Shown here: positions 1 to 64,000 of the stretch, in pieces | How positions within the stretch are numbered: position 1 is the stretch's first letter | Layout: the number at the start of each line of letters is the position of its first letter | Assembly: GCA_014332745.1 (NCBI GenBank) | Contig: JACONL010000002.1 | Coordinates: 82,919 to 146,918 of the forward strand | Length of the DNA stretch: 64,000 nt | DNA from: Alphaproteobacteria bacterium GM7ARS4 | GTDB taxonomy: Bacteria; Pseudomonadota; Alphaproteobacteria; GM7ARS4 | Direction: 5' to 3' | Notes under the pieces: model-generated | What the model saw: the letters and a program-made list of their open reading frames with translations, nothing else | What the model was told of the DNA's origin: nothing | The model's database searches: none | Position numbers and translations under genes: made by a program

Positions 1-2610
1 GATATAGTCGATATCCATGAGGCCGCCTCGGCGGTGCTTGAGATTCCAGAAGAGCGTATGGGGGTCGAGCATGTTGTGGCCTTTTTCTTTTTCTACGAGC
101 ATGCGCATATGGAGGATGTCTCTTTTGAGCGCTGTGGGGTCGCGTTTGCGCGTGATGATATTGTCGAGCGTCTGGCGGAGGGTTGTGTTGAAGGGTGTTT
201 TTGTGGCGATAATACGGGCTCTTGTGAGCGCCATATGTTCCCAGCACCATGCGTCTTTGGCTTGGTATTTTGTGAATGCTTCTAAACTGCATGCAAGGGG
301 GCCTTGCTCACCAGAGGGGCGTAGGGTCGCGTCAATGACATAGAGCTCACCTTCACTGGTGCGCGTGGAGAGGGCTTGGACAAGATGTTGGGCGAGGCGG
401 TTGTAATAAGGAGCGGGGGTGAGGGATGTATTGCCTCCTTGAGAGCGCGCGTCGAGGGGGAGGGTATCATAGACGAAGATAAGGTCGAGGTCTGAGGCGG
501 CGCATAGTTCGCCTCCTCCCCACTTGCCTAAGGTGATAATGGCGAGCTCACCTTTATGGAAAGTGCCATAGTGTTTCCTATGGTCTTTTTCTACGCGTGG
601 TTTGAGGGCGAGCATCAGACTATCGGCAATATCGGTATAGGCTTGGGCCGTCTGTAAGGCGTCTGTCTGGTGTTGCAGAATCTGTATGCCCAGTTGGCAT
701 TTGCGGTCTTTGCTCCATCGTCTTGCGCTATCCATGCTGTCATGGAGGCTTTCATCATGGCGCATCTCTTGCTCTAGCTCTTTCAGCAGGGCGGCGCGTT
801 GTGGGAGCGCTTTGAGGAAATCGCCTTGGGTGAGGAACTCGATGAGGACGGGACGTCTGGCGAGGCGCGTGGCAAGGCGAGGGGCGACTCCCATGATCGT
901 GGCGAGGAGGGATATGAGCGCCGGACGAAATTGGCACAAGCTAAAGAGTTGCGTGCCAATGGGCATGGAAGAGAGGAATTGGTCGAAAATCATGATGGCA
1001 TAATCGGGGTCGTCTTGGGCGCTCAACGCGTCGATGAGCGCGGGGAGGACACTCTTAAGATTTTGTCGTTCGGCATCCCCTTGGGTGGCGGGATATTGTC
1101 CTCTTATCCATCGCCTTATGCTATCGAGGGCGGTGTCGGTTTTCTTTAGTCCCCTGTCTTTGAGGTAATCCCTTGCGGCATGGCGGTGGTCGGGATTGAG
1201 GATAAGTTGGTGGAGGGCTTCTCCTTGTGATATGCGCTTGTCATCGTCTTCGTCTGTGTGGAAGGCGTCACGATAGATTGTCTCGACAGCGAGGCAATGG
1301 TGGCGGATGGCGTGCTGGAGTCCGTGCAGGCTCTTGTGGCGGGCGAAGAGGGCGAGACTCTCGGCGTCGTCTTGTTGTGAGGGGATATGGTGTGTTTGTT
1401 GGTCTAGGCGCATCTGCATACGATGTTCTAGGGAGCGTAAGAACAGGTAGGCTTCGTAGAGGGTTGTCTGTGTGTCCTTATGGATTTTTTCGCATGTTCG
1501 AAGGGCGCGAAGGCTATCGATGGTCGAGCGTGTGCGTAGAGCGGGTTCTCTTCCACCCCATATGAGCTGCATGGTTTGGACGAAGAATTCGATATCGCGG
1601 ATACCGCCTCGACATCGTTTAATATCGAGTCCGAGAATATCGGCTTTCTGTTTTCCCTTTGCCTGCATGATTGTTTTGACGGCTTTCATTTCTCTGAGGG
1701 CGGAAAAATCCATATGTCGCCTCCAGATAAAGGGCTGTATATAAGAGAGGAATTGTTGCGCTGTCTTCTTATCGCCGCTGACGAAGCGGGCTTTAATGAG
1801 GGCAGCGCGTTCCCAATGCTGTGCCATATTTTCGTAGTAGACTTCTGCTGCTTCGAGAGAGAGGGCGGGGCTTGTCGTGCCATAATCGGGACGAAGGCGT
1901 AAATCAACACGCCAAACATAGCCATGGTCATTTTGCCGCGAGAGGATATCGATGCAGTGATGGATGACCTTGCGGATGAAGGACGACAGGGCCATATGAT
2001 CCAAGGCCAGATGTTGAAAACTCTCATGCTGTGCGTCATAGAAGATCAATAAATCCACATCGCTTGAATAGTTCAGCTCTTCGCCCCCCAATTTCCCCAT
2101 GCCAAGAATGAAGAGGCCACTTTCCTCTATGGGGATTGATTTTTTCCCTTTTGTATGATAGTCCCATGCATAACGTAGGGCGTTATCGATACAGATATCG
2201 GCGACTTTGCTGAGCATGCTCATGCATTGTTCATCGCTCCATAGGTGGCGTAGGTCGGCATAGGCGATGATGAGATGGCATTGTTGCTTGAAATGGCGTA
2301 GATGCGCCATGTGGTCGTGGGGATGCGCCTTGATATTTGCTTTGAGGGACTCGATACAATGCTCCATAAGAACAGAGCAATCTTGGCGAGGGAGTGCGCG
2401 TAACATGGCGCTATGTCGTATGGCACAGCGTTCCAGATAGGGCGAACAGGCGCACAACCAGCTGAAAAAATCATCATCAAGGGACACAGGGGTGTCATGG
2501 GACGACTCTTTTTCCCATTCTGCGCGTAGCTGTTTGTATATCCGTTGCCAACGTGCTGCCCCTTCTTTGAGAAGGGATGCATGCTGTGTCTGTGCCTCTA
2601 TCTTTTCCAT
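1..2610 (-). CDS. glnE: Glutamine synthetase adenylyltransferase GlnE, N-terminal ~870 aa; 3' end and stop lie beyond the window start
   Basis: Manual translation of the minus strand from the ATG at 2610 is continuous to position 1. It contains GlnE-type nucleotidyltransferase motifs (GKLGGEELNYSSDVDLLIF; YVWRVDLRLRPDYGTT; GRGGIRDIEFFVQTMQLI) and the AQHWERAALIKARFV helix. It is absent from the ORF track only because the stop is outside the window. Plus-strand ORFs at 17-1902 are antisense artefacts. Confidence 0.8.
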   Translation of the reverse strand, partial: MEKIEAQTQHASLLKEGAARWQRIYKQLRAEWEKESSHDTPVSLDDDFFSWLCACSPYLERCAIRHSAMLRALPRQDCSVLMEHCIESLKANIKAHPHDHMAHLRHFKQQCHLIIAYADLRHLWSDEQCMSMLSKVADICIDNALRYAWDYHTKGKKSIPIEESGLFILGMGKLGGEELNYSSDVDLLIFYDAQHESFQHLALDHMALSSFIRKVIHHCIDILSRQNDHGYVWRVDLRLRPDYGTTSPALSLEAAEVYYENMAQHWERAALIKARFVSGDKKTAQQFLSYIQPFIWRRHMDFSALREMKAVKTIMQAKGKQKADILGLDIKRCRGGIRDIEFFVQTMQLIWGGREPALRTRSTIDSLRALRTCEKIHKDTQTTLYEAYLFLRSLEHRMQMRLDQQTHHIPSQQDDAESLALFARHKSLHGLQHAIRHHCLAVETIYRDAFHTDEDDDKRISQGEALHQLILNPDHRHAARDYLKDRGLKKTDTALDSIRRWIRGQYPATQGDAERQNLKSVLPALIDALSAQDDPDYAIMIFDQFLSSMPIGTQLFSLCQFRPALISLLATIMGVAPRLATRLARRPVLIEFLTQGDFLKALPQRAALLKELEQEMRHDESLHDSMDSARRWSKDRKCQLGIQILQHQTDALQTAQAYTDIADSLMLALKPRVEKDHRKHYGTFHKGELAIITLGKWGGGELCAASDLDLIFVYDTLPLDARSQGGNTSLTPAPYYNRLAQHLVQALSTRTSEGELYVIDATLRPSGEQGPLACSLEAFTKYQAKDAWCWEHMALTRARIIATKTPFNTTLRQTLDNIITRKRDPTALKRDILHMRMLVEKEKGHNMLDPHTLFWNLKHRRGGLMDIDYI

Positions 2611-2633
2611 TAAAGAAAGGGTAAAATGGTGTC

Positions 2634-5600
2634 ATGCTGATGAGACGTATTATAGTCATTTTTTCCTCCCTCATGGTCGTTTTCCTTATGGGCACGGCTT
2701 CTTATGTTGTCCATATGGTCTTTGTCAACAAGGAGTCCCTGTCCTTAGGCGTTTTTTCGCCTTATGTGTATGGGGCATTGGTGGATGTGGGGGATGACTA
2801 TCATTGGGATGTGGAGGCGTCTGTTCTTCGTTGGGATGAGGATGGGCTCTTTTACGACATAGAGCATGTGGCCATTGATAATCGTGTGTTAGGGTTAGCA
2901 GTGGACATTCCGCGGGTGCGGGTTGCCTTAGGTTGGCCTCGTTGGTTGGGGGGTGAGGGGGTGGTGCGTCGTCTCGCTGTGGGAAGCACACAGGTGTTTT
3001 TAAAAATGCACGAGGAAGGCTCTTTCCTTGAGGCGATGGTCGTGCGCCTGCTGACATGGTCGAAGGGCGGGGGTGAGGGAGTCTTATTATTATTGAGTGA
3101 TATGTTTTCTGCGCCCCTTGATTTCTTTGTGTTAGAGGATTCTCAGATGATTATCGAGAATCATACGGGGAGTAAGAGGTTTCGTTTGGAACTCGATACC
3201 GTCTCCTTCGAGACAAAGGCGAAGGAGGGGCTCTCTGGAGATATTGCCTTGCGCATGTATGCTGAGAGGTGTGGGGGGCGTGACATGGATGAAGGGCCTC
3301 GAGGGTCGGCTGCCTTCTCTTACCATGTGTGGGATGATGTTGCGCCGTCAAGGAGACGATATTTTGCCCTTCAATTGTCCTCTTTCACCTTAGCGCAGCT
3401 GGCGCCATGTCTCGAACAAGGTGAGACGTCTGTTCTTTCGTCTCTTTCTGTGGATGAGGTAGAGGGGACGGTCGAAGGGTTTGTGGATGATATGTCGAAC
3501 ATTCCTCAATTGTCTTTCAAGTTGGCGGGGAAGATGCGTGATATTCAGGCGCCACGTTTTTATACGATAGGAGAAGGGCATTCTTCCCCGGGGATTGAAT
3601 CTTTCCATCTCCATATCGATATGAATTTTGTCGCCCGTGCCATGCGTGTGCGCGATGTGCGTTTCCGTCTGGCTGGTGGCGGCGTGGTGTCCTTATTTTC
3701 CCATATAAGCGATGTCCATGGGACAGAGACCTACCATGTGCCTATGGTGTTGTCTTTTGAGTCGCTGGATTTGCGTGTCGTCTCAGCGTTATGGCCAAAA
3801 AATCTGTCGACGTCGGCGCGCGCATGGGTGTTGAAGAGGTTGCGACAAGGCACGATAGACTATGCTCAGATGCATATGGATGTGATGTTTTCTCCATCGA
3901 GTCCTGACCCTTATCGCTTGGAGTCGTTTCAAGGGGATATGTTTTTCCGCGAGACGCATTTTTTGTCTTTGGATGATGCCTCTCTGTTGGTGAGAGGTGA
4001 TGGCGTTGCCTATTATGACGAGACACGTTTTGACATCGATATTGTGCGAGGGATGATCCATGACGTTGCCATTGGCGGTTCGACGATGCGTTTCATTGAT
4101 TTAGATAAGGTTGGCATGGAGCGCGCCGAGATGGACATTCATATCACGTCTGACCTGGAGGATTTTTTCTACGTCATGGATACCTATTCTCTGTATGGCG
4201 ATTTTCCTTTGGTGGTAGAGCGTGATAGATTTGGCGGGTTTGTCAATGCCATATGTTTTTTGCGCTATGTTCTTCGTGATGACCCGCAAGAGGAAACGCA
4301 TGTGGCGTTTGCGGGCGACATTCTTCATTTTTGGGTGAAGGATGCGTTTGCGGGCTATGATTTGAGCAGTCCAGCTGTTCAGTTCACATTGGATGACGAC
4401 TCCTTGTATGTGGAGGGGAGCGTTGAGATTGGCGGGGGTGTGGCGAAGGGTGTGGCGTCCTATGAGACATTTTTTTCCCAAGAATCGACCTATGTGAGAC
4501 GAGAGCGTTTTATGGGATGGTATCATGCCGACCAGCATGTGTTTGAGGGCATTCGTGTGGACGGCTCTCTGTTTGTGGATGATAGGACATTGCATAGGCG
4601 TGATGGGAGTGAGGAGAGGCGGATAAAAATCGATGGGCGTCATAGCGCTGTGCGTTTCCCTGTCTTTTTCTGGGAGAAGGAGAGGGGGACAGAGGCGTTT
4701 GCCGAGGTGACCATGCAATTTGATGCCGATGGTGTCTTGGTGGTAGCGCCTATCACCATAGGCGGGGAGGGTATCGATGTGCGCGGAACAGCGCGTTTGG
4801 TGAAATCTGGGGAGTCCTACAGCGTGGTGTCCCTTGATTTTCCTGTCATGCGTTTAGGGATGAGTGATGTCGCCCTGCAATGGGACGATATGGGACAGGT
4901 GAGGACATTAACCATCGAGGGTGATGACGTCATTTTGTCATCTCTTGCGGATGTTATGTCTTTTTATCGAGAGACATTTGCCTCAGGAACGGAAAAGGAA
5001 GGGACAGATAAAGACGTGGCGATGTCGTTGGCGTTGGGTCGTCTGAGGTTCGCAGAAGGCGCGACGCCAGCGCTGACAGATGTCGCCTTATCTTTCGTCA
5101 CGCGTGATACATTGTGGCGGCGTTTCACATGGACGGCAGAGACACGCCATGGAGATGGGTGGGGGGATGGGCGCGCAGCGCGCCATGAAGTCTCGTTAAG
5201 CGGTGGCGAGGACGATGCTTCAGACAGGAATTTACAGATGCTCAGCGAGGATGTCGGCGCGTTTCTCCATGCCTTCACAGGTTATGACGGCATTGACAAG
5301 GGGCGGATAGATATATCGGGTTTTTTCTTGGATAGCGCGCCAGAGAGTTCGCGTCTTTTTGACGGGACATTCCTTGTGGATGATATGGTCATTAAGGATT
5401 CCCTGTTGGTCACGCGTCTGTCTAATATGTTGTCGCCTTCTGGTATCGTGAAATTTTTCACAGGAGATGGGAGCATTTTGTTTGAGGAGGGGGACGGCGT
5501 GATTTTTGTAGAGAGGGGAAGTGACAAGGCGCATCTTCAAGGCGGTGTCTTATGGGGCGATACGTTAGGGATGACGGTGGATGGCTTTTATGAGCTGTCT

Positions 5601-5822
5601 GGTGACAGATTATCTCTAGAGGGCGTTTTTGTGCCATCGTATGTCCTCAATAATTTTTTGGGCAAGATTCCCGTCATTGGCGATTTTGGCGGTGGTGACG
5701 AGAGTCACTTTGTGGGCGTTCCCTATACGTTGGACTCTGTGGGTGGCCAGTATGATTTTGACATCACATTGGGGTCATCTCTGGCGCCTCCCTTGTTGCG
5801 GCGTTTCTTGGATGTCTTTTAG
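2634..5822 (+). CDS. Large N-terminally membrane-anchored AsmA/YhdP-like (DUF3971-type) protein
   Basis: 1062-aa ORF with an N-terminal TM helix (IIVIFSSLMVVFLMGTASYVV) and an AsmA-like C-terminal region (VPSYVLNNFLGKIPVIGDFGGGD). It is divergent from glnE and convergent with tyrS. Family assignment rests on architecture and recalled similarity. Confidence 0.5.
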   Translation: MLMRRIIVIFSSLMVVFLMGTASYVVHMVFVNKESLSLGVFSPYVYGALVDVGDDYHWDVEASVLRWDEDGLFYDIEHVAIDNRVLGLAVDIPRVRVALGWPRWLGGEGVVRRLAVGSTQVFLKMHEEGSFLEAMVVRLLTWSKGGGEGVLLLLSDMFSAPLDFFVLEDSQMIIENHTGSKRFRLELDTVSFETKAKEGLSGDIALRMYAERCGGRDMDEGPRGSAAFSYHVWDDVAPSRRRYFALQLSSFTLAQLAPCLEQGETSVLSSLSVDEVEGTVEGFVDDMSNIPQLSFKLAGKMRDIQAPRFYTIGEGHSSPGIESFHLHIDMNFVARAMRVRDVRFRLAGGGVVSLFSHISDVHGTETYHVPMVLSFESLDLRVVSALWPKNLSTSARAWVLKRLRQGTIDYAQMHMDVMFSPSSPDPYRLESFQGDMFFRETHFLSLDDASLLVRGDGVAYYDETRFDIDIVRGMIHDVAIGGSTMRFIDLDKVGMERAEMDIHITSDLEDFFYVMDTYSLYGDFPLVVERDRFGGFVNAICFLRYVLRDDPQEETHVAFAGDILHFWVKDAFAGYDLSSPAVQFTLDDDSLYVEGSVEIGGGVAKGVASYETFFSQESTYVRRERFMGWYHADQHVFEGIRVDGSLFVDDRTLHRRDGSEERRIKIDGRHSAVRFPVFFWEKERGTEAFAEVTMQFDADGVLVVAPITIGGEGIDVRGTARLVKSGESYSVVSLDFPVMRLGMSDVALQWDDMGQVRTLTIEGDDVILSSLADVMSFYRETFASGTEKEGTDKDVAMSLALGRLRFAEGATPALTDVALSFVTRDTLWRRFTWTAETRHGDGWGDGRAARHEVSLSGGEDDASDRNLQMLSEDVGAFLHAFTGYDGIDKGRIDISGFFLDSAPESSRLFDGTFLVDDMVIKDSLLVTRLSNMLSPSGIVKFFTGDGSILFEEGDGVIFVERGSDKAHLQGGVLWGDTLGMTVDGFYELSGDRLSLEGVFVPSYVLNNFLGKIPVIGDFGGGDESHFVGVPYTLDSVGGQYDFDITLGSSLAPPLLRRFLDVF

Positions 5823-7102
5823 GGCGTGTAAGTGATACGTCGATGATGTTTTTTTCCTTTGGAGAGGATGCATTGTTTGTCTGTATCGAAATGCTGTAGG
5901 GAGAGGGTCATGTGTTCGTCTGTGATGGTTTGTCGATTGATTTTGATAGCCTGTTGCGCGATGAGGCGTTTGGCGTCGCTACGGCTTTGACATAGGGCGC
6001 TCGTCATGAGGACATCGATGAGGGGGAGTCCGTGTTCTAGTTCTTGTTGGGTGAGGGTCGTGAGGGGCAAGTGATGTCCGATATGGTGTTTTTCGAAGGT
6101 GGCATCGGCGCTTTTTCTTGCGTCCCGCGCGGCGTCAGCGCCATGGAGGAGTTGGGTGGTGGCGTCAGCGAGCGCTTTTTTTGCGTCATTGAGTTTTTCG
6201 CCTGCATGGTCTGTGAGGGCGTGAATGGTGTCCACATCGATATCGGTAAAGAGGAGGAGGCATCGTCTCACATCGTCATCTCGACAATTGCGCCAGAATT
6301 GCCAATAGTCCCAGACGGATGTTTTATCGGCATGGAGCCATATGGCGCCTTGGGCGGTTTTTCCCATTTTTGCGCCTTGGGCGGTTGTCAGCAAGGGCAT
6401 GGTGAGTCCGTAGAGGGGTGGCAAAGAGGTTTTTTTGCGCGCCAGTTCGATCCCTGTGGTGATATTTCCCCATTGGTCGCTTCCTCCCATCTGTATGTAG
6501 CAGGCGTGCTGTTGTGCCATGACGAGGAAGTCATAGGCTTGGAGGACCATGTAGTTAAATTCGAGGAAGCTGAGATGTTGTTCGCGTTCCAGCCGTAGGC
6601 GTACGGAGTCGGCATTCAGCATGCGATTGACGGAGAGATGGCGTCCTATGTCTCTGAGGAATGGGATAAGGGCGAGGGGTTCTAGCCATGTGGCGTTATT
6701 GAAGGATTGGAAGGCGTTTGGGGCTTTTGGCGCGCATTGGATTTTGTCGAAGAGGGTTTGGATGGCTTGGCTGTTTTTGTGGATGGTATTTTTGTCGAGG
6801 AGGGCGCGTGTTGTATCTTTGCCAGAGGGGTCGCCTATGAGGCTTGTTCCTCCTCCCATGACGATGATGGGTTGATGGCCATGTTTTTGGAAGAGGCGTA
6901 ACATCATGAGGGGTGTGAGGCTTCCCACATGGAGGCTATCGGCTGTGGCATCGAAGCCGATATAGGCTTTGGCGTCTTTGTGTGTGTGGAGGACGTTATC
7001 GAGGGCTTGATAATCGGTGCATTGGTGGATGAATCCCCTTGCCCATGCCTCTTGGAGAAATGAGGAACGAAAGGGGTAAGGAGGTGATGGTGTGGCGTTC
7101 AT
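5819..7102 (-). CDS. tyrS: Tyrosyl-tRNA synthetase
   Basis: 427 aa with a class I aaRS HIGH-type region (FDATADSLHVGSL), KMSKS-type KMGKT and a C-terminal S4-like region. Confidence 0.9.
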   Translation of the reverse strand: MNATPSPPYPFRSSFLQEAWARGFIHQCTDYQALDNVLHTHKDAKAYIGFDATADSLHVGSLTPLMMLRLFQKHGHQPIIVMGGGTSLIGDPSGKDTTRALLDKNTIHKNSQAIQTLFDKIQCAPKAPNAFQSFNNATWLEPLALIPFLRDIGRHLSVNRMLNADSVRLRLEREQHLSFLEFNYMVLQAYDFLVMAQQHACYIQMGGSDQWGNITTGIELARKKTSLPPLYGLTMPLLTTAQGAKMGKTAQGAIWLHADKTSVWDYWQFWRNCRDDDVRRCLLLFTDIDVDTIHALTDHAGEKLNDAKKALADATTQLLHGADAARDARKSADATFEKHHIGHHLPLTTLTQQELEHGLPLIDVLMTSALCQSRSDAKRLIAQQAIKINRQTITDEHMTLSLQHFDTDKQCILSKGKKHHRRITYTP

Positions 7103-7206
7103 GGGTGATATGGTGATATAGGGTCTTGACGTAGGGGGCGTGTCGTTCTAGTGTGACCCTTTGTAGAGAGGGTGTGATGACTGACGAACGTGGGAGGTGG
7201 GAGCAT

Positions 7207-8898
7207 ATGGCGTCCAAAGGAAAATACAAGAGCGATATTGAGATTGCAAGGGCGGCGCATTTGCGTCCCATCATTGAGCTGGCCCGTGATAGGTTGGGGA
7301 TAGAGGCTGGTGACCTTCATCCCTATGGCCATGACAAGGCGAAACTTCCCCTAGAGTATATTGACAGCATGCATGGGCGTAAAGACGGCGTTCTGATTTT
7401 GGTGACAGCCATGACGCCGACGAAGGCTGGCGAAGGCAAGACGACCACCACCGTTGGTTTGGCTGATGGGCTTAATCGTCTAGGCAAGAGTTGTATTGCG
7501 GCATTGCGAGAGCCTAGTTTAGGGCCTTGCTTTGGCATGAAGGGGGGAGCAGCGGGGGGAGGATATGCGCAAGTGGTGCCGATGGTTGACATCAACCTTC
7601 ATTTCACGGGGGATTTTCATGCGATAACGTCGGCCCATATGTTGCTCTCGGCGATGGTGGATAACCATATTTACTGGCGTCATGACCCAAAGTTAGATCC
7701 TCGGCGCGTGGTATGGCGTCGTGTCGTCGATATGAATGACAGGGCGCTACGCCATGTGACAATCTCTCTGGGGGGTGTTGCCAATGGCTTTCCTCGTGAA
7801 GATGGCTTTGATATTACGGTGGCGTCAGAGGTGATGGCGATCTTATGTTTGGCGACAGACTTACAGGATTTGCGAGAGCGTTTAGGCAAGATTATTGTGG
7901 GGTATGACGAGAACAGGCAGGCTGTGACGGCGCGTGACCTCAAGGCAGACGGGGCGATGACGACGTTGTTGAAGGATGCGTTACAGCCCAATTTAGTGCA
8001 GACGTTAGAGAACAACCTTGCCTTTGTGCATGGTGGACCTTTTGCCAATATCGCCCATGGCTGTAATACGGTGTTAGCGACCAAGACGGCGCTGACCTTA
8101 GCGGATTATGTGGTGACGGAGGCGGGTTTTGGCGCGGATTTAGGGGCTGAGAAATTTTTTAATATTAAATGTCGTAAGAGTGGTCTTCGTCCGGCGGCGG
8201 CTGTTCTTGTGGCGACGGTGCGCGCTTTGAAGTTGCATGGCGGCGCTGATGAGAAGGCGCTCAGTCGCGAGGATGTGGGCGCTGTGAGTCAGGGATTGCC
8301 TAACGTTCTTCAGCATGTGGAAAATATCCAAAAGTTTGGCATTCCCGTCGTTGTGGCGATCAATCGTTTTCCCACCGACACGGAGGCTGAGATACGTGAG
8401 GTGCAACAGGCATGTCGGGAGCAAGGTGTCTCAGCGGTGTTGGCGGAGCATTGGGAGAAGGGGGGTGAAGGCGCTGTGGATTTAGCGCAGGAAGTCATTA
8501 ATGTGGCATCGAGAGGGAAGGGGGCGTTCACACCGCTCTATGACGACAAGACTCCCTTAGAAGAGAAGATAGAGATTGTTGCGCGGGAGATTTATCGTGC
8601 CGATGGTGTCGACATCGGGGCGGTGGCAAAGAAGAAGTTGCAAGACTACAAGGACATGGGCTTTGGTGATGTTCCTATCTGTATGGCGAAGACCCAGTAT
8701 AGTTTTTCCACCGACCCCAGTCGCAAAGGGGCGCCGAGAGGTTTTCGTCTTCCTGTGCGTGATGTGCGTTTATCGGCTGGCGCTGGTTTTGTCGTTGTCT
8801 TAGCGGGCGATATTATGACGATGCCGGGCTTGCCATCTCGTCCCGCCGCTGAGAGTGTGGGTGTCGATGATAAGGCTGTTGTCTATGGCTTGTTCTAG
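7207..8898 (+). CDS. fhs: Formate-tetrahydrofolate ligase
   Basis: N-terminus [17 protein letters not shown] with the [20 protein letters not shown]-loop typical of FTHFS, about 563 aa. The ATG at 7207 is preferred over the track start 7153. Confidence 0.9.
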
Positions 8899-8931
8899 TG
8901 AGGGTGAGGGCATGGGGAGACATGATGTGAT

Positions 8932-9501
8932 GTGGCGGGCTCGATGATGGCGCATGACGGGATAGTGGGTGTGTCGTGGCATGGGACGACTGTTTTAGCG
9001 GTGCGGAAGGGGGGACAGGTCGTCATGGCGGGCGATGGTCAGGTCACCCATGGGCAGACAATTCTGAAGTCTAATGCCAACAAGTTGCGTGTCATGCAGA
9101 AAGGACGTATCATCGCTGGCTTTGCTGGCAATACGGCTGATGCGTTGACGCTCTTTGCGCGCCTCGAGAACAAATTGGAGGAGCATGGTCGCCTCACACG
9201 CGCATGTGCCGAATTGGCAAAGGAGTGGCGCATGGACAAGTATTTACAGCGTTTAGAGGCGATGATGCTTGTTGCTGACAAAGAGCATACATTTCTTTTA
9301 TCTGGGTCTGGAGATATGATACAACCAGAGTATGACGTCATCAGCATTGGCTCTGGCGGCAATTATGCGATGGCGGCGGGGCGCGCTCTTTATGGGCGGG
9401 ACGATATGGATGCGGAGGCGATCGTGCGAGAGGCTATGGCGATCGCCGCTGACTTATGTATTTACACGAATCACGCCATCACGGTTCTAAAGGCAACGTA
9501 A
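8932..9501 (+). CDS. hslV: ATP-dependent protease subunit HslV
   Basis: [39 protein letters not shown], with the N-terminal Thr nucleophile after a short alpha-type leader. Located directly upstream of hslU. Confidence 0.9.
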
Positions 9502-9520
9502 AGGCACGGGAGGCGAGTCT

Positions 9521-10849
9521 ATGGCGGCAGAACAACAGCGTTTCTTTTTACCCAGTGAGATTATCTCTCAGCTTAATCGTTTTATTGTGGGTCAAGAAGG
9601 CGCGAAGAAGGCGGTGGCTGTTGCCCTACGTAATCGTTGGCGACGTCAACGGGTGGCTGACCATGCTTTGCGTCAAGAGATTCTTCCCAAGAATCTCCTC
9701 ATGATAGGGCCGACAGGGGTTGGCAAGACAGAGATAGCGCGTCGGCTTGCCTCTCTGTCCAGCTCACCTTTCATCAAAGTCGAGGCGACGAAATTCACAG
9801 AAGTAGGCTATGTGGGGAGGGATGTGGAACAAATTGTCCGCGACCTTGTGGGGGTGGCCATCAATATGACTCGCCATGAGATGCGTGAGAAAAACAGGGA
9901 GGCGACTGAGCATGCTGTTCTCAAGATGCTGCTCAGGAAGCTAGAGAAAGAGGACAATGCTGTCTACGATGCGAGCCACATAGAGCCTTTACGTGAGGGG
10001 CGCTATGACCATAAGAACGTCACTATTGAGACGTCAGAGAGTTCATCCTCCTCCATGCCGTTGATGGATATTCCGGGTGTGCCGGGCGCGCAGATAGGCA
10101 TGATGAATGTCAACGACATGATAGGCCGCATGATGGGTGGCGGACGCAAGAAGAAACGACAGGTGAGCGTCAAGGACGCAAAGAAAATTCTCTTTGAGAT
10201 AGAGAGCGACAAGTTAATGGATGAGGAGCATGTGGCGCGTCAGTCTATCGAGAAGGTTGAGGAGCATGGCATTGTGTTTCTTGATGAGATCGACAAGATA
10301 TGTGTATCGCGTGATGGCAGGCGTGGTGGCGATGTGAGTCGTGAAGGCGTGCAGCGTGACCTTCTTCCTCTTATTGAGGGGACGATCGTGCAGACTCGTC
10401 ATGGCTCTGTGAAGACAGACCATATTTTATTTATTGCGTCTGGTGCGTTTCACTTTGCCAAGCCGTCTGATTTGATGCCCGAGTTGCAGGGGCGTTTGCC
10501 TGTGCGTGTGTCGTTGGAGTCGTTATCCCGTGAGGATTTTGTCCGTATTTTGACGGAGCCTGAGAATAATTTAGTGCGTCAATATAAGGCGTTAATGGAG
10601 ACGGAAGGGGTTATGCTTGAGGTGACGGAGGATGCCATTGAGGAGATCGCGGCGATGGCGACAAAAATCAATGCCGATGTGGAGAATATCGGGGCGAGGC
10701 GTCTACACACGTTGTTAGAGAAAGTTCTCGAGGACATCAGTTTTAGGGCTGGTGATACGGAGGGTGCGTTTTCCGTTGACAAGGCCTATGTGCGTGAGCG
10801 TTTGCGTGATGTTGTGAGTGAGCAAGACTTATCGCGCTTTATTTTGTAG
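9521..10849 (+). CDS. hslU: ATP-dependent protease ATPase subunit HslU
   Basis: 442 aa with the Walker A motif IGPTGVGKTEIARRLA and an HslU-type N-terminus (IVGQEGAKKAVAVALRNRWRR). Confidence 0.92.
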   Translation: MAAEQQRFFLPSEIISQLNRFIVGQEGAKKAVAVALRNRWRRQRVADHALRQEILPKNLLMIGPTGVGKTEIARRLASLSSSPFIKVEATKFTEVGYVGRDVEQIVRDLVGVAINMTRHEMREKNREATEHAVLKMLLRKLEKEDNAVYDASHIEPLREGRYDHKNVTIETSESSSSSMPLMDIPGVPGAQIGMMNVNDMIGRMMGGGRKKKRQVSVKDAKKILFEIESDKLMDEEHVARQSIEKVEEHGIVFLDEIDKICVSRDGRRGGDVSREGVQRDLLPLIEGTIVQTRHGSVKTDHILFIASGAFHFAKPSDLMPELQGRLPVRVSLESLSREDFVRILTEPENNLVRQYKALMETEGVMLEVTEDAIEEIAAMATKINADVENIGARRLHTLLEKVLEDISFRAGDTEGAFSVDKAYVRERLRDVVSEQDLSRFIL

Positions 10850-11845
10850 CGCCTGTTGCCATGTATCGTTGGCGGATGGTGTGTTCTGGAGTCTGATACC
10901 GCGTTTATTGCTGATCATGGTGGGGGCGCATGTGGCGATAGTGTGATTCTTGAGGGAGAGGATGAGGCTCTGTTTTTGCGGGGGAATAGGGATGGGCTGG
11001 CGCTGTGGGTTTGTCCCTGTGAGTTTTGAGAGGCAGATGGGGAATCTGTCGCTATGACATTCTAGGACGTAGGACTCTTGCTCTGTTTGGGCGGGCGGTA
11101 GGGGCGCATCGAGCCATATGTGCTGTTCTTGGTCTTTTCTTGTGCTGAGGCGTAGGGTCTTACCGAGACAGAGGACGGGCTGGTGCATGCGGGGGCTGAC
11201 ATCAAAGAAGACAATATCGCCGGCGTGCCATGTATGGATGTGCTCTATGGATTCGATGGTGATGAGTCCGTAGAGGAAGTATGCGGGGATGGAGATGGGG
11301 TGGTGGATGGTGGCGTCAGCGGACGCAAAACGTTGGAGGATAGCTATCCATGCGTCATGCTGACCTTGGGGGATTTGGACGCACACAGGAATGGTATTTC
11401 CATGGCTCAGTGTCCACAGCCCGTGGAGGGAGAGCATATCGGCGTCTGTGGGATGAGGGTCATGCTGGTTGGCGATATGGCGGGCGTCGGTGATCTCGAC
11501 GGAGAGGCCAAGCTGGTGGGCGCATGCATCGATGATATGGTGGGCTTGGTCGGCCATGAAGGCGGATTGGATGGCGGGGTCTGCTTTATCCCATAGTGAC
11601 GAGAGTCCATTATGCCATGAGGGGTCGAGGGCAATATCTGGCAAGCGCACTCTGAGAGGGCATGGGCCCAAGAGCGCGCCAATGTCCCAGCACCATGCTT
11701 CGCTCTGCTCTGTGGCGGGATGGTGAGCGGTGAGGGTGAACGTAGCTTGTTGTCCCGCGCCATAGTGGAGTTGGACGGGATGGCGTTGGAGCGCTTGTTC
11801 TATATGGCTTTTCTTATCATTGAGAGGATGGGCAAGGGACAGCAT
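10829..11845 (-). CDS. sctQ: Putative T3SS cytoplasmic-ring protein SctQ (YscQ-like), divergent and His-rich
   Basis: Lies immediately downstream of the sctP T3S4-domain ORF (3 nt gap, same frame). The mid-region IPAYFLYGLITIESIEHIHTWHAGDIVFFD...PVLCLGKT resembles the YscQ segment RIPLPILISLRWHKVYLTLDEVDSLRLGDVLLAP...SPVLAYVGEN. The C-terminal SpoA-like region is weak. The ATG at 11845 is preferred over the TTG at 11854. Confidence 0.45.
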   Translation of the reverse strand: MLSLAHPLNDKKSHIEQALQRHPVQLHYGAGQQATFTLTAHHPATEQSEAWCWDIGALLGPCPLRVRLPDIALDPSWHNGLSSLWDKADPAIQSAFMADQAHHIIDACAHQLGLSVEITDARHIANQHDPHPTDADMLSLHGLWTLSHGNTIPVCVQIPQGQHDAWIAILQRFASADATIHHPISIPAYFLYGLITIESIEHIHTWHAGDIVFFDVSPRMHQPVLCLGKTLRLSTRKDQEQHIWLDAPLPPAQTEQESYVLECHSDRFPICLSKLTGTNPQRQPIPIPPQKQSLILSLKNHTIATCAPTMISNKRGIRLQNTPSANDTWQQALQNKAR

Positions 11846-11857
11846 GGAGGACAATGT

Positions 11858-12199
11858 TTATTCGTTCTGTTCTTGTCGGTAGGCTTCGGCATAGGCGCGT
11901 TGCTGTGATTCTTCTTGTTCCGAGTCTTGACTTTGGTAGTCGAGGCGCACCGTGACCTCATGGTCTGTTTGTTCGCTGAGGAAGCTTTGGAGTCCTTCGA
12001 TATGGCCGCTCATGATGTTATGGGAGAGGGGCGATGACGTTGAGACGACGACGCTGAGTTTTCCGTGCTGTTGATGGAGTTGAATATCGGTGCGTGGGAG
12101 GATGGAGTCATGGACGGTGATATGGACTCGTGATTCGCCGGGCTGATTGTTGTGTTGGACAAGGATTTTTTGGGCAATGTCTTGGATATTGTGTGGCAT
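11858..12199 (-). CDS. sctP: T3SS needle-length regulator SctP, C-terminal T3S4 (FliK-like) domain ORF
   Basis: 113-aa ORF with a T3S4-like alternating hydrophobic pattern (RVHITVHDSILPRTDIQLHQQHGKLSVVVSTSSPLSHNIMSGHIEGLQSFLSEQTDHEVTVRL). It sits between sctV and sctQ, as in sctP-sctQ operons. Confidence 0.55.
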   Translation of the reverse strand: MPHNIQDIAQKILVQHNNQPGESRVHITVHDSILPRTDIQLHQQHGKLSVVVSTSSPLSHNIMSGHIEGLQSFLSEQTDHEVTVRLDYQSQDSEQEESQQRAYAEAYRQEQNE

Positions 12200-12732
12200 G
12201 GTGGGGGGCGATGGTGTTGTGGGCGATGTGGGAACAGCTTGTTCCGCATGGGCGGTTTGAGGCAGTGAGGTGGCGGCTACCGATGCTGATGTGATGTCCG
12301 ATGGCGTCTGTGTGGTAGGACGAGATGGTGCGTTCTCTTGATGTTGTGGCCTATGGAGGTGATGTTTTGCCGCTAGCTGAGGGGGGGATATGGTTGGGGC
12401 GAGGCGGACGCTGTGTGGGGTGATGTATGAGGCGACGTTGTGTGGGGTGATGTGTGGGCTGGCTGTGCGGTGCGTAAACCTTGTGTCTGTGTGCTGTGCT
12501 GTGCTTTGTTTTGTGTGCGTGTGTTGCTCTTCGGTTTTGTGTTTTGTGTGCGCTTTTCCTGTTGCGCCTTCTTTTTTTTGACATGGCGTGGCGTCTTCTT
12601 TTGGAGAAGGGCGTTCATTCTTGCCACATCGGAGGGGTGTGCTGTGTCACCTGTGGGCGTTGATAGGGCGGGGGTGTCACTGAGAGTCGCTGGCACTGAG
12701 GGCGTGGATGGGACGTTGAATGTTGTTGTCAT
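12010..12732 (-). pseudogene. sctP: Pro/Ser/Thr/His-rich low-complexity ORF fragments, probably the disrupted N-terminal part of sctP
   Basis: ORFs 12373-12732 and 12010-12249 share one frame and are separated by a single in-frame TAG at 12373-12375. The T3S4 ORF (11858-12199) is in another frame, with a G6/C6 tract at about 12203-12208 at the junction and a G7 tract at 12381-12387 beside the TAG. Combined length of about 350 aa fits SctP proteins with Pro-rich N-terminal repeats. Confidence 0.35.
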
Positions 12733-12867
12733 GAGGGTTATGTTTTTGGGGTGATGTTTTTTCTGTCGATGCCTGTGAGGAATGTCTTTGGGTGTCGCTT
12801 AGGTGTCCGCCATGGGGGCGGTTGTGTCATTTATTTCTCTTCTGTTATCGGTGGCGTGTGAGGGTGG

Positions 12868-15024
12868 TTAGGCGGCATTGGCTGTCTCTTCCATGTCTTG
12901 TGTTGCCATTGTTTCTTGTGGTTGTTGTTGTGTTTCTGTGTTTGTGCGAATTTTTCCCAATGGTTGGATGGTCATTTCTTGGGTGAGTTCTTGGTAGGCG
13001 AGGACGGGCAGGTCATAGATTTCCAGTTCGATGAGTTTTCGCACATAGCGGCGTATATCGGTGGCGGTGACGAGGACGGGGTTTTGTTGATGGTCGGTGA
13101 GCGTGCCGACGGTCTTTTTCACGGAGTCGACAAATTGGTGCGCGCTTTCTGAGTCGAGGGCGAGATAGCTTCCTCCTGATGTTTGTCTGATAGCGCCACG
13201 TATTTTTTCCTCGATACTCGACTCGATAAGGTAGGCGGGGAGGATATTTTGCCCTGCTGAGAATTGGTAGCTGATTTGTCGTCCTAGGCTCATGCGGACA
13301 TATTCGGTGAGGAGGACGCTATCTTTTTCCTTTTGTCCCCATTCGATGAGGGCTTCTAGGACGGTGCGCATGTTGCGTATGGAGATGGATTCTGACACTA
13401 AGCGTTTGAGGATTTCGGCAACTTTCTGTAGAGGGAGCACCCGTTGAATTTCTTTCACCAAGTCGGGGAATTGCTCTTCCATGTTGTTGAGGAGGAAATA
13501 CGTCTCTTGGATACCGATAAAGGATTCGGCATGACGTTTGAGGACAAAGCTGAGGTGATAAATAAGGATTTCTGCTGTTGTCATAGAGGATAGTCCCGCT
13601 TTTTTCATGGCATCCTTATGCTTTCTATCGACCCATAGGCTTGGGAGGTTGGGGAGGAAGGCCTTATCTTCTTCGTAGGGGATATGAAAGAGCTCGAGAT
13701 TTTCTGCCTTTTCCCGTGAGAGCAAGGCATGGGGACGTAATGTGCCTCTGGTGACGGGGACTTCTTGGAAGAGGATACTATAGTCGCCATCCTGCATGGT
13801 GCTGGCAAAGCGTAATTTGATTCCTGGAAATGGCACGCCTAGGTCATAATATAAGGCGCGTCGTGCCCGTATGAGTTGGTCGTTCATCATGTCGCTATCG
13901 ATGGACTCTTGCATCATGGCGGCGACTTCGATGAGGAGAGGCGTTGTCAGGGAGAATCCTTGCTCGTCATCGATACGTGTTTTTTGTCGTCCTTGCACAT
14001 CGGGGGCTGTGGCGTCTTGTTTTGCTTTTCCTTTTTCTTGGGCGAGAGCGTGGCGTTGGCGCATCGAGAACCATACAGGGACACCTAACAGACAGGCGAT
14101 GGTGAGAAAGATGAACGAGGGAAAGCCCGGGATGAGGGCGAAGCCCACCATGAGTCCAGCGGCAACGAGGAGCGCCCGTGGTTCTTGGGAGACTTGGATG
14201 ATAATATCAGAGCCTAAATCCCGTTTTTCCTCTGAGGAGACACGGGTGACGATCAAGCCAGACGTAATAGCAATAAAGAGGGCGGGAATCTGTCCTATCA
14301 AGCCATCCCCGATGGTGAGGATAGAGTAGATATGGGCGGCTTCTGCTGCTGTCAGGCCATTTTGGACGACGCCAATGGTGATGCCACCGACCATATTGAC
14401 GGCGACGATGATAAGGCCAGCGATGGCGTCGCCTTTGACGAATTTCATCGCCCCATCCATTGACCCAAACAGCTGACTTTCCTTTTCGATATTGCTACGT
14501 CTTGTGCGCGCTTCTTCTATATCGATGAGTCCCGCCCGCATGTCGCCGTCGATGCTGATTTGCTTGCCCGGCATGGCATCGAGGGAGAAACGGGCGCTCA
14601 CTTCGGCAACACGCTCAGCGCCTTTCGTGATGACGACAAATTGGACGATGGTGAGGATAAGGAAAATGACAATACCCACAATGAGATTGCCCCCCACGAC
14701 AAAATTGCCAAAGGTAAAGACGATGTCGCCGGCATCCGCTTGGAGCAAAATCAAACGTGTCGTGCTAATGGATAACGCCAAGCGAAACAGAGTCGTGATG
14801 AGCAACAAGGAAGGGAAAGAGGCAAATTCCAAAGGTGTCGTTAAATACACCGCCACCATGAGCAATATGACGGCAATGCCCATATTGAGGGCGATGAGCG
14901 TATCGATAAGGTAGGTAGGCAGGGGAAGGATCATCATAAAGATGACGGTGACCATCATCAGGGCGAGGACAATGTCGCTACGCCCTGAGACGATACGTAA
15001 AAATTTGTTGAGGACGGCTGTCAT
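12868..15024 (-). CDS. sctV: T3SS export-gate protein SctV (LcrD/YscV family)
   Basis: 718 aa with FlhA/SctV hallmarks (FSLDAMPGKQISIDGDMRAG; GSMDGAMKFVKGDAIAGLII; ITSGLIVTRVSSEE). The C-terminal domain is very similar to Yersinia LcrD as recalled (NILPAYL...EEKIR...RQTSGGSYLAL...DIRRYVRKLIE...LPVLAYQELTQ). Confidence 0.93.
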   Translation of the reverse strand: MTAVLNKFLRIVSGRSDIVLALMMVTVIFMMILPLPTYLIDTLIALNMGIAVILLMVAVYLTTPLEFASFPSLLLITTLFRLALSISTTRLILLQADAGDIVFTFGNFVVGGNLIVGIVIFLILTIVQFVVITKGAERVAEVSARFSLDAMPGKQISIDGDMRAGLIDIEEARTRRSNIEKESQLFGSMDGAMKFVKGDAIAGLIIVAVNMVGGITIGVVQNGLTAAEAAHIYSILTIGDGLIGQIPALFIAITSGLIVTRVSSEEKRDLGSDIIIQVSQEPRALLVAAGLMVGFALIPGFPSFIFLTIACLLGVPVWFSMRQRHALAQEKGKAKQDATAPDVQGRQKTRIDDEQGFSLTTPLLIEVAAMMQESIDSDMMNDQLIRARRALYYDLGVPFPGIKLRFASTMQDGDYSILFQEVPVTRGTLRPHALLSREKAENLELFHIPYEEDKAFLPNLPSLWVDRKHKDAMKKAGLSSMTTAEILIYHLSFVLKRHAESFIGIQETYFLLNNMEEQFPDLVKEIQRVLPLQKVAEILKRLVSESISIRNMRTVLEALIEWGQKEKDSVLLTEYVRMSLGRQISYQFSAGQNILPAYLIESSIEEKIRGAIRQTSGGSYLALDSESAHQFVDSVKKTVGTLTDHQQNPVLVTATDIRRYVRKLIELEIYDLPVLAYQELTQEMTIQPLGKIRTNTETQQQPQETMATQDMEETANAA

Positions 15025-15071
15025 GGTTTTTATGGCGGGGCTTTTATGGCGGTGTCTGTGGCGGGATGTCG

Positions 15072-15476
15072 TTAGGATGTCGTTGGGATGGTGGGCGACT
15101 CTTGTGTGCGTGCGCCAACATAGTCGAGGAGTGCTTGTCCTAAGGCGCCTTTGCCGTCTTTGTCGTGTGCTGTCATGGCGCTGAGCGCCTTACAGCGTAA
15201 GAGCATGATAGCGGGGGGAAGGCTCTTGTCGCCTATGGTCTGTTTGAATTGGTCGATGGCGGTGAGAGTCCCTTCATAGTCGCCTGCGCGAAATCGGTGA
15301 TAGATTAATTGGCGTAAGATGTGGAGAGAGGGTTCTGTCATGCGGGCGAGGGACTCGACAATGATGAGGGCATCGCTCTCTCTTTGATGTTTCACGAGGA
15401 GCGAGGCAAGCATCAAGAGGAAGTCGCGCTCTTCCGTATCGGTGGTGATGCGTGTTTGTTGCTGTGGTGTTGTCAA
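15072..15476 (-). CDS. sctY: YscY-like TPR chaperone (SctY)
   Basis: 134 aa immediately upstream of sctV. Its pattern parallels YscY (ERDFLLMLASLLVKHQRESDALIIVESLARMTEPSLHILRQLIYHRF vs YscY RQQEFLLLNGWLQLQCGHAERACILLDALLTLNPEHLAGRRCRLVALL). Confidence 0.6.
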   Translation of the reverse strand: MTTPQQQTRITTDTEERDFLLMLASLLVKHQRESDALIIVESLARMTEPSLHILRQLIYHRFRAGDYEGTLTAIDQFKQTIGDKSLPPAIMLLRCKALSAMTAHDKDGKGALGQALLDYVGARTQESPTIPTTS

Positions 15477-15524
15477 TGGTCGCGTCCTCCTATCACTCTC
15501 ATAGTGTCTTAAAAAGGGGTGGGG

Positions 15525-15914
15525 CTAGCCATGGATATGCGCTTGGCGTCTATCGACGAGTTCGAGATAGTCGTCTTTGAGTGCCGTGAGAAACTCGGCG
15601 CTACGTTCGAAGAGTGCTGTATAGTCTGGTTGTAGGCGTCCTGCCTCGTGCATTTTCTCGATAAGGCTTTGTAAGATGTCGCGATAGCGGGCGGGGAGGA
15701 GAATAGAGGAGTCTTCCATGACGGGTGAAAAATAGGCAGCGATGTCTTCATGGAGGGCGGGCGGGAACAGGACATCTTCCACCATAGGGCGGGTGCTTAC
15801 GTGATTGGGGGCGAGCGTTCCTCGACGGGGCAGGGACGATGGCTGTGTCTGTTGGCGGACGACTTCTTCCAGACCTTTATCGAAGCGTAAGAGGGGATTG
15901 AGTTTGACGGACAT
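15525..15914 (-). CDS. sctX: YscX-like secretion substrate/chaperone partner (SctX), tentative
   Basis: 129 aa in the yscX position, upstream of the YscY-like gene and downstream of the SycN-like chaperone. Sequence similarity is weak. Confidence 0.4.
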   Translation of the reverse strand: MSVKLNPLLRFDKGLEEVVRQQTQPSSLPRRGTLAPNHVSTRPMVEDVLFPPALHEDIAAYFSPVMEDSSILLPARYRDILQSLIEKMHEAGRLQPDYTALFERSAEFLTALKDDYLELVDRRQAHIHG

Positions 15915-15940
15915 GATGATAGCGATGGGATGGGAGGTGG

Positions 15941-16312
15941 CTAGCCTTTAAAGGCTTGGGTCAGTTGCAAGAGCCTATCGATGGCTTGTTCGAAGAGGGA
16001 TATGACGAATCGCTCTTCTTCTATACGGACAAGGGCGATATGGGTATGGTCTCTGATAAGGGCGATACTCATCTGGAAAGGCGCGCGGCGTTGAGGATGG
16101 CATTGGGCAAGGATATGGAGATACGTTTTCATGGCGATGTCGCGCGCCTCGATGCTCATAGAGAGCACAATATGTCCCGACTCGACGCGCTCGATGAACA
16201 GCTGCTTGTCTTCTTCTAACTGAAGAGAGAGCACGCCATCCTTTTCCATATCGAAAGGAGGCAATTGCGCCATACGGGCAAACTGATTGAGTGTATCATT
16301 CAAACCATTCAT
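15941..16312 (-). CDS. Class I T3SS chaperone (SycN/YscB-like) for the gatekeeper
   Basis: Small acidic CesT/SycN-type alpha/beta chaperone (VLSLQLEEDKQLFIERVESGHIVLS...FEQAIDRLLQLTQAF) directly after sctW. Start taken at MNGLND; the track ORF extends to 16381. Confidence 0.6.
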   Translation of the reverse strand: MNGLNDTLNQFARMAQLPPFDMEKDGVLSLQLEEDKQLFIERVESGHIVLSMSIEARDIAMKTYLHILAQCHPQRRAPFQMSIALIRDHTHIALVRIEEERFVISLFEQAIDRLLQLTQAFKG

Positions 16313-17432
16313 CTTCTTCTCTGGCGATAGCTTCGTCCTGTGCCTGTTTGACAATGTCGAGGAGGCGCGTGCGTTGTTCATGGTCGTGGTAGATTTTGTC
16401 TGGCATCTGTTCCAAGACTGAGCGGAATGTGCGTAGGAGATTGATTTCCTCTGTGGCTGTTTGTGCCTTCATGTCTTGGGCGATGGAGCGGATGGATGAT
16501 GCGTCAGGCCAATCCTCTGAGGTGAAATGGAGGAGGCGATTCATCATGAAGGATGGGTCGATGGTCGCAAAGCGTTTCGACAGAGCCGCCATATGTTCGA
16601 GGGACTCCTTGCATGCCTCATGGAGTGTGACGAGGGTTTCTAAATGATAGAGGTCATCGATGATGGTTTTGAGGGCTTCGCCTTCGAGGGATGGTCCGTG
16701 GGCGTTGAGGTCGTCGCCTGCCGCTTTGATGAGGAATTGGGCATGTGTGTGAAGGTCTTGCGTGCCAAACTTCTCCACAAGGGTTTCATAGACATGCTTG
16801 AGGCCTTTATAGGCGAGGACGCTCTCCCGATAGTTGTTGCGTAAGGCGCTGAATCTGTCGGCGTCGCCTTGGGCGACATCGAGGGCTCTTTGGGTGATAT
16901 TCACCCCGGCGCGCACTTCTGGTCCGTGCCGTTCGAGCAACTGGCCTTTGATATGGCGGATGCTGTTGCGCAACGACTCGTCTCCCCCTTGTTTTTTGAG
17001 TTCTTCTTCGAGGGCGTCTAAGGCGAGATAGCGGTCGCTCACATCGCCAAATTGTCGTTCGACCATGGCGGCGAGTGTCGCCATGGTTTTTCCTTTGAGG
17101 CTATTATGCTGGGCGAGGAGGTTTTGCACCTCTTTTTTCAGGTGGGGGTCTTTGATGGTCTTGAGGACTTCATTAGCGCCGTCTTTTTGCGTGACCTGTT
17201 GGTGCGCTGTCCCTTTTTGCTCTGTCTTTTTATGTTTGCGTTCGTGGGCGCGTTCACCGACAAAAATGCTTATTTCTTCGATGGCATCGGTCAAGAGAGA
17301 TTGGACTTGTGGCACAATTTGTATGCGTTGTCCTCTGTACACGCCTTGTGTTTGTGCGGACTGGGCTGGTGCTTGTGTCCCCACATTGGCGTTACGGACG
17401 GCTGCGTCATGCTGAATGCGTTCTACCATCAC
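16296..17432 (-). CDS. sctW: T3SS gatekeeper SctW (YopN/TyeA-like fusion)
   Basis: 378 aa, matching YopN (about 290) plus TyeA (about 90). Contains the gatekeeper LALDALEEEL region and is followed by a class I chaperone, sctX and sctY, as in the Yersinia yopN-tyeA-sycN-yscX-yscY-yscV operon. Confidence 0.7.
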   Translation of the reverse strand: MMVERIQHDAAVRNANVGTQAPAQSAQTQGVYRGQRIQIVPQVQSLLTDAIEEISIFVGERAHERKHKKTEQKGTAHQQVTQKDGANEVLKTIKDPHLKKEVQNLLAQHNSLKGKTMATLAAMVERQFGDVSDRYLALDALEEELKKQGGDESLRNSIRHIKGQLLERHGPEVRAGVNITQRALDVAQGDADRFSALRNNYRESVLAYKGLKHVYETLVEKFGTQDLHTHAQFLIKAAGDDLNAHGPSLEGEALKTIIDDLYHLETLVTLHEACKESLEHMAALSKRFATIDPSFMMNRLLHFTSEDWPDASSIRSIAQDMKAQTATEEINLLRTFRSVLEQMPDKIYHDHEQRTRLLDIVKQAQDEAIAREEDEWFE

Positions 17433-17441
17433 TTTCTCGCC

Positions 17442-18455
17442 TTAGATACGTAGGGCATTCACCCAAGCGATCATTTGGCGATGGGCATGCGATTCCATCT
17501 GTGAAGAGATCTCCATATATTGGGTCATGTCATGGGTGAGTTTTGTCAATTGTCGTGTGGACTCTTGCATTTGGTTTTGACTATTTTCTAGGCGCGCCGT
17601 GACGTCTTCTTCGAACTGATCCCATAGTTTTTTATCGGCATTGCTCGCTGGGACGTTAAAGCCGTTGTCTTCGAACCATTGTCTTGTGTCATCGGGGATG
17701 TTGGTCGTTTTTGTTTCCACCTTGAGGTCGGCTTCTTTGATTCCCCAGACATATTTTGCTAAGTCATAGGCGTTGACGGTGACATAGTCTTCGCCCAATT
17801 CATGGAGGGGGAATGTCGCATCTTTATTGAGGCCGACTGAGGCTTCAATATCAAAGCCAACCGCTTTAGCGCGGGCGAGGAGGTCTTTGTTGATGATGAC
17901 AGCATCGGTAGGGTCGATATTAAACAATTTGCGTCCGAATTGGTCTTTTGGATATTTATGTCTGTTGGGGTCATAATCCCACCACCCCAGAGCCCACCAG
18001 TTATGTTCATTGGTCGAGAGTTGTTTCAGGTTTTTTTCATTGTATCCGTCGCTTCTCAAGTGTGAGATGATGTGATGTCCCGATGGCGATGCCTTGAGTT
18101 CTTCGATGATTTGGGCGGCTGTTGTCTTTTTCGCGCCGACACGTGCGGCATGGAGTTCGTCCAATTTACCGGCAAGGGTTTCTGATTGGACTTCGAGATT
18201 GCCTTGTTCTTGGGCGACGCTACTAATGTATTGCTGTATCTGTTGGGCGCGCGTCATCATGAGGAAGACAATCATGTGTTGTGGGTCCATCTCGTTGAGG
18301 ATACGGTCGGCTTCGGCTTGCTCGCGCACTTTTTTGAGTCTTGTGTTTTCTGTTTGCGCCCATTTCTGTGACGCTTTGACTTGTTGCAAGGTCGTATCGA
18401 CGAAGGATGTATCGATATGGTGGACGTTGATTTTAAAGGACGGGATGAGGGGCAT
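17442..18455 (-). CDS. Hypothetical coiled-coil protein heading the sctW-sctV operon; candidate T3SS secreted substrate (tip, translocator or effector-like)
   Basis: 337 aa with predicted N- and C-terminal coiled-coil helices flanking a globular core (NEHNWWALGWWDYDPNRHKYPKDQFG...). No TM segment or signal peptide. Its architecture is LcrV-like, but no motif-level match was recognised. Confidence 0.45.
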   Translation of the reverse strand: MPLIPSFKINVHHIDTSFVDTTLQQVKASQKWAQTENTRLKKVREQAEADRILNEMDPQHMIVFLMMTRAQQIQQYISSVAQEQGNLEVQSETLAGKLDELHAARVGAKKTTAAQIIEELKASPSGHHIISHLRSDGYNEKNLKQLSTNEHNWWALGWWDYDPNRHKYPKDQFGRKLFNIDPTDAVIINKDLLARAKAVGFDIEASVGLNKDATFPLHELGEDYVTVNAYDLAKYVWGIKEADLKVETKTTNIPDDTRQWFEDNGFNVPASNADKKLWDQFEEDVTARLENSQNQMQESTRQLTKLTHDMTQYMEISSQMESHAHRQMIAWVNALRI

Positions 18456-18636
18456 GGGACATGTTTCCTGTATGGTGATAGCGAGTCAGTGTGTCTCTTG
18501 TATGTGGCGGGATAGGGTGTTGTGTCACAAATAAAGAGACGTTTTATGGTGTTCTGTCACAGAAAGGGACGACATCGTGTCAAAGACCTCTGATGGGCGA
18601 TGTCTGTTGATTTTTTGATGACAAAGGGAGGACGGC
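18456..18636. promoter_or_regulatory. Divergent intergenic region presumed to drive both T3SS operons
   Basis: The only sizeable noncoding gap in the T3SS locus; all other gene junctions overlap or are under 30 nt. Contains three spaced copies of a GTGTCA(C/A)A-like motif (tgtgtcacaaa, ttctgtcacaga, tcgtgtcaaaga). Confidence 0.4.
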
Positions 18637-18966
18637 ATGACGAAAGAGACAAGAGACCAGACGGGGGGCTCTATCACCCACCTTCACGCGGCGTTGCTTA
18701 AGGCACAGAACAGCCTTTCCTCGCATGCTCAGAGGATTGCGCAATGGGACAAGGAGTCTGGTGATGTGCCTCGCCTCATGGAAGAACAATCATTTCCTCC
18801 CCCTTTGTTGGAATTTATCGAAGAGAAGATACGTGAATTCATCAAGGAGCGGCAAGGCGACCTTGACATCGCCATCGATAAGGGGCGTGAGAAGGCTGGT
18901 CTGCCCTTACGGCGTCATGGCGTGCGTTCAGCGCGGAGGACGCATCGAGGCATCATCAACGTCTAA
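18637..18966 (+). CDS. Hypothetical small protein, first gene of the plus-strand T3SS operon
   Basis: 109 aa, charged and helical (LLEFIEEKIREFIKERQGDLDIAIDKGREKAG). No family recognised. Confidence 0.4.
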   Translation: MTKETRDQTGGSITHLHAALLKAQNSLSSHAQRIAQWDKESGDVPRLMEEQSFPPPLLEFIEEKIREFIKERQGDLDIAIDKGREKAGLPLRRHGVRSARRTHRGIINV

Positions 18967-18983
18967 TCATAGGAGGAAGAGCA

Positions 18984-19298
18984 TTGATGGCACATTCATC
19001 CCATACCATGTCAAACAAAGAGATTGTCCAAGCCCATAGGCAGGCTCGTAAGGGATTAAAACACTCTCTCTCGACGTTATTTGCTTCTCTTCCTTTCGCG
19101 CCTGAGAAGGTCGCCCTCTTGGTGAAGAGTGGTGCGTTGGACGACCATCATATGATGGCATCGGCACAACGCCGTTTTCGCCAGATGGACCAAGTGCTTG
19201 CGCGCGGCGGCAAGCTCAGCGATATGGAGACGCAAGACAGCGCCCCGCGCGCCGCGCGCCCTCAACATGGGGCGCGCAGGCACAAAATCAACGTATGA
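18984..19298 (+). CDS. Small helical protein in the LcrG/PcrG position (putative SctG)
   Basis: 104 aa immediately upstream of the tip-like ORF and lcrH. The call rests on position and size only. Confidence 0.3.
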   Translation: MMAHSSHTMSNKEIVQAHRQARKGLKHSLSTLFASLPFAPEKVALLVKSGALDDHHMMASAQRRFRQMDQVLARGGKLSDMETQDSAPRAARPQHGARRHKINV

Positions 19299-19412
19299 AG
19301 ACATGCGTTGGGGAACAACATGGCGAGAAGTGACACGAATGAGAGAGCATCTCTATGACATGGTTGCCCATCACCTATCTTTTGTTTCGCTGTTCAGGAG
19401 GAAGAAAGACCC

Positions 19413-28089: not shown

Positions 28090-28629
28090 ATGTATCTATT
28101 GGACTCCTACTTTAGGTTTAACAAGCTCGATGTTCATATTTATGATGCCAGCAAACATAGGAAGGATGTGAACATATTCAAAATTGTGAAGAAGAATTAC
28201 GGCGATGAAAAGCAATTTGACATTGATATTGTCGTCAAAAACGTGAGGAAGGAGGATAAAAAATACTTCCTCATATCATGTAAGGGGAGTGCCAGGGAAG
28301 GGATAGGGCAATATCTGTCGAATCTTTTCTTAATGGATGACCGATTGATAAAGGCAAAATACAGGGATAGCTATTATTTGGAATTCGCACGGAAGGGGGT
28401 GAAAATCAAATATGCCTTTGTTTGTTATGATTGGGGCAAAACGAAAGACTTCCTAAAATACACGAAAACAGGGAAGGAAAGGGAGACGTTGAAAAGCACA
28501 GAGATTCTCCTTATCAATGACGAGAATTACATCAGTGGTGGGATTGCTGTGCTTAACAATCATGAAAACCTTGATGGTGTTGTCAATTTTGGCACATTGG
28601 CGGCGAGAATCGCCCAGTTTCTCAACTGA
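28090..28629 (+). CDS. Hypothetical Lys-rich protein in an AT-rich single-gene islet; no family assignable
   Basis: 180-aa ORF whose DNA is about 38-40% GC against about 56% on both sides. The high-GC 5' part of track ORF 27886-28629 is unlikely to be coding, so the start is taken at MYLLDSY. Contains FDIDIVVKN...KYFLISCKGSAREG, loosely reminiscent of PD-(D/E)xK/NERD/Mrr-like nuclease cores (speculative). Confidence 0.45.
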   Translation: MYLLDSYFRFNKLDVHIYDASKHRKDVNIFKIVKKNYGDEKQFDIDIVVKNVRKEDKKYFLISCKGSAREGIGQYLSNLFLMDDRLIKAKYRDSYYLEFARKGVKIKYAFVCYDWGKTKDFLKYTKTGKERETLKSTEILLINDENYISGGIAVLNNHENLDGVVNFGTLAARIAQFLN

Positions 28630-28951
28630 CAGCTTTGAGGGCGGATTGTGTGTTGTCTTCATAGTGGAAGAGGGCGTCTAAGCCAGCCACGCGAAAGACG
28701 TCACGCACCTCAGCATTGATGGCACAAAGGATGAATTGTTTGGGGGTTGTCCCTTTCTGTTGTGCCATGAGGAGGACGCGCAAGCCCGCACTCGTGATGA
28801 ATGGCATCGCATGGCCATCTAAGATGACGGCATCGGCATCCTCGAAGAGCGGAAGCAACTGCTCTTGTAAGTCTTGGGCGTTATGGGAGTCGACGCTGTC
28901 TTGTGGCGCAACGACTACAGTGCGGCCATGGGGTGTGATGGTGATGTCCAT
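28622..28951 (-). CDS. STAS-domain anti-sigma-factor antagonist (SpoIIAA/RsbV/BtrV-like)
   Basis: 109 aa with the STAS pattern (LDGHAMPFITSAGLRVLLMAQQKG...ILCAINAEVRDVFRVAGLDALF). Lies immediately downstream of and co-oriented with the ECF sigma gene. Confidence 0.7.
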   Translation of the reverse strand: MDITITPHGRTVVVAPQDSVDSHNAQDLQEQLLPLFEDADAVILDGHAMPFITSAGLRVLLMAQQKGTTPKQFILCAINAEVRDVFRVAGLDALFHYEDNTQSALKAVS

Positions 28952-28981
28952 AAAATGATATGTGATGATACGTTCTATGGG

Positions 28982-29839
28982 TTATGACCGAGCGATGATG
29001 GAGCTTGTGCGGGCATGGAGGGGGGCGGTATGTCCCGCCTCATGACCTTGTGGTGTGGGGGCGCGGTATGGGCGCACCGAACGTTGGAATGTGCGCGCTG
29101 CCTCAGTGGCGTGCGTCGAGACGTCATGCTGTTTGGGGGAACGAAGGCGCTTATAGAGCGCGCTCTCTTTGCGTCTCATGAGAGAGACGCCACTCTCTAA
29201 CGATTTGCTGTTCATTTTGCGTTTGAGCTGGGAACGGGCTCTCGACAGGCGCGAACGCACCGTGCCAACGGAAATCCCCAACTGCGTGCTAATATCCTCG
29301 TAGGAATGTTCTTCCACGACCATCTTGAGGACGGAACGCAATTTATGGGGAAGGCTATCGATGGAGAGATCGACTTGGCTGATATGTTCCTTATTCTCGG
29401 TGTCTTGCTCGGGCGTATTCTCTTTTGACGGCGTGTTGATAAGAATATCCGTATCGACGAATTGGTAGCGAAAACTGGGAGAGCGGTGAACATAGTTGCG
29501 TATGATGTTGCGGGCAATGCCGAAGAGCCATGTAGAGGGCGCGGAGTCGCCACGAAATTTATGGTAGGCGCGCGTCGCCTCCACACACGTGCTCTGAAAT
29601 AAATCCTCTGTAAAGTCAGGATATTTGATATTGCGGGCAATAAAATGGTGCAATTTATCCTTATTCTTGGCGATGAGCTTCTCTAACTCAACGATGTTTT
29701 TGATGGGCGCATGGAGGGGGGGTGTTTGGGGCGATGTGCCGTTGTGAGGAGAGGCATAATGGGCGGTGGTGTGAGACGTGGTATGAGACGTGGTGTGAGA
29801 CGTGGTGACGGGCGGGCTATGGGGTATCTCTTGCGACAT
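28982..29839 (-). CDS. ECF-type RNA polymerase sigma factor with N-terminal (TSHT)n repeat and ~90-aa basic C-terminal extension
   Basis: Sigma-2 region (LFQSTCVEATRAYHKFRGDSAPSTWLFGIARNIIRNYVHR) and sigma-4 HTH (EEHSYEDISTQLGISVGTVRSRLSRARSQLKRKM), followed by a basic low-complexity tail. Confidence 0.8.
   Translation of the reverse strand: MSQEIPHSPPVTTSHTTSHTTSHTTAHYASPHNGTSPQTPPLHAPIKNIVELEKLIAKNKDKLHHFIARNIKYPDFTEDLFQSTCVEATRAYHKFRGDSAPSTWLFGIARNIIRNYVHRSPSFRYQFVDTDILINTPSKENTPEQDTENKEHISQVDLSIDSLPHKLRSVLKMVVEEHSYEDISTQLGISVGTVRSRLSRARSQLKRKMNSKSLESGVSLMRRKESALYKRLRSPKQHDVSTHATEAARTFQRSVRPYRAPTPQGHEAGHTAPLHARTSSIIARS
29768..29803. repeat. 3 x 12-nt tandem repeat (ggtgtgagacgt) inside the 5' end of the ECF sigma gene
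   Basis: Units ggtgtgagacgt / ggtatgagacgt / ggtgtgagacgt plus a partial fourth. They encode TSHT-TSHT-TSHT on the minus strand and keep the frame. Confidence 0.7.
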
Positions 29840-30031
29840 GGTCTTTTTCTCCTCGTTGGGACTCGGTTATTCAACGTTCATCCACAGATTTATCCACAGA
29901 TGGATATATGATATGTTCCCTATGGCACGAGAAGGCAAAGCAATATAGGTTGAGAGAGGGTTAATATCCTGTTATGGTATGGCGCATGGCGTAAAAACGG
30001 GTGTTTTTTGCTCCATAATGGACGAAATCGT

Positions 30032-30352
30032 CTATGGTGTCTCTTTGTCGTCGTTGAGACGTTGGAGCAAGGCGTGGCTCATGCGGAAGCGGACGGAGCG
30101 TTTTGGCGCTACGGGGACGGTTTCTCCGGTTTTAGGGTTGCGTCCGATACGCGCTTTTTGCTGTTTGGTGTAGAGGGTGCCAAATCCACGAATTTCCATG
30201 TGCCTTCCTTGTTCTAGGGCGTCTGCGATATGGTCGAAAATATGGTCTAGGTATATGCTTGTTTTTTTGCGGGTAAATCTTTTCCCGTCTTTCTTTTTAT
30301 GGCGCCGATAGAGTTCCTCGATGATGTCGGATTTTTTTATCGATGTCGTCAT
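30032..30352 (-). CDS. Integration host factor subunit (IHF/HU family)
   Basis: 106 aa with the IHF signature (EIRGFGTLYTKQQKARIGRNPKTGETVPVAPKRSVRFRMSHAL). Confidence 0.8.
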   Translation of the reverse strand: MTTSIKKSDIIEELYRRHKKKDGKRFTRKKTSIYLDHIFDHIADALEQGRHMEIRGFGTLYTKQQKARIGRNPKTGETVPVAPKRSVRFRMSHALLQRLNDDKETP

Positions 30353-30507
30353 GAGAGGGGCGGGGGCGGGGTGGGGTATGATGGGCGTCGTGTGAGAGGA
30401 GGGCTCATGTCACGGCTGAGCATGGTGCGTGACGGGAGTGTGTGGTAGGATAAGACATGGGGTTATCTTATGGCAATCATCTTATGTTTTTAGAGGCGTG
30501 ATGACGT

Positions 30508-31530
30508 ATGGAGAAGAGGTCGGTTACGGTTATCAGTGGTTTTTTGGGGGCGGGCAAGACGAGTATCATACGTCACTGGCTTCAGACGTCGCCAGAGCCT
30601 TTTGCGTTGCTTATCAACGAGTTTGGCGCATGCGATGTGGATGGTGAGATTTTACGTTCTTCTCAAAAGACGAACGGGCGTGACGCCTATCCTATTATCA
30701 CGTTAGACAATGGGTGTCTTTGTTGCACGGTGGCACAGGATTTTTTGCCAGCGATGGCAACATTGGCGGGCATGGCGCATGCGCCTCACCATATCGTTAT
30801 CGAGACATCTGGTCTCTCTCTTCCTCAGCCCCTCATCGATGCCTTTTACTGGGAGGCTATACGTTCGCGTTTTGTGATGAATGGGTTCATCACCGTCATC
30901 GATGCCCCAGCCTATCAGCGCGGTTCTTTTGCTGACAACCCTCAACAGGTAGAAGAGCAAAGGAATGCCATAGGCTCACGCCATGCGACCCCTATCGAGA
31001 CCCTCATGCAAGACCAATGTGATGCGGCGGATATGGTGCTTATCAATAAGGCAGACCTCCTCACCATGCAGGAGTACACGCCATTGGAGGCGATGGTGAG
31101 AGAGCGTCTGGGGAGGGATCTGCCGATCATTCGTTGTTGTCATGCGCGTTGTCCTTGGCATGTGGCGTTAGGAGAACGCCATGCCATGCGCACCCAGCAT
31201 ACGATATCACCTAAAGACGCCCATGCGCATGGCGACCATCATGACCATGACCATGATGCTTTCCGTAGTATTGTGTGCTCTTTACCTGTCATGGCCAGTG
31301 AAGACCAAGCATTAACCCATGCCCGTGACGTGTTATGTCGTTCTGATGTCTATCGGGTTAAGGGTTTCATGGCGGTGGAGGCAAAGGCGAGGCGTCTTGT
31401 GGTGCAAGGCGTTGGCGACAGGCTAGAGCACTATTATGACCGCCCTTGGCGCGAGGACGAGGACCGCCTCTCTTCCCTTGTCGTCATAGGGGGGCGTTCC
31501 CTCAGTGAGTCTCTCTGTGGCGGGGGATGA
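30508..31530 (+). CDS. cobW: CobW/COG0523 G3E-family GTPase metallochaperone
   Basis: P-loop GFLGAGKTS, CxCC metal motif (GCLCCTV), and a His-rich stretch (HAHGDHHDHDHD). Sits directly upstream of cobN. Confidence 0.8.
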   Translation: MEKRSVTVISGFLGAGKTSIIRHWLQTSPEPFALLINEFGACDVDGEILRSSQKTNGRDAYPIITLDNGCLCCTVAQDFLPAMATLAGMAHAPHHIVIETSGLSLPQPLIDAFYWEAIRSRFVMNGFITVIDAPAYQRGSFADNPQQVEEQRNAIGSRHATPIETLMQDQCDAADMVLINKADLLTMQEYTPLEAMVRERLGRDLPIIRCCHARCPWHVALGERHAMRTQHTISPKDAHAHGDHHDHDHDAFRSIVCSLPVMASEDQALTHARDVLCRSDVYRVKGFMAVEAKARRLVVQGVGDRLEHYYDRPWREDEDRLSSLVVIGGRSLSESLCGGG

Positions 31531-31565
31531 TGAAGGGGTTCATGATGCTGGTGGCGTAGGACGCT

Positions 31566-34500
31566 ATGCATATTTTGCAAGGCACAGATGTCCCTATAGG
31601 GCAACAGGATGCGGTGGATTTAGGCCAGACGCCGGCGGATATTCTCTTTTTGTCTATGGCCGATAGCGAGCTCTGTTGTCTTGCCCAAGCGCGTGCGCAA
31701 AGAGCGCGTCAGGGTATGGATATGCGCGTGCGTGTTGCCCATGTGGGCTCTCTACAGCATCCCCTCTCTGTGGATACTTATGTGGCGAAGACGGCGCGTC
31801 ATGCGCGTCTCATCATAGTCCGTTTATTAGGGGGGCGTGATTATTGGCGTTATGGGGTCGAGCGTTTGGCGGCGCTTCACAGGGAGCATGGGGTCGATGT
31901 TGTCTTCATGTCGGGGACAGAGCATGTGGATGATACGTTGCGCGAGCTTTCTTCTGTCGAGGGTGATGTGTGGGAGAGGATATGGGACTATTGTCGCTAT
32001 GGCGGTGTCATGAACATGGAGAATCTCCTTTTGTATCTACAGGACAGATTTTTGCGCCATCGTCAAGGCGCGCGCAAGACGTATCCTTATGGCGAGGCAA
32101 AACCCGTCCCACGCGCAGGCCTCTTTAGAGGGGGCAAGACGCGTGTTTATGGCCTATCTCAGTGGGACAAGGCATGTGTGGGCGATGTGCGCCACCCAAA
32201 GATTGTTATCCTTTGTTATCGAGCCTTATGGTTGTCGGCAGATGATGCGCCTATCGAGGCTCTTCAAGAGGCATTGACACGACATGGCTTTTCTTCTCTT
32301 GCCGTGTTTGTCGCCAGTTTGCGCGATGGGGAGTCGTCTCGCATGGTTGATGCTGTCTTAGGGGAGGTGACACCCAAGGCGCTCATCGACCTCACCTCTT
32401 TTGCATCGAGACATGAGGGGGGCATGGATGATTGTGCGCGTTGGGCGTCTTTGGGTTTCGATGGCGTTGTCTTTCAAGGCATGCTTGCGAGCTGTTCCTT
32501 TGATGAATGGCGTAAGAGCACACGTGGTGTGCCACCACGGGATGTGGTGATGAACGTAGCATTGCCTGAGATGGATGGACGGCTGATCACGCGTCCCTTA
32601 TCTTTCAAGGATAGGGTGGATTTTGACGATGGGGTGGAAGCGCCCCTTGTGAAGCATGCGCCTGTTCCTGACAGAATCGATTTCCTCTGTTCTCTCGTCA
32701 AGCGTTTTTATGTTTTGGCGACAAAACGTCCGCATGAGAGACGTCTGGCGCTCATCTTGGCGCACTATCCCCATGGGGATGGGCGTATTGGCAATGGCGT
32801 CGGTTTGGATACGCCTCGTTCCCTGTGGCGGCTATTGCATACGTTGGCACAAGAAGGCTATGACGTGCGCGACATTCCTGAGGATAGTGAGACATTGATG
32901 CGGCATATTCGCTCAGGTGTGACGAGCCATTGGCGGACATGTGAGAGCAAGGATGTGGAATGTCGTTTGGGGGCAGAGGCGTATGGCGTGATATGGAATG
33001 CTCTTCCCATGTCTGTGCGTGAGGCGATAGGCGCGCGTTGGGGGCGTATGGAGGATGACCCTTTTTTCCACGAGGGGGAGCGGTGCTTTTTATTGCCAGT
33101 ACGTCGTTTTGGCGCTGTGTGTGTCGTTGTCCAACCAGCGAGGGGCTATCATATCGACGCGGCGTCATCTTATCATGATCCAGCATTGGTGCCTCCCCAT
33201 AACTATGTGGCGGTGTATGGTTGGCTTGCCCGCTATGACGCTGTGGATGGTGTCATTCATCTTGGCAAGCATGGCACGTTGGAATGGCTTCCGGGCAAAG
33301 GCGTCGGTTTATCGAGCGCATGTTATCCTGAGGCTCTTTTTGGGGCGATGCCGAATGTCTATCCTTTCATTGTCAATGACCCGGGTGAGGGGATACAGGC
33401 GAAGAGACGCGCCCAAGCGACCATCATCGACCATATGACGCCTCCTATGGCGCGTGCGGGGCTTTATGGATTCTTGAGCAGTCTAGAGGCATTGAGCGAA
33501 GAGTATGCCCATGCGTGCGCCCTCGACCCCGAACGCTTACCAGCATTGAAACGCGAGATGGTGGCCTTAGCACAGCGTCACGGCATCGACAAGGATATGG
33601 GAACAGAGCCATCATCCCAAGATTTTGTGGCGTCATTGGACAATCACCTCTGTGTCATTAAGGAGAGCCAGATACGTGACGGCTTGCATGTTTTTGGCAC
33701 GGCTGTGGAAGAACGCGCCATGGCGTCGACGCTTGTGGCCTTATTGCGCTTTCCTCGAGGCGAGGGTGAAGGCGAGAATTCTCTTTTACGCGCCTTGAGC
33801 GAAGATATGGGATTTGGCGATTGTGATGCTTTTGACCCTTTATCCTGTGCGCTAGGCGCTCCCTATGAAGGACGCCATAAGGAGGGAGAGGGGGAGGGAG
33901 AGGCTGGCGTCCAGCAAGGGTATAGATGGCGGGTGCAGGGGGATGTCGTGGCCTTTTTAGAGGAAGAAGCCCATGCCTTACTGGCGGGGACGAAGGAGGC
34001 AAAGGCGTCATGGCACAAGACTCGGGCGGTTTTACGCTATGGCGAGAGCGTGCGCGCCATCTTGCGGCGCAATGGTCATGCGGAGCGTTTAGGCTTATTG
34101 CGCGCCATAGGAGGCAAGTCTGTGGCAGCTGGCGCATCGGGCGCGCCGACAAAGGGGCGTTTGGATGTCTTTCCTATGGGAAGAAATTTTTATGCCATTG
34201 ATATGAGGGGTATGCCATCGCCTTCAGCCTATCGTTTAGGCAAGGAGTCGGCAGAGCAGTTTTTCGAGGATTATTGCCAGCGCTATGGCGACCCGCCACA
34301 GCGGGTCGCCATGTCTGTATGGGCGACATCTAATATGCGCACCTATGGCCATGATATAGGACAGGCGCTTGCTCTTATGGGGGTTGAGCCATGGTGGGAT
34401 GTGGGGTCGCAACGTGTGCGCGGTGTGAAAGTCATCCCGCTCAGTGTTTTAGGCAGGCAGAGGGTCGATGTCCTGTTGCGTGTGTCTGGTTTATTTCGTG

Positions 34501-35342
34501 ATTCATTTCCCCATGTCATGGACTTATATGCGTCGGCGGTGGCACAGATTGCCGATATAACGGATGAAGGCGCGTCTGATAATCCTTTGCGCGCTTGGGC
34601 GTTGCGTGATGAGCGTGTGTGGCGGTCTCGTGGTATGGGTGAAGCGCAAGCGAAGGCGCATGCGCGTCTACGTCTTTTTGGTTCGATGCCTGGCGCCTAT
34701 GGCGCAGGGATGCAAGCCCTTATTGATGAGGGGGGATGGCATGGGGACAAGGATTTTGCTGATGCCTTTGTGGCGTGGGGGGGGTATGGCTATGGGGGAG
34801 CGTTCCATGGCGAGGATGTGGCAGAAGTCATGCGTCATTGTCTCACATCTGTGCAAGCGGTCTTACATAACCAAGACAATAGTGAGCATGACATTTTAGA
34901 TTCCGATGACTATTATCAATTTCAAGGGGGGATGGCGGCAACGGTGCGTTATCTATCGGGGAAACAGCCACATCTGTATCACCATCATTATGGCAATCCC
35001 TATCGCAAGAGGGTTGTTCCTTTACAAGAGGAGATAGGGCGCGTCATACGGGCGCGGGCAGCAAATCCACAATGGATAAAGGCGATGATGCGCCATGGGT
35101 ATAAGGGCGCTTTTGAGTTGGCAGCGACGGTTGATTATCTCTTTGCGTTTGCTGCGACGGCGCGGGTTGTGGAAGACCATCATTTCGATGCGCTCTACGA
35201 AGCCTATCTGTTAGATGAGGATGTCGTGGCATTCATGCGCCGCGCTAATCCCCATGCGTTACAAGAGATGGCGCGCCGTTTTCGTGAAGCGCAAGAGAGG
35301 GGATTATGGAACAGCAAACGCAATGATGTGGGTATGGTGTGA
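31566..35342 (+). CDS. cobN: Cobaltochelatase subunit CobN (aerobic cobalamin pathway)
   Basis: 1258 aa, CobN/Mg-chelatase H-subunit-sized, flanked by cobW and cobO. Confidence 0.9.
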   Translation: MHILQGTDVPIGQQDAVDLGQTPADILFLSMADSELCCLAQARAQRARQGMDMRVRVAHVGSLQHPLSVDTYVAKTARHARLIIVRLLGGRDYWRYGVERLAALHREHGVDVVFMSGTEHVDDTLRELSSVEGDVWERIWDYCRYGGVMNMENLLLYLQDRFLRHRQGARKTYPYGEAKPVPRAGLFRGGKTRVYGLSQWDKACVGDVRHPKIVILCYRALWLSADDAPIEALQEALTRHGFSSLAVFVASLRDGESSRMVDAVLGEVTPKALIDLTSFASRHEGGMDDCARWASLGFDGVVFQGMLASCSFDEWRKSTRGVPPRDVVMNVALPEMDGRLITRPLSFKDRVDFDDGVEAPLVKHAPVPDRIDFLCSLVKRFYVLATKRPHERRLALILAHYPHGDGRIGNGVGLDTPRSLWRLLHTLAQEGYDVRDIPEDSETLMRHIRSGVTSHWRTCESKDVECRLGAEAYGVIWNALPMSVREAIGARWGRMEDDPFFHEGERCFLLPVRRFGAVCVVVQPARGYHIDAASSYHDPALVPPHNYVAVYGWLARYDAVDGVIHLGKHGTLEWLPGKGVGLSSACYPEALFGAMPNVYPFIVNDPGEGIQAKRRAQATIIDHMTPPMARAGLYGFLSSLEALSEEYAHACALDPERLPALKREMVALAQRHGIDKDMGTEPSSQDFVASLDNHLCVIKESQIRDGLHVFGTAVEERAMASTLVALLRFPRGEGEGENSLLRALSEDMGFGDCDAFDPLSCALGAPYEGRHKEGEGEGEAGVQQGYRWRVQGDVVAFLEEEAHALLAGTKEAKASWHKTRAVLRYGESVRAILRRNGHAERLGLLRAIGGKSVAAGASGAPTKGRLDVFPMGRNFYAIDMRGMPSPSAYRLGKESAEQFFEDYCQRYGDPPQRVAMSVWATSNMRTYGHDIGQALALMGVEPWWDVGSQRVRGVKVIPLSVLGRQRVDVLLRVSGLFRDSFPHVMDLYASAVAQIADITDEGASDNPLRAWALRDERVWRSRGMGEAQAKAHARLRLFGSMPGAYGAGMQALIDEGGWHGDKDFADAFVAWGGYGYGGAFHGEDVAEVMRHCLTSVQAVLHNQDNSEHDILDSDDYYQFQGGMAATVRYLSGKQPHLYHHHYGNPYRKRVVPLQEEIGRVIRARAANPQWIKAMMRHGYKGAFELAATVDYLFAFAATARVVEDHHFDALYEAYLLDEDVVAFMRRANPHALQEMARRFREAQERGLWNSKRNDVGMV

Positions 35343-35382
35343 GACAATATGACTCGTGGAGATATGTTTGTGGGAGAAGAGC

Positions 35383-36045
35383 ATGGGAGAGCAGAAGGCG
35401 TATCAAGAAAGTGAAGAAGAGCGCAATGCGCGCGCTAACCGCAAGGCAGCGTTGCGCAAGGCGGCACAGGATAAGGAACTCTCGACCAAGACGATGGCGC
35501 GGCGCGGCGTTTTGCTTGTCTATACGGGCAATGGCAAGGGTAAGACAACGGCAGCCTTGGGGTTGGCGTTGCGCGCCTTAGGGCAGGGCATGGGCGTTGC
35601 GGTTGTGCAATTCACCAAAGGGCGATGGCGCACTGGTGAGCGCCGATTCTTCCAAGACATGACATCGTCCCATAAGGGGAAGCTCTTATTTAAGAGCATG
35701 GGCGATGGCTTTACGTGGGAGACCCAAGATAGGGCAGCCGATATACGCGCCGCCGAGAGGGCATGGAAGCAAGTAGAGACGGTGTTGCAGGAAGCGCGCG
35801 ACGATAAGACAACGTGGCAGATGTTAATACTGGACGAACTCAATTCCATTCTACGCTATGGCTATTTATCCATAGAGCATGTGTGCGCCGTGCTACGCGC
35901 CCGCCCGTCCCATCTCCATGTTGTTGTCACGGGGAGAAACGCTGATGCGCGCCTTATGGAGCTCGCTGACACGGTGACAGAGATGAAGAATATCAAACAT
36001 GCCTATCAAGCAGGCATGCGCGCCCAATCTGGCATTGAATTTTAG
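35383..36045 (+). CDS. cobO: Cob(I)yrinic acid a,c-diamide adenosyltransferase (CobO/BtuR)
   Basis: VYTGNGKGKTTAALGLALRALGQGMGVAVVQFTKG is colinear with E. coli BtuR. The start at MGEQKAY follows the cobN stop; the track ORF begins at 35356. Confidence 0.85.
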   Translation: MGEQKAYQESEEERNARANRKAALRKAAQDKELSTKTMARRGVLLVYTGNGKGKTTAALGLALRALGQGMGVAVVQFTKGRWRTGERRFFQDMTSSHKGKLLFKSMGDGFTWETQDRAADIRAAERAWKQVETVLQEARDDKTTWQMLILDELNSILRYGYLSIEHVCAVLRARPSHLHVVVTGRNADARLMELADTVTEMKNIKHAYQAGMRAQSGIEF

Positions 36046-38303
36046 ACATGCGCCTGTAGAGACAAGAATATGCGGAGTGTCTCTGATGCCCCAGCGAGTC
36101 CAAGGTCATGGCTCTGCCGCCAACGCTTTTCGGCTTGATGCCGTTGTCCTTTGCGGTAATGGATGAAACCCATGCCAAAATAGGCGTAAGCATTGTGAGG
36201 ATTGAGCTCGATGGCGTGTAACAAATCACGCAAAGCCTTGTCATCATCGCCCTTATTGGCATGGGCATGCGCCCTGTAGGCATAGGCGGTATCACAATGT
36301 GGGTATTTTTCGAGCAATTGTGTCAATTTTGTGATGCCTCTGTCGTATCGTCCTTGATGATGGTCTATCATGATTTTTTCAGCATAGGGGACGGGGTTGT
36401 CAGGGTTATGGGCGATAACGGCATCGTAATCGCGTTCAGCAAGGGCATAATTCTTCATATCTCTGTGTAGATTGCCTCTGTCGAGGATGGCTTCGATATT
36501 GTCTGGCTGTAGGGCGATGACTCTTTCACAGCATCGAAGAGCAAGGTGAAAGTCGCGCCTTTTATTGTGGAGGCGACTTTGACGGATAAGTGCCTCCACA
36601 TTGTCGTCACAGAGGTCGAAGGCTTTTTTATAATCTGCGTCTGCCAATGTGTCATTGTTGAGTCGTCTATAGGTATCCGCCCTATTGATATAGCTATCCC
36701 CATCATGGGGTGTGAGCGTAAGAACGCGTGTGTGGTCCTTGATGGCTTTGTCATAGTCTTTCATATCCCTGTACAGATTGCCTCGGTTGACAAGGGCGTC
36801 ACGATGGTCGGGGTCAAGGGAGAGCACTTTCGTATAGTCCCGAAGCGCCATGGTGGCATCGCCCTTCATCTGATAGGTGCGGGCTCTATTCACATAATCT
36901 TGAGTGATCTGCTGGGGTCTTAAGTCGATGGCTTTGGTGAAATCGCGGATGGCTTTGTCATAGTCTTTCGTGTCCCTGTATAGATTGCCTCGGTTGACAA
37001 GGGCGTCAAGATGGTCGGGGTTAAGGGAGAGCGCTGTCGTATAGTCCCGAAGCGCCATGGTGGTATCGCCCTTCATTTGATAGGTGCGTCCCCTGTTCAC
37101 GTAGTCTTCAGGCGTCTTTTGGGGTTTTAGGTCAATGGCTTTGGTGTAATCTTGGATGGCCTTGTCATAGTCTTGCGCATGTCTGTATAGATTGCCTCGG
37201 TTGAGGATGGCATCGAGATTGTGTGGTTCTATGGCGATGGCTTGCGTGTAGCACTCTATGGCGGGGCGTATGTTATGGTTATTCCTGTGCGCATGGCCTT
37301 GAGACAGCAACCTTCTCGCCTCTTGGGCTTTGAGCTTAGCTGCTTTTTTATGGTCTTTTGTCTTTGATATGTTACGTGACGTAAGGATGTGGAATGTCTC
37401 GTAGTCGAGAGAGGCTTTTTTTGCGTCTCCTTGTTTGGTGTAGCACTCTGCTCGATGGAGGTAGGGGGTCTTATCATTGGGTGTTATGGCGATACACGTG
37501 GTATAATCTTTGAGAGCGTTGTCCGTGTCGCCCTTTCTCTCATGCGCTTTCCCTCGATGGAGGTAGCAGGATGCGACATCATCGGGCGTTGTCTCGAGGG
37601 GGTCGAGGATGGCGATAGCTTGGGTGTAATCTTCAATGGCATCGTCATAGTGACCTTGGGCAAAGAAAAAGAGGCCTCTTTTGAGACGTATGGCATGGTC
37701 ATAGCGGTTTAAGGCAAGCGCTGTCGTATAGTCTTTGAGAGCGTTGTCCGTATCGCCCTTCATGACATAGATGTCTCCTCTGTTGAGGAAGGCATCGGCG
37801 TCATATGGCGTGAGGGTGAGGGCGTGGGTATGGTCGCCGATGGCGTGGTCGTATTCTCTTTGGTCTCTATATGTATTGCCTCGGTTGATAAGAGCGTTAA
37901 GATTATCTGGCTCAAGGGAGAGCGCTGTCGTATAGTCCCGAAGCGCCGTGGCGGTATCGCCCTTCATTTGATAGGTGCGTCCCCTATTAATATAGTCTTC
38001 AGCCGCCCGTTGGGGTTTTAGGTCAATGGCTTTGGTATAATCTTGGATGGCGCGGTCGTAGTCTCCTTGACTTCTATAGACATTGCCTCGGTTAAGAAGC
38101 ACATCGAGGCTCTTTGGTTGGATGGCAAGCGCTTTCGTATAGTCTTCAATGGCGCGCGCATAGTCGCCTTGATTTCTGTAGAGATGGCCTCTATGGAGCA
38201 GGGCTGTTTTGTCCTTTGGATTGCTCTCGAGCGTTTGCGTCAAAGACTCTAAGAGCAATGTGTCTTTGTCCTGTTGTGTCATGTGCTGTGTGCTGGGGGG
38301 CAT
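36042..38303 (-). CDS. Multi-TPR repeat protein (~20 TPR units) with an internally triplicated ~68-aa module
   Basis: 753 aa of consecutive 34-aa TPR units. Three near-identical two-TPR modules (DYTKAIDLKPQ...NRGRTYQMKGDT..ALRDYT..LSL.PD..DAL.NRGN.YRD..DYD.AI) appear as about 90% identical 200-nt DNA repeats around 36.74-37.16 kb, with another copy at about 37.88-38.09 kb. Confidence 0.85.
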   Translation of the reverse strand: MPPSTQHMTQQDKDTLLLESLTQTLESNPKDKTALLHRGHLYRNQGDYARAIEDYTKALAIQPKSLDVLLNRGNVYRSQGDYDRAIQDYTKAIDLKPQRAAEDYINRGRTYQMKGDTATALRDYTTALSLEPDNLNALINRGNTYRDQREYDHAIGDHTHALTLTPYDADAFLNRGDIYVMKGDTDNALKDYTTALALNRYDHAIRLKRGLFFFAQGHYDDAIEDYTQAIAILDPLETTPDDVASCYLHRGKAHERKGDTDNALKDYTTCIAITPNDKTPYLHRAECYTKQGDAKKASLDYETFHILTSRNISKTKDHKKAAKLKAQEARRLLSQGHAHRNNHNIRPAIECYTQAIAIEPHNLDAILNRGNLYRHAQDYDKAIQDYTKAIDLKPQKTPEDYVNRGRTYQMKGDTTMALRDYTTALSLNPDHLDALVNRGNLYRDTKDYDKAIRDFTKAIDLRPQQITQDYVNRARTYQMKGDATMALRDYTKVLSLDPDHRDALVNRGNLYRDMKDYDKAIKDHTRVLTLTPHDGDSYINRADTYRRLNNDTLADADYKKAFDLCDDNVEALIRQSRLHNKRRDFHLALRCCERVIALQPDNIEAILDRGNLHRDMKNYALAERDYDAVIAHNPDNPVPYAEKIMIDHHQGRYDRGITKLTQLLEKYPHCDTAYAYRAHAHANKGDDDKALRDLLHAIELNPHNAYAYFGMGFIHYRKGQRHQAEKRWRQSHDLGLAGASETLRIFLSLQAHV

Positions 38304-38390
38304 GACGTTGTCTAGCGGGCGTTCCTATGGAGGTATGGAGGCCATGGCACACTATGCTATGACATTTTTTTCTTCTTGTCGAGACAAACA

Positions 38391-39947
38391 TCATGGCGGT
38401 TCTTGGGTGCTGGCGAGTTTTTGTAATGCATCGAGGTCGATGGCTTGTTCTATATGGTGGGCGAGTCGGTCGAGGCTATCCTCTAGCGCTTTTTGGTATT
38501 GGAGTCTGTTATTGCTATGGAGTCTATGGTGTGTGATGTGCTGTATGTAGGCGTTGCGGAATCCATCATTGGCGAAGAGGGCGTGTAAATAACATCCTTC
38601 CACCAAGCCACATGGCGATGTTGTGCCATGGTCGTCGATATGTTTTTTGTTTTTATGCTCTGTGTGGCAAGGGGCGAGCATGGTCTGATATTGTTGCCGT
38701 TGCTTCGTGATACCCATATGGATTTCATAGCCGTGGACGTATTGTTGTGTTTTGACGTGTATGGCGTTGCTCTGTGCGAGAATTTTGCGTTCCATCAAGC
38801 GCGTTGTGACATCGAGCAGGCCTAACCCTTTTATCTGCCCCTTGATGCCTTCGATTCCTTGTGGGTCTTCGATGGTGTGGCCGAGCATTTGGTAGCCGCC
38901 ACACAATCCTAACACGTGTTTTTTTTGTCTGACGTGGGCATAGATATCGATGTCCCATCCTTGCTGTCGTATGAATTGCATATCTCTGATGACAGATTTT
39001 GAGCCCGGCAGGATGATGATGTCGCATGGGGGGATATTATGCTGTGGAGGGACAAAGGAAAGTTGGCATTGTGGGTCACTTCGCAAGGGGTCGAAATCGT
39101 CGCTATTGGCGAGATGAGGGATAAGAGGCACGGCTATATGGATTGTCTCTTTTGTTCTGTGTTGGCGCTGTTGGCGCTCTGTCTGTTCCTTGTGGGCGAG
39201 CAGTTCTTTGAGGCTGAGGCTATCTTCTAACGGCAGATGCTGTGCTTCGTCCATAAAGGGGACGATACCATAGCATGGCCATGAGGTATGGCGCTTGATG
39301 ATGGGGAATGCTGGGTCGAGGAGATGGCGCTGTCCTCTGAATTGGTTGATGATATATCCTTTGACGCGTCTTTGTTCTTGAGGTGACAGCAAGAGATGTG
39401 TGCCTGTGATGGAGGCGAGGACGCCTCCTCTGTCGATGGAGGCAATGAGGAGGACGGGGATACGGCTTGCTTCAGCGAAGGCCATATTGGCGATGTCTGG
39501 CGGGGGGAGGTTGGCTTCTGCTGGCGAGCCTGCTCCTTCGACGAGGATAAGGTCGTATTCCTTACACAAGCGCTGATAGGCGTCGAGAATGGCGGGAAGG
39601 AAATCGGCTCTTCTCTTCATCCATGTCGATGCGTTGGTCGTGTCGATATGCGCGCCATTGAGGATGATATGCGTTGTGTGTCCACTTTGTGGTTTGAGGA
39701 GGAGGGGGTTCATCACATTGCGCGGTTCGAGACGACAAGCGCGGGCTTGGAGGGCTTGAGCTCGACTAATTTCACCGCCTTCACGGGTAATCGCGGCATT
39801 GGTGGACATATTTTGTGGCTTGAAGGGGGCGACATGTATGCCGCGGCGTGCGTAAGCTCGGCAGAGGGCGGTGACGATAAGGGACTTTCCCGCATTGGAA
39901 TGCGTGCCTTGGAGCATTAAGGCGTTGGCATGGTGTTTTTTTCTCAT
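38391..39947 (-). CDS. cobQ: Cobyric acid synthase CobQ
   Basis: 518 aa with an N-terminal P-loop ([23 protein letters not shown]) and a C-terminal GATase-like domain. Confidence 0.9.
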
Positions 39948-40057
39948 TTTGTTCTTGCTTTATTCTCTTTTTATTCTTATACAAGGGGGGACAAGAATCC
40001 CTCGAAAATATCGTGGGAATAGTTTATAACGATTATGTCGGTGAGGAGGCGAGAATC

Positions 40058-41191
40058 ATGAAAACGTCATCGGCGACGGTTACGCCACTTTTTGATAAGG
40101 GAAACAGCAAGGGTATGGACAAGAAGAAGGCTCTAGAGTCTGCCGTTGGTCAAATAGAGCGTCATTTTGGCAGGGGAAGTATCCGCCGCTATGGCGATGG
40201 TGCTGACGAGGATATATCGTCTATATCCACGGGGTCTATCGGTCTTGATGTGGCGTTGGGCATTGGTGGCGTTCCGCGTGGGCGTATCACCGAGATTTAT
40301 GGTCCTGAGTCTTCTGGCAAGACGACTCTTGCCTTGCACATTTTGGCGGAGGCGCAGAAGGCGGGTGGTTCGTGTGCGTTCATTGATGCCGAGCATGCTC
40401 TTGACCCCTCTTATGCGCAGAAGTTGGGGATTAATGTGGATGACCTTCTCATATCGCAACCGGACACTGGTGAGCAGGCTCTAGAGATTGCCGACACATT
40501 GGTGCGTTCTGGCGCTGTTGATGTCTTGGTGATCGATAGTGTGGCGGCTCTTGTGCCAAAAGCTGAGTTGGAGGGTGAGATGGGCGACGTCCATATGGGT
40601 TTGCATGCGCGCCTTATGAGTCAAGCGTTGCGCAAGTTATCGGGCTCGGTGTCTCGTTCCCATTGTGTCCTCATTTTTATCAATCAAACGAGGATGAAGA
40701 TAGGCGTTGTCTTTGGCAATCCTGAGACGACAACGGGCGGTATGGCATTGAAGTTTTATGCGTCTGTGCGCATAGAGATTCGCCGTGTGGGTGTCATTAA
40801 GGACAGGGATGTGACGATAGGGAGTCAGACGAGGGCGAAGGTTGTTAAGAATAAGATGGCGCCTCCCTTTCGTATGGCGGAGTTTGACATTATGTATGGG
40901 GAAGGCATATCCCAGTTGGGCGAGTTGATCGATATAGGCGTTTCTTCAGGCGTTATCGAGAAATCGGGGGCATGGTATAGTTTCGAGGATGAACGCATTG
41001 GGCAGGGGCGCGAGAATGTCAAGAATCACTTGCGGGAACATCCCAGCCTTGTGGAGCGTTTGCAAAGTCTTGTGCGCACGAAGGCGGGGATTGGGGTGGA
41101 CGAGGAAGGACAAGAAGAGGACTCTCCTTCGAAGACGGCGGCAAGCGGTGGGGCGGTGGCAAAGGTGGCAAAAGAAACAAAAAAGGGATAG
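40058..41191 (+). CDS. recA: Recombinase RecA
   Basis: [18 protein letters not shown]; Walker [13 protein letters not shown]; L2 loop region. GGAGG lies 8 nt upstream of the ATG at 40058; the track ORF starts earlier at 40013. Confidence 0.95.
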
Positions 41192-41445
41192 GGGCGCAGG
41201 CATGGGGCACGGGACACGGGACATTGCGTAGGCGGGGAGGCGTGCCAGAGGGGGCATAGGATGTCTTCGTGCCATGCCTCATGCGCCATGCGATGGGGGC
41301 CATTCTCGTGTCATGTGATGGGCGTGTCATGATGTCCTCTCATGCGCTGTGGCTCTATGCCCTCTTTTTTTCCCTTGTGATATGTGCTATGTTGTGACCA
41401 TATCTATGATAGAAGGGGGTGTGGGTGACATCGAGAGAGATAGGT

Positions 41446-43092
41446 ATGGCGAAGAGTAAAGGAAGTGCAGCCGATTTATTGCGTGTCGTTGAGCAGGTGG
41501 CTGTTGAGAAGAATGTAGAGCGTCAGTTGGTGATGGATGCGATGGAACAGGCCTTGACTCGTGCGGGGCGTGTGCGTTACGGGTTAGAGTTTGACATTCG
41601 CGCGCATATTGATGGGCATACAGGCGAGATAACGATGGCGCGCTATCGCAAGGTTGTGGAGGATGTGACGTCCCGTGCGCGTGAGATCAGCATCGACCAA
41701 GCGCATCGTTATGACGCGTCTCTTTCTCTTGGCGACATGCTCATCGAGCCTTTGCCTCCTGTTCCTTTTGGGCGCAACGCTGTTTTTGCGGCGCGCGATG
41801 TCATCAGGCAGAAGGTGCGTGAGGCGGAGCTTTTGCGCCAATATGAAGACTATAAGGATAAGGTGGGTGAGATCATTAATGGCACGGTCAAGAGCATTGA
41901 GTTTGGCAATGTCATTGTTGATTTAGGGACGGCAGAAGGCATTATCAGGCGTCAGGAGCTGTTAGGTCGTGAGGTTTTTCATCGTGATGATAGGGTGCGC
42001 GCCTATGTGATGGATGTTAAGCGAGAGGGGAAGGGGCCACAGATTTTTCTTTCTCGCGCCCATCCGCAGTTTGTGGCGGGTCTTTTCAAGCAGGAGGTTT
42101 CGGAGATTTATGATGGCGTGATAGAGATCAAAGCTGTTGCTCACGAGCCCGGCAGTCGCGCCAAGATTGCGGTGCATTCTCATGATACGAATTTAGACCC
42201 CGTGGGTGCTTGTGTCGGGATGCGTGGCAGTCGGGTGCAAAGTGTCGTGGGTGAGTTGAAGGGTGAGAAGATCGATATTATCGTTTGGTCAGAGAACATC
42301 ACACAATTTGTCATTAATGCGTTGAGTCCTGTGGAAGTCTCGAAGGTTCGTCTTGACGAGGAGTTGAGGAGGATTGATGTTGTTGTTCCTGAGAATCAGT
42401 TGAGTCTTGCCATTGGCAGGCGTGGTCAGAATGTTCGTTTGGCGTCCCAGCTTGTTGGTTGGGAGATTGATATTCTCACGGAAGAGGTGGAGTCTGACCG
42501 TCGTCGTCAGGAGTTTGAGGAACATTCGAAGAAGTTCATCGAGATGTTGGATGTGGAGGATGTCATTGCCCATCTGTTGGTGACGGAGGGTTTTTCCGAC
42601 ATTGAGGAGATCGCCAGCGCGTCGTTGGAGGAATTAGAGGCGATAGAGGGTTTTGACAAGGAGCTCGCCAAAGAGTTGAAGGAACGTGCCAGTGAGAGTT
42701 ATAAAAAGCGGCAACGCGCCTTGAATAAGGCGTTGCGTGTTTATGGTTTAGAGGACACGACCATCGATATATCTTTTGAGCGTTGGCAGCATTTACTGAA
42801 TGCCCTACAAGAGAACAATATCAAGACACGAGACAATTTGGCTGATTTGGCGAGTGATGATGTCTATGACATGGTGCGTAAGAAAGGTATAACGAGGAAG
42901 CATGCGGAGGTTCTTGTGATGCAGGCGCGTTCCCATTGGTTTGAACAAGAGAAGAAGGCGTCAGACGCCAAGAAAAAGGTGACGACAAAGGGTGTTAAGG
43001 CAACAAAGGCACAAGAGGAAGCGGTAGAGGCAACCCCAGAAGCAACCTCAGGGGCAATTCATGGGCCACGTCATGTGGATGAGAGTGCATAG
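41446..43092 (+). CDS. nusA: Transcription termination/antitermination factor NusA
   Basis: NusA N-terminal domain, S1 and KH regions (DPVGACVGMRGSRVQSVVGELKGEKIDII; LAIGRRGQNVRLASQLVGWEIDI) plus an alpha-type C-terminal extension. No rimP upstream. Confidence 0.9.
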   Translation: MAKSKGSAADLLRVVEQVAVEKNVERQLVMDAMEQALTRAGRVRYGLEFDIRAHIDGHTGEITMARYRKVVEDVTSRAREISIDQAHRYDASLSLGDMLIEPLPPVPFGRNAVFAARDVIRQKVREAELLRQYEDYKDKVGEIINGTVKSIEFGNVIVDLGTAEGIIRRQELLGREVFHRDDRVRAYVMDVKREGKGPQIFLSRAHPQFVAGLFKQEVSEIYDGVIEIKAVAHEPGSRAKIAVHSHDTNLDPVGACVGMRGSRVQSVVGELKGEKIDIIVWSENITQFVINALSPVEVSKVRLDEELRRIDVVVPENQLSLAIGRRGQNVRLASQLVGWEIDILTEEVESDRRRQEFEEHSKKFIEMLDVEDVIAHLLVTEGFSDIEEIASASLEELEAIEGFDKELAKELKERASESYKKRQRALNKALRVYGLEDTTIDISFERWQHLLNALQENNIKTRDNLADLASDDVYDMVRKKGITRKHAEVLVMQARSHWFEQEKKASDAKKKVTTKGVKATKAQEEAVEATPEATSGAIHGPRHVDESA

Positions 43093-43098
43093 GGTGAT

Positions 43099-45446
43099 AT
43101 GATGGCAAAGGATGAAGGTGGACATGACAAGGCTCATGAGGGGGAACGGCGTTCGAAGATGAAATTGCGCCGTCCGGTGGAGACGCAACGCCTATGGCAA
43201 AGCTATGCCCACGGACGTTCACGCATGGTCGAAGTAGAGATTAAGAGGAGGCGTGGCTTTAAGGACAAGGGGGGTGTTCTTGGGAGGGGCGTGCGTTGCC
43301 TGTGGATGTGAAAGATGGGGCGGACAAGGCGGTGATCTTATCGGACGATGACAGGTCGTCTCGCCCTTCTATCGGTGGGGACGAGAGTCATGAGAGTCCA
43401 GCGCACCTTCCTGTCAAAAAAAGGGATAATAAGGGGGATGACAAGGTCGGCGTCGCGGACACACGAGGGGACAGTTCTTCGAATCGCAAGGTGGGGCGTT
43501 CGAAGCGTGTGTCGTCGCGTTATGAAAAGCGGGATGACCATGGAATCAATGCGAAGCGTCTTGGCAAATTGACGATTTCTCGTTCTCTGTCGGAGGATGG
43601 CGATGAACGGATTGCCTCTATGGCGGCGGTGCGTCGGGCGCGTCAGAAACAGCAAAAACAACGTGAGCAAGCCCAATCTGTGGTGCGGCCAAAGGGGCAA
43701 AAATTGTCGCGCGATGTTGTCGTTCCTGAGACGATTATTGTCGCTGACCTTGCGAATCGCATGGCAGAGCGTGGTGCTGATGTCGTGAAGGCATTGATGG
43801 GGATGGGGATTATGGCGCGTATCAACGAGCCTATAGACCAGGACACGGCCGAGATTATCGTTGCTGAATTTGGCCATAAGATTAAGCGTGTTTCTGATGC
43901 CGATGTCGAGTTAGGGCTTGGTGGCAAGGGGGCTGACGATGACCCTGCATCGTTGCGTCCGCGCCCTCCTGTCGTGACGATCATGGGGCATGTGGACCAT
44001 GGCAAGACATCGTTATTGGATGCGTTGCAGGATTCCGACATTACGAAAGGTGAAAAGGGTGGTATCACGCAACATATTGGTGCGTATCAAGTCGTCTGTG
44101 CAGGGGGTGAGAAGATAACATTTCTCGACACGCCGGGGCATGAGGCGTTTAGCAAGATGCGCGCTCGTGGGGCGACGGTGACAGATATGGCGATCATTGT
44201 CATTGCCGCCAATGACGGCATCAAGCCACAGACCATTGAAGCCATCAACCATGCGCAGGCAGCGCATGTGCCTGTGGTGATTGCCGTGAACAAGATGGAT
44301 GTGGAGGGTGCGAATCCAGAGAAAATCTATGATGATTTGCTTCAGCACCATGTTGTGACGGAGAAGAGGCGCGGTGATGTTCTTGCGTGTGAAATATCAG
44401 CGACGAAGAAGCAGAATCTTGACCATTTGCAAGAGTTAATTCTCTTGCAAGCGGGATTGATGGATTTACGCGCTTCTCAAACATGCAGTGTGACGGGGAC
44501 AGTCATTGAGGCGCGTATGGATAAGGGGCGTGGGACTGTCGTCACGGTTTTGGTTCAGCGTGGCGTTTTGCGTAAAGGGGCGATTTTTGTTGCTGGCCGT
44601 CAATGGGGGCGCGTGCGCGCTATGTTAGACCATCGGCAGGTGGCGTTGCATGAAGCCTATCCTTCTCAGCCAGTAGAAATTTTAGGCTGTGATGGTGTCC
44701 CGTTGGCAGGTGATGAATTTGTTGTTGTTTCGAGCGAATTGCGGGCAAGAGAGGTTGTGCGTTATCGCTCTCAGCGCAAACGCCATGCCGTCTCTAATGT
44801 CCACGGGCCAACGATGGAGGAACGTATGGAGATGTATGCCCGTGAGGTGCAAGAGCTTCCCCTCATTATCAAAGCGGATACTCGGGGTTCTGTGGAGGCC
44901 ATAGAAGCCATTTTACATCCTCTCATGGAGGAGATGGGATGTCAGCTCAAGATTGTCCATGGCGGTGTTGGCGAGATCAGTGAGTCGGATGTTGACTTAG
45001 CGATGACGACAGGAGCGCGTGTTATAGGGTTTAATTTACGTTCCAACCCTATGGCGCGGCGGCTTGCACAAAAGCATGGCGTCGATATTATGAATCACTC
45101 GATCATTTACAATATCGTTGAGGATATACGTCACCAGTATTTCGACCAACGTGAAGGCAGTGAAAAAATTAAGGTGCTTGGTAAGGCATCCGTGAAAAAG
45201 GTCTTTGATATTGGCAAGGTTGGTAAAGTGGCGGGGTGTCTTGTCGTCGAGGGTGTCGTCAAACTTGGCACAAGAGTGCGTCTTTTACGTGGGGAGGAGA
45301 CTCTTGTGGAAACATCCATACGCCAACTTAAGAGAGAGAAAGATGACGCGCGGGAAGTCAAGGCAGGGACGGAGTGTGGCATTGCCTTAGAGACGGCCGA
45401 AGGCTTGACTGAGGGAGATATTATCGAGTGCTATGTCATAGAATAG
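43099..45446 (+). CDS. infB: Translation initiation factor IF-2, reading frame interrupted by a ±1 shift at a poly-G tract (frame A 43099-43311, frame B from ~43263/TTG 43296)
   Basis: The IF2 N-terminal motif ([20 protein letters not shown]) is in the 70-aa ORF 43099-43311. The G-domain ([14 protein letters not shown]; DTPGHEAF; NKMD) and C-terminal domains are in ORF 43296-45446 in another frame, and frame B is open from 43263. A G6 run at about 43269-43274 lies at the junction. Confidence 0.85.
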
Positions 45447-45502
45447 CACGCTTTGTCGCGGGCCCACGACATGGATGACATGACACTTTAAGACCGTCAC
45501 AC

Positions 45503-45577
45503 GGTGGGCGATGAGGGGATTGAACCCCCGACCTTCTCGGTGTAAACGAGACGCTCTCCCAGCTGAGCTAATCGCCC
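45503..45577 (-). tRNA. tRNA-Val (anticodon TAC)
   Basis: Minus-strand sequence GGGCGATTAGCTCAGCTGGGAGAGCGTCTCGTTTACACCGAGAAGGTCGGGGGTTCAATCCCCCTCATCGCCCACC folds as a cloverleaf with a 7-bp acceptor stem, GCTC/GAGC D stem, anticodon loop TTTACAC and TTCAATC T-loop. Very similar to proteobacterial tRNA-Val(UAC). Confidence 0.85.
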
Positions 45578-45837
45578 CTCCCCTCTATCTCTTGCAGGCC
45601 ATACATCCCCCTCACATGCCCCGCCATGATGTCCCCCAGACCATGCGCCCCCTTATGCTCCCTTCTCTCTCCCCCTCTTCCGTTCCTCCTTTTTATCCCC
45701 CGACTCCCATCATCATGACTCCCATCATCATGACTTCCATACCCATGACTCCCGTCGTTTTCACGCCACGCCCAAGAGCAGGGTTAAGAGAGAGATGCGC
45801 CTTTCCCTCCTAACCCTTTCCCTCATGCCCTCCTCGC

Positions 45838-46110
45838 TTAGTTGAGGGCTTCTTTGAGGCTTTTGCCGGCTTTAAACTTGGCGGCTTGGGACGCGGGGAT
45901 ATCGATCTCCTGTCCCGTGCTGGGATTGCGCCCCTTGCGCGCCTTCCTCTTACTGACAGAGAAGGTCCCAAAACCAACAAGGCGGACATCATCACCCGAT
46001 GTCAGGGCCTTCGTGATACAGTCAAAGACGGCATCGACGGCTTTCCCCGCATCAGCCTTACTCAAGCCGCTGGCGTTGGACACGTTGTCGACAAAATCGC
46101 TTTTATTCAT
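45838..46110 (-). CDS. hupB: DNA-binding protein HU
   Basis: 90 aa (MNKSDFVDNVSNASGLSKADAGKAVDAVFDCI...RKARKGRNPSTGQEIDIPA) with a GGAGG RBS upstream of the ATG at 46110. The track ORF is extended to 46221. Confidence 0.9.
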   Translation of the reverse strand: MNKSDFVDNVSNASGLSKADAGKAVDAVFDCITKALTSGDDVRLVGFGTFSVSKRKARKGRNPSTGQEIDIPASQAAKFKAGKSLKEALN

Positions 46111-46297
46111 GCTGTTTTTCCTCCTGATAGATGACGGATGATATGAGAGGGTTATGACAATTTTAGTGTGATAGGCAGAGATGATGAAACATCCCATGCA
46201 TATGAACGTCTGACATGACACCTCCTTTGTGAGCCCATCATAGCATGGTCTGTCATGGAATGCATAGAAAAAATGCGTGGATATGTTCCTTCTCTCT

Positions 46298-48712
46298 CTA
46301 GTGCGTCACGACGCCCTTTGTCTCTTCTTTCGGGAGAGTGGGGAGTGACGAGTGGGTGCTGAGGTTTTCGGAGGCGAGAGGCTTCAGGGGTTTCATCAGG
46401 GCGTGAGAGAAGATGTCATCGGCATGGTGGATGGGGACGATGTCGATAGTCTCTTTGACGGCCTCTGGTATATCGGCAAGGTCTTTCACATTATCGTGCG
46501 GGATAAGAATTTTCTTCATATGATGTCGTGCGGCGGCGAGCATTTTTTCCTTGAGGCCGCCAATGGTGAGGATGCGTCCGCTGAGGGTGATTTCACCTGT
46601 CATGGCGACATGGCGGTTGACGGGGATGTCTGTCAGGGTGGAGACAATGGAGAGGACGATACCGATGCCAGCGGATGGTCCATCTTTTGGGATAGCGCCT
46701 TCTGGAAAGTGGACATGGATATCATATTTTTCGAAGCATTCTGGCGCTATGCCTAAGGCGGGCGCTCGAGAGCGGACGAAACTCATGGCTGCTTGGACGG
46801 ACTCTTGCATGACATCACTGAGTTTGCCAGTATAAAGGGCTTTTCCTTTGCCGGGCATGGAGACGGATTCGATGGTAAGAATATCACCGCCACTTTCTGT
46901 CCATGCCAGTCCTGAGACGATGCCCACAAGGTTATGGGGGTCGGGTTCGTTACGTTGATAATAGGGGACGCCGAGATAGTCTTGGAGATGTTCTTTGTCG
47001 AACATCTCAGGCGTCTCTTGTTTGGTGGCGAGTCGATAGATGGTTTTCCGCATGAGTTTTGCGAGTTCGCGTTCCAAGTTGCGCACGCCGGCCTCGCGTG
47101 TATAGGCCTGTATCATGTGGCTCATGGCGTCTTGGGATATGGTCCACTCATTCTCTTTAAGCCCGTGCCGTTTTTGTAATTTAGGGATAAGGTGGCGTCT
47201 TGCGATTTCTTTTTTCTCTTCTTCTGTGTAGCCTTCTATGCGAATGATTTCCAGTCGGTCCAAGAGAGGCTTTTGCATGGTCAACCGATTGCTCGTTGTG
47301 ATGAACATGACTTTTGACAGGTCGTAATCGACTTCGAGATAATGGTCGTTAAAGTGCGTATTTTGTTCTGGGTCGAGGACTTCTAGGAGCGCTGACGAGG
47401 GGTCGCCTCGCCAATCGACACCCAATTTATCGATTTCATCAAGCAAAAAGAGCGGGTTTGATGTCTTCGATTTTTTCATGCCTTGGATGATACGGCCGGG
47501 CATAGAGCCTATGTAGGTGCGCCTATGGCCGCGTATTTCTGATTCGTCATGGACTCCGCCGAGGGAGACGCGTATGAATTCCCGTCCTGTAGCGCGCGCG
47601 ATCGACTGGCCAAGGGACGTTTTTCCCACGCCAGGTGGTCCCACGAGGCACAAGATGGGTCCAGAGACGCGTTTCGTTCTTTGTTGTACGGCGAGATGTT
47701 CCAATATGCGTTCTTTGACTTTGTGTAATCCATAATGGTCTTCATCGAGGATTGTCTTAGCATGTTGGAGGTCTTTATTCTGCGAGGAGTATTTCTTCCA
47801 TGGGATATCGAGGAGCCAGTCGAGGTAGTTGCGAATGACGTTGGCTTCTGCCGACATCATGCTCATGGAGCGTAATTTTTTGAGGTCATTGAGGGCTTTT
47901 TCTCGTGCTTCAGCCGAGAGTTTTGTTTTTTCGATTTTTTGGTGAAGGTCTTTGATGTCGCCTCCCCCGTCTTCGCTGTCGTTGAGTTCTTGCTGTATGG
48001 CTTTCATCTGCTCATTGAGGTAGTAGTCGCGTTGGCTTTTATCCATTTGTTTTTTGACGCGTTTTTGGATGCGCTGTTCCACCTTGAGGAGATTGATTTC
48101 ATGGTGAATTTTCTCTGAGAGAGATTCAAGGCGTTGCGGGACGGATGTTTGAGCGAGCAAGGCTTGTTTTTCTTGGATACGTAGGGGGATGTGTGCGGCG
48201 ATGGTGTCAGCGCGTTGGGCTGGATCTTCGATTTTGCTGAGGGATGTGAGCATCTCGCTGGAGATTTTTCCGCTTGTCTGTGCATATTCTTGGAAGAGGG
48301 TTGTCACGGTTCTCACCATCGCCGTCATGTCATTGTCTTGGGCGGGTGGGCATTCTTGGGCGAGTGGCTGAGCGTGGACTTCGAAGAAATCTTTATTATC
48401 GGTGTAAGAGACAATGGTGACGCGTGAAAGTCCTTCCACGAGGATTTTCACGGTGCCATCTGGCAATTCGAGGCACTGCATGATTTTACCAAAGACGCCA
48501 ATATCGTAGATGTCGTCTGGTGAGGGATTATTATCGTTGACATCTTTTTGTGTGGCAAGAATGAGCCCGGCCTTATTTTTGCGTTCCTCACTGATACAGC
48601 GTATGGACTTTTTGCGCCCCACGAAGAGAGGGACGATCATATGGGGAAAGATGACGATGTCCCTCAGGGCGAGGAGGGGGTAAGGCTTTTTAGCGAGCAT
48701 TGTGTTTGCCAT
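46298..48712 (-). CDS. lon: ATP-dependent protease Lon
   Basis: 804 aa with a Lon N-domain, AAA+ Walker A (GPPGVGKTSLGQSIA) and a protease domain with the catalytic Ser motif (PKDGPSAGIGIV). Confidence 0.95.
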   Translation of the reverse strand: MANTMLAKKPYPLLALRDIVIFPHMIVPLFVGRKKSIRCISEERKNKAGLILATQKDVNDNNPSPDDIYDIGVFGKIMQCLELPDGTVKILVEGLSRVTIVSYTDNKDFFEVHAQPLAQECPPAQDNDMTAMVRTVTTLFQEYAQTSGKISSEMLTSLSKIEDPAQRADTIAAHIPLRIQEKQALLAQTSVPQRLESLSEKIHHEINLLKVEQRIQKRVKKQMDKSQRDYYLNEQMKAIQQELNDSEDGGGDIKDLHQKIEKTKLSAEAREKALNDLKKLRSMSMMSAEANVIRNYLDWLLDIPWKKYSSQNKDLQHAKTILDEDHYGLHKVKERILEHLAVQQRTKRVSGPILCLVGPPGVGKTSLGQSIARATGREFIRVSLGGVHDESEIRGHRRTYIGSMPGRIIQGMKKSKTSNPLFLLDEIDKLGVDWRGDPSSALLEVLDPEQNTHFNDHYLEVDYDLSKVMFITTSNRLTMQKPLLDRLEIIRIEGYTEEEKKEIARRHLIPKLQKRHGLKENEWTISQDAMSHMIQAYTREAGVRNLERELAKLMRKTIYRLATKQETPEMFDKEHLQDYLGVPYYQRNEPDPHNLVGIVSGLAWTESGGDILTIESVSMPGKGKALYTGKLSDVMQESVQAAMSFVRSRAPALGIAPECFEKYDIHVHFPEGAIPKDGPSAGIGIVLSIVSTLTDIPVNRHVAMTGEITLSGRILTIGGLKEKMLAAARHHMKKILIPHDNVKDLADIPEAVKETIDIVPIHHADDIFSHALMKPLKPLASENLSTHSSLPTLPKEETKGVVTH

Positions 48713-48744
48713 GGGCGTAAGATCTGTTGATGGGTGACGGCGTC

Positions 48745-50004
48745 CTATTGCTTTGCTCGACTTTTTTCGGCATAGATACAGAGAGGCTTTGTTTTCTCGT
48801 CGGCGACTTCTTTATTGATGACAACTTCGACGATACCGTCGTTGCTTGGGACGTCGAACATGGTATCGAGGAGGATATTTTCCATGATAGAGCGTAAGCC
48901 GCGAGCGCCTGTTTTGCGTTTTTTTGCGCGTTGGGCGATAATTTGGAGGGCTTCGTCCGTAAAGGTGAGTTTCACGTTATCCATGTGCAGGAGCGCCTGA
49001 TATTGTTTGACGAGGGCATTGCGTGGTTTTGTGAGGACATTGATGAGGGCTTTTTCGTCCAGTTCATGCATGGTGGCGAGGACGGGAAGGCGTCCGATAA
49101 ATTCGGGGATGAGCCCAAATTTGAGGAGGTCTTCAGGTTCGATATGTTGCAAGATTGTTTGTGCGTGCTGTTGGGAATGTTCGTGCATATCGGTGCCAAA
49201 GCCGATGGCGGTGCCTTTGGTGCGTTCGGTGATGATGCGTTCTAAGCCAGAGAAGGCGCCCCCACAGATGAAGAGGATATTGGATGTATCGACTTGTAAG
49301 CATTCCTGCTGGGGGTGTTTGCGTCCGCCTTGGGGGGGAACGGAGGCGATAGAGCCTTCCATAATTTTGAGGAGTGCTTGTTGTACGCCTTCACCGGACA
49401 CGTCGCGTGTGATCGAGAGGTTATCGGCTTTACGGCTGATTTTGTCGACTTCGTCAATATAGACGATACCTTTTTGGGCCTGTTGCACATCGTGGTCTGC
49501 CGCTTGCAGGAGTTTCAGGATGATATTTTCCACGTCTTCCCCTACATAGCCTGCCTCTGTCAGCGTTGTCGCGTCCGCCATTGTGAAGGGGACATTGATC
49601 ACCCGTGCGAGGGTCTCAGCAATAAGGGTCTTGCCACATCCTGTGGGCCCTATGAGCAGGATGTTGGATTTAGCGATCTCGACATCACTATTTTTCTGTC
49701 CTTTATCGAGGCGTTTATAGTGGTTATGGACGGCAACAGAGAGTGTGCGCTTCGCCACATCTTGTCCAATAACGTAATCATCGAGGATGTGGTAAATATC
49801 TTTAGGCGTGGGGACCTCGCTGGTATAGCCATTCCCTTGTTTTGTGGCATTTTCTTCGTGGATAATATCCATGCAGAGTTCGATACATTCATCACATATG
49901 AAGACGGTCGGTCCTGCGATAAGCTTACGCACTTCGTGCTGGCTTTTACCGCAAAACGAGCAATAGAGGATATTTTTGGAATCTTGAGAGGAGTCTTTAG
50001 ACAT
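48745..50004 (-). CDS. clpX: ATP-dependent Clp protease ATPase subunit ClpX
   Basis: N-terminal zinc-binding C4 motif (CSFCGKS...CDECIELC) and Walker [16 protein letters not shown]. clpP is not immediately upstream. Confidence 0.95.
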
Positions 50005-50049
50005 GAATGGCGCGCGCTCTATTGAATGACATTTCTTTATACACCCTCA

Positions 50050-51600
50050 CTATACCTTATGTAACACTTTGCGTCTATAATTCAAGGCGTGGGCAATATG
50101 GTATTTATTGATGGGGGCGTTCATATCTTGCGTGTCCATATCGCACAATGTGCGTGCCAATCGTAAGACTTTGTGGTAGGAGCGGGCGGATAGTTTTAAG
50201 GTGTCTATGGCATCAGCAAGGATATGTGACTCTTTGTGTCCCAGTGGGGCAATTTCTTCGAGAATTTTTCCGTCCGCTTGGGCGTTAAGATAGAGCGTGT
50301 TTAGGTTCATGGTGCGGAATCGTTCCTGCTGTAGCTGGCGTGTTTGTGCGACTCGTTTGGCGATGGTGGTCGAGTTTGTTTGCTGTGAGGGTGTGGGCTG
50401 TATGAGTTCTCTGGCATTCAGTTCGGGGACGTCCACATAGAGGTCGATACGGTCATAGAGGGGTCCTGATATGCGGTTTTGATAGGCGCGTATTTTTGTT
50501 TTTGTGCATGAGCACTCTACTTTTTCTGAGCCGTGATAACCGCATGGGCATGGGTTCATGGCGGCGATGAGTTGGAATTGGGCGGGATAATGGCAGTGTG
50601 CTTTTGCCCGTGCGACGAGGACGAAGCCGCTTTCTATGGGTTGTCGTAGTGCTTCGAGGGTGGAGCGTGAGAATTCTGGCAATTCATCGAGGAAGAGGAC
50701 TCCTCGGTGGCAGAGGCTCACTTCGCCGGGGCGTGCGAGTTTATCGCCGCCGATGAGGGAGGGGAGCGATGCTGAGTGATGTGGTGCGCGATAAGGTCGT
50801 TGAGTGACGATAGACTCTTTAGGCATGGTGCCAGCGAGGGAGTGAATCATGCTCACTTCGAGGGCTTCTTGGGATGACAGGGGTGGGAGAATGGTATGCA
50901 GGCGTGACGCCAGCATAGATTTTCCCGCCCCGGGCGAGCCTACCATGAGCATGTGATGTCCTCCTGATGCGGCGATTTCTATGGCGTATTTTGCGTCTTC
51001 TTGTCCTTTGATGTCGACAAAGTCTGGCAGAGGGTGGGTGTCTTTTTGCTCACAGCTGTTGATGGGGAGTTGGGGTGGTGCGATGGTTTGCGTGCCGCGC
51101 CAGTGATTGACGAGGGCGATAAGGCTATCAGGGGCAAGAATATCCACATGGTCGCCAGCAAAGCGCGCTTCTTGTCCGCATGCATGGGGGCATATGACGC
51201 CGTAATCATGGTGGGATGCGAAGAGGGAAGCAGGCAGGACACCGGGGACGGAGGTGATATGGGCGTCAAGGGATAGTTCGCCCAAGGCAATAGCGCCATC
51301 GCCATCGGATTGGGGCAGAATCTTCATCTCAAAGAGGAGGGCGAGGGCGATAGGCAGGTCATAGTGGCTTCCTGTCTTTCGAAGGTCAGCGGGGGCAAGG
51401 TTGACGATGATACGTTTTGACGGCAAGGCGATGCCTATGGATTGTAATGCTGAGCGGACTCGTTCTCGGGATTCGTCTACGCCTTTATCAGGCAGGCCAA
51501 CGATTTGGAAGGATGGCATGCCTGCGCCCATATGGGCTTGGACATCAACTTTATGGGTATTTAGGCCAAGAAAGGCGACGGTGGTGGCGCGTGCGACCAT
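50050..51600 (-). CDS. YifB/ComM-family Mg-chelatase-like AAA+ ATPase
   Basis: 516 aa with a Lon-like N-terminal domain and AAA+ motif (MLMVGSPGAGKSMLASRL), colinear with YifB/ComM. Confidence 0.85.
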   Translation of the reverse strand: MVARATTVAFLGLNTHKVDVQAHMGAGMPSFQIVGLPDKGVDESRERVRSALQSIGIALPSKRIIVNLAPADLRKTGSHYDLPIALALLFEMKILPQSDGDGAIALGELSLDAHITSVPGVLPASLFASHHDYGVICPHACGQEARFAGDHVDILAPDSLIALVNHWRGTQTIAPPQLPINSCEQKDTHPLPDFVDIKGQEDAKYAIEIAASGGHHMLMVGSPGAGKSMLASRLHTILPPLSSQEALEVSMIHSLAGTMPKESIVTQRPYRAPHHSASLPSLIGGDKLARPGEVSLCHRGVLFLDELPEFSRSTLEALRQPIESGFVLVARAKAHCHYPAQFQLIAAMNPCPCGYHGSEKVECSCTKTKIRAYQNRISGPLYDRIDLYVDVPELNARELIQPTPSQQTNSTTIAKRVAQTRQLQQERFRTMNLNTLYLNAQADGKILEEIAPLGHKESHILADAIDTLKLSARSYHKVLRLARTLCDMDTQDMNAPINKYHIAHALNYRRKVLHKV

Positions 51601-51604
51601 GGGT

Positions 51605-52543
51605 TTAGGCTCTTTTCATGGTATGGGCGAGGTGATCCCAGAAAATATCACAAGGGTCATCGCCACTGATAGCCTGATATTCACGTAATCCTGTGGGTGA
51701 TGTGATATTGACTTCTGTCAAGGCATGGGCAATGACGTCGATGCCAGCGAAGAAGATACGTTTTTCTTGCAAGAAAGGTTTGAGGTCTTGGCATAGTCTT
51801 TTTTCTTGTGGTGTGATGTCACAGGCCTGTGCTGTTCCTCCACATCGTAGATTGGCGCGCATGTCGTGTTGTGCGGGCATGCGCGTGAAGGCGCCGATGC
51901 ATGTTCCATTGATGAGAAGCAAGCGTTTATCGCCATGGGTGCGTACGGAGTCGAGATAGCGTTGGGCGATGAGGGGTGTGCCATAGCGTGAGAGCAATGT
52001 CTCGATGAGGGAGTCATAGTTGGGGTCATCGGGATGGATGAGGAAGATTCCTTCTCCTGCTTTGCCGAAGGGGATTTTGATGATGACCGAGCCATGTTTT
52101 TTCCTAAAGGCTTTGAGGTCGGGACTATGCTGGCTGATGATACTGGGTGGTGCATGTTGAGGGAAAAGGAAGGGGATATATTTCTCGGGATAGGAGCGCA
52201 CTGATGTTGGGTCGTTGATAACGCGGGTATGGCTTGTTTTTTGTAGATAGTCGAGCAGATAGGTGGCGGTGATATAGGCCATATCGAAGGGGGGGTCTTG
52301 GCGCATGAGCACGACATCCATCCTATCGAGCTCTGTCTGTTGTCCTTCTTCTTGTTGCCATGTGCCATCAACGGGGACGAGCGGTGAGAGCCATGCCGTC
52401 ACTTTTTCTTGTAAGGTAAGGCTTTGTGGCTGATAGCAGAAGATGTCGTATTTTCTTCTGTGGGCTGATGTGGCGAGGGCGAGGCTACTATCTTTATGCT
52501 GATGGAGATGGTGGAGGGGGTCTATTTGAAAGGCGACACGCAT
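51605..52543 (-). CDS. gshB: Glutathione synthetase (ATP-grasp), GshB
   Basis: 312 aa with a GshB-like N-terminal domain (AFQIDPLHHLHQHKDSSLALATSAHRR) and a C-terminal ATP-grasp. Confidence 0.8.
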   Translation of the reverse strand: MRVAFQIDPLHHLHQHKDSSLALATSAHRRKYDIFCYQPQSLTLQEKVTAWLSPLVPVDGTWQQEEGQQTELDRMDVVLMRQDPPFDMAYITATYLLDYLQKTSHTRVINDPTSVRSYPEKYIPFLFPQHAPPSIISQHSPDLKAFRKKHGSVIIKIPFGKAGEGIFLIHPDDPNYDSLIETLLSRYGTPLIAQRYLDSVRTHGDKRLLLINGTCIGAFTRMPAQHDMRANLRCGGTAQACDITPQEKRLCQDLKPFLQEKRIFFAGIDVIAHALTEVNITSPTGLREYQAISGDDPCDIFWDHLAHTMKRA

Positions 52544-52576
52544 GGGAACACAGAGGTAGCGAGAGGTGGAACAATC

Positions 52577-52975
52577 CTATAAAGAATGGGAGCGGCGTTG
52601 GAATGACGTCATGGTCTCTTGCCAGACATGGGGGATATGGTGGAGGCGGAAGGGTGCTTTGAGAATCATGACATCGAAACGATGTGGTATGGAGCGAAGG
52701 TGGGGGAATCGTAGCAAAAAAGCGCGGCTTGCTGCAAGGATACGATATTTTTGTCGGTGTGTGATGATGTCGAGGTCTTGGTTTTGTGTGCGGCGCGTTT
52801 TCACTTCGACAAAGATGAGGGTGTGATGGTGGATGGCGACAATATCCAGTTCCCCTTGTGGACATCGCCAATTACGGGCGAGGATACGGTATCCTTTGAC
52901 GCGCAAGACCAGACGACAGATACGTTCACCATAGAGTCCGAGTACATGGGTGGGAAGGGAAGCAAAAGAAATCAT
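52577..52975 (-). CDS. yraN: YraN-family (UPF0102) endonuclease-like protein
   Basis: GYRILARNWRCPQGELDIVAI...IFVEVKTR matches the YraN PD-(D/E)xK core. The start at MISFASL is preferred over the longer track ORF. Confidence 0.7.
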   Translation of the reverse strand: MISFASLPTHVLGLYGERICRLVLRVKGYRILARNWRCPQGELDIVAIHHHTLIFVEVKTRRTQNQDLDIITHRQKYRILAASRAFLLRFPHLRSIPHRFDVMILKAPFRLHHIPHVWQETMTSFQRRSHSL

Positions 52976-53063
52976 GCACACACGATAAGAATTTTCTATA
53001 AGAGATGGTAGGCACGGGCAAGGCGCATACGTTGGGACTGCCGACAGCAAGGGGCGTCTCTGT

Positions 53064-54476
53064 GTGCGCGCCGATGAGGAGAAGACCATGAGACGAGACA
53101 GAGGATGTGAGACGATGATGGCATGGCGGGGGAGGGGTCTATCTTTTTTATGGGGCTGTGCGGTCTGTGTGGGGGTGCTCTTGTCTGTGGGCTATGGAGC
53201 GTTGGCGTACGGGGAGGAGGATGATTTTTCCTTTACGGAATTTTTTGGTTTAGGCGATGACGAGGCGACAGATGAGGACATTGATGGCGATATTGTGGAG
53301 GGGGTTGATCTATCGGGTAAGAGGAAGATAGGGCTTTTCGTCCCTCTTTCGGGGAAGAATGCGGCATTGGGGCGTGTTTTGTTCGACACGGCGCAGATGG
53401 CGCTTTTTGATTTTGCTGGTGGGGATATTGATATTGCCGTCTATGATAGTTTTGATGGTGATGAGGATAAAGTGCAACGTTCTTTTGAACAAGCACAAAA
53501 GGATGGCGTTGAGGTGATCGCTGGTCCTCTGTTTGCTCACTCTGTGGAGGCATTGGCGAGCTTGGCGAGGGCGGAGCGTATTCCTCTTTTAGCCTTTTCT
53601 TCTGATGCCAGCAAAGCCGATAAGGGCGTCTATATCATGGGCTATCGGGTGGAGGAAGAGATTAACACCATTGTTGCCTATGTGCGTGGGCGTGGTTTTT
53701 TGCGTTTTGCTCTCTTGGCGGAGGATACGCCTTATGGCCATTTGATTGACGAGACATTGGATGTGGCGACAGACATTTATGATGCCAACTACACGCGTAA
53801 AACGCTTTTCAGTGGGGATATTAAGGATATAGGTCCTTTGGTTGAGGTTTTTTCCGACTATGTGGGGCGTGAGAATTTTATCCAGAAGCAATTGGACGCC
53901 TTTGGGTTGGACGAAGAGAATGACGCCCATCAGGGTCTTATTAACGAGGTGAGGGACATGGCGACGTTGCCTTTTGATGCTGTTCTTGTGCCTCTTCACG
54001 GGCAGGAGCTTGTCAGTGCCATTGCGTTTTTAGCCTTTTATGATGTGACGAATACGCGGGTGCGTTTTCTTGGCACATCCTTATGGGAAAACAGGGCATT
54101 TTTGAACGAGCCACTCTTGCGAGGGTCGCTTTTTGTGGCGACAGATATCGAAAAGAGACAGAAATTCACGGAACAATTTACCGCCGCCTTTAAGCGCGAG
54201 CCACCAAAGGTCGCCAGCATTGTCTATGACACTGTCGCCATGATTGTGGGGTTAATGCAACGCCATGGCAGGGTTGAGGACGAGCATCTCATCATCGAGG
54301 AGGGTTTTGATGGTGTCAACGGGCTGTTTCGCTTGCGCGCTGACGGCACTGTGGAGCGCGCCTACCATGTCTATGGCATGGCATCATCTGGTTTTACGTT
54401 AATTCATAAGGGCATTGAGACATTTCAGCCTGAGGGTCCTGATGACGAGGACTCGTCTCTGCTAGGAGGTCTATGA
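53064..54476 (+). CDS. LpoA/LppC-like periplasmic protein (penicillin-binding protein activator family), start uncertain
   Basis: Signal peptide (LSFLWGCAVCVGVLLSVGYGALA) then a periplasmic-binding-protein-like domain (KIGLFVPLSGKNAALGRVLFDTAQMALFD). Divergent from yraN, echoing the enteric lpoA-yraN neighbourhood. The start is probably at about 53115. Confidence 0.55.
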   Translation: MRADEEKTMRRDRGCETMMAWRGRGLSFLWGCAVCVGVLLSVGYGALAYGEEDDFSFTEFFGLGDDEATDEDIDGDIVEGVDLSGKRKIGLFVPLSGKNAALGRVLFDTAQMALFDFAGGDIDIAVYDSFDGDEDKVQRSFEQAQKDGVEVIAGPLFAHSVEALASLARAERIPLLAFSSDASKADKGVYIMGYRVEEEINTIVAYVRGRGFLRFALLAEDTPYGHLIDETLDVATDIYDANYTRKTLFSGDIKDIGPLVEVFSDYVGRENFIQKQLDAFGLDEENDAHQGLINEVRDMATLPFDAVLVPLHGQELVSAIAFLAFYDVTNTRVRFLGTSLWENRAFLNEPLLRGSLFVATDIEKRQKFTEQFTAAFKREPPKVASIVYDTVAMIVGLMQRHGRVEDEHLIIEEGFDGVNGLFRLRADGTVERAYHVYGMASSGFTLIHKGIETFQPEGPDDEDSSLLGGL

Positions 54477-55686
54477 TAAGGGCGTCTTGAAGCAAGAAGC
54501 CCTTTTTGCTGAGGCGCATATGGTATGCGGGGGCGTTTCCCATCCCTTGTGTTTTCGTCATGTGGAGGAAGCCTTGTCGTTGTTGCGCCTCGACGACGTC
54601 GGGACGGATAAGGCGATATATGGGCATGTTGAGGGCGCGTGTCAGTGGTGTGAGCGCTATGCCTTTCGTCAGACGCAACCCCATCGAGAGATATTCTATG
54701 GCATATTGGCGGGCGGTAAGCGCGTAAACTGTCGAGCGTCCATGCCCTTTGTCGTGACATGCGCGTTGCCAATGGCGAGGATGTTTATGATTTTCTAAGG
54801 CGTAACGTATGGTCTTGTCTTGGGACGATATGGTGAGTCGGCTATGGGCGCCGGGCCCTATACCGATATAGTCGTGGCTCTGCCAATAGCCTTTATTATG
54901 GTGGCATTGCGTTGTCCTATGGGTGCTGTAGTTAGAGATTTCATAGCGATAGAAGCCATGGGCTTTGAGCGTGTCTTCTGTGCATGCATCGATACGTCGT
55001 TGCATGGCCATCGAGGGGGGAGACCATAATTTTTTTTGGAGCGCTTTATGGAAGGGTGTTTTTTCCTCGATGGTGAGTTGGTAGACGGACAGGTGGTGCC
55101 ATGGCAAGGAGGCGATGGCGGAGAGTTCTTTGTGCCATGTGCGGGGCGTATCACAGGGAAGGCAACTGATAAGGTCGCAACTTGCCGTCCCCTGATGGCG
55201 AAGGATGGCGTCGAGGCTATGGTGAATATCGTCAATGGTGTGGGTGCGTCCAAGGAATGCCAGTCTTTTTTTGTCATAGGCTTGTCCGCCTAAGGAGATA
55301 CGTTGCGCCCCAGCTGCCATGTAATGTCGTATGCGTCTATGGTCTTGGGGATTTGCCTCTAGGCTGATTTCTATGTGTGGCGAGCATTGCCATAGTTGGT
55401 GACATGTAGCGATTATGGACGAGACGATATGATATGGCATGATGGAGGGTGTTCCGCCACCAAAGAAGATGCTTTCTAGCCTCTTGTGTTTTGTGCTTTG
55501 GGCGTAGCATGTGAGTTCTTGTATGAACGCATGGAGGATAGCCTCCTCATCAAGGGAATGCGGATGGGGGGCGAGATGGACGTTAAAATCACAATAGGGA
55601 CATTTTTTCTCACAGAAGGGCCAGTGGACGTAAATGCTGAGGGGTGCGTTCTCAGTCTTTTGCCTTGTGCCATCTCTGGGGGGCAT
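54394..55686 (-). CDS. hemW: Radical-SAM heme chaperone HemW (HemN-like, oxygen-independent coproporphyrinogen-III oxidase family)
   Basis: LSIYVHWPFCEKKCPYCDFN radical-SAM CxxxCxxC motif. The start at MPPRDG (55686) is chosen because it abuts the rdgB stop; the track ORF extends to 55881. Confidence 0.8.
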   Translation of the reverse strand: MPPRDGTRQKTENAPLSIYVHWPFCEKKCPYCDFNVHLAPHPHSLDEEAILHAFIQELTCYAQSTKHKRLESIFFGGGTPSIMPYHIVSSIIATCHQLWQCSPHIEISLEANPQDHRRIRHYMAAGAQRISLGGQAYDKKRLAFLGRTHTIDDIHHSLDAILRHQGTASCDLISCLPCDTPRTWHKELSAIASLPWHHLSVYQLTIEEKTPFHKALQKKLWSPPSMAMQRRIDACTEDTLKAHGFYRYEISNYSTHRTTQCHHNKGYWQSHDYIGIGPGAHSRLTISSQDKTIRYALENHKHPRHWQRACHDKGHGRSTVYALTARQYAIEYLSMGLRLTKGIALTPLTRALNMPIYRLIRPDVVEAQQRQGFLHMTKTQGMGNAPAYHMRLSKKGFLLQDALIIDLLAETSPRHQDPQAEMSQCPYELT

Positions 55687-55696
55687 GGGTGGGGCA

Positions 55697-56293
55697 TCAC
55701 GAGAAGACGGCATCATGCCAGAGCCGTAAGGCGCGTTGTCGGTGGGATAAAGGTTGCTTTTCTGCCACCTCCATTTCGGCAAATGTTTTATGACTGCCTT
55801 GAGGGATAAACATGGGGTCATACCCAAACCCTTTTTTTCCCTTTGGTGGCCAGCAGAGCGTTCCTTCGATGGTGGCAACAAAAAATTGTGTTTTTTGTTG
55901 CTGTGGCGTCACCCAAGCAAGGGCGCAAACGAATCGCGCCTTTCGATTTTTGCTGTCGCCCATGTCTTTATGGAGTTTTTGCATGGCGTAGGCGAAGTCT
56001 CTTTTTTGTGTGCTGGGATGGAGAGCATAGCGCGCTGAGTAGATGCCGGGACGACCCTGTAGGCATGCGACTTCGAGTCCCGAGTCATCGGCAAGGCACG
56101 GCATGGCGCAAGCGCTGAAGGCATGCTGTGCTTTCAGGGCGGCATTGCCTTCGAAGCTTGAGGCGTTTTCTTCGGGTTCAGGGATGTCTAAATCTTTGAG
56201 GGAAAGAACATCGATCCTCTGGGACATCAAAAATTGACGTATTTCGATAACTTTTCCTATATTATGGCTAGCGATGACGATATTTTTTATCAT
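55697..56293 (-). CDS. rdgB: Non-canonical purine NTP pyrophosphatase RdgB/HAM1
   Basis: The N-terminal motif IVIASHNIGKVIEIRQ and a later FGYDPMF motif are typical of RdgB. Sits upstream of hemW. Confidence 0.85.
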   Translation of the reverse strand: MIKNIVIASHNIGKVIEIRQFLMSQRIDVLSLKDLDIPEPEENASSFEGNAALKAQHAFSACAMPCLADDSGLEVACLQGRPGIYSARYALHPSTQKRDFAYAMQKLHKDMGDSKNRKARFVCALAWVTPQQQKTQFFVATIEGTLCWPPKGKKGFGYDPMFIPQGSHKTFAEMEVAEKQPLSHRQRALRLWHDAVFS

Positions 56294-56333
56294 GGTGTTA
56301 GCGCAGGAGAGAGGCTCGTAAAGGGGAACTATC

Positions 56334-64000: not shown

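Follow-up and report, generated by a model that had tools for sequence, protein, structure and literature searches.

The locus raises the question of how an ECF sigma factor gene that is directly followed by a gene for a STAS protein is connected with the T3SS genes nearby, and whether the sigma factor is the target of the STAS protein. The window, i.e. the whole analyzed stretch of 64 kb, stems from the MAG "Alphaproteobacteria bacterium GM7ARS4", an uncultured symbiont of Lamellodysidea sponges that belongs to Ca. Methylospongiales and has a reduced genome of 1.6 Mb. [quoted passage not shown] For comparison, we used five genomes of the clade, i.e. the window (L087), GM202ARS2 (L088), L001, L004, and L005; scans of genome and metagenome contigs yielded no further clade relatives among the matches listed (at least 600 each). 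In this lineage, a three-gene module for an IHF-like protein, the sigma factor, and the STAS protein always lies beside a Ysc/Bsc-type T3SS (five of five genomes).

The sequence-only reading had reported an ECF sigma factor and a STAS protein, and both assignments were confirmed, with both genes on the minus strand. The sigma factor gene (28982–29839, minus strand) has a GAGGAG ribosome-binding site before its ATG and encodes a protein of 285 aa. It is a two-domain ECF (group 4) sigma factor: Pfam matches are confined to Sigma70_r2 (aa 55–118, 8e-11) and Sigma70_r4_2 (aa 156–205, 3e-14), region 3 (sigma3) and sigma1.1 are absent, and the sigma70-ECF model TIGR02937 is matched with 93.9 bits, above its cut-off of 42.9. 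In the AlphaFold2 model the core (sigma2–sigma4, about aa 49–210) has pLDDT values above 90, and both termini are predicted to be disordered. The N-terminal 48 aa are of low complexity and contain a TSHT motif repeated three times.

The C-terminal tail had been described as basic, about 90 aa long, and possibly a regulatory extension of the ECF41/42 type. The tail is indeed basic (pI 11.45, 14 Lys and Arg vs. 5 Asp and Glu residues), but its length is about 75 aa (aa 211–285). No Pfam domain was found past aa 214, and AlphaFold2 predicts disorder past about aa 234, with pLDDT values of 48–66 and no regular structure. The first ~25 aa of the tail are conserved, in some clade members only, and the remainder is not conserved. 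Length and sequence of the tail differ among GM7ARS4, GM202ARS2, and the homologues P0001–P0005, so that the whole proteins range from 211 to 311 aa; the LYxRLR segment of the proximal tail (..SLExG..LYxRLR..) is absent from the L004/L005-type sigma factors P0004 and P0005. With the ECF41/42 sigma factors the protein shares the presence of residues beyond sigma4, but it lacks their conserved folded C-terminal domain, the extension being short, basic, domain-free, and predicted to be disordered. An ECF41/42-like tail was therefore rejected, given the missing SnoaL-like or TPR domain, the predicted disorder, and the variability between sister MAGs. The basic tail and the low-complexity N-terminus would be lineage-specific decorations rather than sensor domains.

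The proposal of a BtrS-like, T3SS-linked ECF sigma factor agrees with its closest relatives. Among the matches listed, the nearest relatives outside the clade are the BtrS-type sigma factors from btr loci of Achromobacter, Ottowia, and Bordetella, and the nearest outgroup sigma factors are without exception linked to a T3SS or paralogous to sigma factors with such a linkage. The identities are 36–43% to btr-locus sigma factors, 28–38% to HrpL, and 14–33% to other ECF sigma factors. The profile scores show the same order, i.e. 172–185 bits for BtrS-like profiles, 154 bits for HrpL, and 141 bits for the generic ECF profile. In an NJ tree with 200 bootstraps, the own clade (198/200) and HrpL (180/200) were recovered, but the entire T3SS-ECF clade reached 53/200, the own clade together with BtrS 13/200, and no deeper node was supported. 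The placement nearer to BtrS than to HrpL is based on the identities and profile scores and is tentative, as the tree leaves the deep branching without support.

The btr and hrp outgroup loci came from the genome and metagenome contig scans, among the matches listed. The btr loci carry genes for BtrV, BtrW, a BtrA-like protein, and BscN, and the hrp loci carry genuine hrp boxes. The order in the Achromobacter loci (STAS, BtrW kinase, BtrA-like, sigma factor, bscN) matches the published Bordetella order, and the Achromobacter kinases retrieved by the kinase profile search carry the name BtrW. Ottowia thiooxydans (L006) has a compact version of the btr locus. In the five clade genomes as well as in the nearest btr/hrp outgroups, the sigma factor gene is located in or next to the T3SS cluster.

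The second gene (28622–28951, minus strand) encodes a single-domain STAS protein of 109 aa, whose sequence is that of the GM7ARS4 protein P0121 (100% identity). It matches PF01740 (6e-13) and the anti-sigma-factor antagonist family TIGR00377 (60.9 bits, cut-off 53.45). Its Ser54, within FITSAGLRVLL, corresponds in alignments to the phospho-serine of SpoIIAA (structures 1th8 and 1auz) and to the ISSAGL serine of the btr-locus STAS proteins; the phospho-serine motif [ST]-S-A-G-L is retained in all five clade members. The arrangement had been called BtrS/BtrV-like, but the STAS protein shows no specific affinity to BtrV: with the BtrV-family profile, SpoIIAA of B. subtilis scores higher (72.5 bits) than the window protein (52.5 bits). 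Since SpoIIAA outscores it and the SAGLRV motif is all that it shares with BtrV-type proteins, orthology with BtrV was rejected. A BtrV function can therefore not be argued from orthology.

The suggestion that the two genes form an operon near the T3SS is borne out. They are separated by 30 nt on the same strand, and a simple scan of the own strand of this gap found neither terminator-like nor sigma-70-like promoter sites. The STAS gene lies directly 3′ of the sigma factor gene in all five loci, with spacings that range from an overlap (L004 and L005) over 1 nt (L088) to 94 nt (L001). Directly upstream of the sigma factor gene, and in the same orientation, lies a gene for a divergent IHF/HU-family DNA-bending protein of 106 aa (30032–30352, minus strand; PF00216, 5.5e-24). 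In NCBIfam, it comes closest to IHF-alpha and IHF-beta but stays below the cut-offs of both, and it is separate from the housekeeping HU gene at 45838–46221. L088, L001, L004, and L005 each have an orthologue that is placed and oriented in the same way. The linkage of the whole module to the T3SS persists in the five loci even though the T3SS block has been inverted and restriction-modification genes have been inserted.

The T3SS gene block (10829–27002), the presumed regulon, is of the Ysc/Bsc type. Pfam matches identified sctV, yscX, sycN, sctW/tyeA, and sctJ, K, L, N, and O, as well as translocators with their chaperone; a YopB-like protein and a TPR chaperone are among the products. For sctC, D, Q, R, S, T, and U, the window yielded no Pfam match. 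The SctV protein is closer to that of the Ottowia btr locus (3e-272) than to those of hrp clusters (about 1e-155 to 1e-167). The T3SS gene closest to the sigma/STAS operon is sctO, with its end at 27002; the distance is 1.6 kb, close to the 2 kb given before. An AraC-type or other regulator was not found in the block.

ECF-type promoter elements had been suspected between 18456 and 18636, and an ECF-style bipartite motif is present there. This candidate promoter, P1 (AAAGAGA-N17-TCACAGA; 18533–18563, plus strand), is located 74 nt upstream of the first gene of the translocator-side operon (18637). The strict form of the motif, WAAGMGA-N16-18-YCACASA, has exactly one match each in the window, L088, L001, and L005, in all four cases at the orthologous position and with a spacer of 17 nt; the motif was not found in L004. 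A second copy, P3 (TAAGCGA-N16-TCACAGG; 12774–12801, minus strand), lies in the intergenic region downstream of sctV, 42 nt upstream of a gene for 119 aa (12373–12732). A third copy, P4 (CAAGAGA-N18-CCACACA; 12311–12340, minus strand), precedes a YscP-like gene for 113 aa (11858–12199), for which the YscP-domain match is weak. A leftward candidate, P2 (AAGAGA-N15/16-(T)CACC; 18474–18499, minus strand), faces a gene for 337 aa and the sctW operon; it is tentative because it matches the loose pattern alone and its spacing is off-consensus.

To judge these numbers, the expected frequency of the motif pattern was estimated: the window contains four matches, compared with 0.52 ± 0.72 expected and a maximum of three in 300 simulations, an enrichment that is partly circular because the motif was defined from P1 and its orthologues. 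Three of the four matches lie in T3SS intergenic regions and have the orientation of the downstream gene. The candidate −10 element YCACASA resembles the −10 element CCACNNA of the hrp box. The exact hrp box (GGAACC-N15-17-CCACNNA) was rejected, as neither the window nor its relatives contain it; as a positive control, the same kind of scan recovered it in most of the HrpL loci scanned.

Upstream of the sigma factor gene itself, the candidate motif was found in none of the loci, and autoregulation was rejected on this ground. This agrees with the description of ECF32 as non-autoregulated in the ECF classification. Instead of the motif, the region contains two tandem DnaA-box-like 9-mers, TCATCCACA gat TTATCCACA (29878–29898, plus strand), 40–60 nt upstream of the start codon. 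TTATCCACA has a single exact occurrence in the 64 kb, and the tandem box is retained as TGTGGATAAgccTGTGGGTAA before the sigma factor genes of L088 and L001. The site is a candidate operator for sigma factor expression. An Rfam scan yielded tRNA-Val only, i.e. no riboswitch or sRNA was found near the operon.

The absence of an RsbW-type kinase and of a PP2C phosphatase, which had been noted for the window, held in profile searches. Pfam revealed no HATPase_c_2, SpoIIE, or PP2C domain among the plausible genes of at least 150 aa and several smaller ones, and no six-frame ORF of at least 50 aa in the window matched the BtrW-family profile with an E-value below 1.3. Across the window, L088, L001, L004, and L005, no match to the kinase profile fell below E = 0.86, and none to a BtrA-like profile derived from 14 btr loci fell below E = 0.63. 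SpoIIE and PP2C are also absent from the Pfam lists of the four related loci. Taken together, none of the five loci revealed a kinase or phosphatase gene within 10 kb, and no gene of the ZAS, RseA, or BtrA-like type was found beside the sigma factor gene. The partners BtrA, BtrW, and BtrU of the Bordetella system are thus missing from the locus and its four relatives. A search of a set of 5.8 billion proteins with the BtrW-type kinase profile had no GM7ARS4 or GM202ARS2 protein among the matches listed (120 of 2769), and the supplements of PMC7313196 contain no gene-level information on anti-sigma factors, RsbW, or SpoIIE.

We favor, with modest confidence, the explanation that the sigma factor, the STAS protein, and the IHF-like protein form a transcription module dedicated to the injectisome of the symbiont. 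The sigma factor would direct RNA polymerase to candidate promoters of the type AAGMGA-N16-18-YCACA, which precede the translocator-side operon and the small genes downstream of sctV. This layout would parallel that of Bordetella, where BtrS drives two operons running in opposite directions from the bopN/bsp22 region. The sigma factor would not be autoregulated, like the ECF32/HrpL type, and would probably be controlled via its own transcription by the conserved tandem operator, perhaps together with the IHF-like protein. The STAS protein would be made in a fixed proportion to the sigma factor and may be a positive modulator of T3SS output that is switched by phosphorylation of Ser54, like BtrV, although the analogy to BtrV is mechanistically thin even with regard to Bordetella; the respective serine kinase and phosphatase would then be encoded elsewhere in the genome. 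All components of the module belong to known families, and what is proposed past gene identity and synteny is inferred.

One alternative is that the STAS protein is the cognate direct regulator of the sigma factor, i.e. an anti-sigma factor or a stabilizer that binds it without any kinase, possibly at the clade-specific proximal C-terminal segment. According to the ECF classification, a gene just downstream of and translationally coupled to an ECF sigma factor gene usually encodes the anti-sigma factor, and in five of five genomes this slot is taken by the STAS gene. The five loci hold no other candidate for an anti-sigma factor next to the missing kinase, PP2C, and BtrA-like genes, and the reduced genome favors minimal circuits. 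[quoted passage not shown] In contrast, the strict conservation of the phospho-serine and its loop is expected if a kinase still acts, and LYxRLR is missing from P0004 and P0005, although their loci retain the STAS partner. Furthermore, direct binding of an ECF sigma factor by a STAS protein has no precedent known to us. We regard direct regulation as unlikely, and the specific version in which the STAS protein took over the ECF anti-sigma slot and exerts direct control over the T3SS master sigma factor, with neither an RsbW-type kinase nor a PP2C phosphatase involved, as quite improbable.

The STAS protein could alternatively act on the secretion machinery, or on translation or stability of T3SS proteins, so that its place in the operon would reflect co-expression only. 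The analogy on which the sequence-only reading was built bears on this point, as it presumed that partner-switching proteins control the ECF sigma factor BtrS in Bordetella. This premise is overstated, because the literature places the partner switchers at the post-transcriptional and secretion levels and not on BtrS: reviews state that BtrV of B. bronchiseptica is needed after transcription, for translation or protein stability, that BtrU and BtrW govern secretion, and that none of the three is a negative regulator. Several T3SS loci, e.g. those of Castellaniella (L017 and L020), Yanghanlia (L009), and Thalassospira (L027), also have a STAS gene together with a BtrS-like sigma factor gene and no kinase match in the examined stretch, which is compatible with such a role. 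However, the STAS protein of the window is no closer to BtrV than SpoIIAA is. This alternative appears doubtful as well. Far less credible is a general stress ECF sigma factor (RpoE-like) that is adjacent to the T3SS by chance, with a STAS protein from an unrelated general-stress partner-switching circuit: RpoE-type models are among the top NCBIfam matches (TIGR02939, 84.7 bits), and in the PDB the sequence matches AlgU and RpoE-type sigma factors best, but every equivalog match is far below its cut-off (236 bits for TIGR02939), no RseA/RseB-type genes were found, the T3SS linkage survives rearrangement in five genomes, the nearest relatives among the matches listed are T3SS-linked, and most matches to the candidate promoter motif lie within the T3SS block.

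A dedicated transcription module for the injectisome would extend the control of injectisomes by BtrS/HrpL-type sigma factors past the Beta- and Gammaproteobacteria, to an order of uncultured, sponge-symbiotic Alphaproteobacteria whose genomes are reduced. The candidate promoter motif offers a handle for predicting the T3SS regulon and effectors in Ca. Methylospongiales genomes. The locus would represent a natural minimal btr circuit, with translational coupling of the sigma factor and the STAS protein and no local genes for BtrA, BtrW, and BtrU. Because the STAS gene is welded to the sigma factor gene, it is a clean system to ask whether the sigma factor is the STAS target, a question that for BtrV-type proteins dates from 2004–2005. 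If direct regulation were true, the circuit would consist of two proteins, or three with the IHF-like protein, and would reveal the kind of target that has long been sought for BtrV-like proteins.

Comparison with the btr loci of Bordetella and Achromobacter shows an ECF sigma factor gene beside a Ysc/Bsc-type injectisome in both cases, the best outgroup similarity of the sigma factor among the matches listed, and in the same locus a single-domain STAS protein with a phospho-serine and the SAGLRV motif. The candidate promoter in the divergent gatekeeper/translocator region also fits, as published data assign the BtrS-dependent genes of Bordetella to two clusters, bscN-bsp22 and bopN-orf2. In contrast to the btr locus, where the STAS gene is about 9 kb away, it is part of the sigma factor operon here, and its product is not specifically BtrV-like by profile score. 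Further differences are the lack of BtrA, BtrW, and BtrU homologues in the window and the four related loci, the disordered N- and C-terminal extensions of the sigma factor, the IHF-like gene within the module, and the host, a sponge-symbiotic alphaproteobacterium with a genome of 1.6 Mb.

HrpL (ECF32) of Pseudomonas syringae, Erwinia, and Pantoea is likewise a T3SS master ECF sigma factor encoded within the T3SS cluster. Shared features are the match of the candidate −10 element to that of the hrp box, the lack of the candidate motif before the own gene, and the lack of a downstream cognate anti-sigma factor gene. IHF assists transcription of hrpL, and here an IHF-like gene is linked to the sigma factor gene. 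However, the identity to HrpL is lower than to BtrS, the −35 element is AAGMGA instead of GGAACC, and the T3SS is of the Ysc/Bsc and not of the Hrp1 type. The hrp loci examined have no STAS partner, and neither a sigma-54 promoter nor an HrpRS-type activator was seen here.

The classical partner-switching systems (SpoIIAA/SpoIIAB/SpoIIE and RsbV/RsbW/RsbU) differ in that the linked sigma factor belongs to group 3, whereas it is a group 4 (ECF) sigma factor here, and in that the operon of the window and its neighborhood contain no gene for a kinase/anti-sigma factor or a PP2C protein. Nevertheless, the STAS protein scores above the cut-off of the antagonist model TIGR00377 and aligns over its full length with the SpoIIAA structures, including the phospho-serine.

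The sequence-only reading had placed an ECF sigma gene and a STAS gene side by side, and Pfam, TIGR02937, and TIGR00377 matches confirmed this pair. The sigma factor (285 aa; 28982-29839, minus strand) contains Sigma70_r2 at aa 55-118 and Sigma70_r4_2 at aa 156-205 as its only Pfam domains and scores 93.9 bits with TIGR02937 (sigma70-ECF; cut-off 42.9); all NCBIfam equivalog models, RpoE, SigW, and SigE included, remain far below their own cut-offs. The start codon is preceded by GAGGAG. The STAS gene (28622-28951, minus strand) begins 30 nt downstream and encodes a single-domain protein of 109 aa, which matches PF01740 (6e-13) and TIGR00377, "anti-sigma factor antagonist" (60.9 bits; cut-off 53.45). 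A simple scan of the intergenic gap revealed neither a terminator-like nor a sigma-70-like promoter site on the genes' own strand. Identical products of 285 and 109 aa are called in the same order on JGI contig L087, which carries this locus again, and the STAS sequence shows 100% identity to a protein of MAG GM7ARS4.

The expected proximity to a Ysc/Bsc-type T3SS was also found: the STAS gene lies 1.6 kb from a block that, according to Pfam, spans ~10.8-27.0 kb (10829-27002). The block contains SctV, YscX- and SycN-type genes, SctW/TyeA, a TPR chaperone, a YopB-like translocator, and SctJ, K, L, N, and O; no sctC, D, Q, R, S, T, or U could be recognized within the window. Three small genes lie downstream of sctV on the minus strand, i.e. 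12373-12732, 11858-12199 (113 aa, with a weak match to the needle-length domain YscP), and 10829-11854 (341 aa, no domain match). The remainder of the window is housekeeping in nature (TyrRS, FTHFS, HslVU, CobW/N/O/Q, RecA, NusA, IF-2, Lon, ClpX, HrcA-GrpE-DnaK-DnaJ, DapB, and AtpF/F'). A 1062-aa ORF between glnE and tyrS (2634-5822, plus strand) has no Pfam match and could encode a symbiosis or effector protein.

Ca. Methylospongiales was founded on two sister genomes, GM7ARS4 (52% GC) and GM202ARS2; both organisms are methylotrophs living in symbiosis with the sponge Lamellodysidea herbacea, have genomes of 1.6-1.8 Mb, and carry a T3SS (PMC7313196). That paper mentions the T3SS, and its regulators are not discussed there (PMC7313196). 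The order IHF/HU-family gene, sigma gene, STAS gene adjoins the T3SS in five genomes, i.e. the window, GM202ARS2 (L088), and the metagenome contigs L001, L004, and L005, and the related sigma factors are 46-66% identical to that of the window. The IHF/HU-family gene, divergent in sequence, is co-oriented with the sigma gene and directly upstream of it (window 30032-30352, minus strand; L088 8720-9037; L001 9504-9821; L004 5428-5715; L005 1477-1761); this fast-evolving paralogue is not the housekeeping HU (45838-46221). The sigma and STAS genes overlap in L004 and L005 and are separated by 1 nt in L088 and by 94 nt in L001. The T3SS block as a whole is inverted in the window compared with the other four loci: its sctO end is turned towards the STAS gene in the former, its sctV end in the latter. 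In GM202ARS2, the STAS gene is separated from the T3SS by inserted restriction-modification genes, which encode an endonuclease of the SfiI type and a methyltransferase (N6/N4; L088 10327-12963). The linkage of module and T3SS has survived these rearrangements. At the equivalent place, the window has a 247-aa endonuclease-like ORF (27886-28629, plus strand; weak BsaWI-endonuclease match, E = 0.009), which overlaps the STAS 3' end convergently by 8 nt and may be an orphan or decaying restriction-modification remnant.

Two further observations concern metagenome contigs. In L001 (ERZ25068803 ctg11252l), CobN is split into three ORFs (5491-8687) and STAS has an out-of-frame C-terminus (10743-11093), probably due to assembly indels, or else to gene decay. 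Six contigs (L140, L142, L146, L147, L159, and L160) carry ORFs resembling the sigma2 half only, followed by a convergent STAS gene; these pairs may represent another sigma-STAS association in unrelated organisms.

Beyond its own clade, the sigma factor is most similar to betaproteobacterial sigma factors (36-44% identity). Three Achromobacter loci (L012, L014, and L019) have the order STAS, HATPase_c_2 kinase, about five genes, a 196-aa protein, sigma, and bscN. They thereby match exactly the order published for Bordetella, BtrV-BtrW-alr-BtrO-BtrU-BtrN-BtrM-BtrA-BtrS and then bsc (PMC7498569), and one of these Achromobacter kinases is named BtrW in UniRef. Ottowia thiooxydans (L006) has a compact STAS-kinase-BtrA-like-sigma arrangement within its T3SS cluster. 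A second tier (28-38% identity) consists of HrpL proteins from hrp clusters of Pseudomonas, Pantoea, Lonsdalea, and Cedecea, each encoded next to hrcV, hrcN, and hrpJ. Profiles made from each sigma group gave 172-185 bits (BtrS-like), 154 bits (HrpL), and 141 bits (other ECFs) with the window sigma factor. In a neighbor-joining tree with 200 bootstraps, support was 198/200 for the Methylospongiales-type clade, 180/200 for HrpL, and 53/200 for all T3SS-linked ECFs. Similarity and profile scores favor the proposed analogy to BtrS; in the tree, the clade groups with BtrS in only 13/200 replicates. Based on the identities, scores, and bootstrap values, we classify the protein as a BtrS/HrpL-type T3SS sigma factor that is closest to BtrS by similarity, its formal group membership being unproven.

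The region in which the sequence-only reading had proposed to look for ECF-type elements (18456-18636; 181 nt) separates the 337-aa/sctW operon from the divergent translocator-side operon. A conserved bipartite element occupies orthologous sites there in four genomes: AAAGAGA-N17-TCACAGA in the window (P1, 18533), TAAGCGA-N17-CCACACA in L088, TAAGAGA-N17-TCACACA in L001, and TAAGAGA-N17-CCACACA in L005. The strict pattern occurs exactly once per locus. Its -10 half matches that of the hrp box (CCACNNA), whereas the -35 half is unlike GGAACC. The relaxed pattern AAG[AC]GA-N16-18-[CT]CACA has 4 matches in the 64-kb window, compared with 0.52 +/- 0.72 (maximum 3) in 300 first-order Markov simulations, an enrichment that is partly circular because the pattern was derived from P1. 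Three of the four matches are in T3SS intergenic regions and oriented with the next gene, namely P1, P3 (12801, ahead of the 119-aa gene), and P4 (12340, ahead of the YscP-like gene), so that the sctV-downstream genes 12373-12732 and 11858-12199 have one copy each. The BtrS-dependent genes of Bordetella form two clusters, bscN-bsp22 and bopN-orf2 (PMC7498569), i.e. the gatekeeper/translocator part of the locus, analogous to the motif region of the window. The pattern scan found no copy upstream of the sigma gene, in agreement with the non-autoregulated ECF32 type (PMC7826278). A scan of the same kind recovered canonical hrp boxes in most of the HrpL loci scanned. In a Bordetella sp. MAG (L010 7591-7619, plus strand), an hrp-box-like GGAACT-N16-CCACGTA lies ~80 nt upstream of a BtrA-like gene, a hint that a CCAC -10 element may also be recognized by sigma factors of the BtrS type.

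Just upstream of the sigma gene (29878-29898, plus strand) are two DnaA-box-like 9-mers in tandem, TCATCCACA-gat-TTATCCACA; TTATCCACA is the sole exact DnaA-box consensus in the 64 kb. The tandem is kept in GM202ARS2 (L088 ~9143-9166) and L001 (~9925-9950). It was rejected as an oriC because the GC skew, uniformly and strongly positive across 1-64000 (0.08-0.33 in each 2-kb bin; 52% GC background), does not switch sign there. The tandem is a candidate operator for whatever switches the sigma gene on, and DnaA, or another factor, may act on it as a transcriptional regulator.

The C-terminal tail of the sigma factor exists and is basic (pI 11.45), as noted previously, but it comprises ~75 rather than 90 aa. 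An AlphaFold2 model with 78 input sequences has pLDDT values above 90 at aa 49-210, a last sigma4 helix extending to ~aa 223, and a short helix of low confidence at aa 227-233, and it leaves aa 1-48 and 234-285 devoid of predicted structure. The SnoaL, TPR, and Cys-rich sensor domains known from ECF41, ECF42, and ECF238 (PMC8999054) have no counterpart at either end, and the idea of an ECF41/42-type regulatory extension was rejected. Only the first ~25 aa of the tail (..SLExG..LYxRLR..) are shared with GM202ARS2 and the related proteins P0001, P0002, and P0003; the segment is missing from the L004/L005-type factors P0004 and P0005. Total length varies from 211 to 311 aa among relatives. Near the N-terminus, a 12-nt tandem repeat, ACGTCTCACACC x3 (29755-29800, minus strand; codons ~13-25), encodes TSHT three times; no relative has it, and it is a recent low-complexity expansion.

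Over its full length, the STAS protein can be aligned with structures of SpoIIAA, which puts Ser54 (FITSAGLRVLL) on the phosphorylated serine. The motif [ST]-S-A-G-L-R-V is kept in all five clade proteins and is common to btr-locus STAS proteins (YISSAGLRVVL). A specific orthology to BtrV is unsupported, since the btr-locus STAS profile gives 72.5 bits with B. subtilis SpoIIAA and only 52.5 bits with the window protein. The reported lack of an RsbW-type kinase and a PP2C phosphatase held: Pfam scans of the plausible genes in the window were negative for a HATPase_c_2 kinase, for a PP2C/SpoIIE phosphatase, and for a protein like BtrA. When the six-frame ORFs of this locus and of L088, L001, L004, and L005 (the whole window in the first case) were searched with kinase and BtrA family profiles, only noise was obtained (best E = 0.63-0.86), and the precomputed Pfam lists of related contigs contain none of the three. 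The fetched stretches of BtrS-like loci from Castellaniella, Yanghanlia, and Thalassospira likewise have a STAS gene and no kinase match, so that local absence is weak evidence of genomic absence.

With moderate confidence, we interpret the locus as the master-regulator module of the symbiont's T3SS. The sigma factor, itself under transcriptional control, would read AAGMGA-N16-18-YCACA promoters within the T3SS block, the co-translated STAS protein would, like BtrV, act as a positive modulator switched by phosphorylation, and its kinase and phosphatase would be encoded elsewhere in the genome. Two alternatives assign a different role to the STAS protein and otherwise agree with this interpretation. 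The protein could regulate the sigma factor directly and independently of any kinase, as its gene occupies the anti-sigma slot and no other partner is present; the strictly conserved phospho-loop and the lack of precedent argue against this, and we regard it as unlikely. That the STAS protein acts purely post-transcription, on the machinery, seems similarly doubtful. A general-stress role of the sigma factor is very improbable. The value of the finding would be much higher if complete genomes proved to be devoid of the kinase and the STAS protein to bind the sigma factor.

All parts of the module belong to known families, and Bordetella already provides a precedent for a BtrS-like sigma factor associated with a STAS protein and a T3SS. 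New are the lineage, i.e. sponge-symbiotic Alphaproteobacteria, the union of the IHF-like, sigma, and STAS genes in one compact unit at a locus from which BtrA, BtrW, and BtrU are absent, and a candidate promoter that combines an hrp-like -10 with a distinct -35 element.

Follow-up and report, generated by a model that had tools for sequence, protein, structure and literature searches.

The window analysed here, a 64-kb stretch of DNA, belongs to GM7ARS4, a 1.59-Mb MAG of 52% GC that is assigned to "Ca. Methylospongiales" and originates from the sponge Lamellodysidea herbacea, and a T3SS in this MAG has already been reported (PMC7313196). Gene decay is expected in the setting of such a reduced sponge-symbiont genome. 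As listed in Table 1, the gene under study lies between a divergent OMP beta-barrel gene and a STAS gene with which it overlaps at its 3' end, an ECF sigma factor gene is located beyond the latter, and the T3SS genes SctN and YscO are close by. This placement between the OMP gene and the STAS/ECF pair, near the secretion locus, is the one described in the original prediction, with the qualification that the OMP match itself is weak.

Table 1. Features of the locus in window coordinates
Feature	Position	Strand	Remark
T3SS genes SctN and YscO			Neighbours, immediately left of the OMP/remnant neighbourhood
OMP beta-barrel gene	27012-27716	-	Pfam E 1.6e-4, weak, below the curated cut-off
Spacer, divergent OMP gene to remnant	27717-28011	.	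295 bp
Putative remnant restriction-endonuclease gene	28012-28629	+	205 codons from TTG, plus stop
E22-E23 codons (P0005 E71-E72)	28075-28080	+	Acidic pair on the long helix
ORF as originally predicted, sub-part of the remnant	28090-28629	+	ATG start, 179 aa
D70-I-D72 codons (FDIDI)	28219-28227	+	Predicted catalytic aspartates; invariant, 48/48
S89-C-K91 codons (S/T-x-K)	28276-28284	+	Includes the predicted catalytic lysine; invariant, 48/48
R95-E96-G97 codons	28294-28302	+	Degenerate form of the predicted CCGG-recognition motif; R-E-R in all other members
8-bp convergent overlap	28622-28629	.	End and stop codon of the remnant against the stop and last codons of the STAS gene (minus strand)
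STAS gene	28622-28951	-	Neighbour
ECF sigma factor gene	28982-29839	-	Neighbour

The gene forms part of a 247-codon open frame on the plus strand (27886-28629, TGA stop at 28627-28629). In the alignments as well as by tblastn, homology to the protein family described below set in abruptly at nucleotides 28009-28015 (KKRGTDRTQK...), 78 nt upstream of the ATG at 28090, and the preceding stretch of the open frame (27886-28011) showed no family homology. NCBI calls this gene of GM7ARS4 from a TTG at 28012 as a 205-aa "hypothetical" protein, which is 100% identical to the window product. As Shine-Dalgarno motifs are mostly absent from the native genes here, they are uninformative for the choice of the start codon. 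According to the alignment, the residues G-R-V-A-E-E-T-L precede the Met encoded at 28090, and a product starting there would be without the conserved Glu pair. A 76-aa antisense ORF (27861-28091) gave no Pfam match.

Scanning of the junctions against shuffled sequences revealed no flanking repeats above chance, as the original prediction had noted by eye, and no promoter or terminator above the level of the shuffles; the frequency of promoter-like sites at the segment likewise did not exceed that in shuffles. The 15-42 kb region of the window contains no tRNA gene, no integrase or transposase ORF adjoins the gene, and an Rfam scan of 27000-29200 gave no match. In the nearest relatives (SctN 80% identical, including the sister MAG GM202ARS2), the T3SS block is common up to YscO and diverges thereafter, while the HpaP-HslUV-FTHFS-TyrS block of these relatives is inverted at 5.8-12.2 kb of the window. 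Compared with the sister genomes, a rearrangement breakpoint thus lies about 1 kb from the gene. Neither an empty nor an intact ancestral site was recovered via the SctN orthologues, with synteny ending right after YscO.

Family assignment by fold, motifs and gene context

When 5.8 billion proteins were searched, the identical NCBI protein and 11 relatives with 48-64% identity were returned, and the subsequent profile search led to 69 clusters, nearly all of them 245-270 aa in length. As an exhaustive scan of 1.84 billion representatives with HMMER retrieved only 46 proteins, the family is a small one. RE_BsaWI (PF18643) was the sole Pfam family matched. The window protein scored E 0.008 and 16.7 bits, below the gathering threshold of 26.2 bits, and 10 of 13 close relatives matched the same family weakly but independently (best E 1.7e-5). 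These scores suggest that the family is a sister subfamily and no formal member of PF18643. NCBIfam and PADLOC scans of the window protein gave no match, and the family has been unannotated until now. As phmmer and profile hmmsearch against the PDB sequences also returned nothing meaningful, the proteins were modelled, and only the comparison of folds tied the family to solved structures.

The AF2 model of a full-length relative (P0005), which was built on a 48-sequence alignment, reached a pLDDT of 94.5 and a pTM of 0.91. It opens with four short helices (residues 10-47), which a connecting helix of 30 residues (55-84) joins to an alpha/beta core. When this model was compared with the PDB by Foldseek, PfoI 6EKO was matched with E 4.7e-8 and TMq 0.65 and apo-PfoI was also matched, followed by Kpn2I (E 1e-4), with Cfr10I further down. 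The 205-aa window product was modelled with a pLDDT of 93.6, a confident fold despite the missing N-domain, and its top four Foldseek matches were PfoI (two entries, E 1.3e-4), BsaWI 4ZSF (E 2e-3, prob 1.00) and Kpn2I (E 1e-2). A structure search with AlphaFold plus Foldseek had been suggested as a check of the earlier guess that the protein is a nuclease, and the top matches PfoI, BsaWI and Kpn2I bear that guess out.

The sequence motifs of the family fit these matches. In P0005, D117-x-D119 and S135-x-K137 are invariant across the 48 aligned sequences, R141 and E142 are likewise invariant (48/48), and R143 is kept in 47 of 48, the window copy being the exception. In CCGG-family enzymes, the catalytic Lys follows the catalytic Asp by 18-20 residues, or by up to about 50 in some members. 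Here the spacing from D117 to K137 is 20 residues and that from D119 to K137 is 18 (in the window copy, 20+1 for D70 to K91 and 18+1 for D72 to K91), and R-E-R occupies K+4, K+5 and K+6 at the N-terminus of helix 143-153 of the P0005 model. From about K+10 to K+13, where a second acidic residue or a Gln completes the active site in CCGG-family enzymes, there is no acidic residue; an invariant Q is found at K+9 and an invariant D at K+18. By analogy, a PfoI-like D-x-D may be the alternative supplier of the second carboxylate. An upstream Glu on the long N-terminal helix approaching the minor groove is part of the CCGG-family plan, and on this helix E71 (P0005 numbering) is kept in 47 of 48 members. 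The corresponding pair E22-E23 lies on helix 7-36 of the window model and is encoded only when the TTG at 28012 serves as the start, and it is the predicted counterpart of BsaWI E92 and NgoMIV E70, with a role deduced from these enzymes (PMC4652773, PMC6344858).

Among the named enzymes, BsaWI (W/CCGGW, 4ZSF) has the same plan as the family, with an N-terminal helical domain, a long helix and a PD...K domain in 272 aa, compared with about 250 aa in the family. Its residues are E92, D145 and K165 with a D to K distance of 20, and a contiguous R169-D170-R171 occupies K+4, K+5 and K+6 (PMC4652773), so that both the spacing and the contiguous R-(D/E)-R agree with the family. On the other hand, identity is only about 12%, and BsaWI D175 (K+10) has no acidic counterpart in the family. 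PfoI (T/CCNGGA, 6EKO/6EK1) is the best structural match, and the spacing of 18 in the D-x-D...K of the family mirrors the permuted PfoI active site E167-x-D169...K187, in which D and K are also 18 apart (PMC6344858). It differs by its permuted recognition residues R189-x-K191-E192, where the family has the canonical contiguous R-E-R, and by its length of 312 aa, extra N-subdomain elements, a base-flipping pocket and an identity of 12-14%. Kpn2I (T/CCGGA, 6EKR) and the Cfr10I/NgoMIV/Bse634I group share the CCGG-family core and the S/T-x-K lysine followed by the recognition helix, but their structural scores are lower and their oligomeric states differ (tetramers); the NgoMIV-type enzymes further deviate by an R-x-D-R spacing and a Glu at K+13/14.

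The gene context of the relatives points in the same direction. In all four full-length relatives first looked up, the restriction gene (R) is directly preceded on its own strand by a PF01555 N6/N4 methyltransferase gene, which abuts or overlaps the start of R. The survey was then widened to 13 named genomes and further contigs. An orthologous methyltransferase gene (M) is located directly upstream in 16 of the 16 distinct loci that have upstream DNA, a count that leaves aside one locus where the contig end falls inside R. The methyltransferases of the survey share 53-67% identity with those of the four loci looked up first. The enzymes of the relatives carry TSPPY...DMFGGSGT, which we take to be the beta-class order with SPPY as motif IV. 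Because SPPY is more typical of N4-cytosine than of N6-adenine methyltransferases, the motif suggests an N4-cytosine (m4C) enzyme.

The hosts of the family are widely scattered, comprising Kapaibacteria/Ignavibacteria, Bacteroidota (Bacteroidia), Caldisericota, WOR-3, Stahlbacteria, the betaproteobacterium Limnohabitans and an Altiarchaeales archaeon. Such a patchy host spread is typical of restriction-modification (R-M) systems and implies that the genes were acquired horizontally at some point, and no family relatives were detected in the plasmid and phage collections. The nearest R homologues came from metagenome contigs, one of them labelled as sponge metagenome, which hints at exchange within sponge microbiomes. 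Apart from the window copy, no copy lacking the methyltransferase was found among the 69 clusters and 19 loci. An independently decaying copy of the same type of R-M system is seen at one further locus (L024), where fragments of the methyltransferase (72 aa) and of R (175 aa) are accompanied by an inserted gene.

On the basis of fold, motifs and gene context, the window gene and its family are predicted to be CCGG-family type IIP restriction endonucleases, and the product of 28012-28629 would comprise, according to the models, the long connecting helix and the catalytic C-domain of a BsaWI/PfoI/Kpn2I-like enzyme of this family. In CCGG-family enzymes, recognition of the half-site relies on two arginines, which form hydrogen bonds with the guanines, and on an acidic residue, which bonds both cytosines (PMC6344858), and by analogy the specificity of the present family for CCGG is presumed. 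The protein, which had been regarded as being of an unrecognisable family, can thus be placed by fold and motifs, and the suggestion of a PD-(D/E)xK-type nuclease, possibly an orphan restriction enzyme, agrees with the fold, the motifs and the gene context. The window copy is a new but degenerate member of an already known group.

Defects and intactness of the window copy

In the full-length relatives, the N-terminus extends about 48 residues further and includes a near-invariant G-N-x-L-N motif. The window copy is without these residues 1 to about 48, the part that comprises helices 10-47 of the P0005 model. Its homology begins at alignment column 63, a position in the loop that links the N-domain to the long helix, and from the sequence the deletion junction would lie at about 28006-28011. 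In BsaWI, the N-domains are swapped between the subunits, form a primary dimer interface of about 2000 Å² and make most of the backbone contacts.

The second defect concerns the methyltransferase. Using tblastn and HMM searches of six-frame translations, no methyltransferase was detected upstream of the gene or elsewhere in the 64 kb of the 1.59-Mb genome, and searching the spacer and the whole window for traces of the N-domain or of the methyltransferase by the same means gave noise only (E > 0.5 for the spacer). The search for a cognate methyltransferase, which the original prediction had proposed, is therefore consistent with an orphan status as far as these 64 kb are concerned.

The third defect lies in the recognition motif. 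R-E-G occurs in the window copy only (1/48), whereas the Arg is present in 47 of the 47 other members. The codon of G97 is GGG (28300-28302), a single base off AGG or CGG. As the recognition motif is permuted among the CCGG subfamilies (K-D-R in EcoRII, E-R...K in AgeI and R-x-K-E in PfoI), the change from R to G alone is no proof of inactivity. In sum, the window copy is unlike BsaWI in having no N-domain, R-E-G in place of the contiguous motif and no methyltransferase.

The rest of the gene is well preserved. Its 205 codons contain no stop and no frameshift, every invariant residue other than the Arg of R-E-R is kept in them, and the copy is off consensus at 5 of the 50 highly conserved columns, four of these changes being conservative, which is within the range of the family. 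This intact frame together with the conserved residues indicates that the copy was either disabled very recently or is still under selection. The truncated, probably disarmed state of the gene had escaped the first reading of this DNA.

Base composition and codon usage

The GC content of 28090-28629 is 39.4% against a mean of 52.2% for the 64-kb window, and this is the minimum among all 540-bp values of the window (sd 2.8%, z = -4.6). The AT-rich islet of about 38-40% GC seen originally is thus real, but the surroundings are at about 52-54% and not at about 56%. The claim that the GC drop coincides exactly with the ORF boundaries did not hold, since the homologous coding sequence starts 78 nt upstream and its first 26 codons (28012-28089) have a host-like GC content of 56%. 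Only one other place in the window falls below 45% GC. As it lies inside clpX, native genes can dip as well.

We then calculated the GC content expected when the codon usage of 30 native ORFs is applied to the amino-acid sequence of the gene. Host usage predicted a GC of 42.4±1.2% and a GC3 of 53.2±3.3%, and the observed values were 41.6% and 54.1%. Since host codon usage reproduces the observed GC, the dip is attributable to the Lys/Asn/Tyr/Ile-rich composition of the family. The GC1/GC2/GC3 values of the gene are 0.42/0.29/0.54, with a GC3 of 0.54-0.63 in native genes. Its synonymous-codon log-likelihood (-1.089) ranks 33rd of 41 host genes (mean -1.131±0.054), while the R and M genes of the relatives score -1.15 to -1.27 under host usage. 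In the contrast of host against relatives' usage the gene ranks lowest of the host genes, a measure that is confounded by amino-acid composition. The R genes of the relatives have a GC3 of 0.13-0.47 and always lie below their flanks.

The composition therefore provides no evidence of recent arrival. The codon-usage check that had been proposed for a recent acquisition speaks against it (GC3 0.541 versus 0.532±0.033 expected), and the synonymous codons are indistinguishable from those of host genes. These host-like synonymous sites probably reflect a long residence in the lineage under constraint at the protein level. Most simply, the gene has been resident for long and selection, presumably acting as long as the R-M pair was complete, has maintained its protein sequence; otherwise, the donor would have had to share the codon usage of the host.

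Interpretation of the locus

Because the methyltransferase, the N-domain and the Arg of R-E-R are all missing, the gene is most likely a disarmed remnant of a type II R-M system, and we hold with good confidence that 28012-28629 is what is left of such an operon after decay. The intact operon would have had the order 5'-M-R-3', in which M was a beta-class N6/N4 amino-methyltransferase (PF01555) and R a type IIP endonuclease of about 250 aa. In the latter, an N-terminal helical domain would have provided the dimer contacts and the hold on the backbone as in BsaWI, followed by the Glu-bearing long helix and the PD...K domain, and the R-E-R after the catalytic Lys would have read the guanines and cytosines of CCGG. 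One or more deletions would have taken M and the first 48 or so codons of R, and thereby the whole N-domain, and a single base change would have turned the last Arg of R-E-R into Gly. The remaining connecting helix and catalytic domain most likely constitute no working restriction enzyme. We infer this loss of activity, as well as the order and timing of the events, in which the gene would probably have been in the lineage for long and have lost its partner comparatively recently.

Since R is lethal when active in the absence of M, a surviving fragment is expected to be inactive. Conversely, the likely inactivity of the remnant would account for its being tolerated with no methyltransferase to protect the DNA. 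By analogy with the characterized enzymes, the loss of the N-domain and the loss of the guanine-reading Arg are each a plausible cause of such inactivity. The loss of the partner, the 5' truncation and the point inactivation of a toxic R resemble what is seen in orphan or degraded R-M genes of reduced or host-associated genomes. Unlike orphan R-M genes in general, a fragment of R survives here and M is gone completely; it is the methyltransferase that more usually survives as the orphan of a degraded R-M system.

The best of the alternatives, though an unlikely one, is that the protein consisting of the C-domain only is expressed and selected for a new role, such as a DNA-binding protein, a nicking enzyme or a repair nuclease with relaxed or altered specificity, for which no methyltransferase is needed. 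Its 205-codon ORF has remained intact in a genome that is strongly reduced, D-x-D, S-x-K and the Glu are all kept while the departures at conserved columns stay within the family range, and the model folds confidently without the N-domain. In addition, the host-like synonymous sites and family-like GC1/GC2 imply a long constraint on the protein, but this constraint is equally explained by the time spent in a working R-M pair. No second copy without a methyltransferase turned up among the 69 clusters and 19 loci, and the part that is gone is the one that makes the dimer interface and the backbone contacts in BsaWI. A more specific form of this idea, a selected core in which the change from R to G relaxed or re-targeted recognition, acting as a monomeric nickase, a repair nuclease or a decoy against R-M systems of the same family, is to be regarded as slightly less likely still.

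Much less probable is an active solitary restriction enzyme that is guarded in trans by a methyltransferase whose gene lies elsewhere in the genome. The predicted catalytic residues are intact and the 64-kb window represents 4% of the genome, but the enzyme would have to work without its N-domain and the recognition Arg, and in every intact relative M lies immediately upstream of R, often overlapping its start. CCGG is depleted in the window (42 observed versus 82 expected, 0.51), which would fit such an enzyme, yet the depletion of palindromes is general here, with ratios of 0.13 for CCWGG, 0.26 for GATC and 0.35 for GGCC. Avoidance of CCGG was also considered as a sign of past activity and was rejected, as the depletion of 0.51 is weaker than that of several other palindromes.

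Finally, a recent single-gene island, or a horizontally acquired T3SS effector or toxin as once envisaged from the proximity to the secretion locus, is very improbable: the gene does have the lowest GC of the window, is near SctN/YscO and the ECF/STAS pair, has a rearrangement breakpoint at a distance of about 1 kb and belongs to a patchily distributed family, but host codon usage accounts for its GC3 and for the dip, neither repeats nor a tRNA gene nor an integrase is nearby, no plasmid or phage copies were found, and fold, motifs and the obligatory pairing with a methyltransferase are those of a restriction enzyme whose relatives occur in phyla without an evident link to a T3SS, including an archaeon. 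On this evidence, the remnant gene would have no bearing on the T3SS.

With a decayed R-M remnant as the preferred reading, the "hypothetical protein" of GM7ARS4 and its family of about 69 clusters can be labelled as a BsaWI/PfoI-like subfamily accompanied by a PF01555 (SPPY) methyltransferase. New CCGG-type specificities may be found among the intact members, and the family is worth a REBASE-style annotation. The locus is also a clean case of a sharp GC islet that can be misread as a recent transfer, the dip vanishing once the amino-acid composition is controlled. For the organism itself, it would capture a stage in the decay of an R-M system within a reduced symbiont genome, with the toxic partner disarmed and the antidote lost.

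Borders of the remnant and its flanking genes

The remnant, a truncated CCGG-family restriction-endonuclease (R) gene, overlaps the convergent STAS gene by 8 bp, and its 3' end encodes the stop and the last two codons of STAS. Either the arrival of restriction-modification (R-M) DNA remodelled the STAS C-terminus, or the overlap arose later by evolution. On the other side of the remnant, the spacer that separates it from the OMP gene contains a near-perfect hairpin with a 9-bp stem (AGGCAAGGC...GCCTTGCCT), for which no Rfam match was found. The ECF sigma factor encoded next to STAS carries an unusual N-terminal extension, in which the tandem peptide repeat TSHTT occurs three times and a Pro/His/Thr-rich tail precedes region 2.

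Coordinates of the features discussed (positions in the window unless a contig or locus is named)
Feature	Position	Strand	Remark
HpaP-to-TyrS block	5846-12199		compared with the T3SS block and L021 11320-19536
Non-flagellar T3SS gene block	24493-27002 and upstream		FliH-like/SctL, SctN, YscO
Hairpin	27803-27837		spacer
Remnant/STAS overlap	28622-28629		
ECF sigma factor	28982-29839	-	adjoins STAS gene
clpX	48745-50004	-	housekeeping gene
Low-GC stretch	49600-50300		within clpX
R-M regions, contig L003	137-1920 and 5138-6756		
Decaying copy, contig L024	3254-5528		

Rearrangement beside the T3SS block

The T3SS of this MAG has already been published (PMC7313196); the NCBI call for SctN is 10 codons shorter than a possible reading of the ORF in the window. 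Compared with the nearest genomes available (80% identity in SctN; locus L021), the block comprising HpaP, a 325-aa gene, HslU, HslV, FTHFS and TyrS has been inverted and relocated across the T3SS block. The breakpoint, which lies immediately past YscO (27002), is separated from the remnant by about 1 kb.

R-M genes in relatives and composition of the window

Among the contigs carrying relatives of the remnant, L003 harbors, at a distance of 4 kb from the methyltransferase-R pair of this family, a second R-M pair made up of a PF01555 methyltransferase and a BanI_C/DpnII-like R; the two pairs form a small R-M island. An independently decaying copy was observed on L024: its methyltransferase and R are reduced to fragments of 72 aa and 175 aa, and it also contains an inserted gene of 374 aa.

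Apart from the remnant, only one stretch of the window falls below 45% GC, and it is located inside the housekeeping gene clpX; therefore, local GC dips here can come from amino-acid composition alone.

Short palindromes are strongly under-represented in the whole 64-kb window relative to maximal-order Markov expectation: CCWGG (8 observed vs 63 expected), GATC (71 vs 276), GGCC (114 vs 329), CCGG (42 vs 82) and CTAG (45 vs 95), while GCGC showed no depletion in the same whole-window test. This depletion suggests that the reduced symbiont genome has met several R-M systems over a long history.
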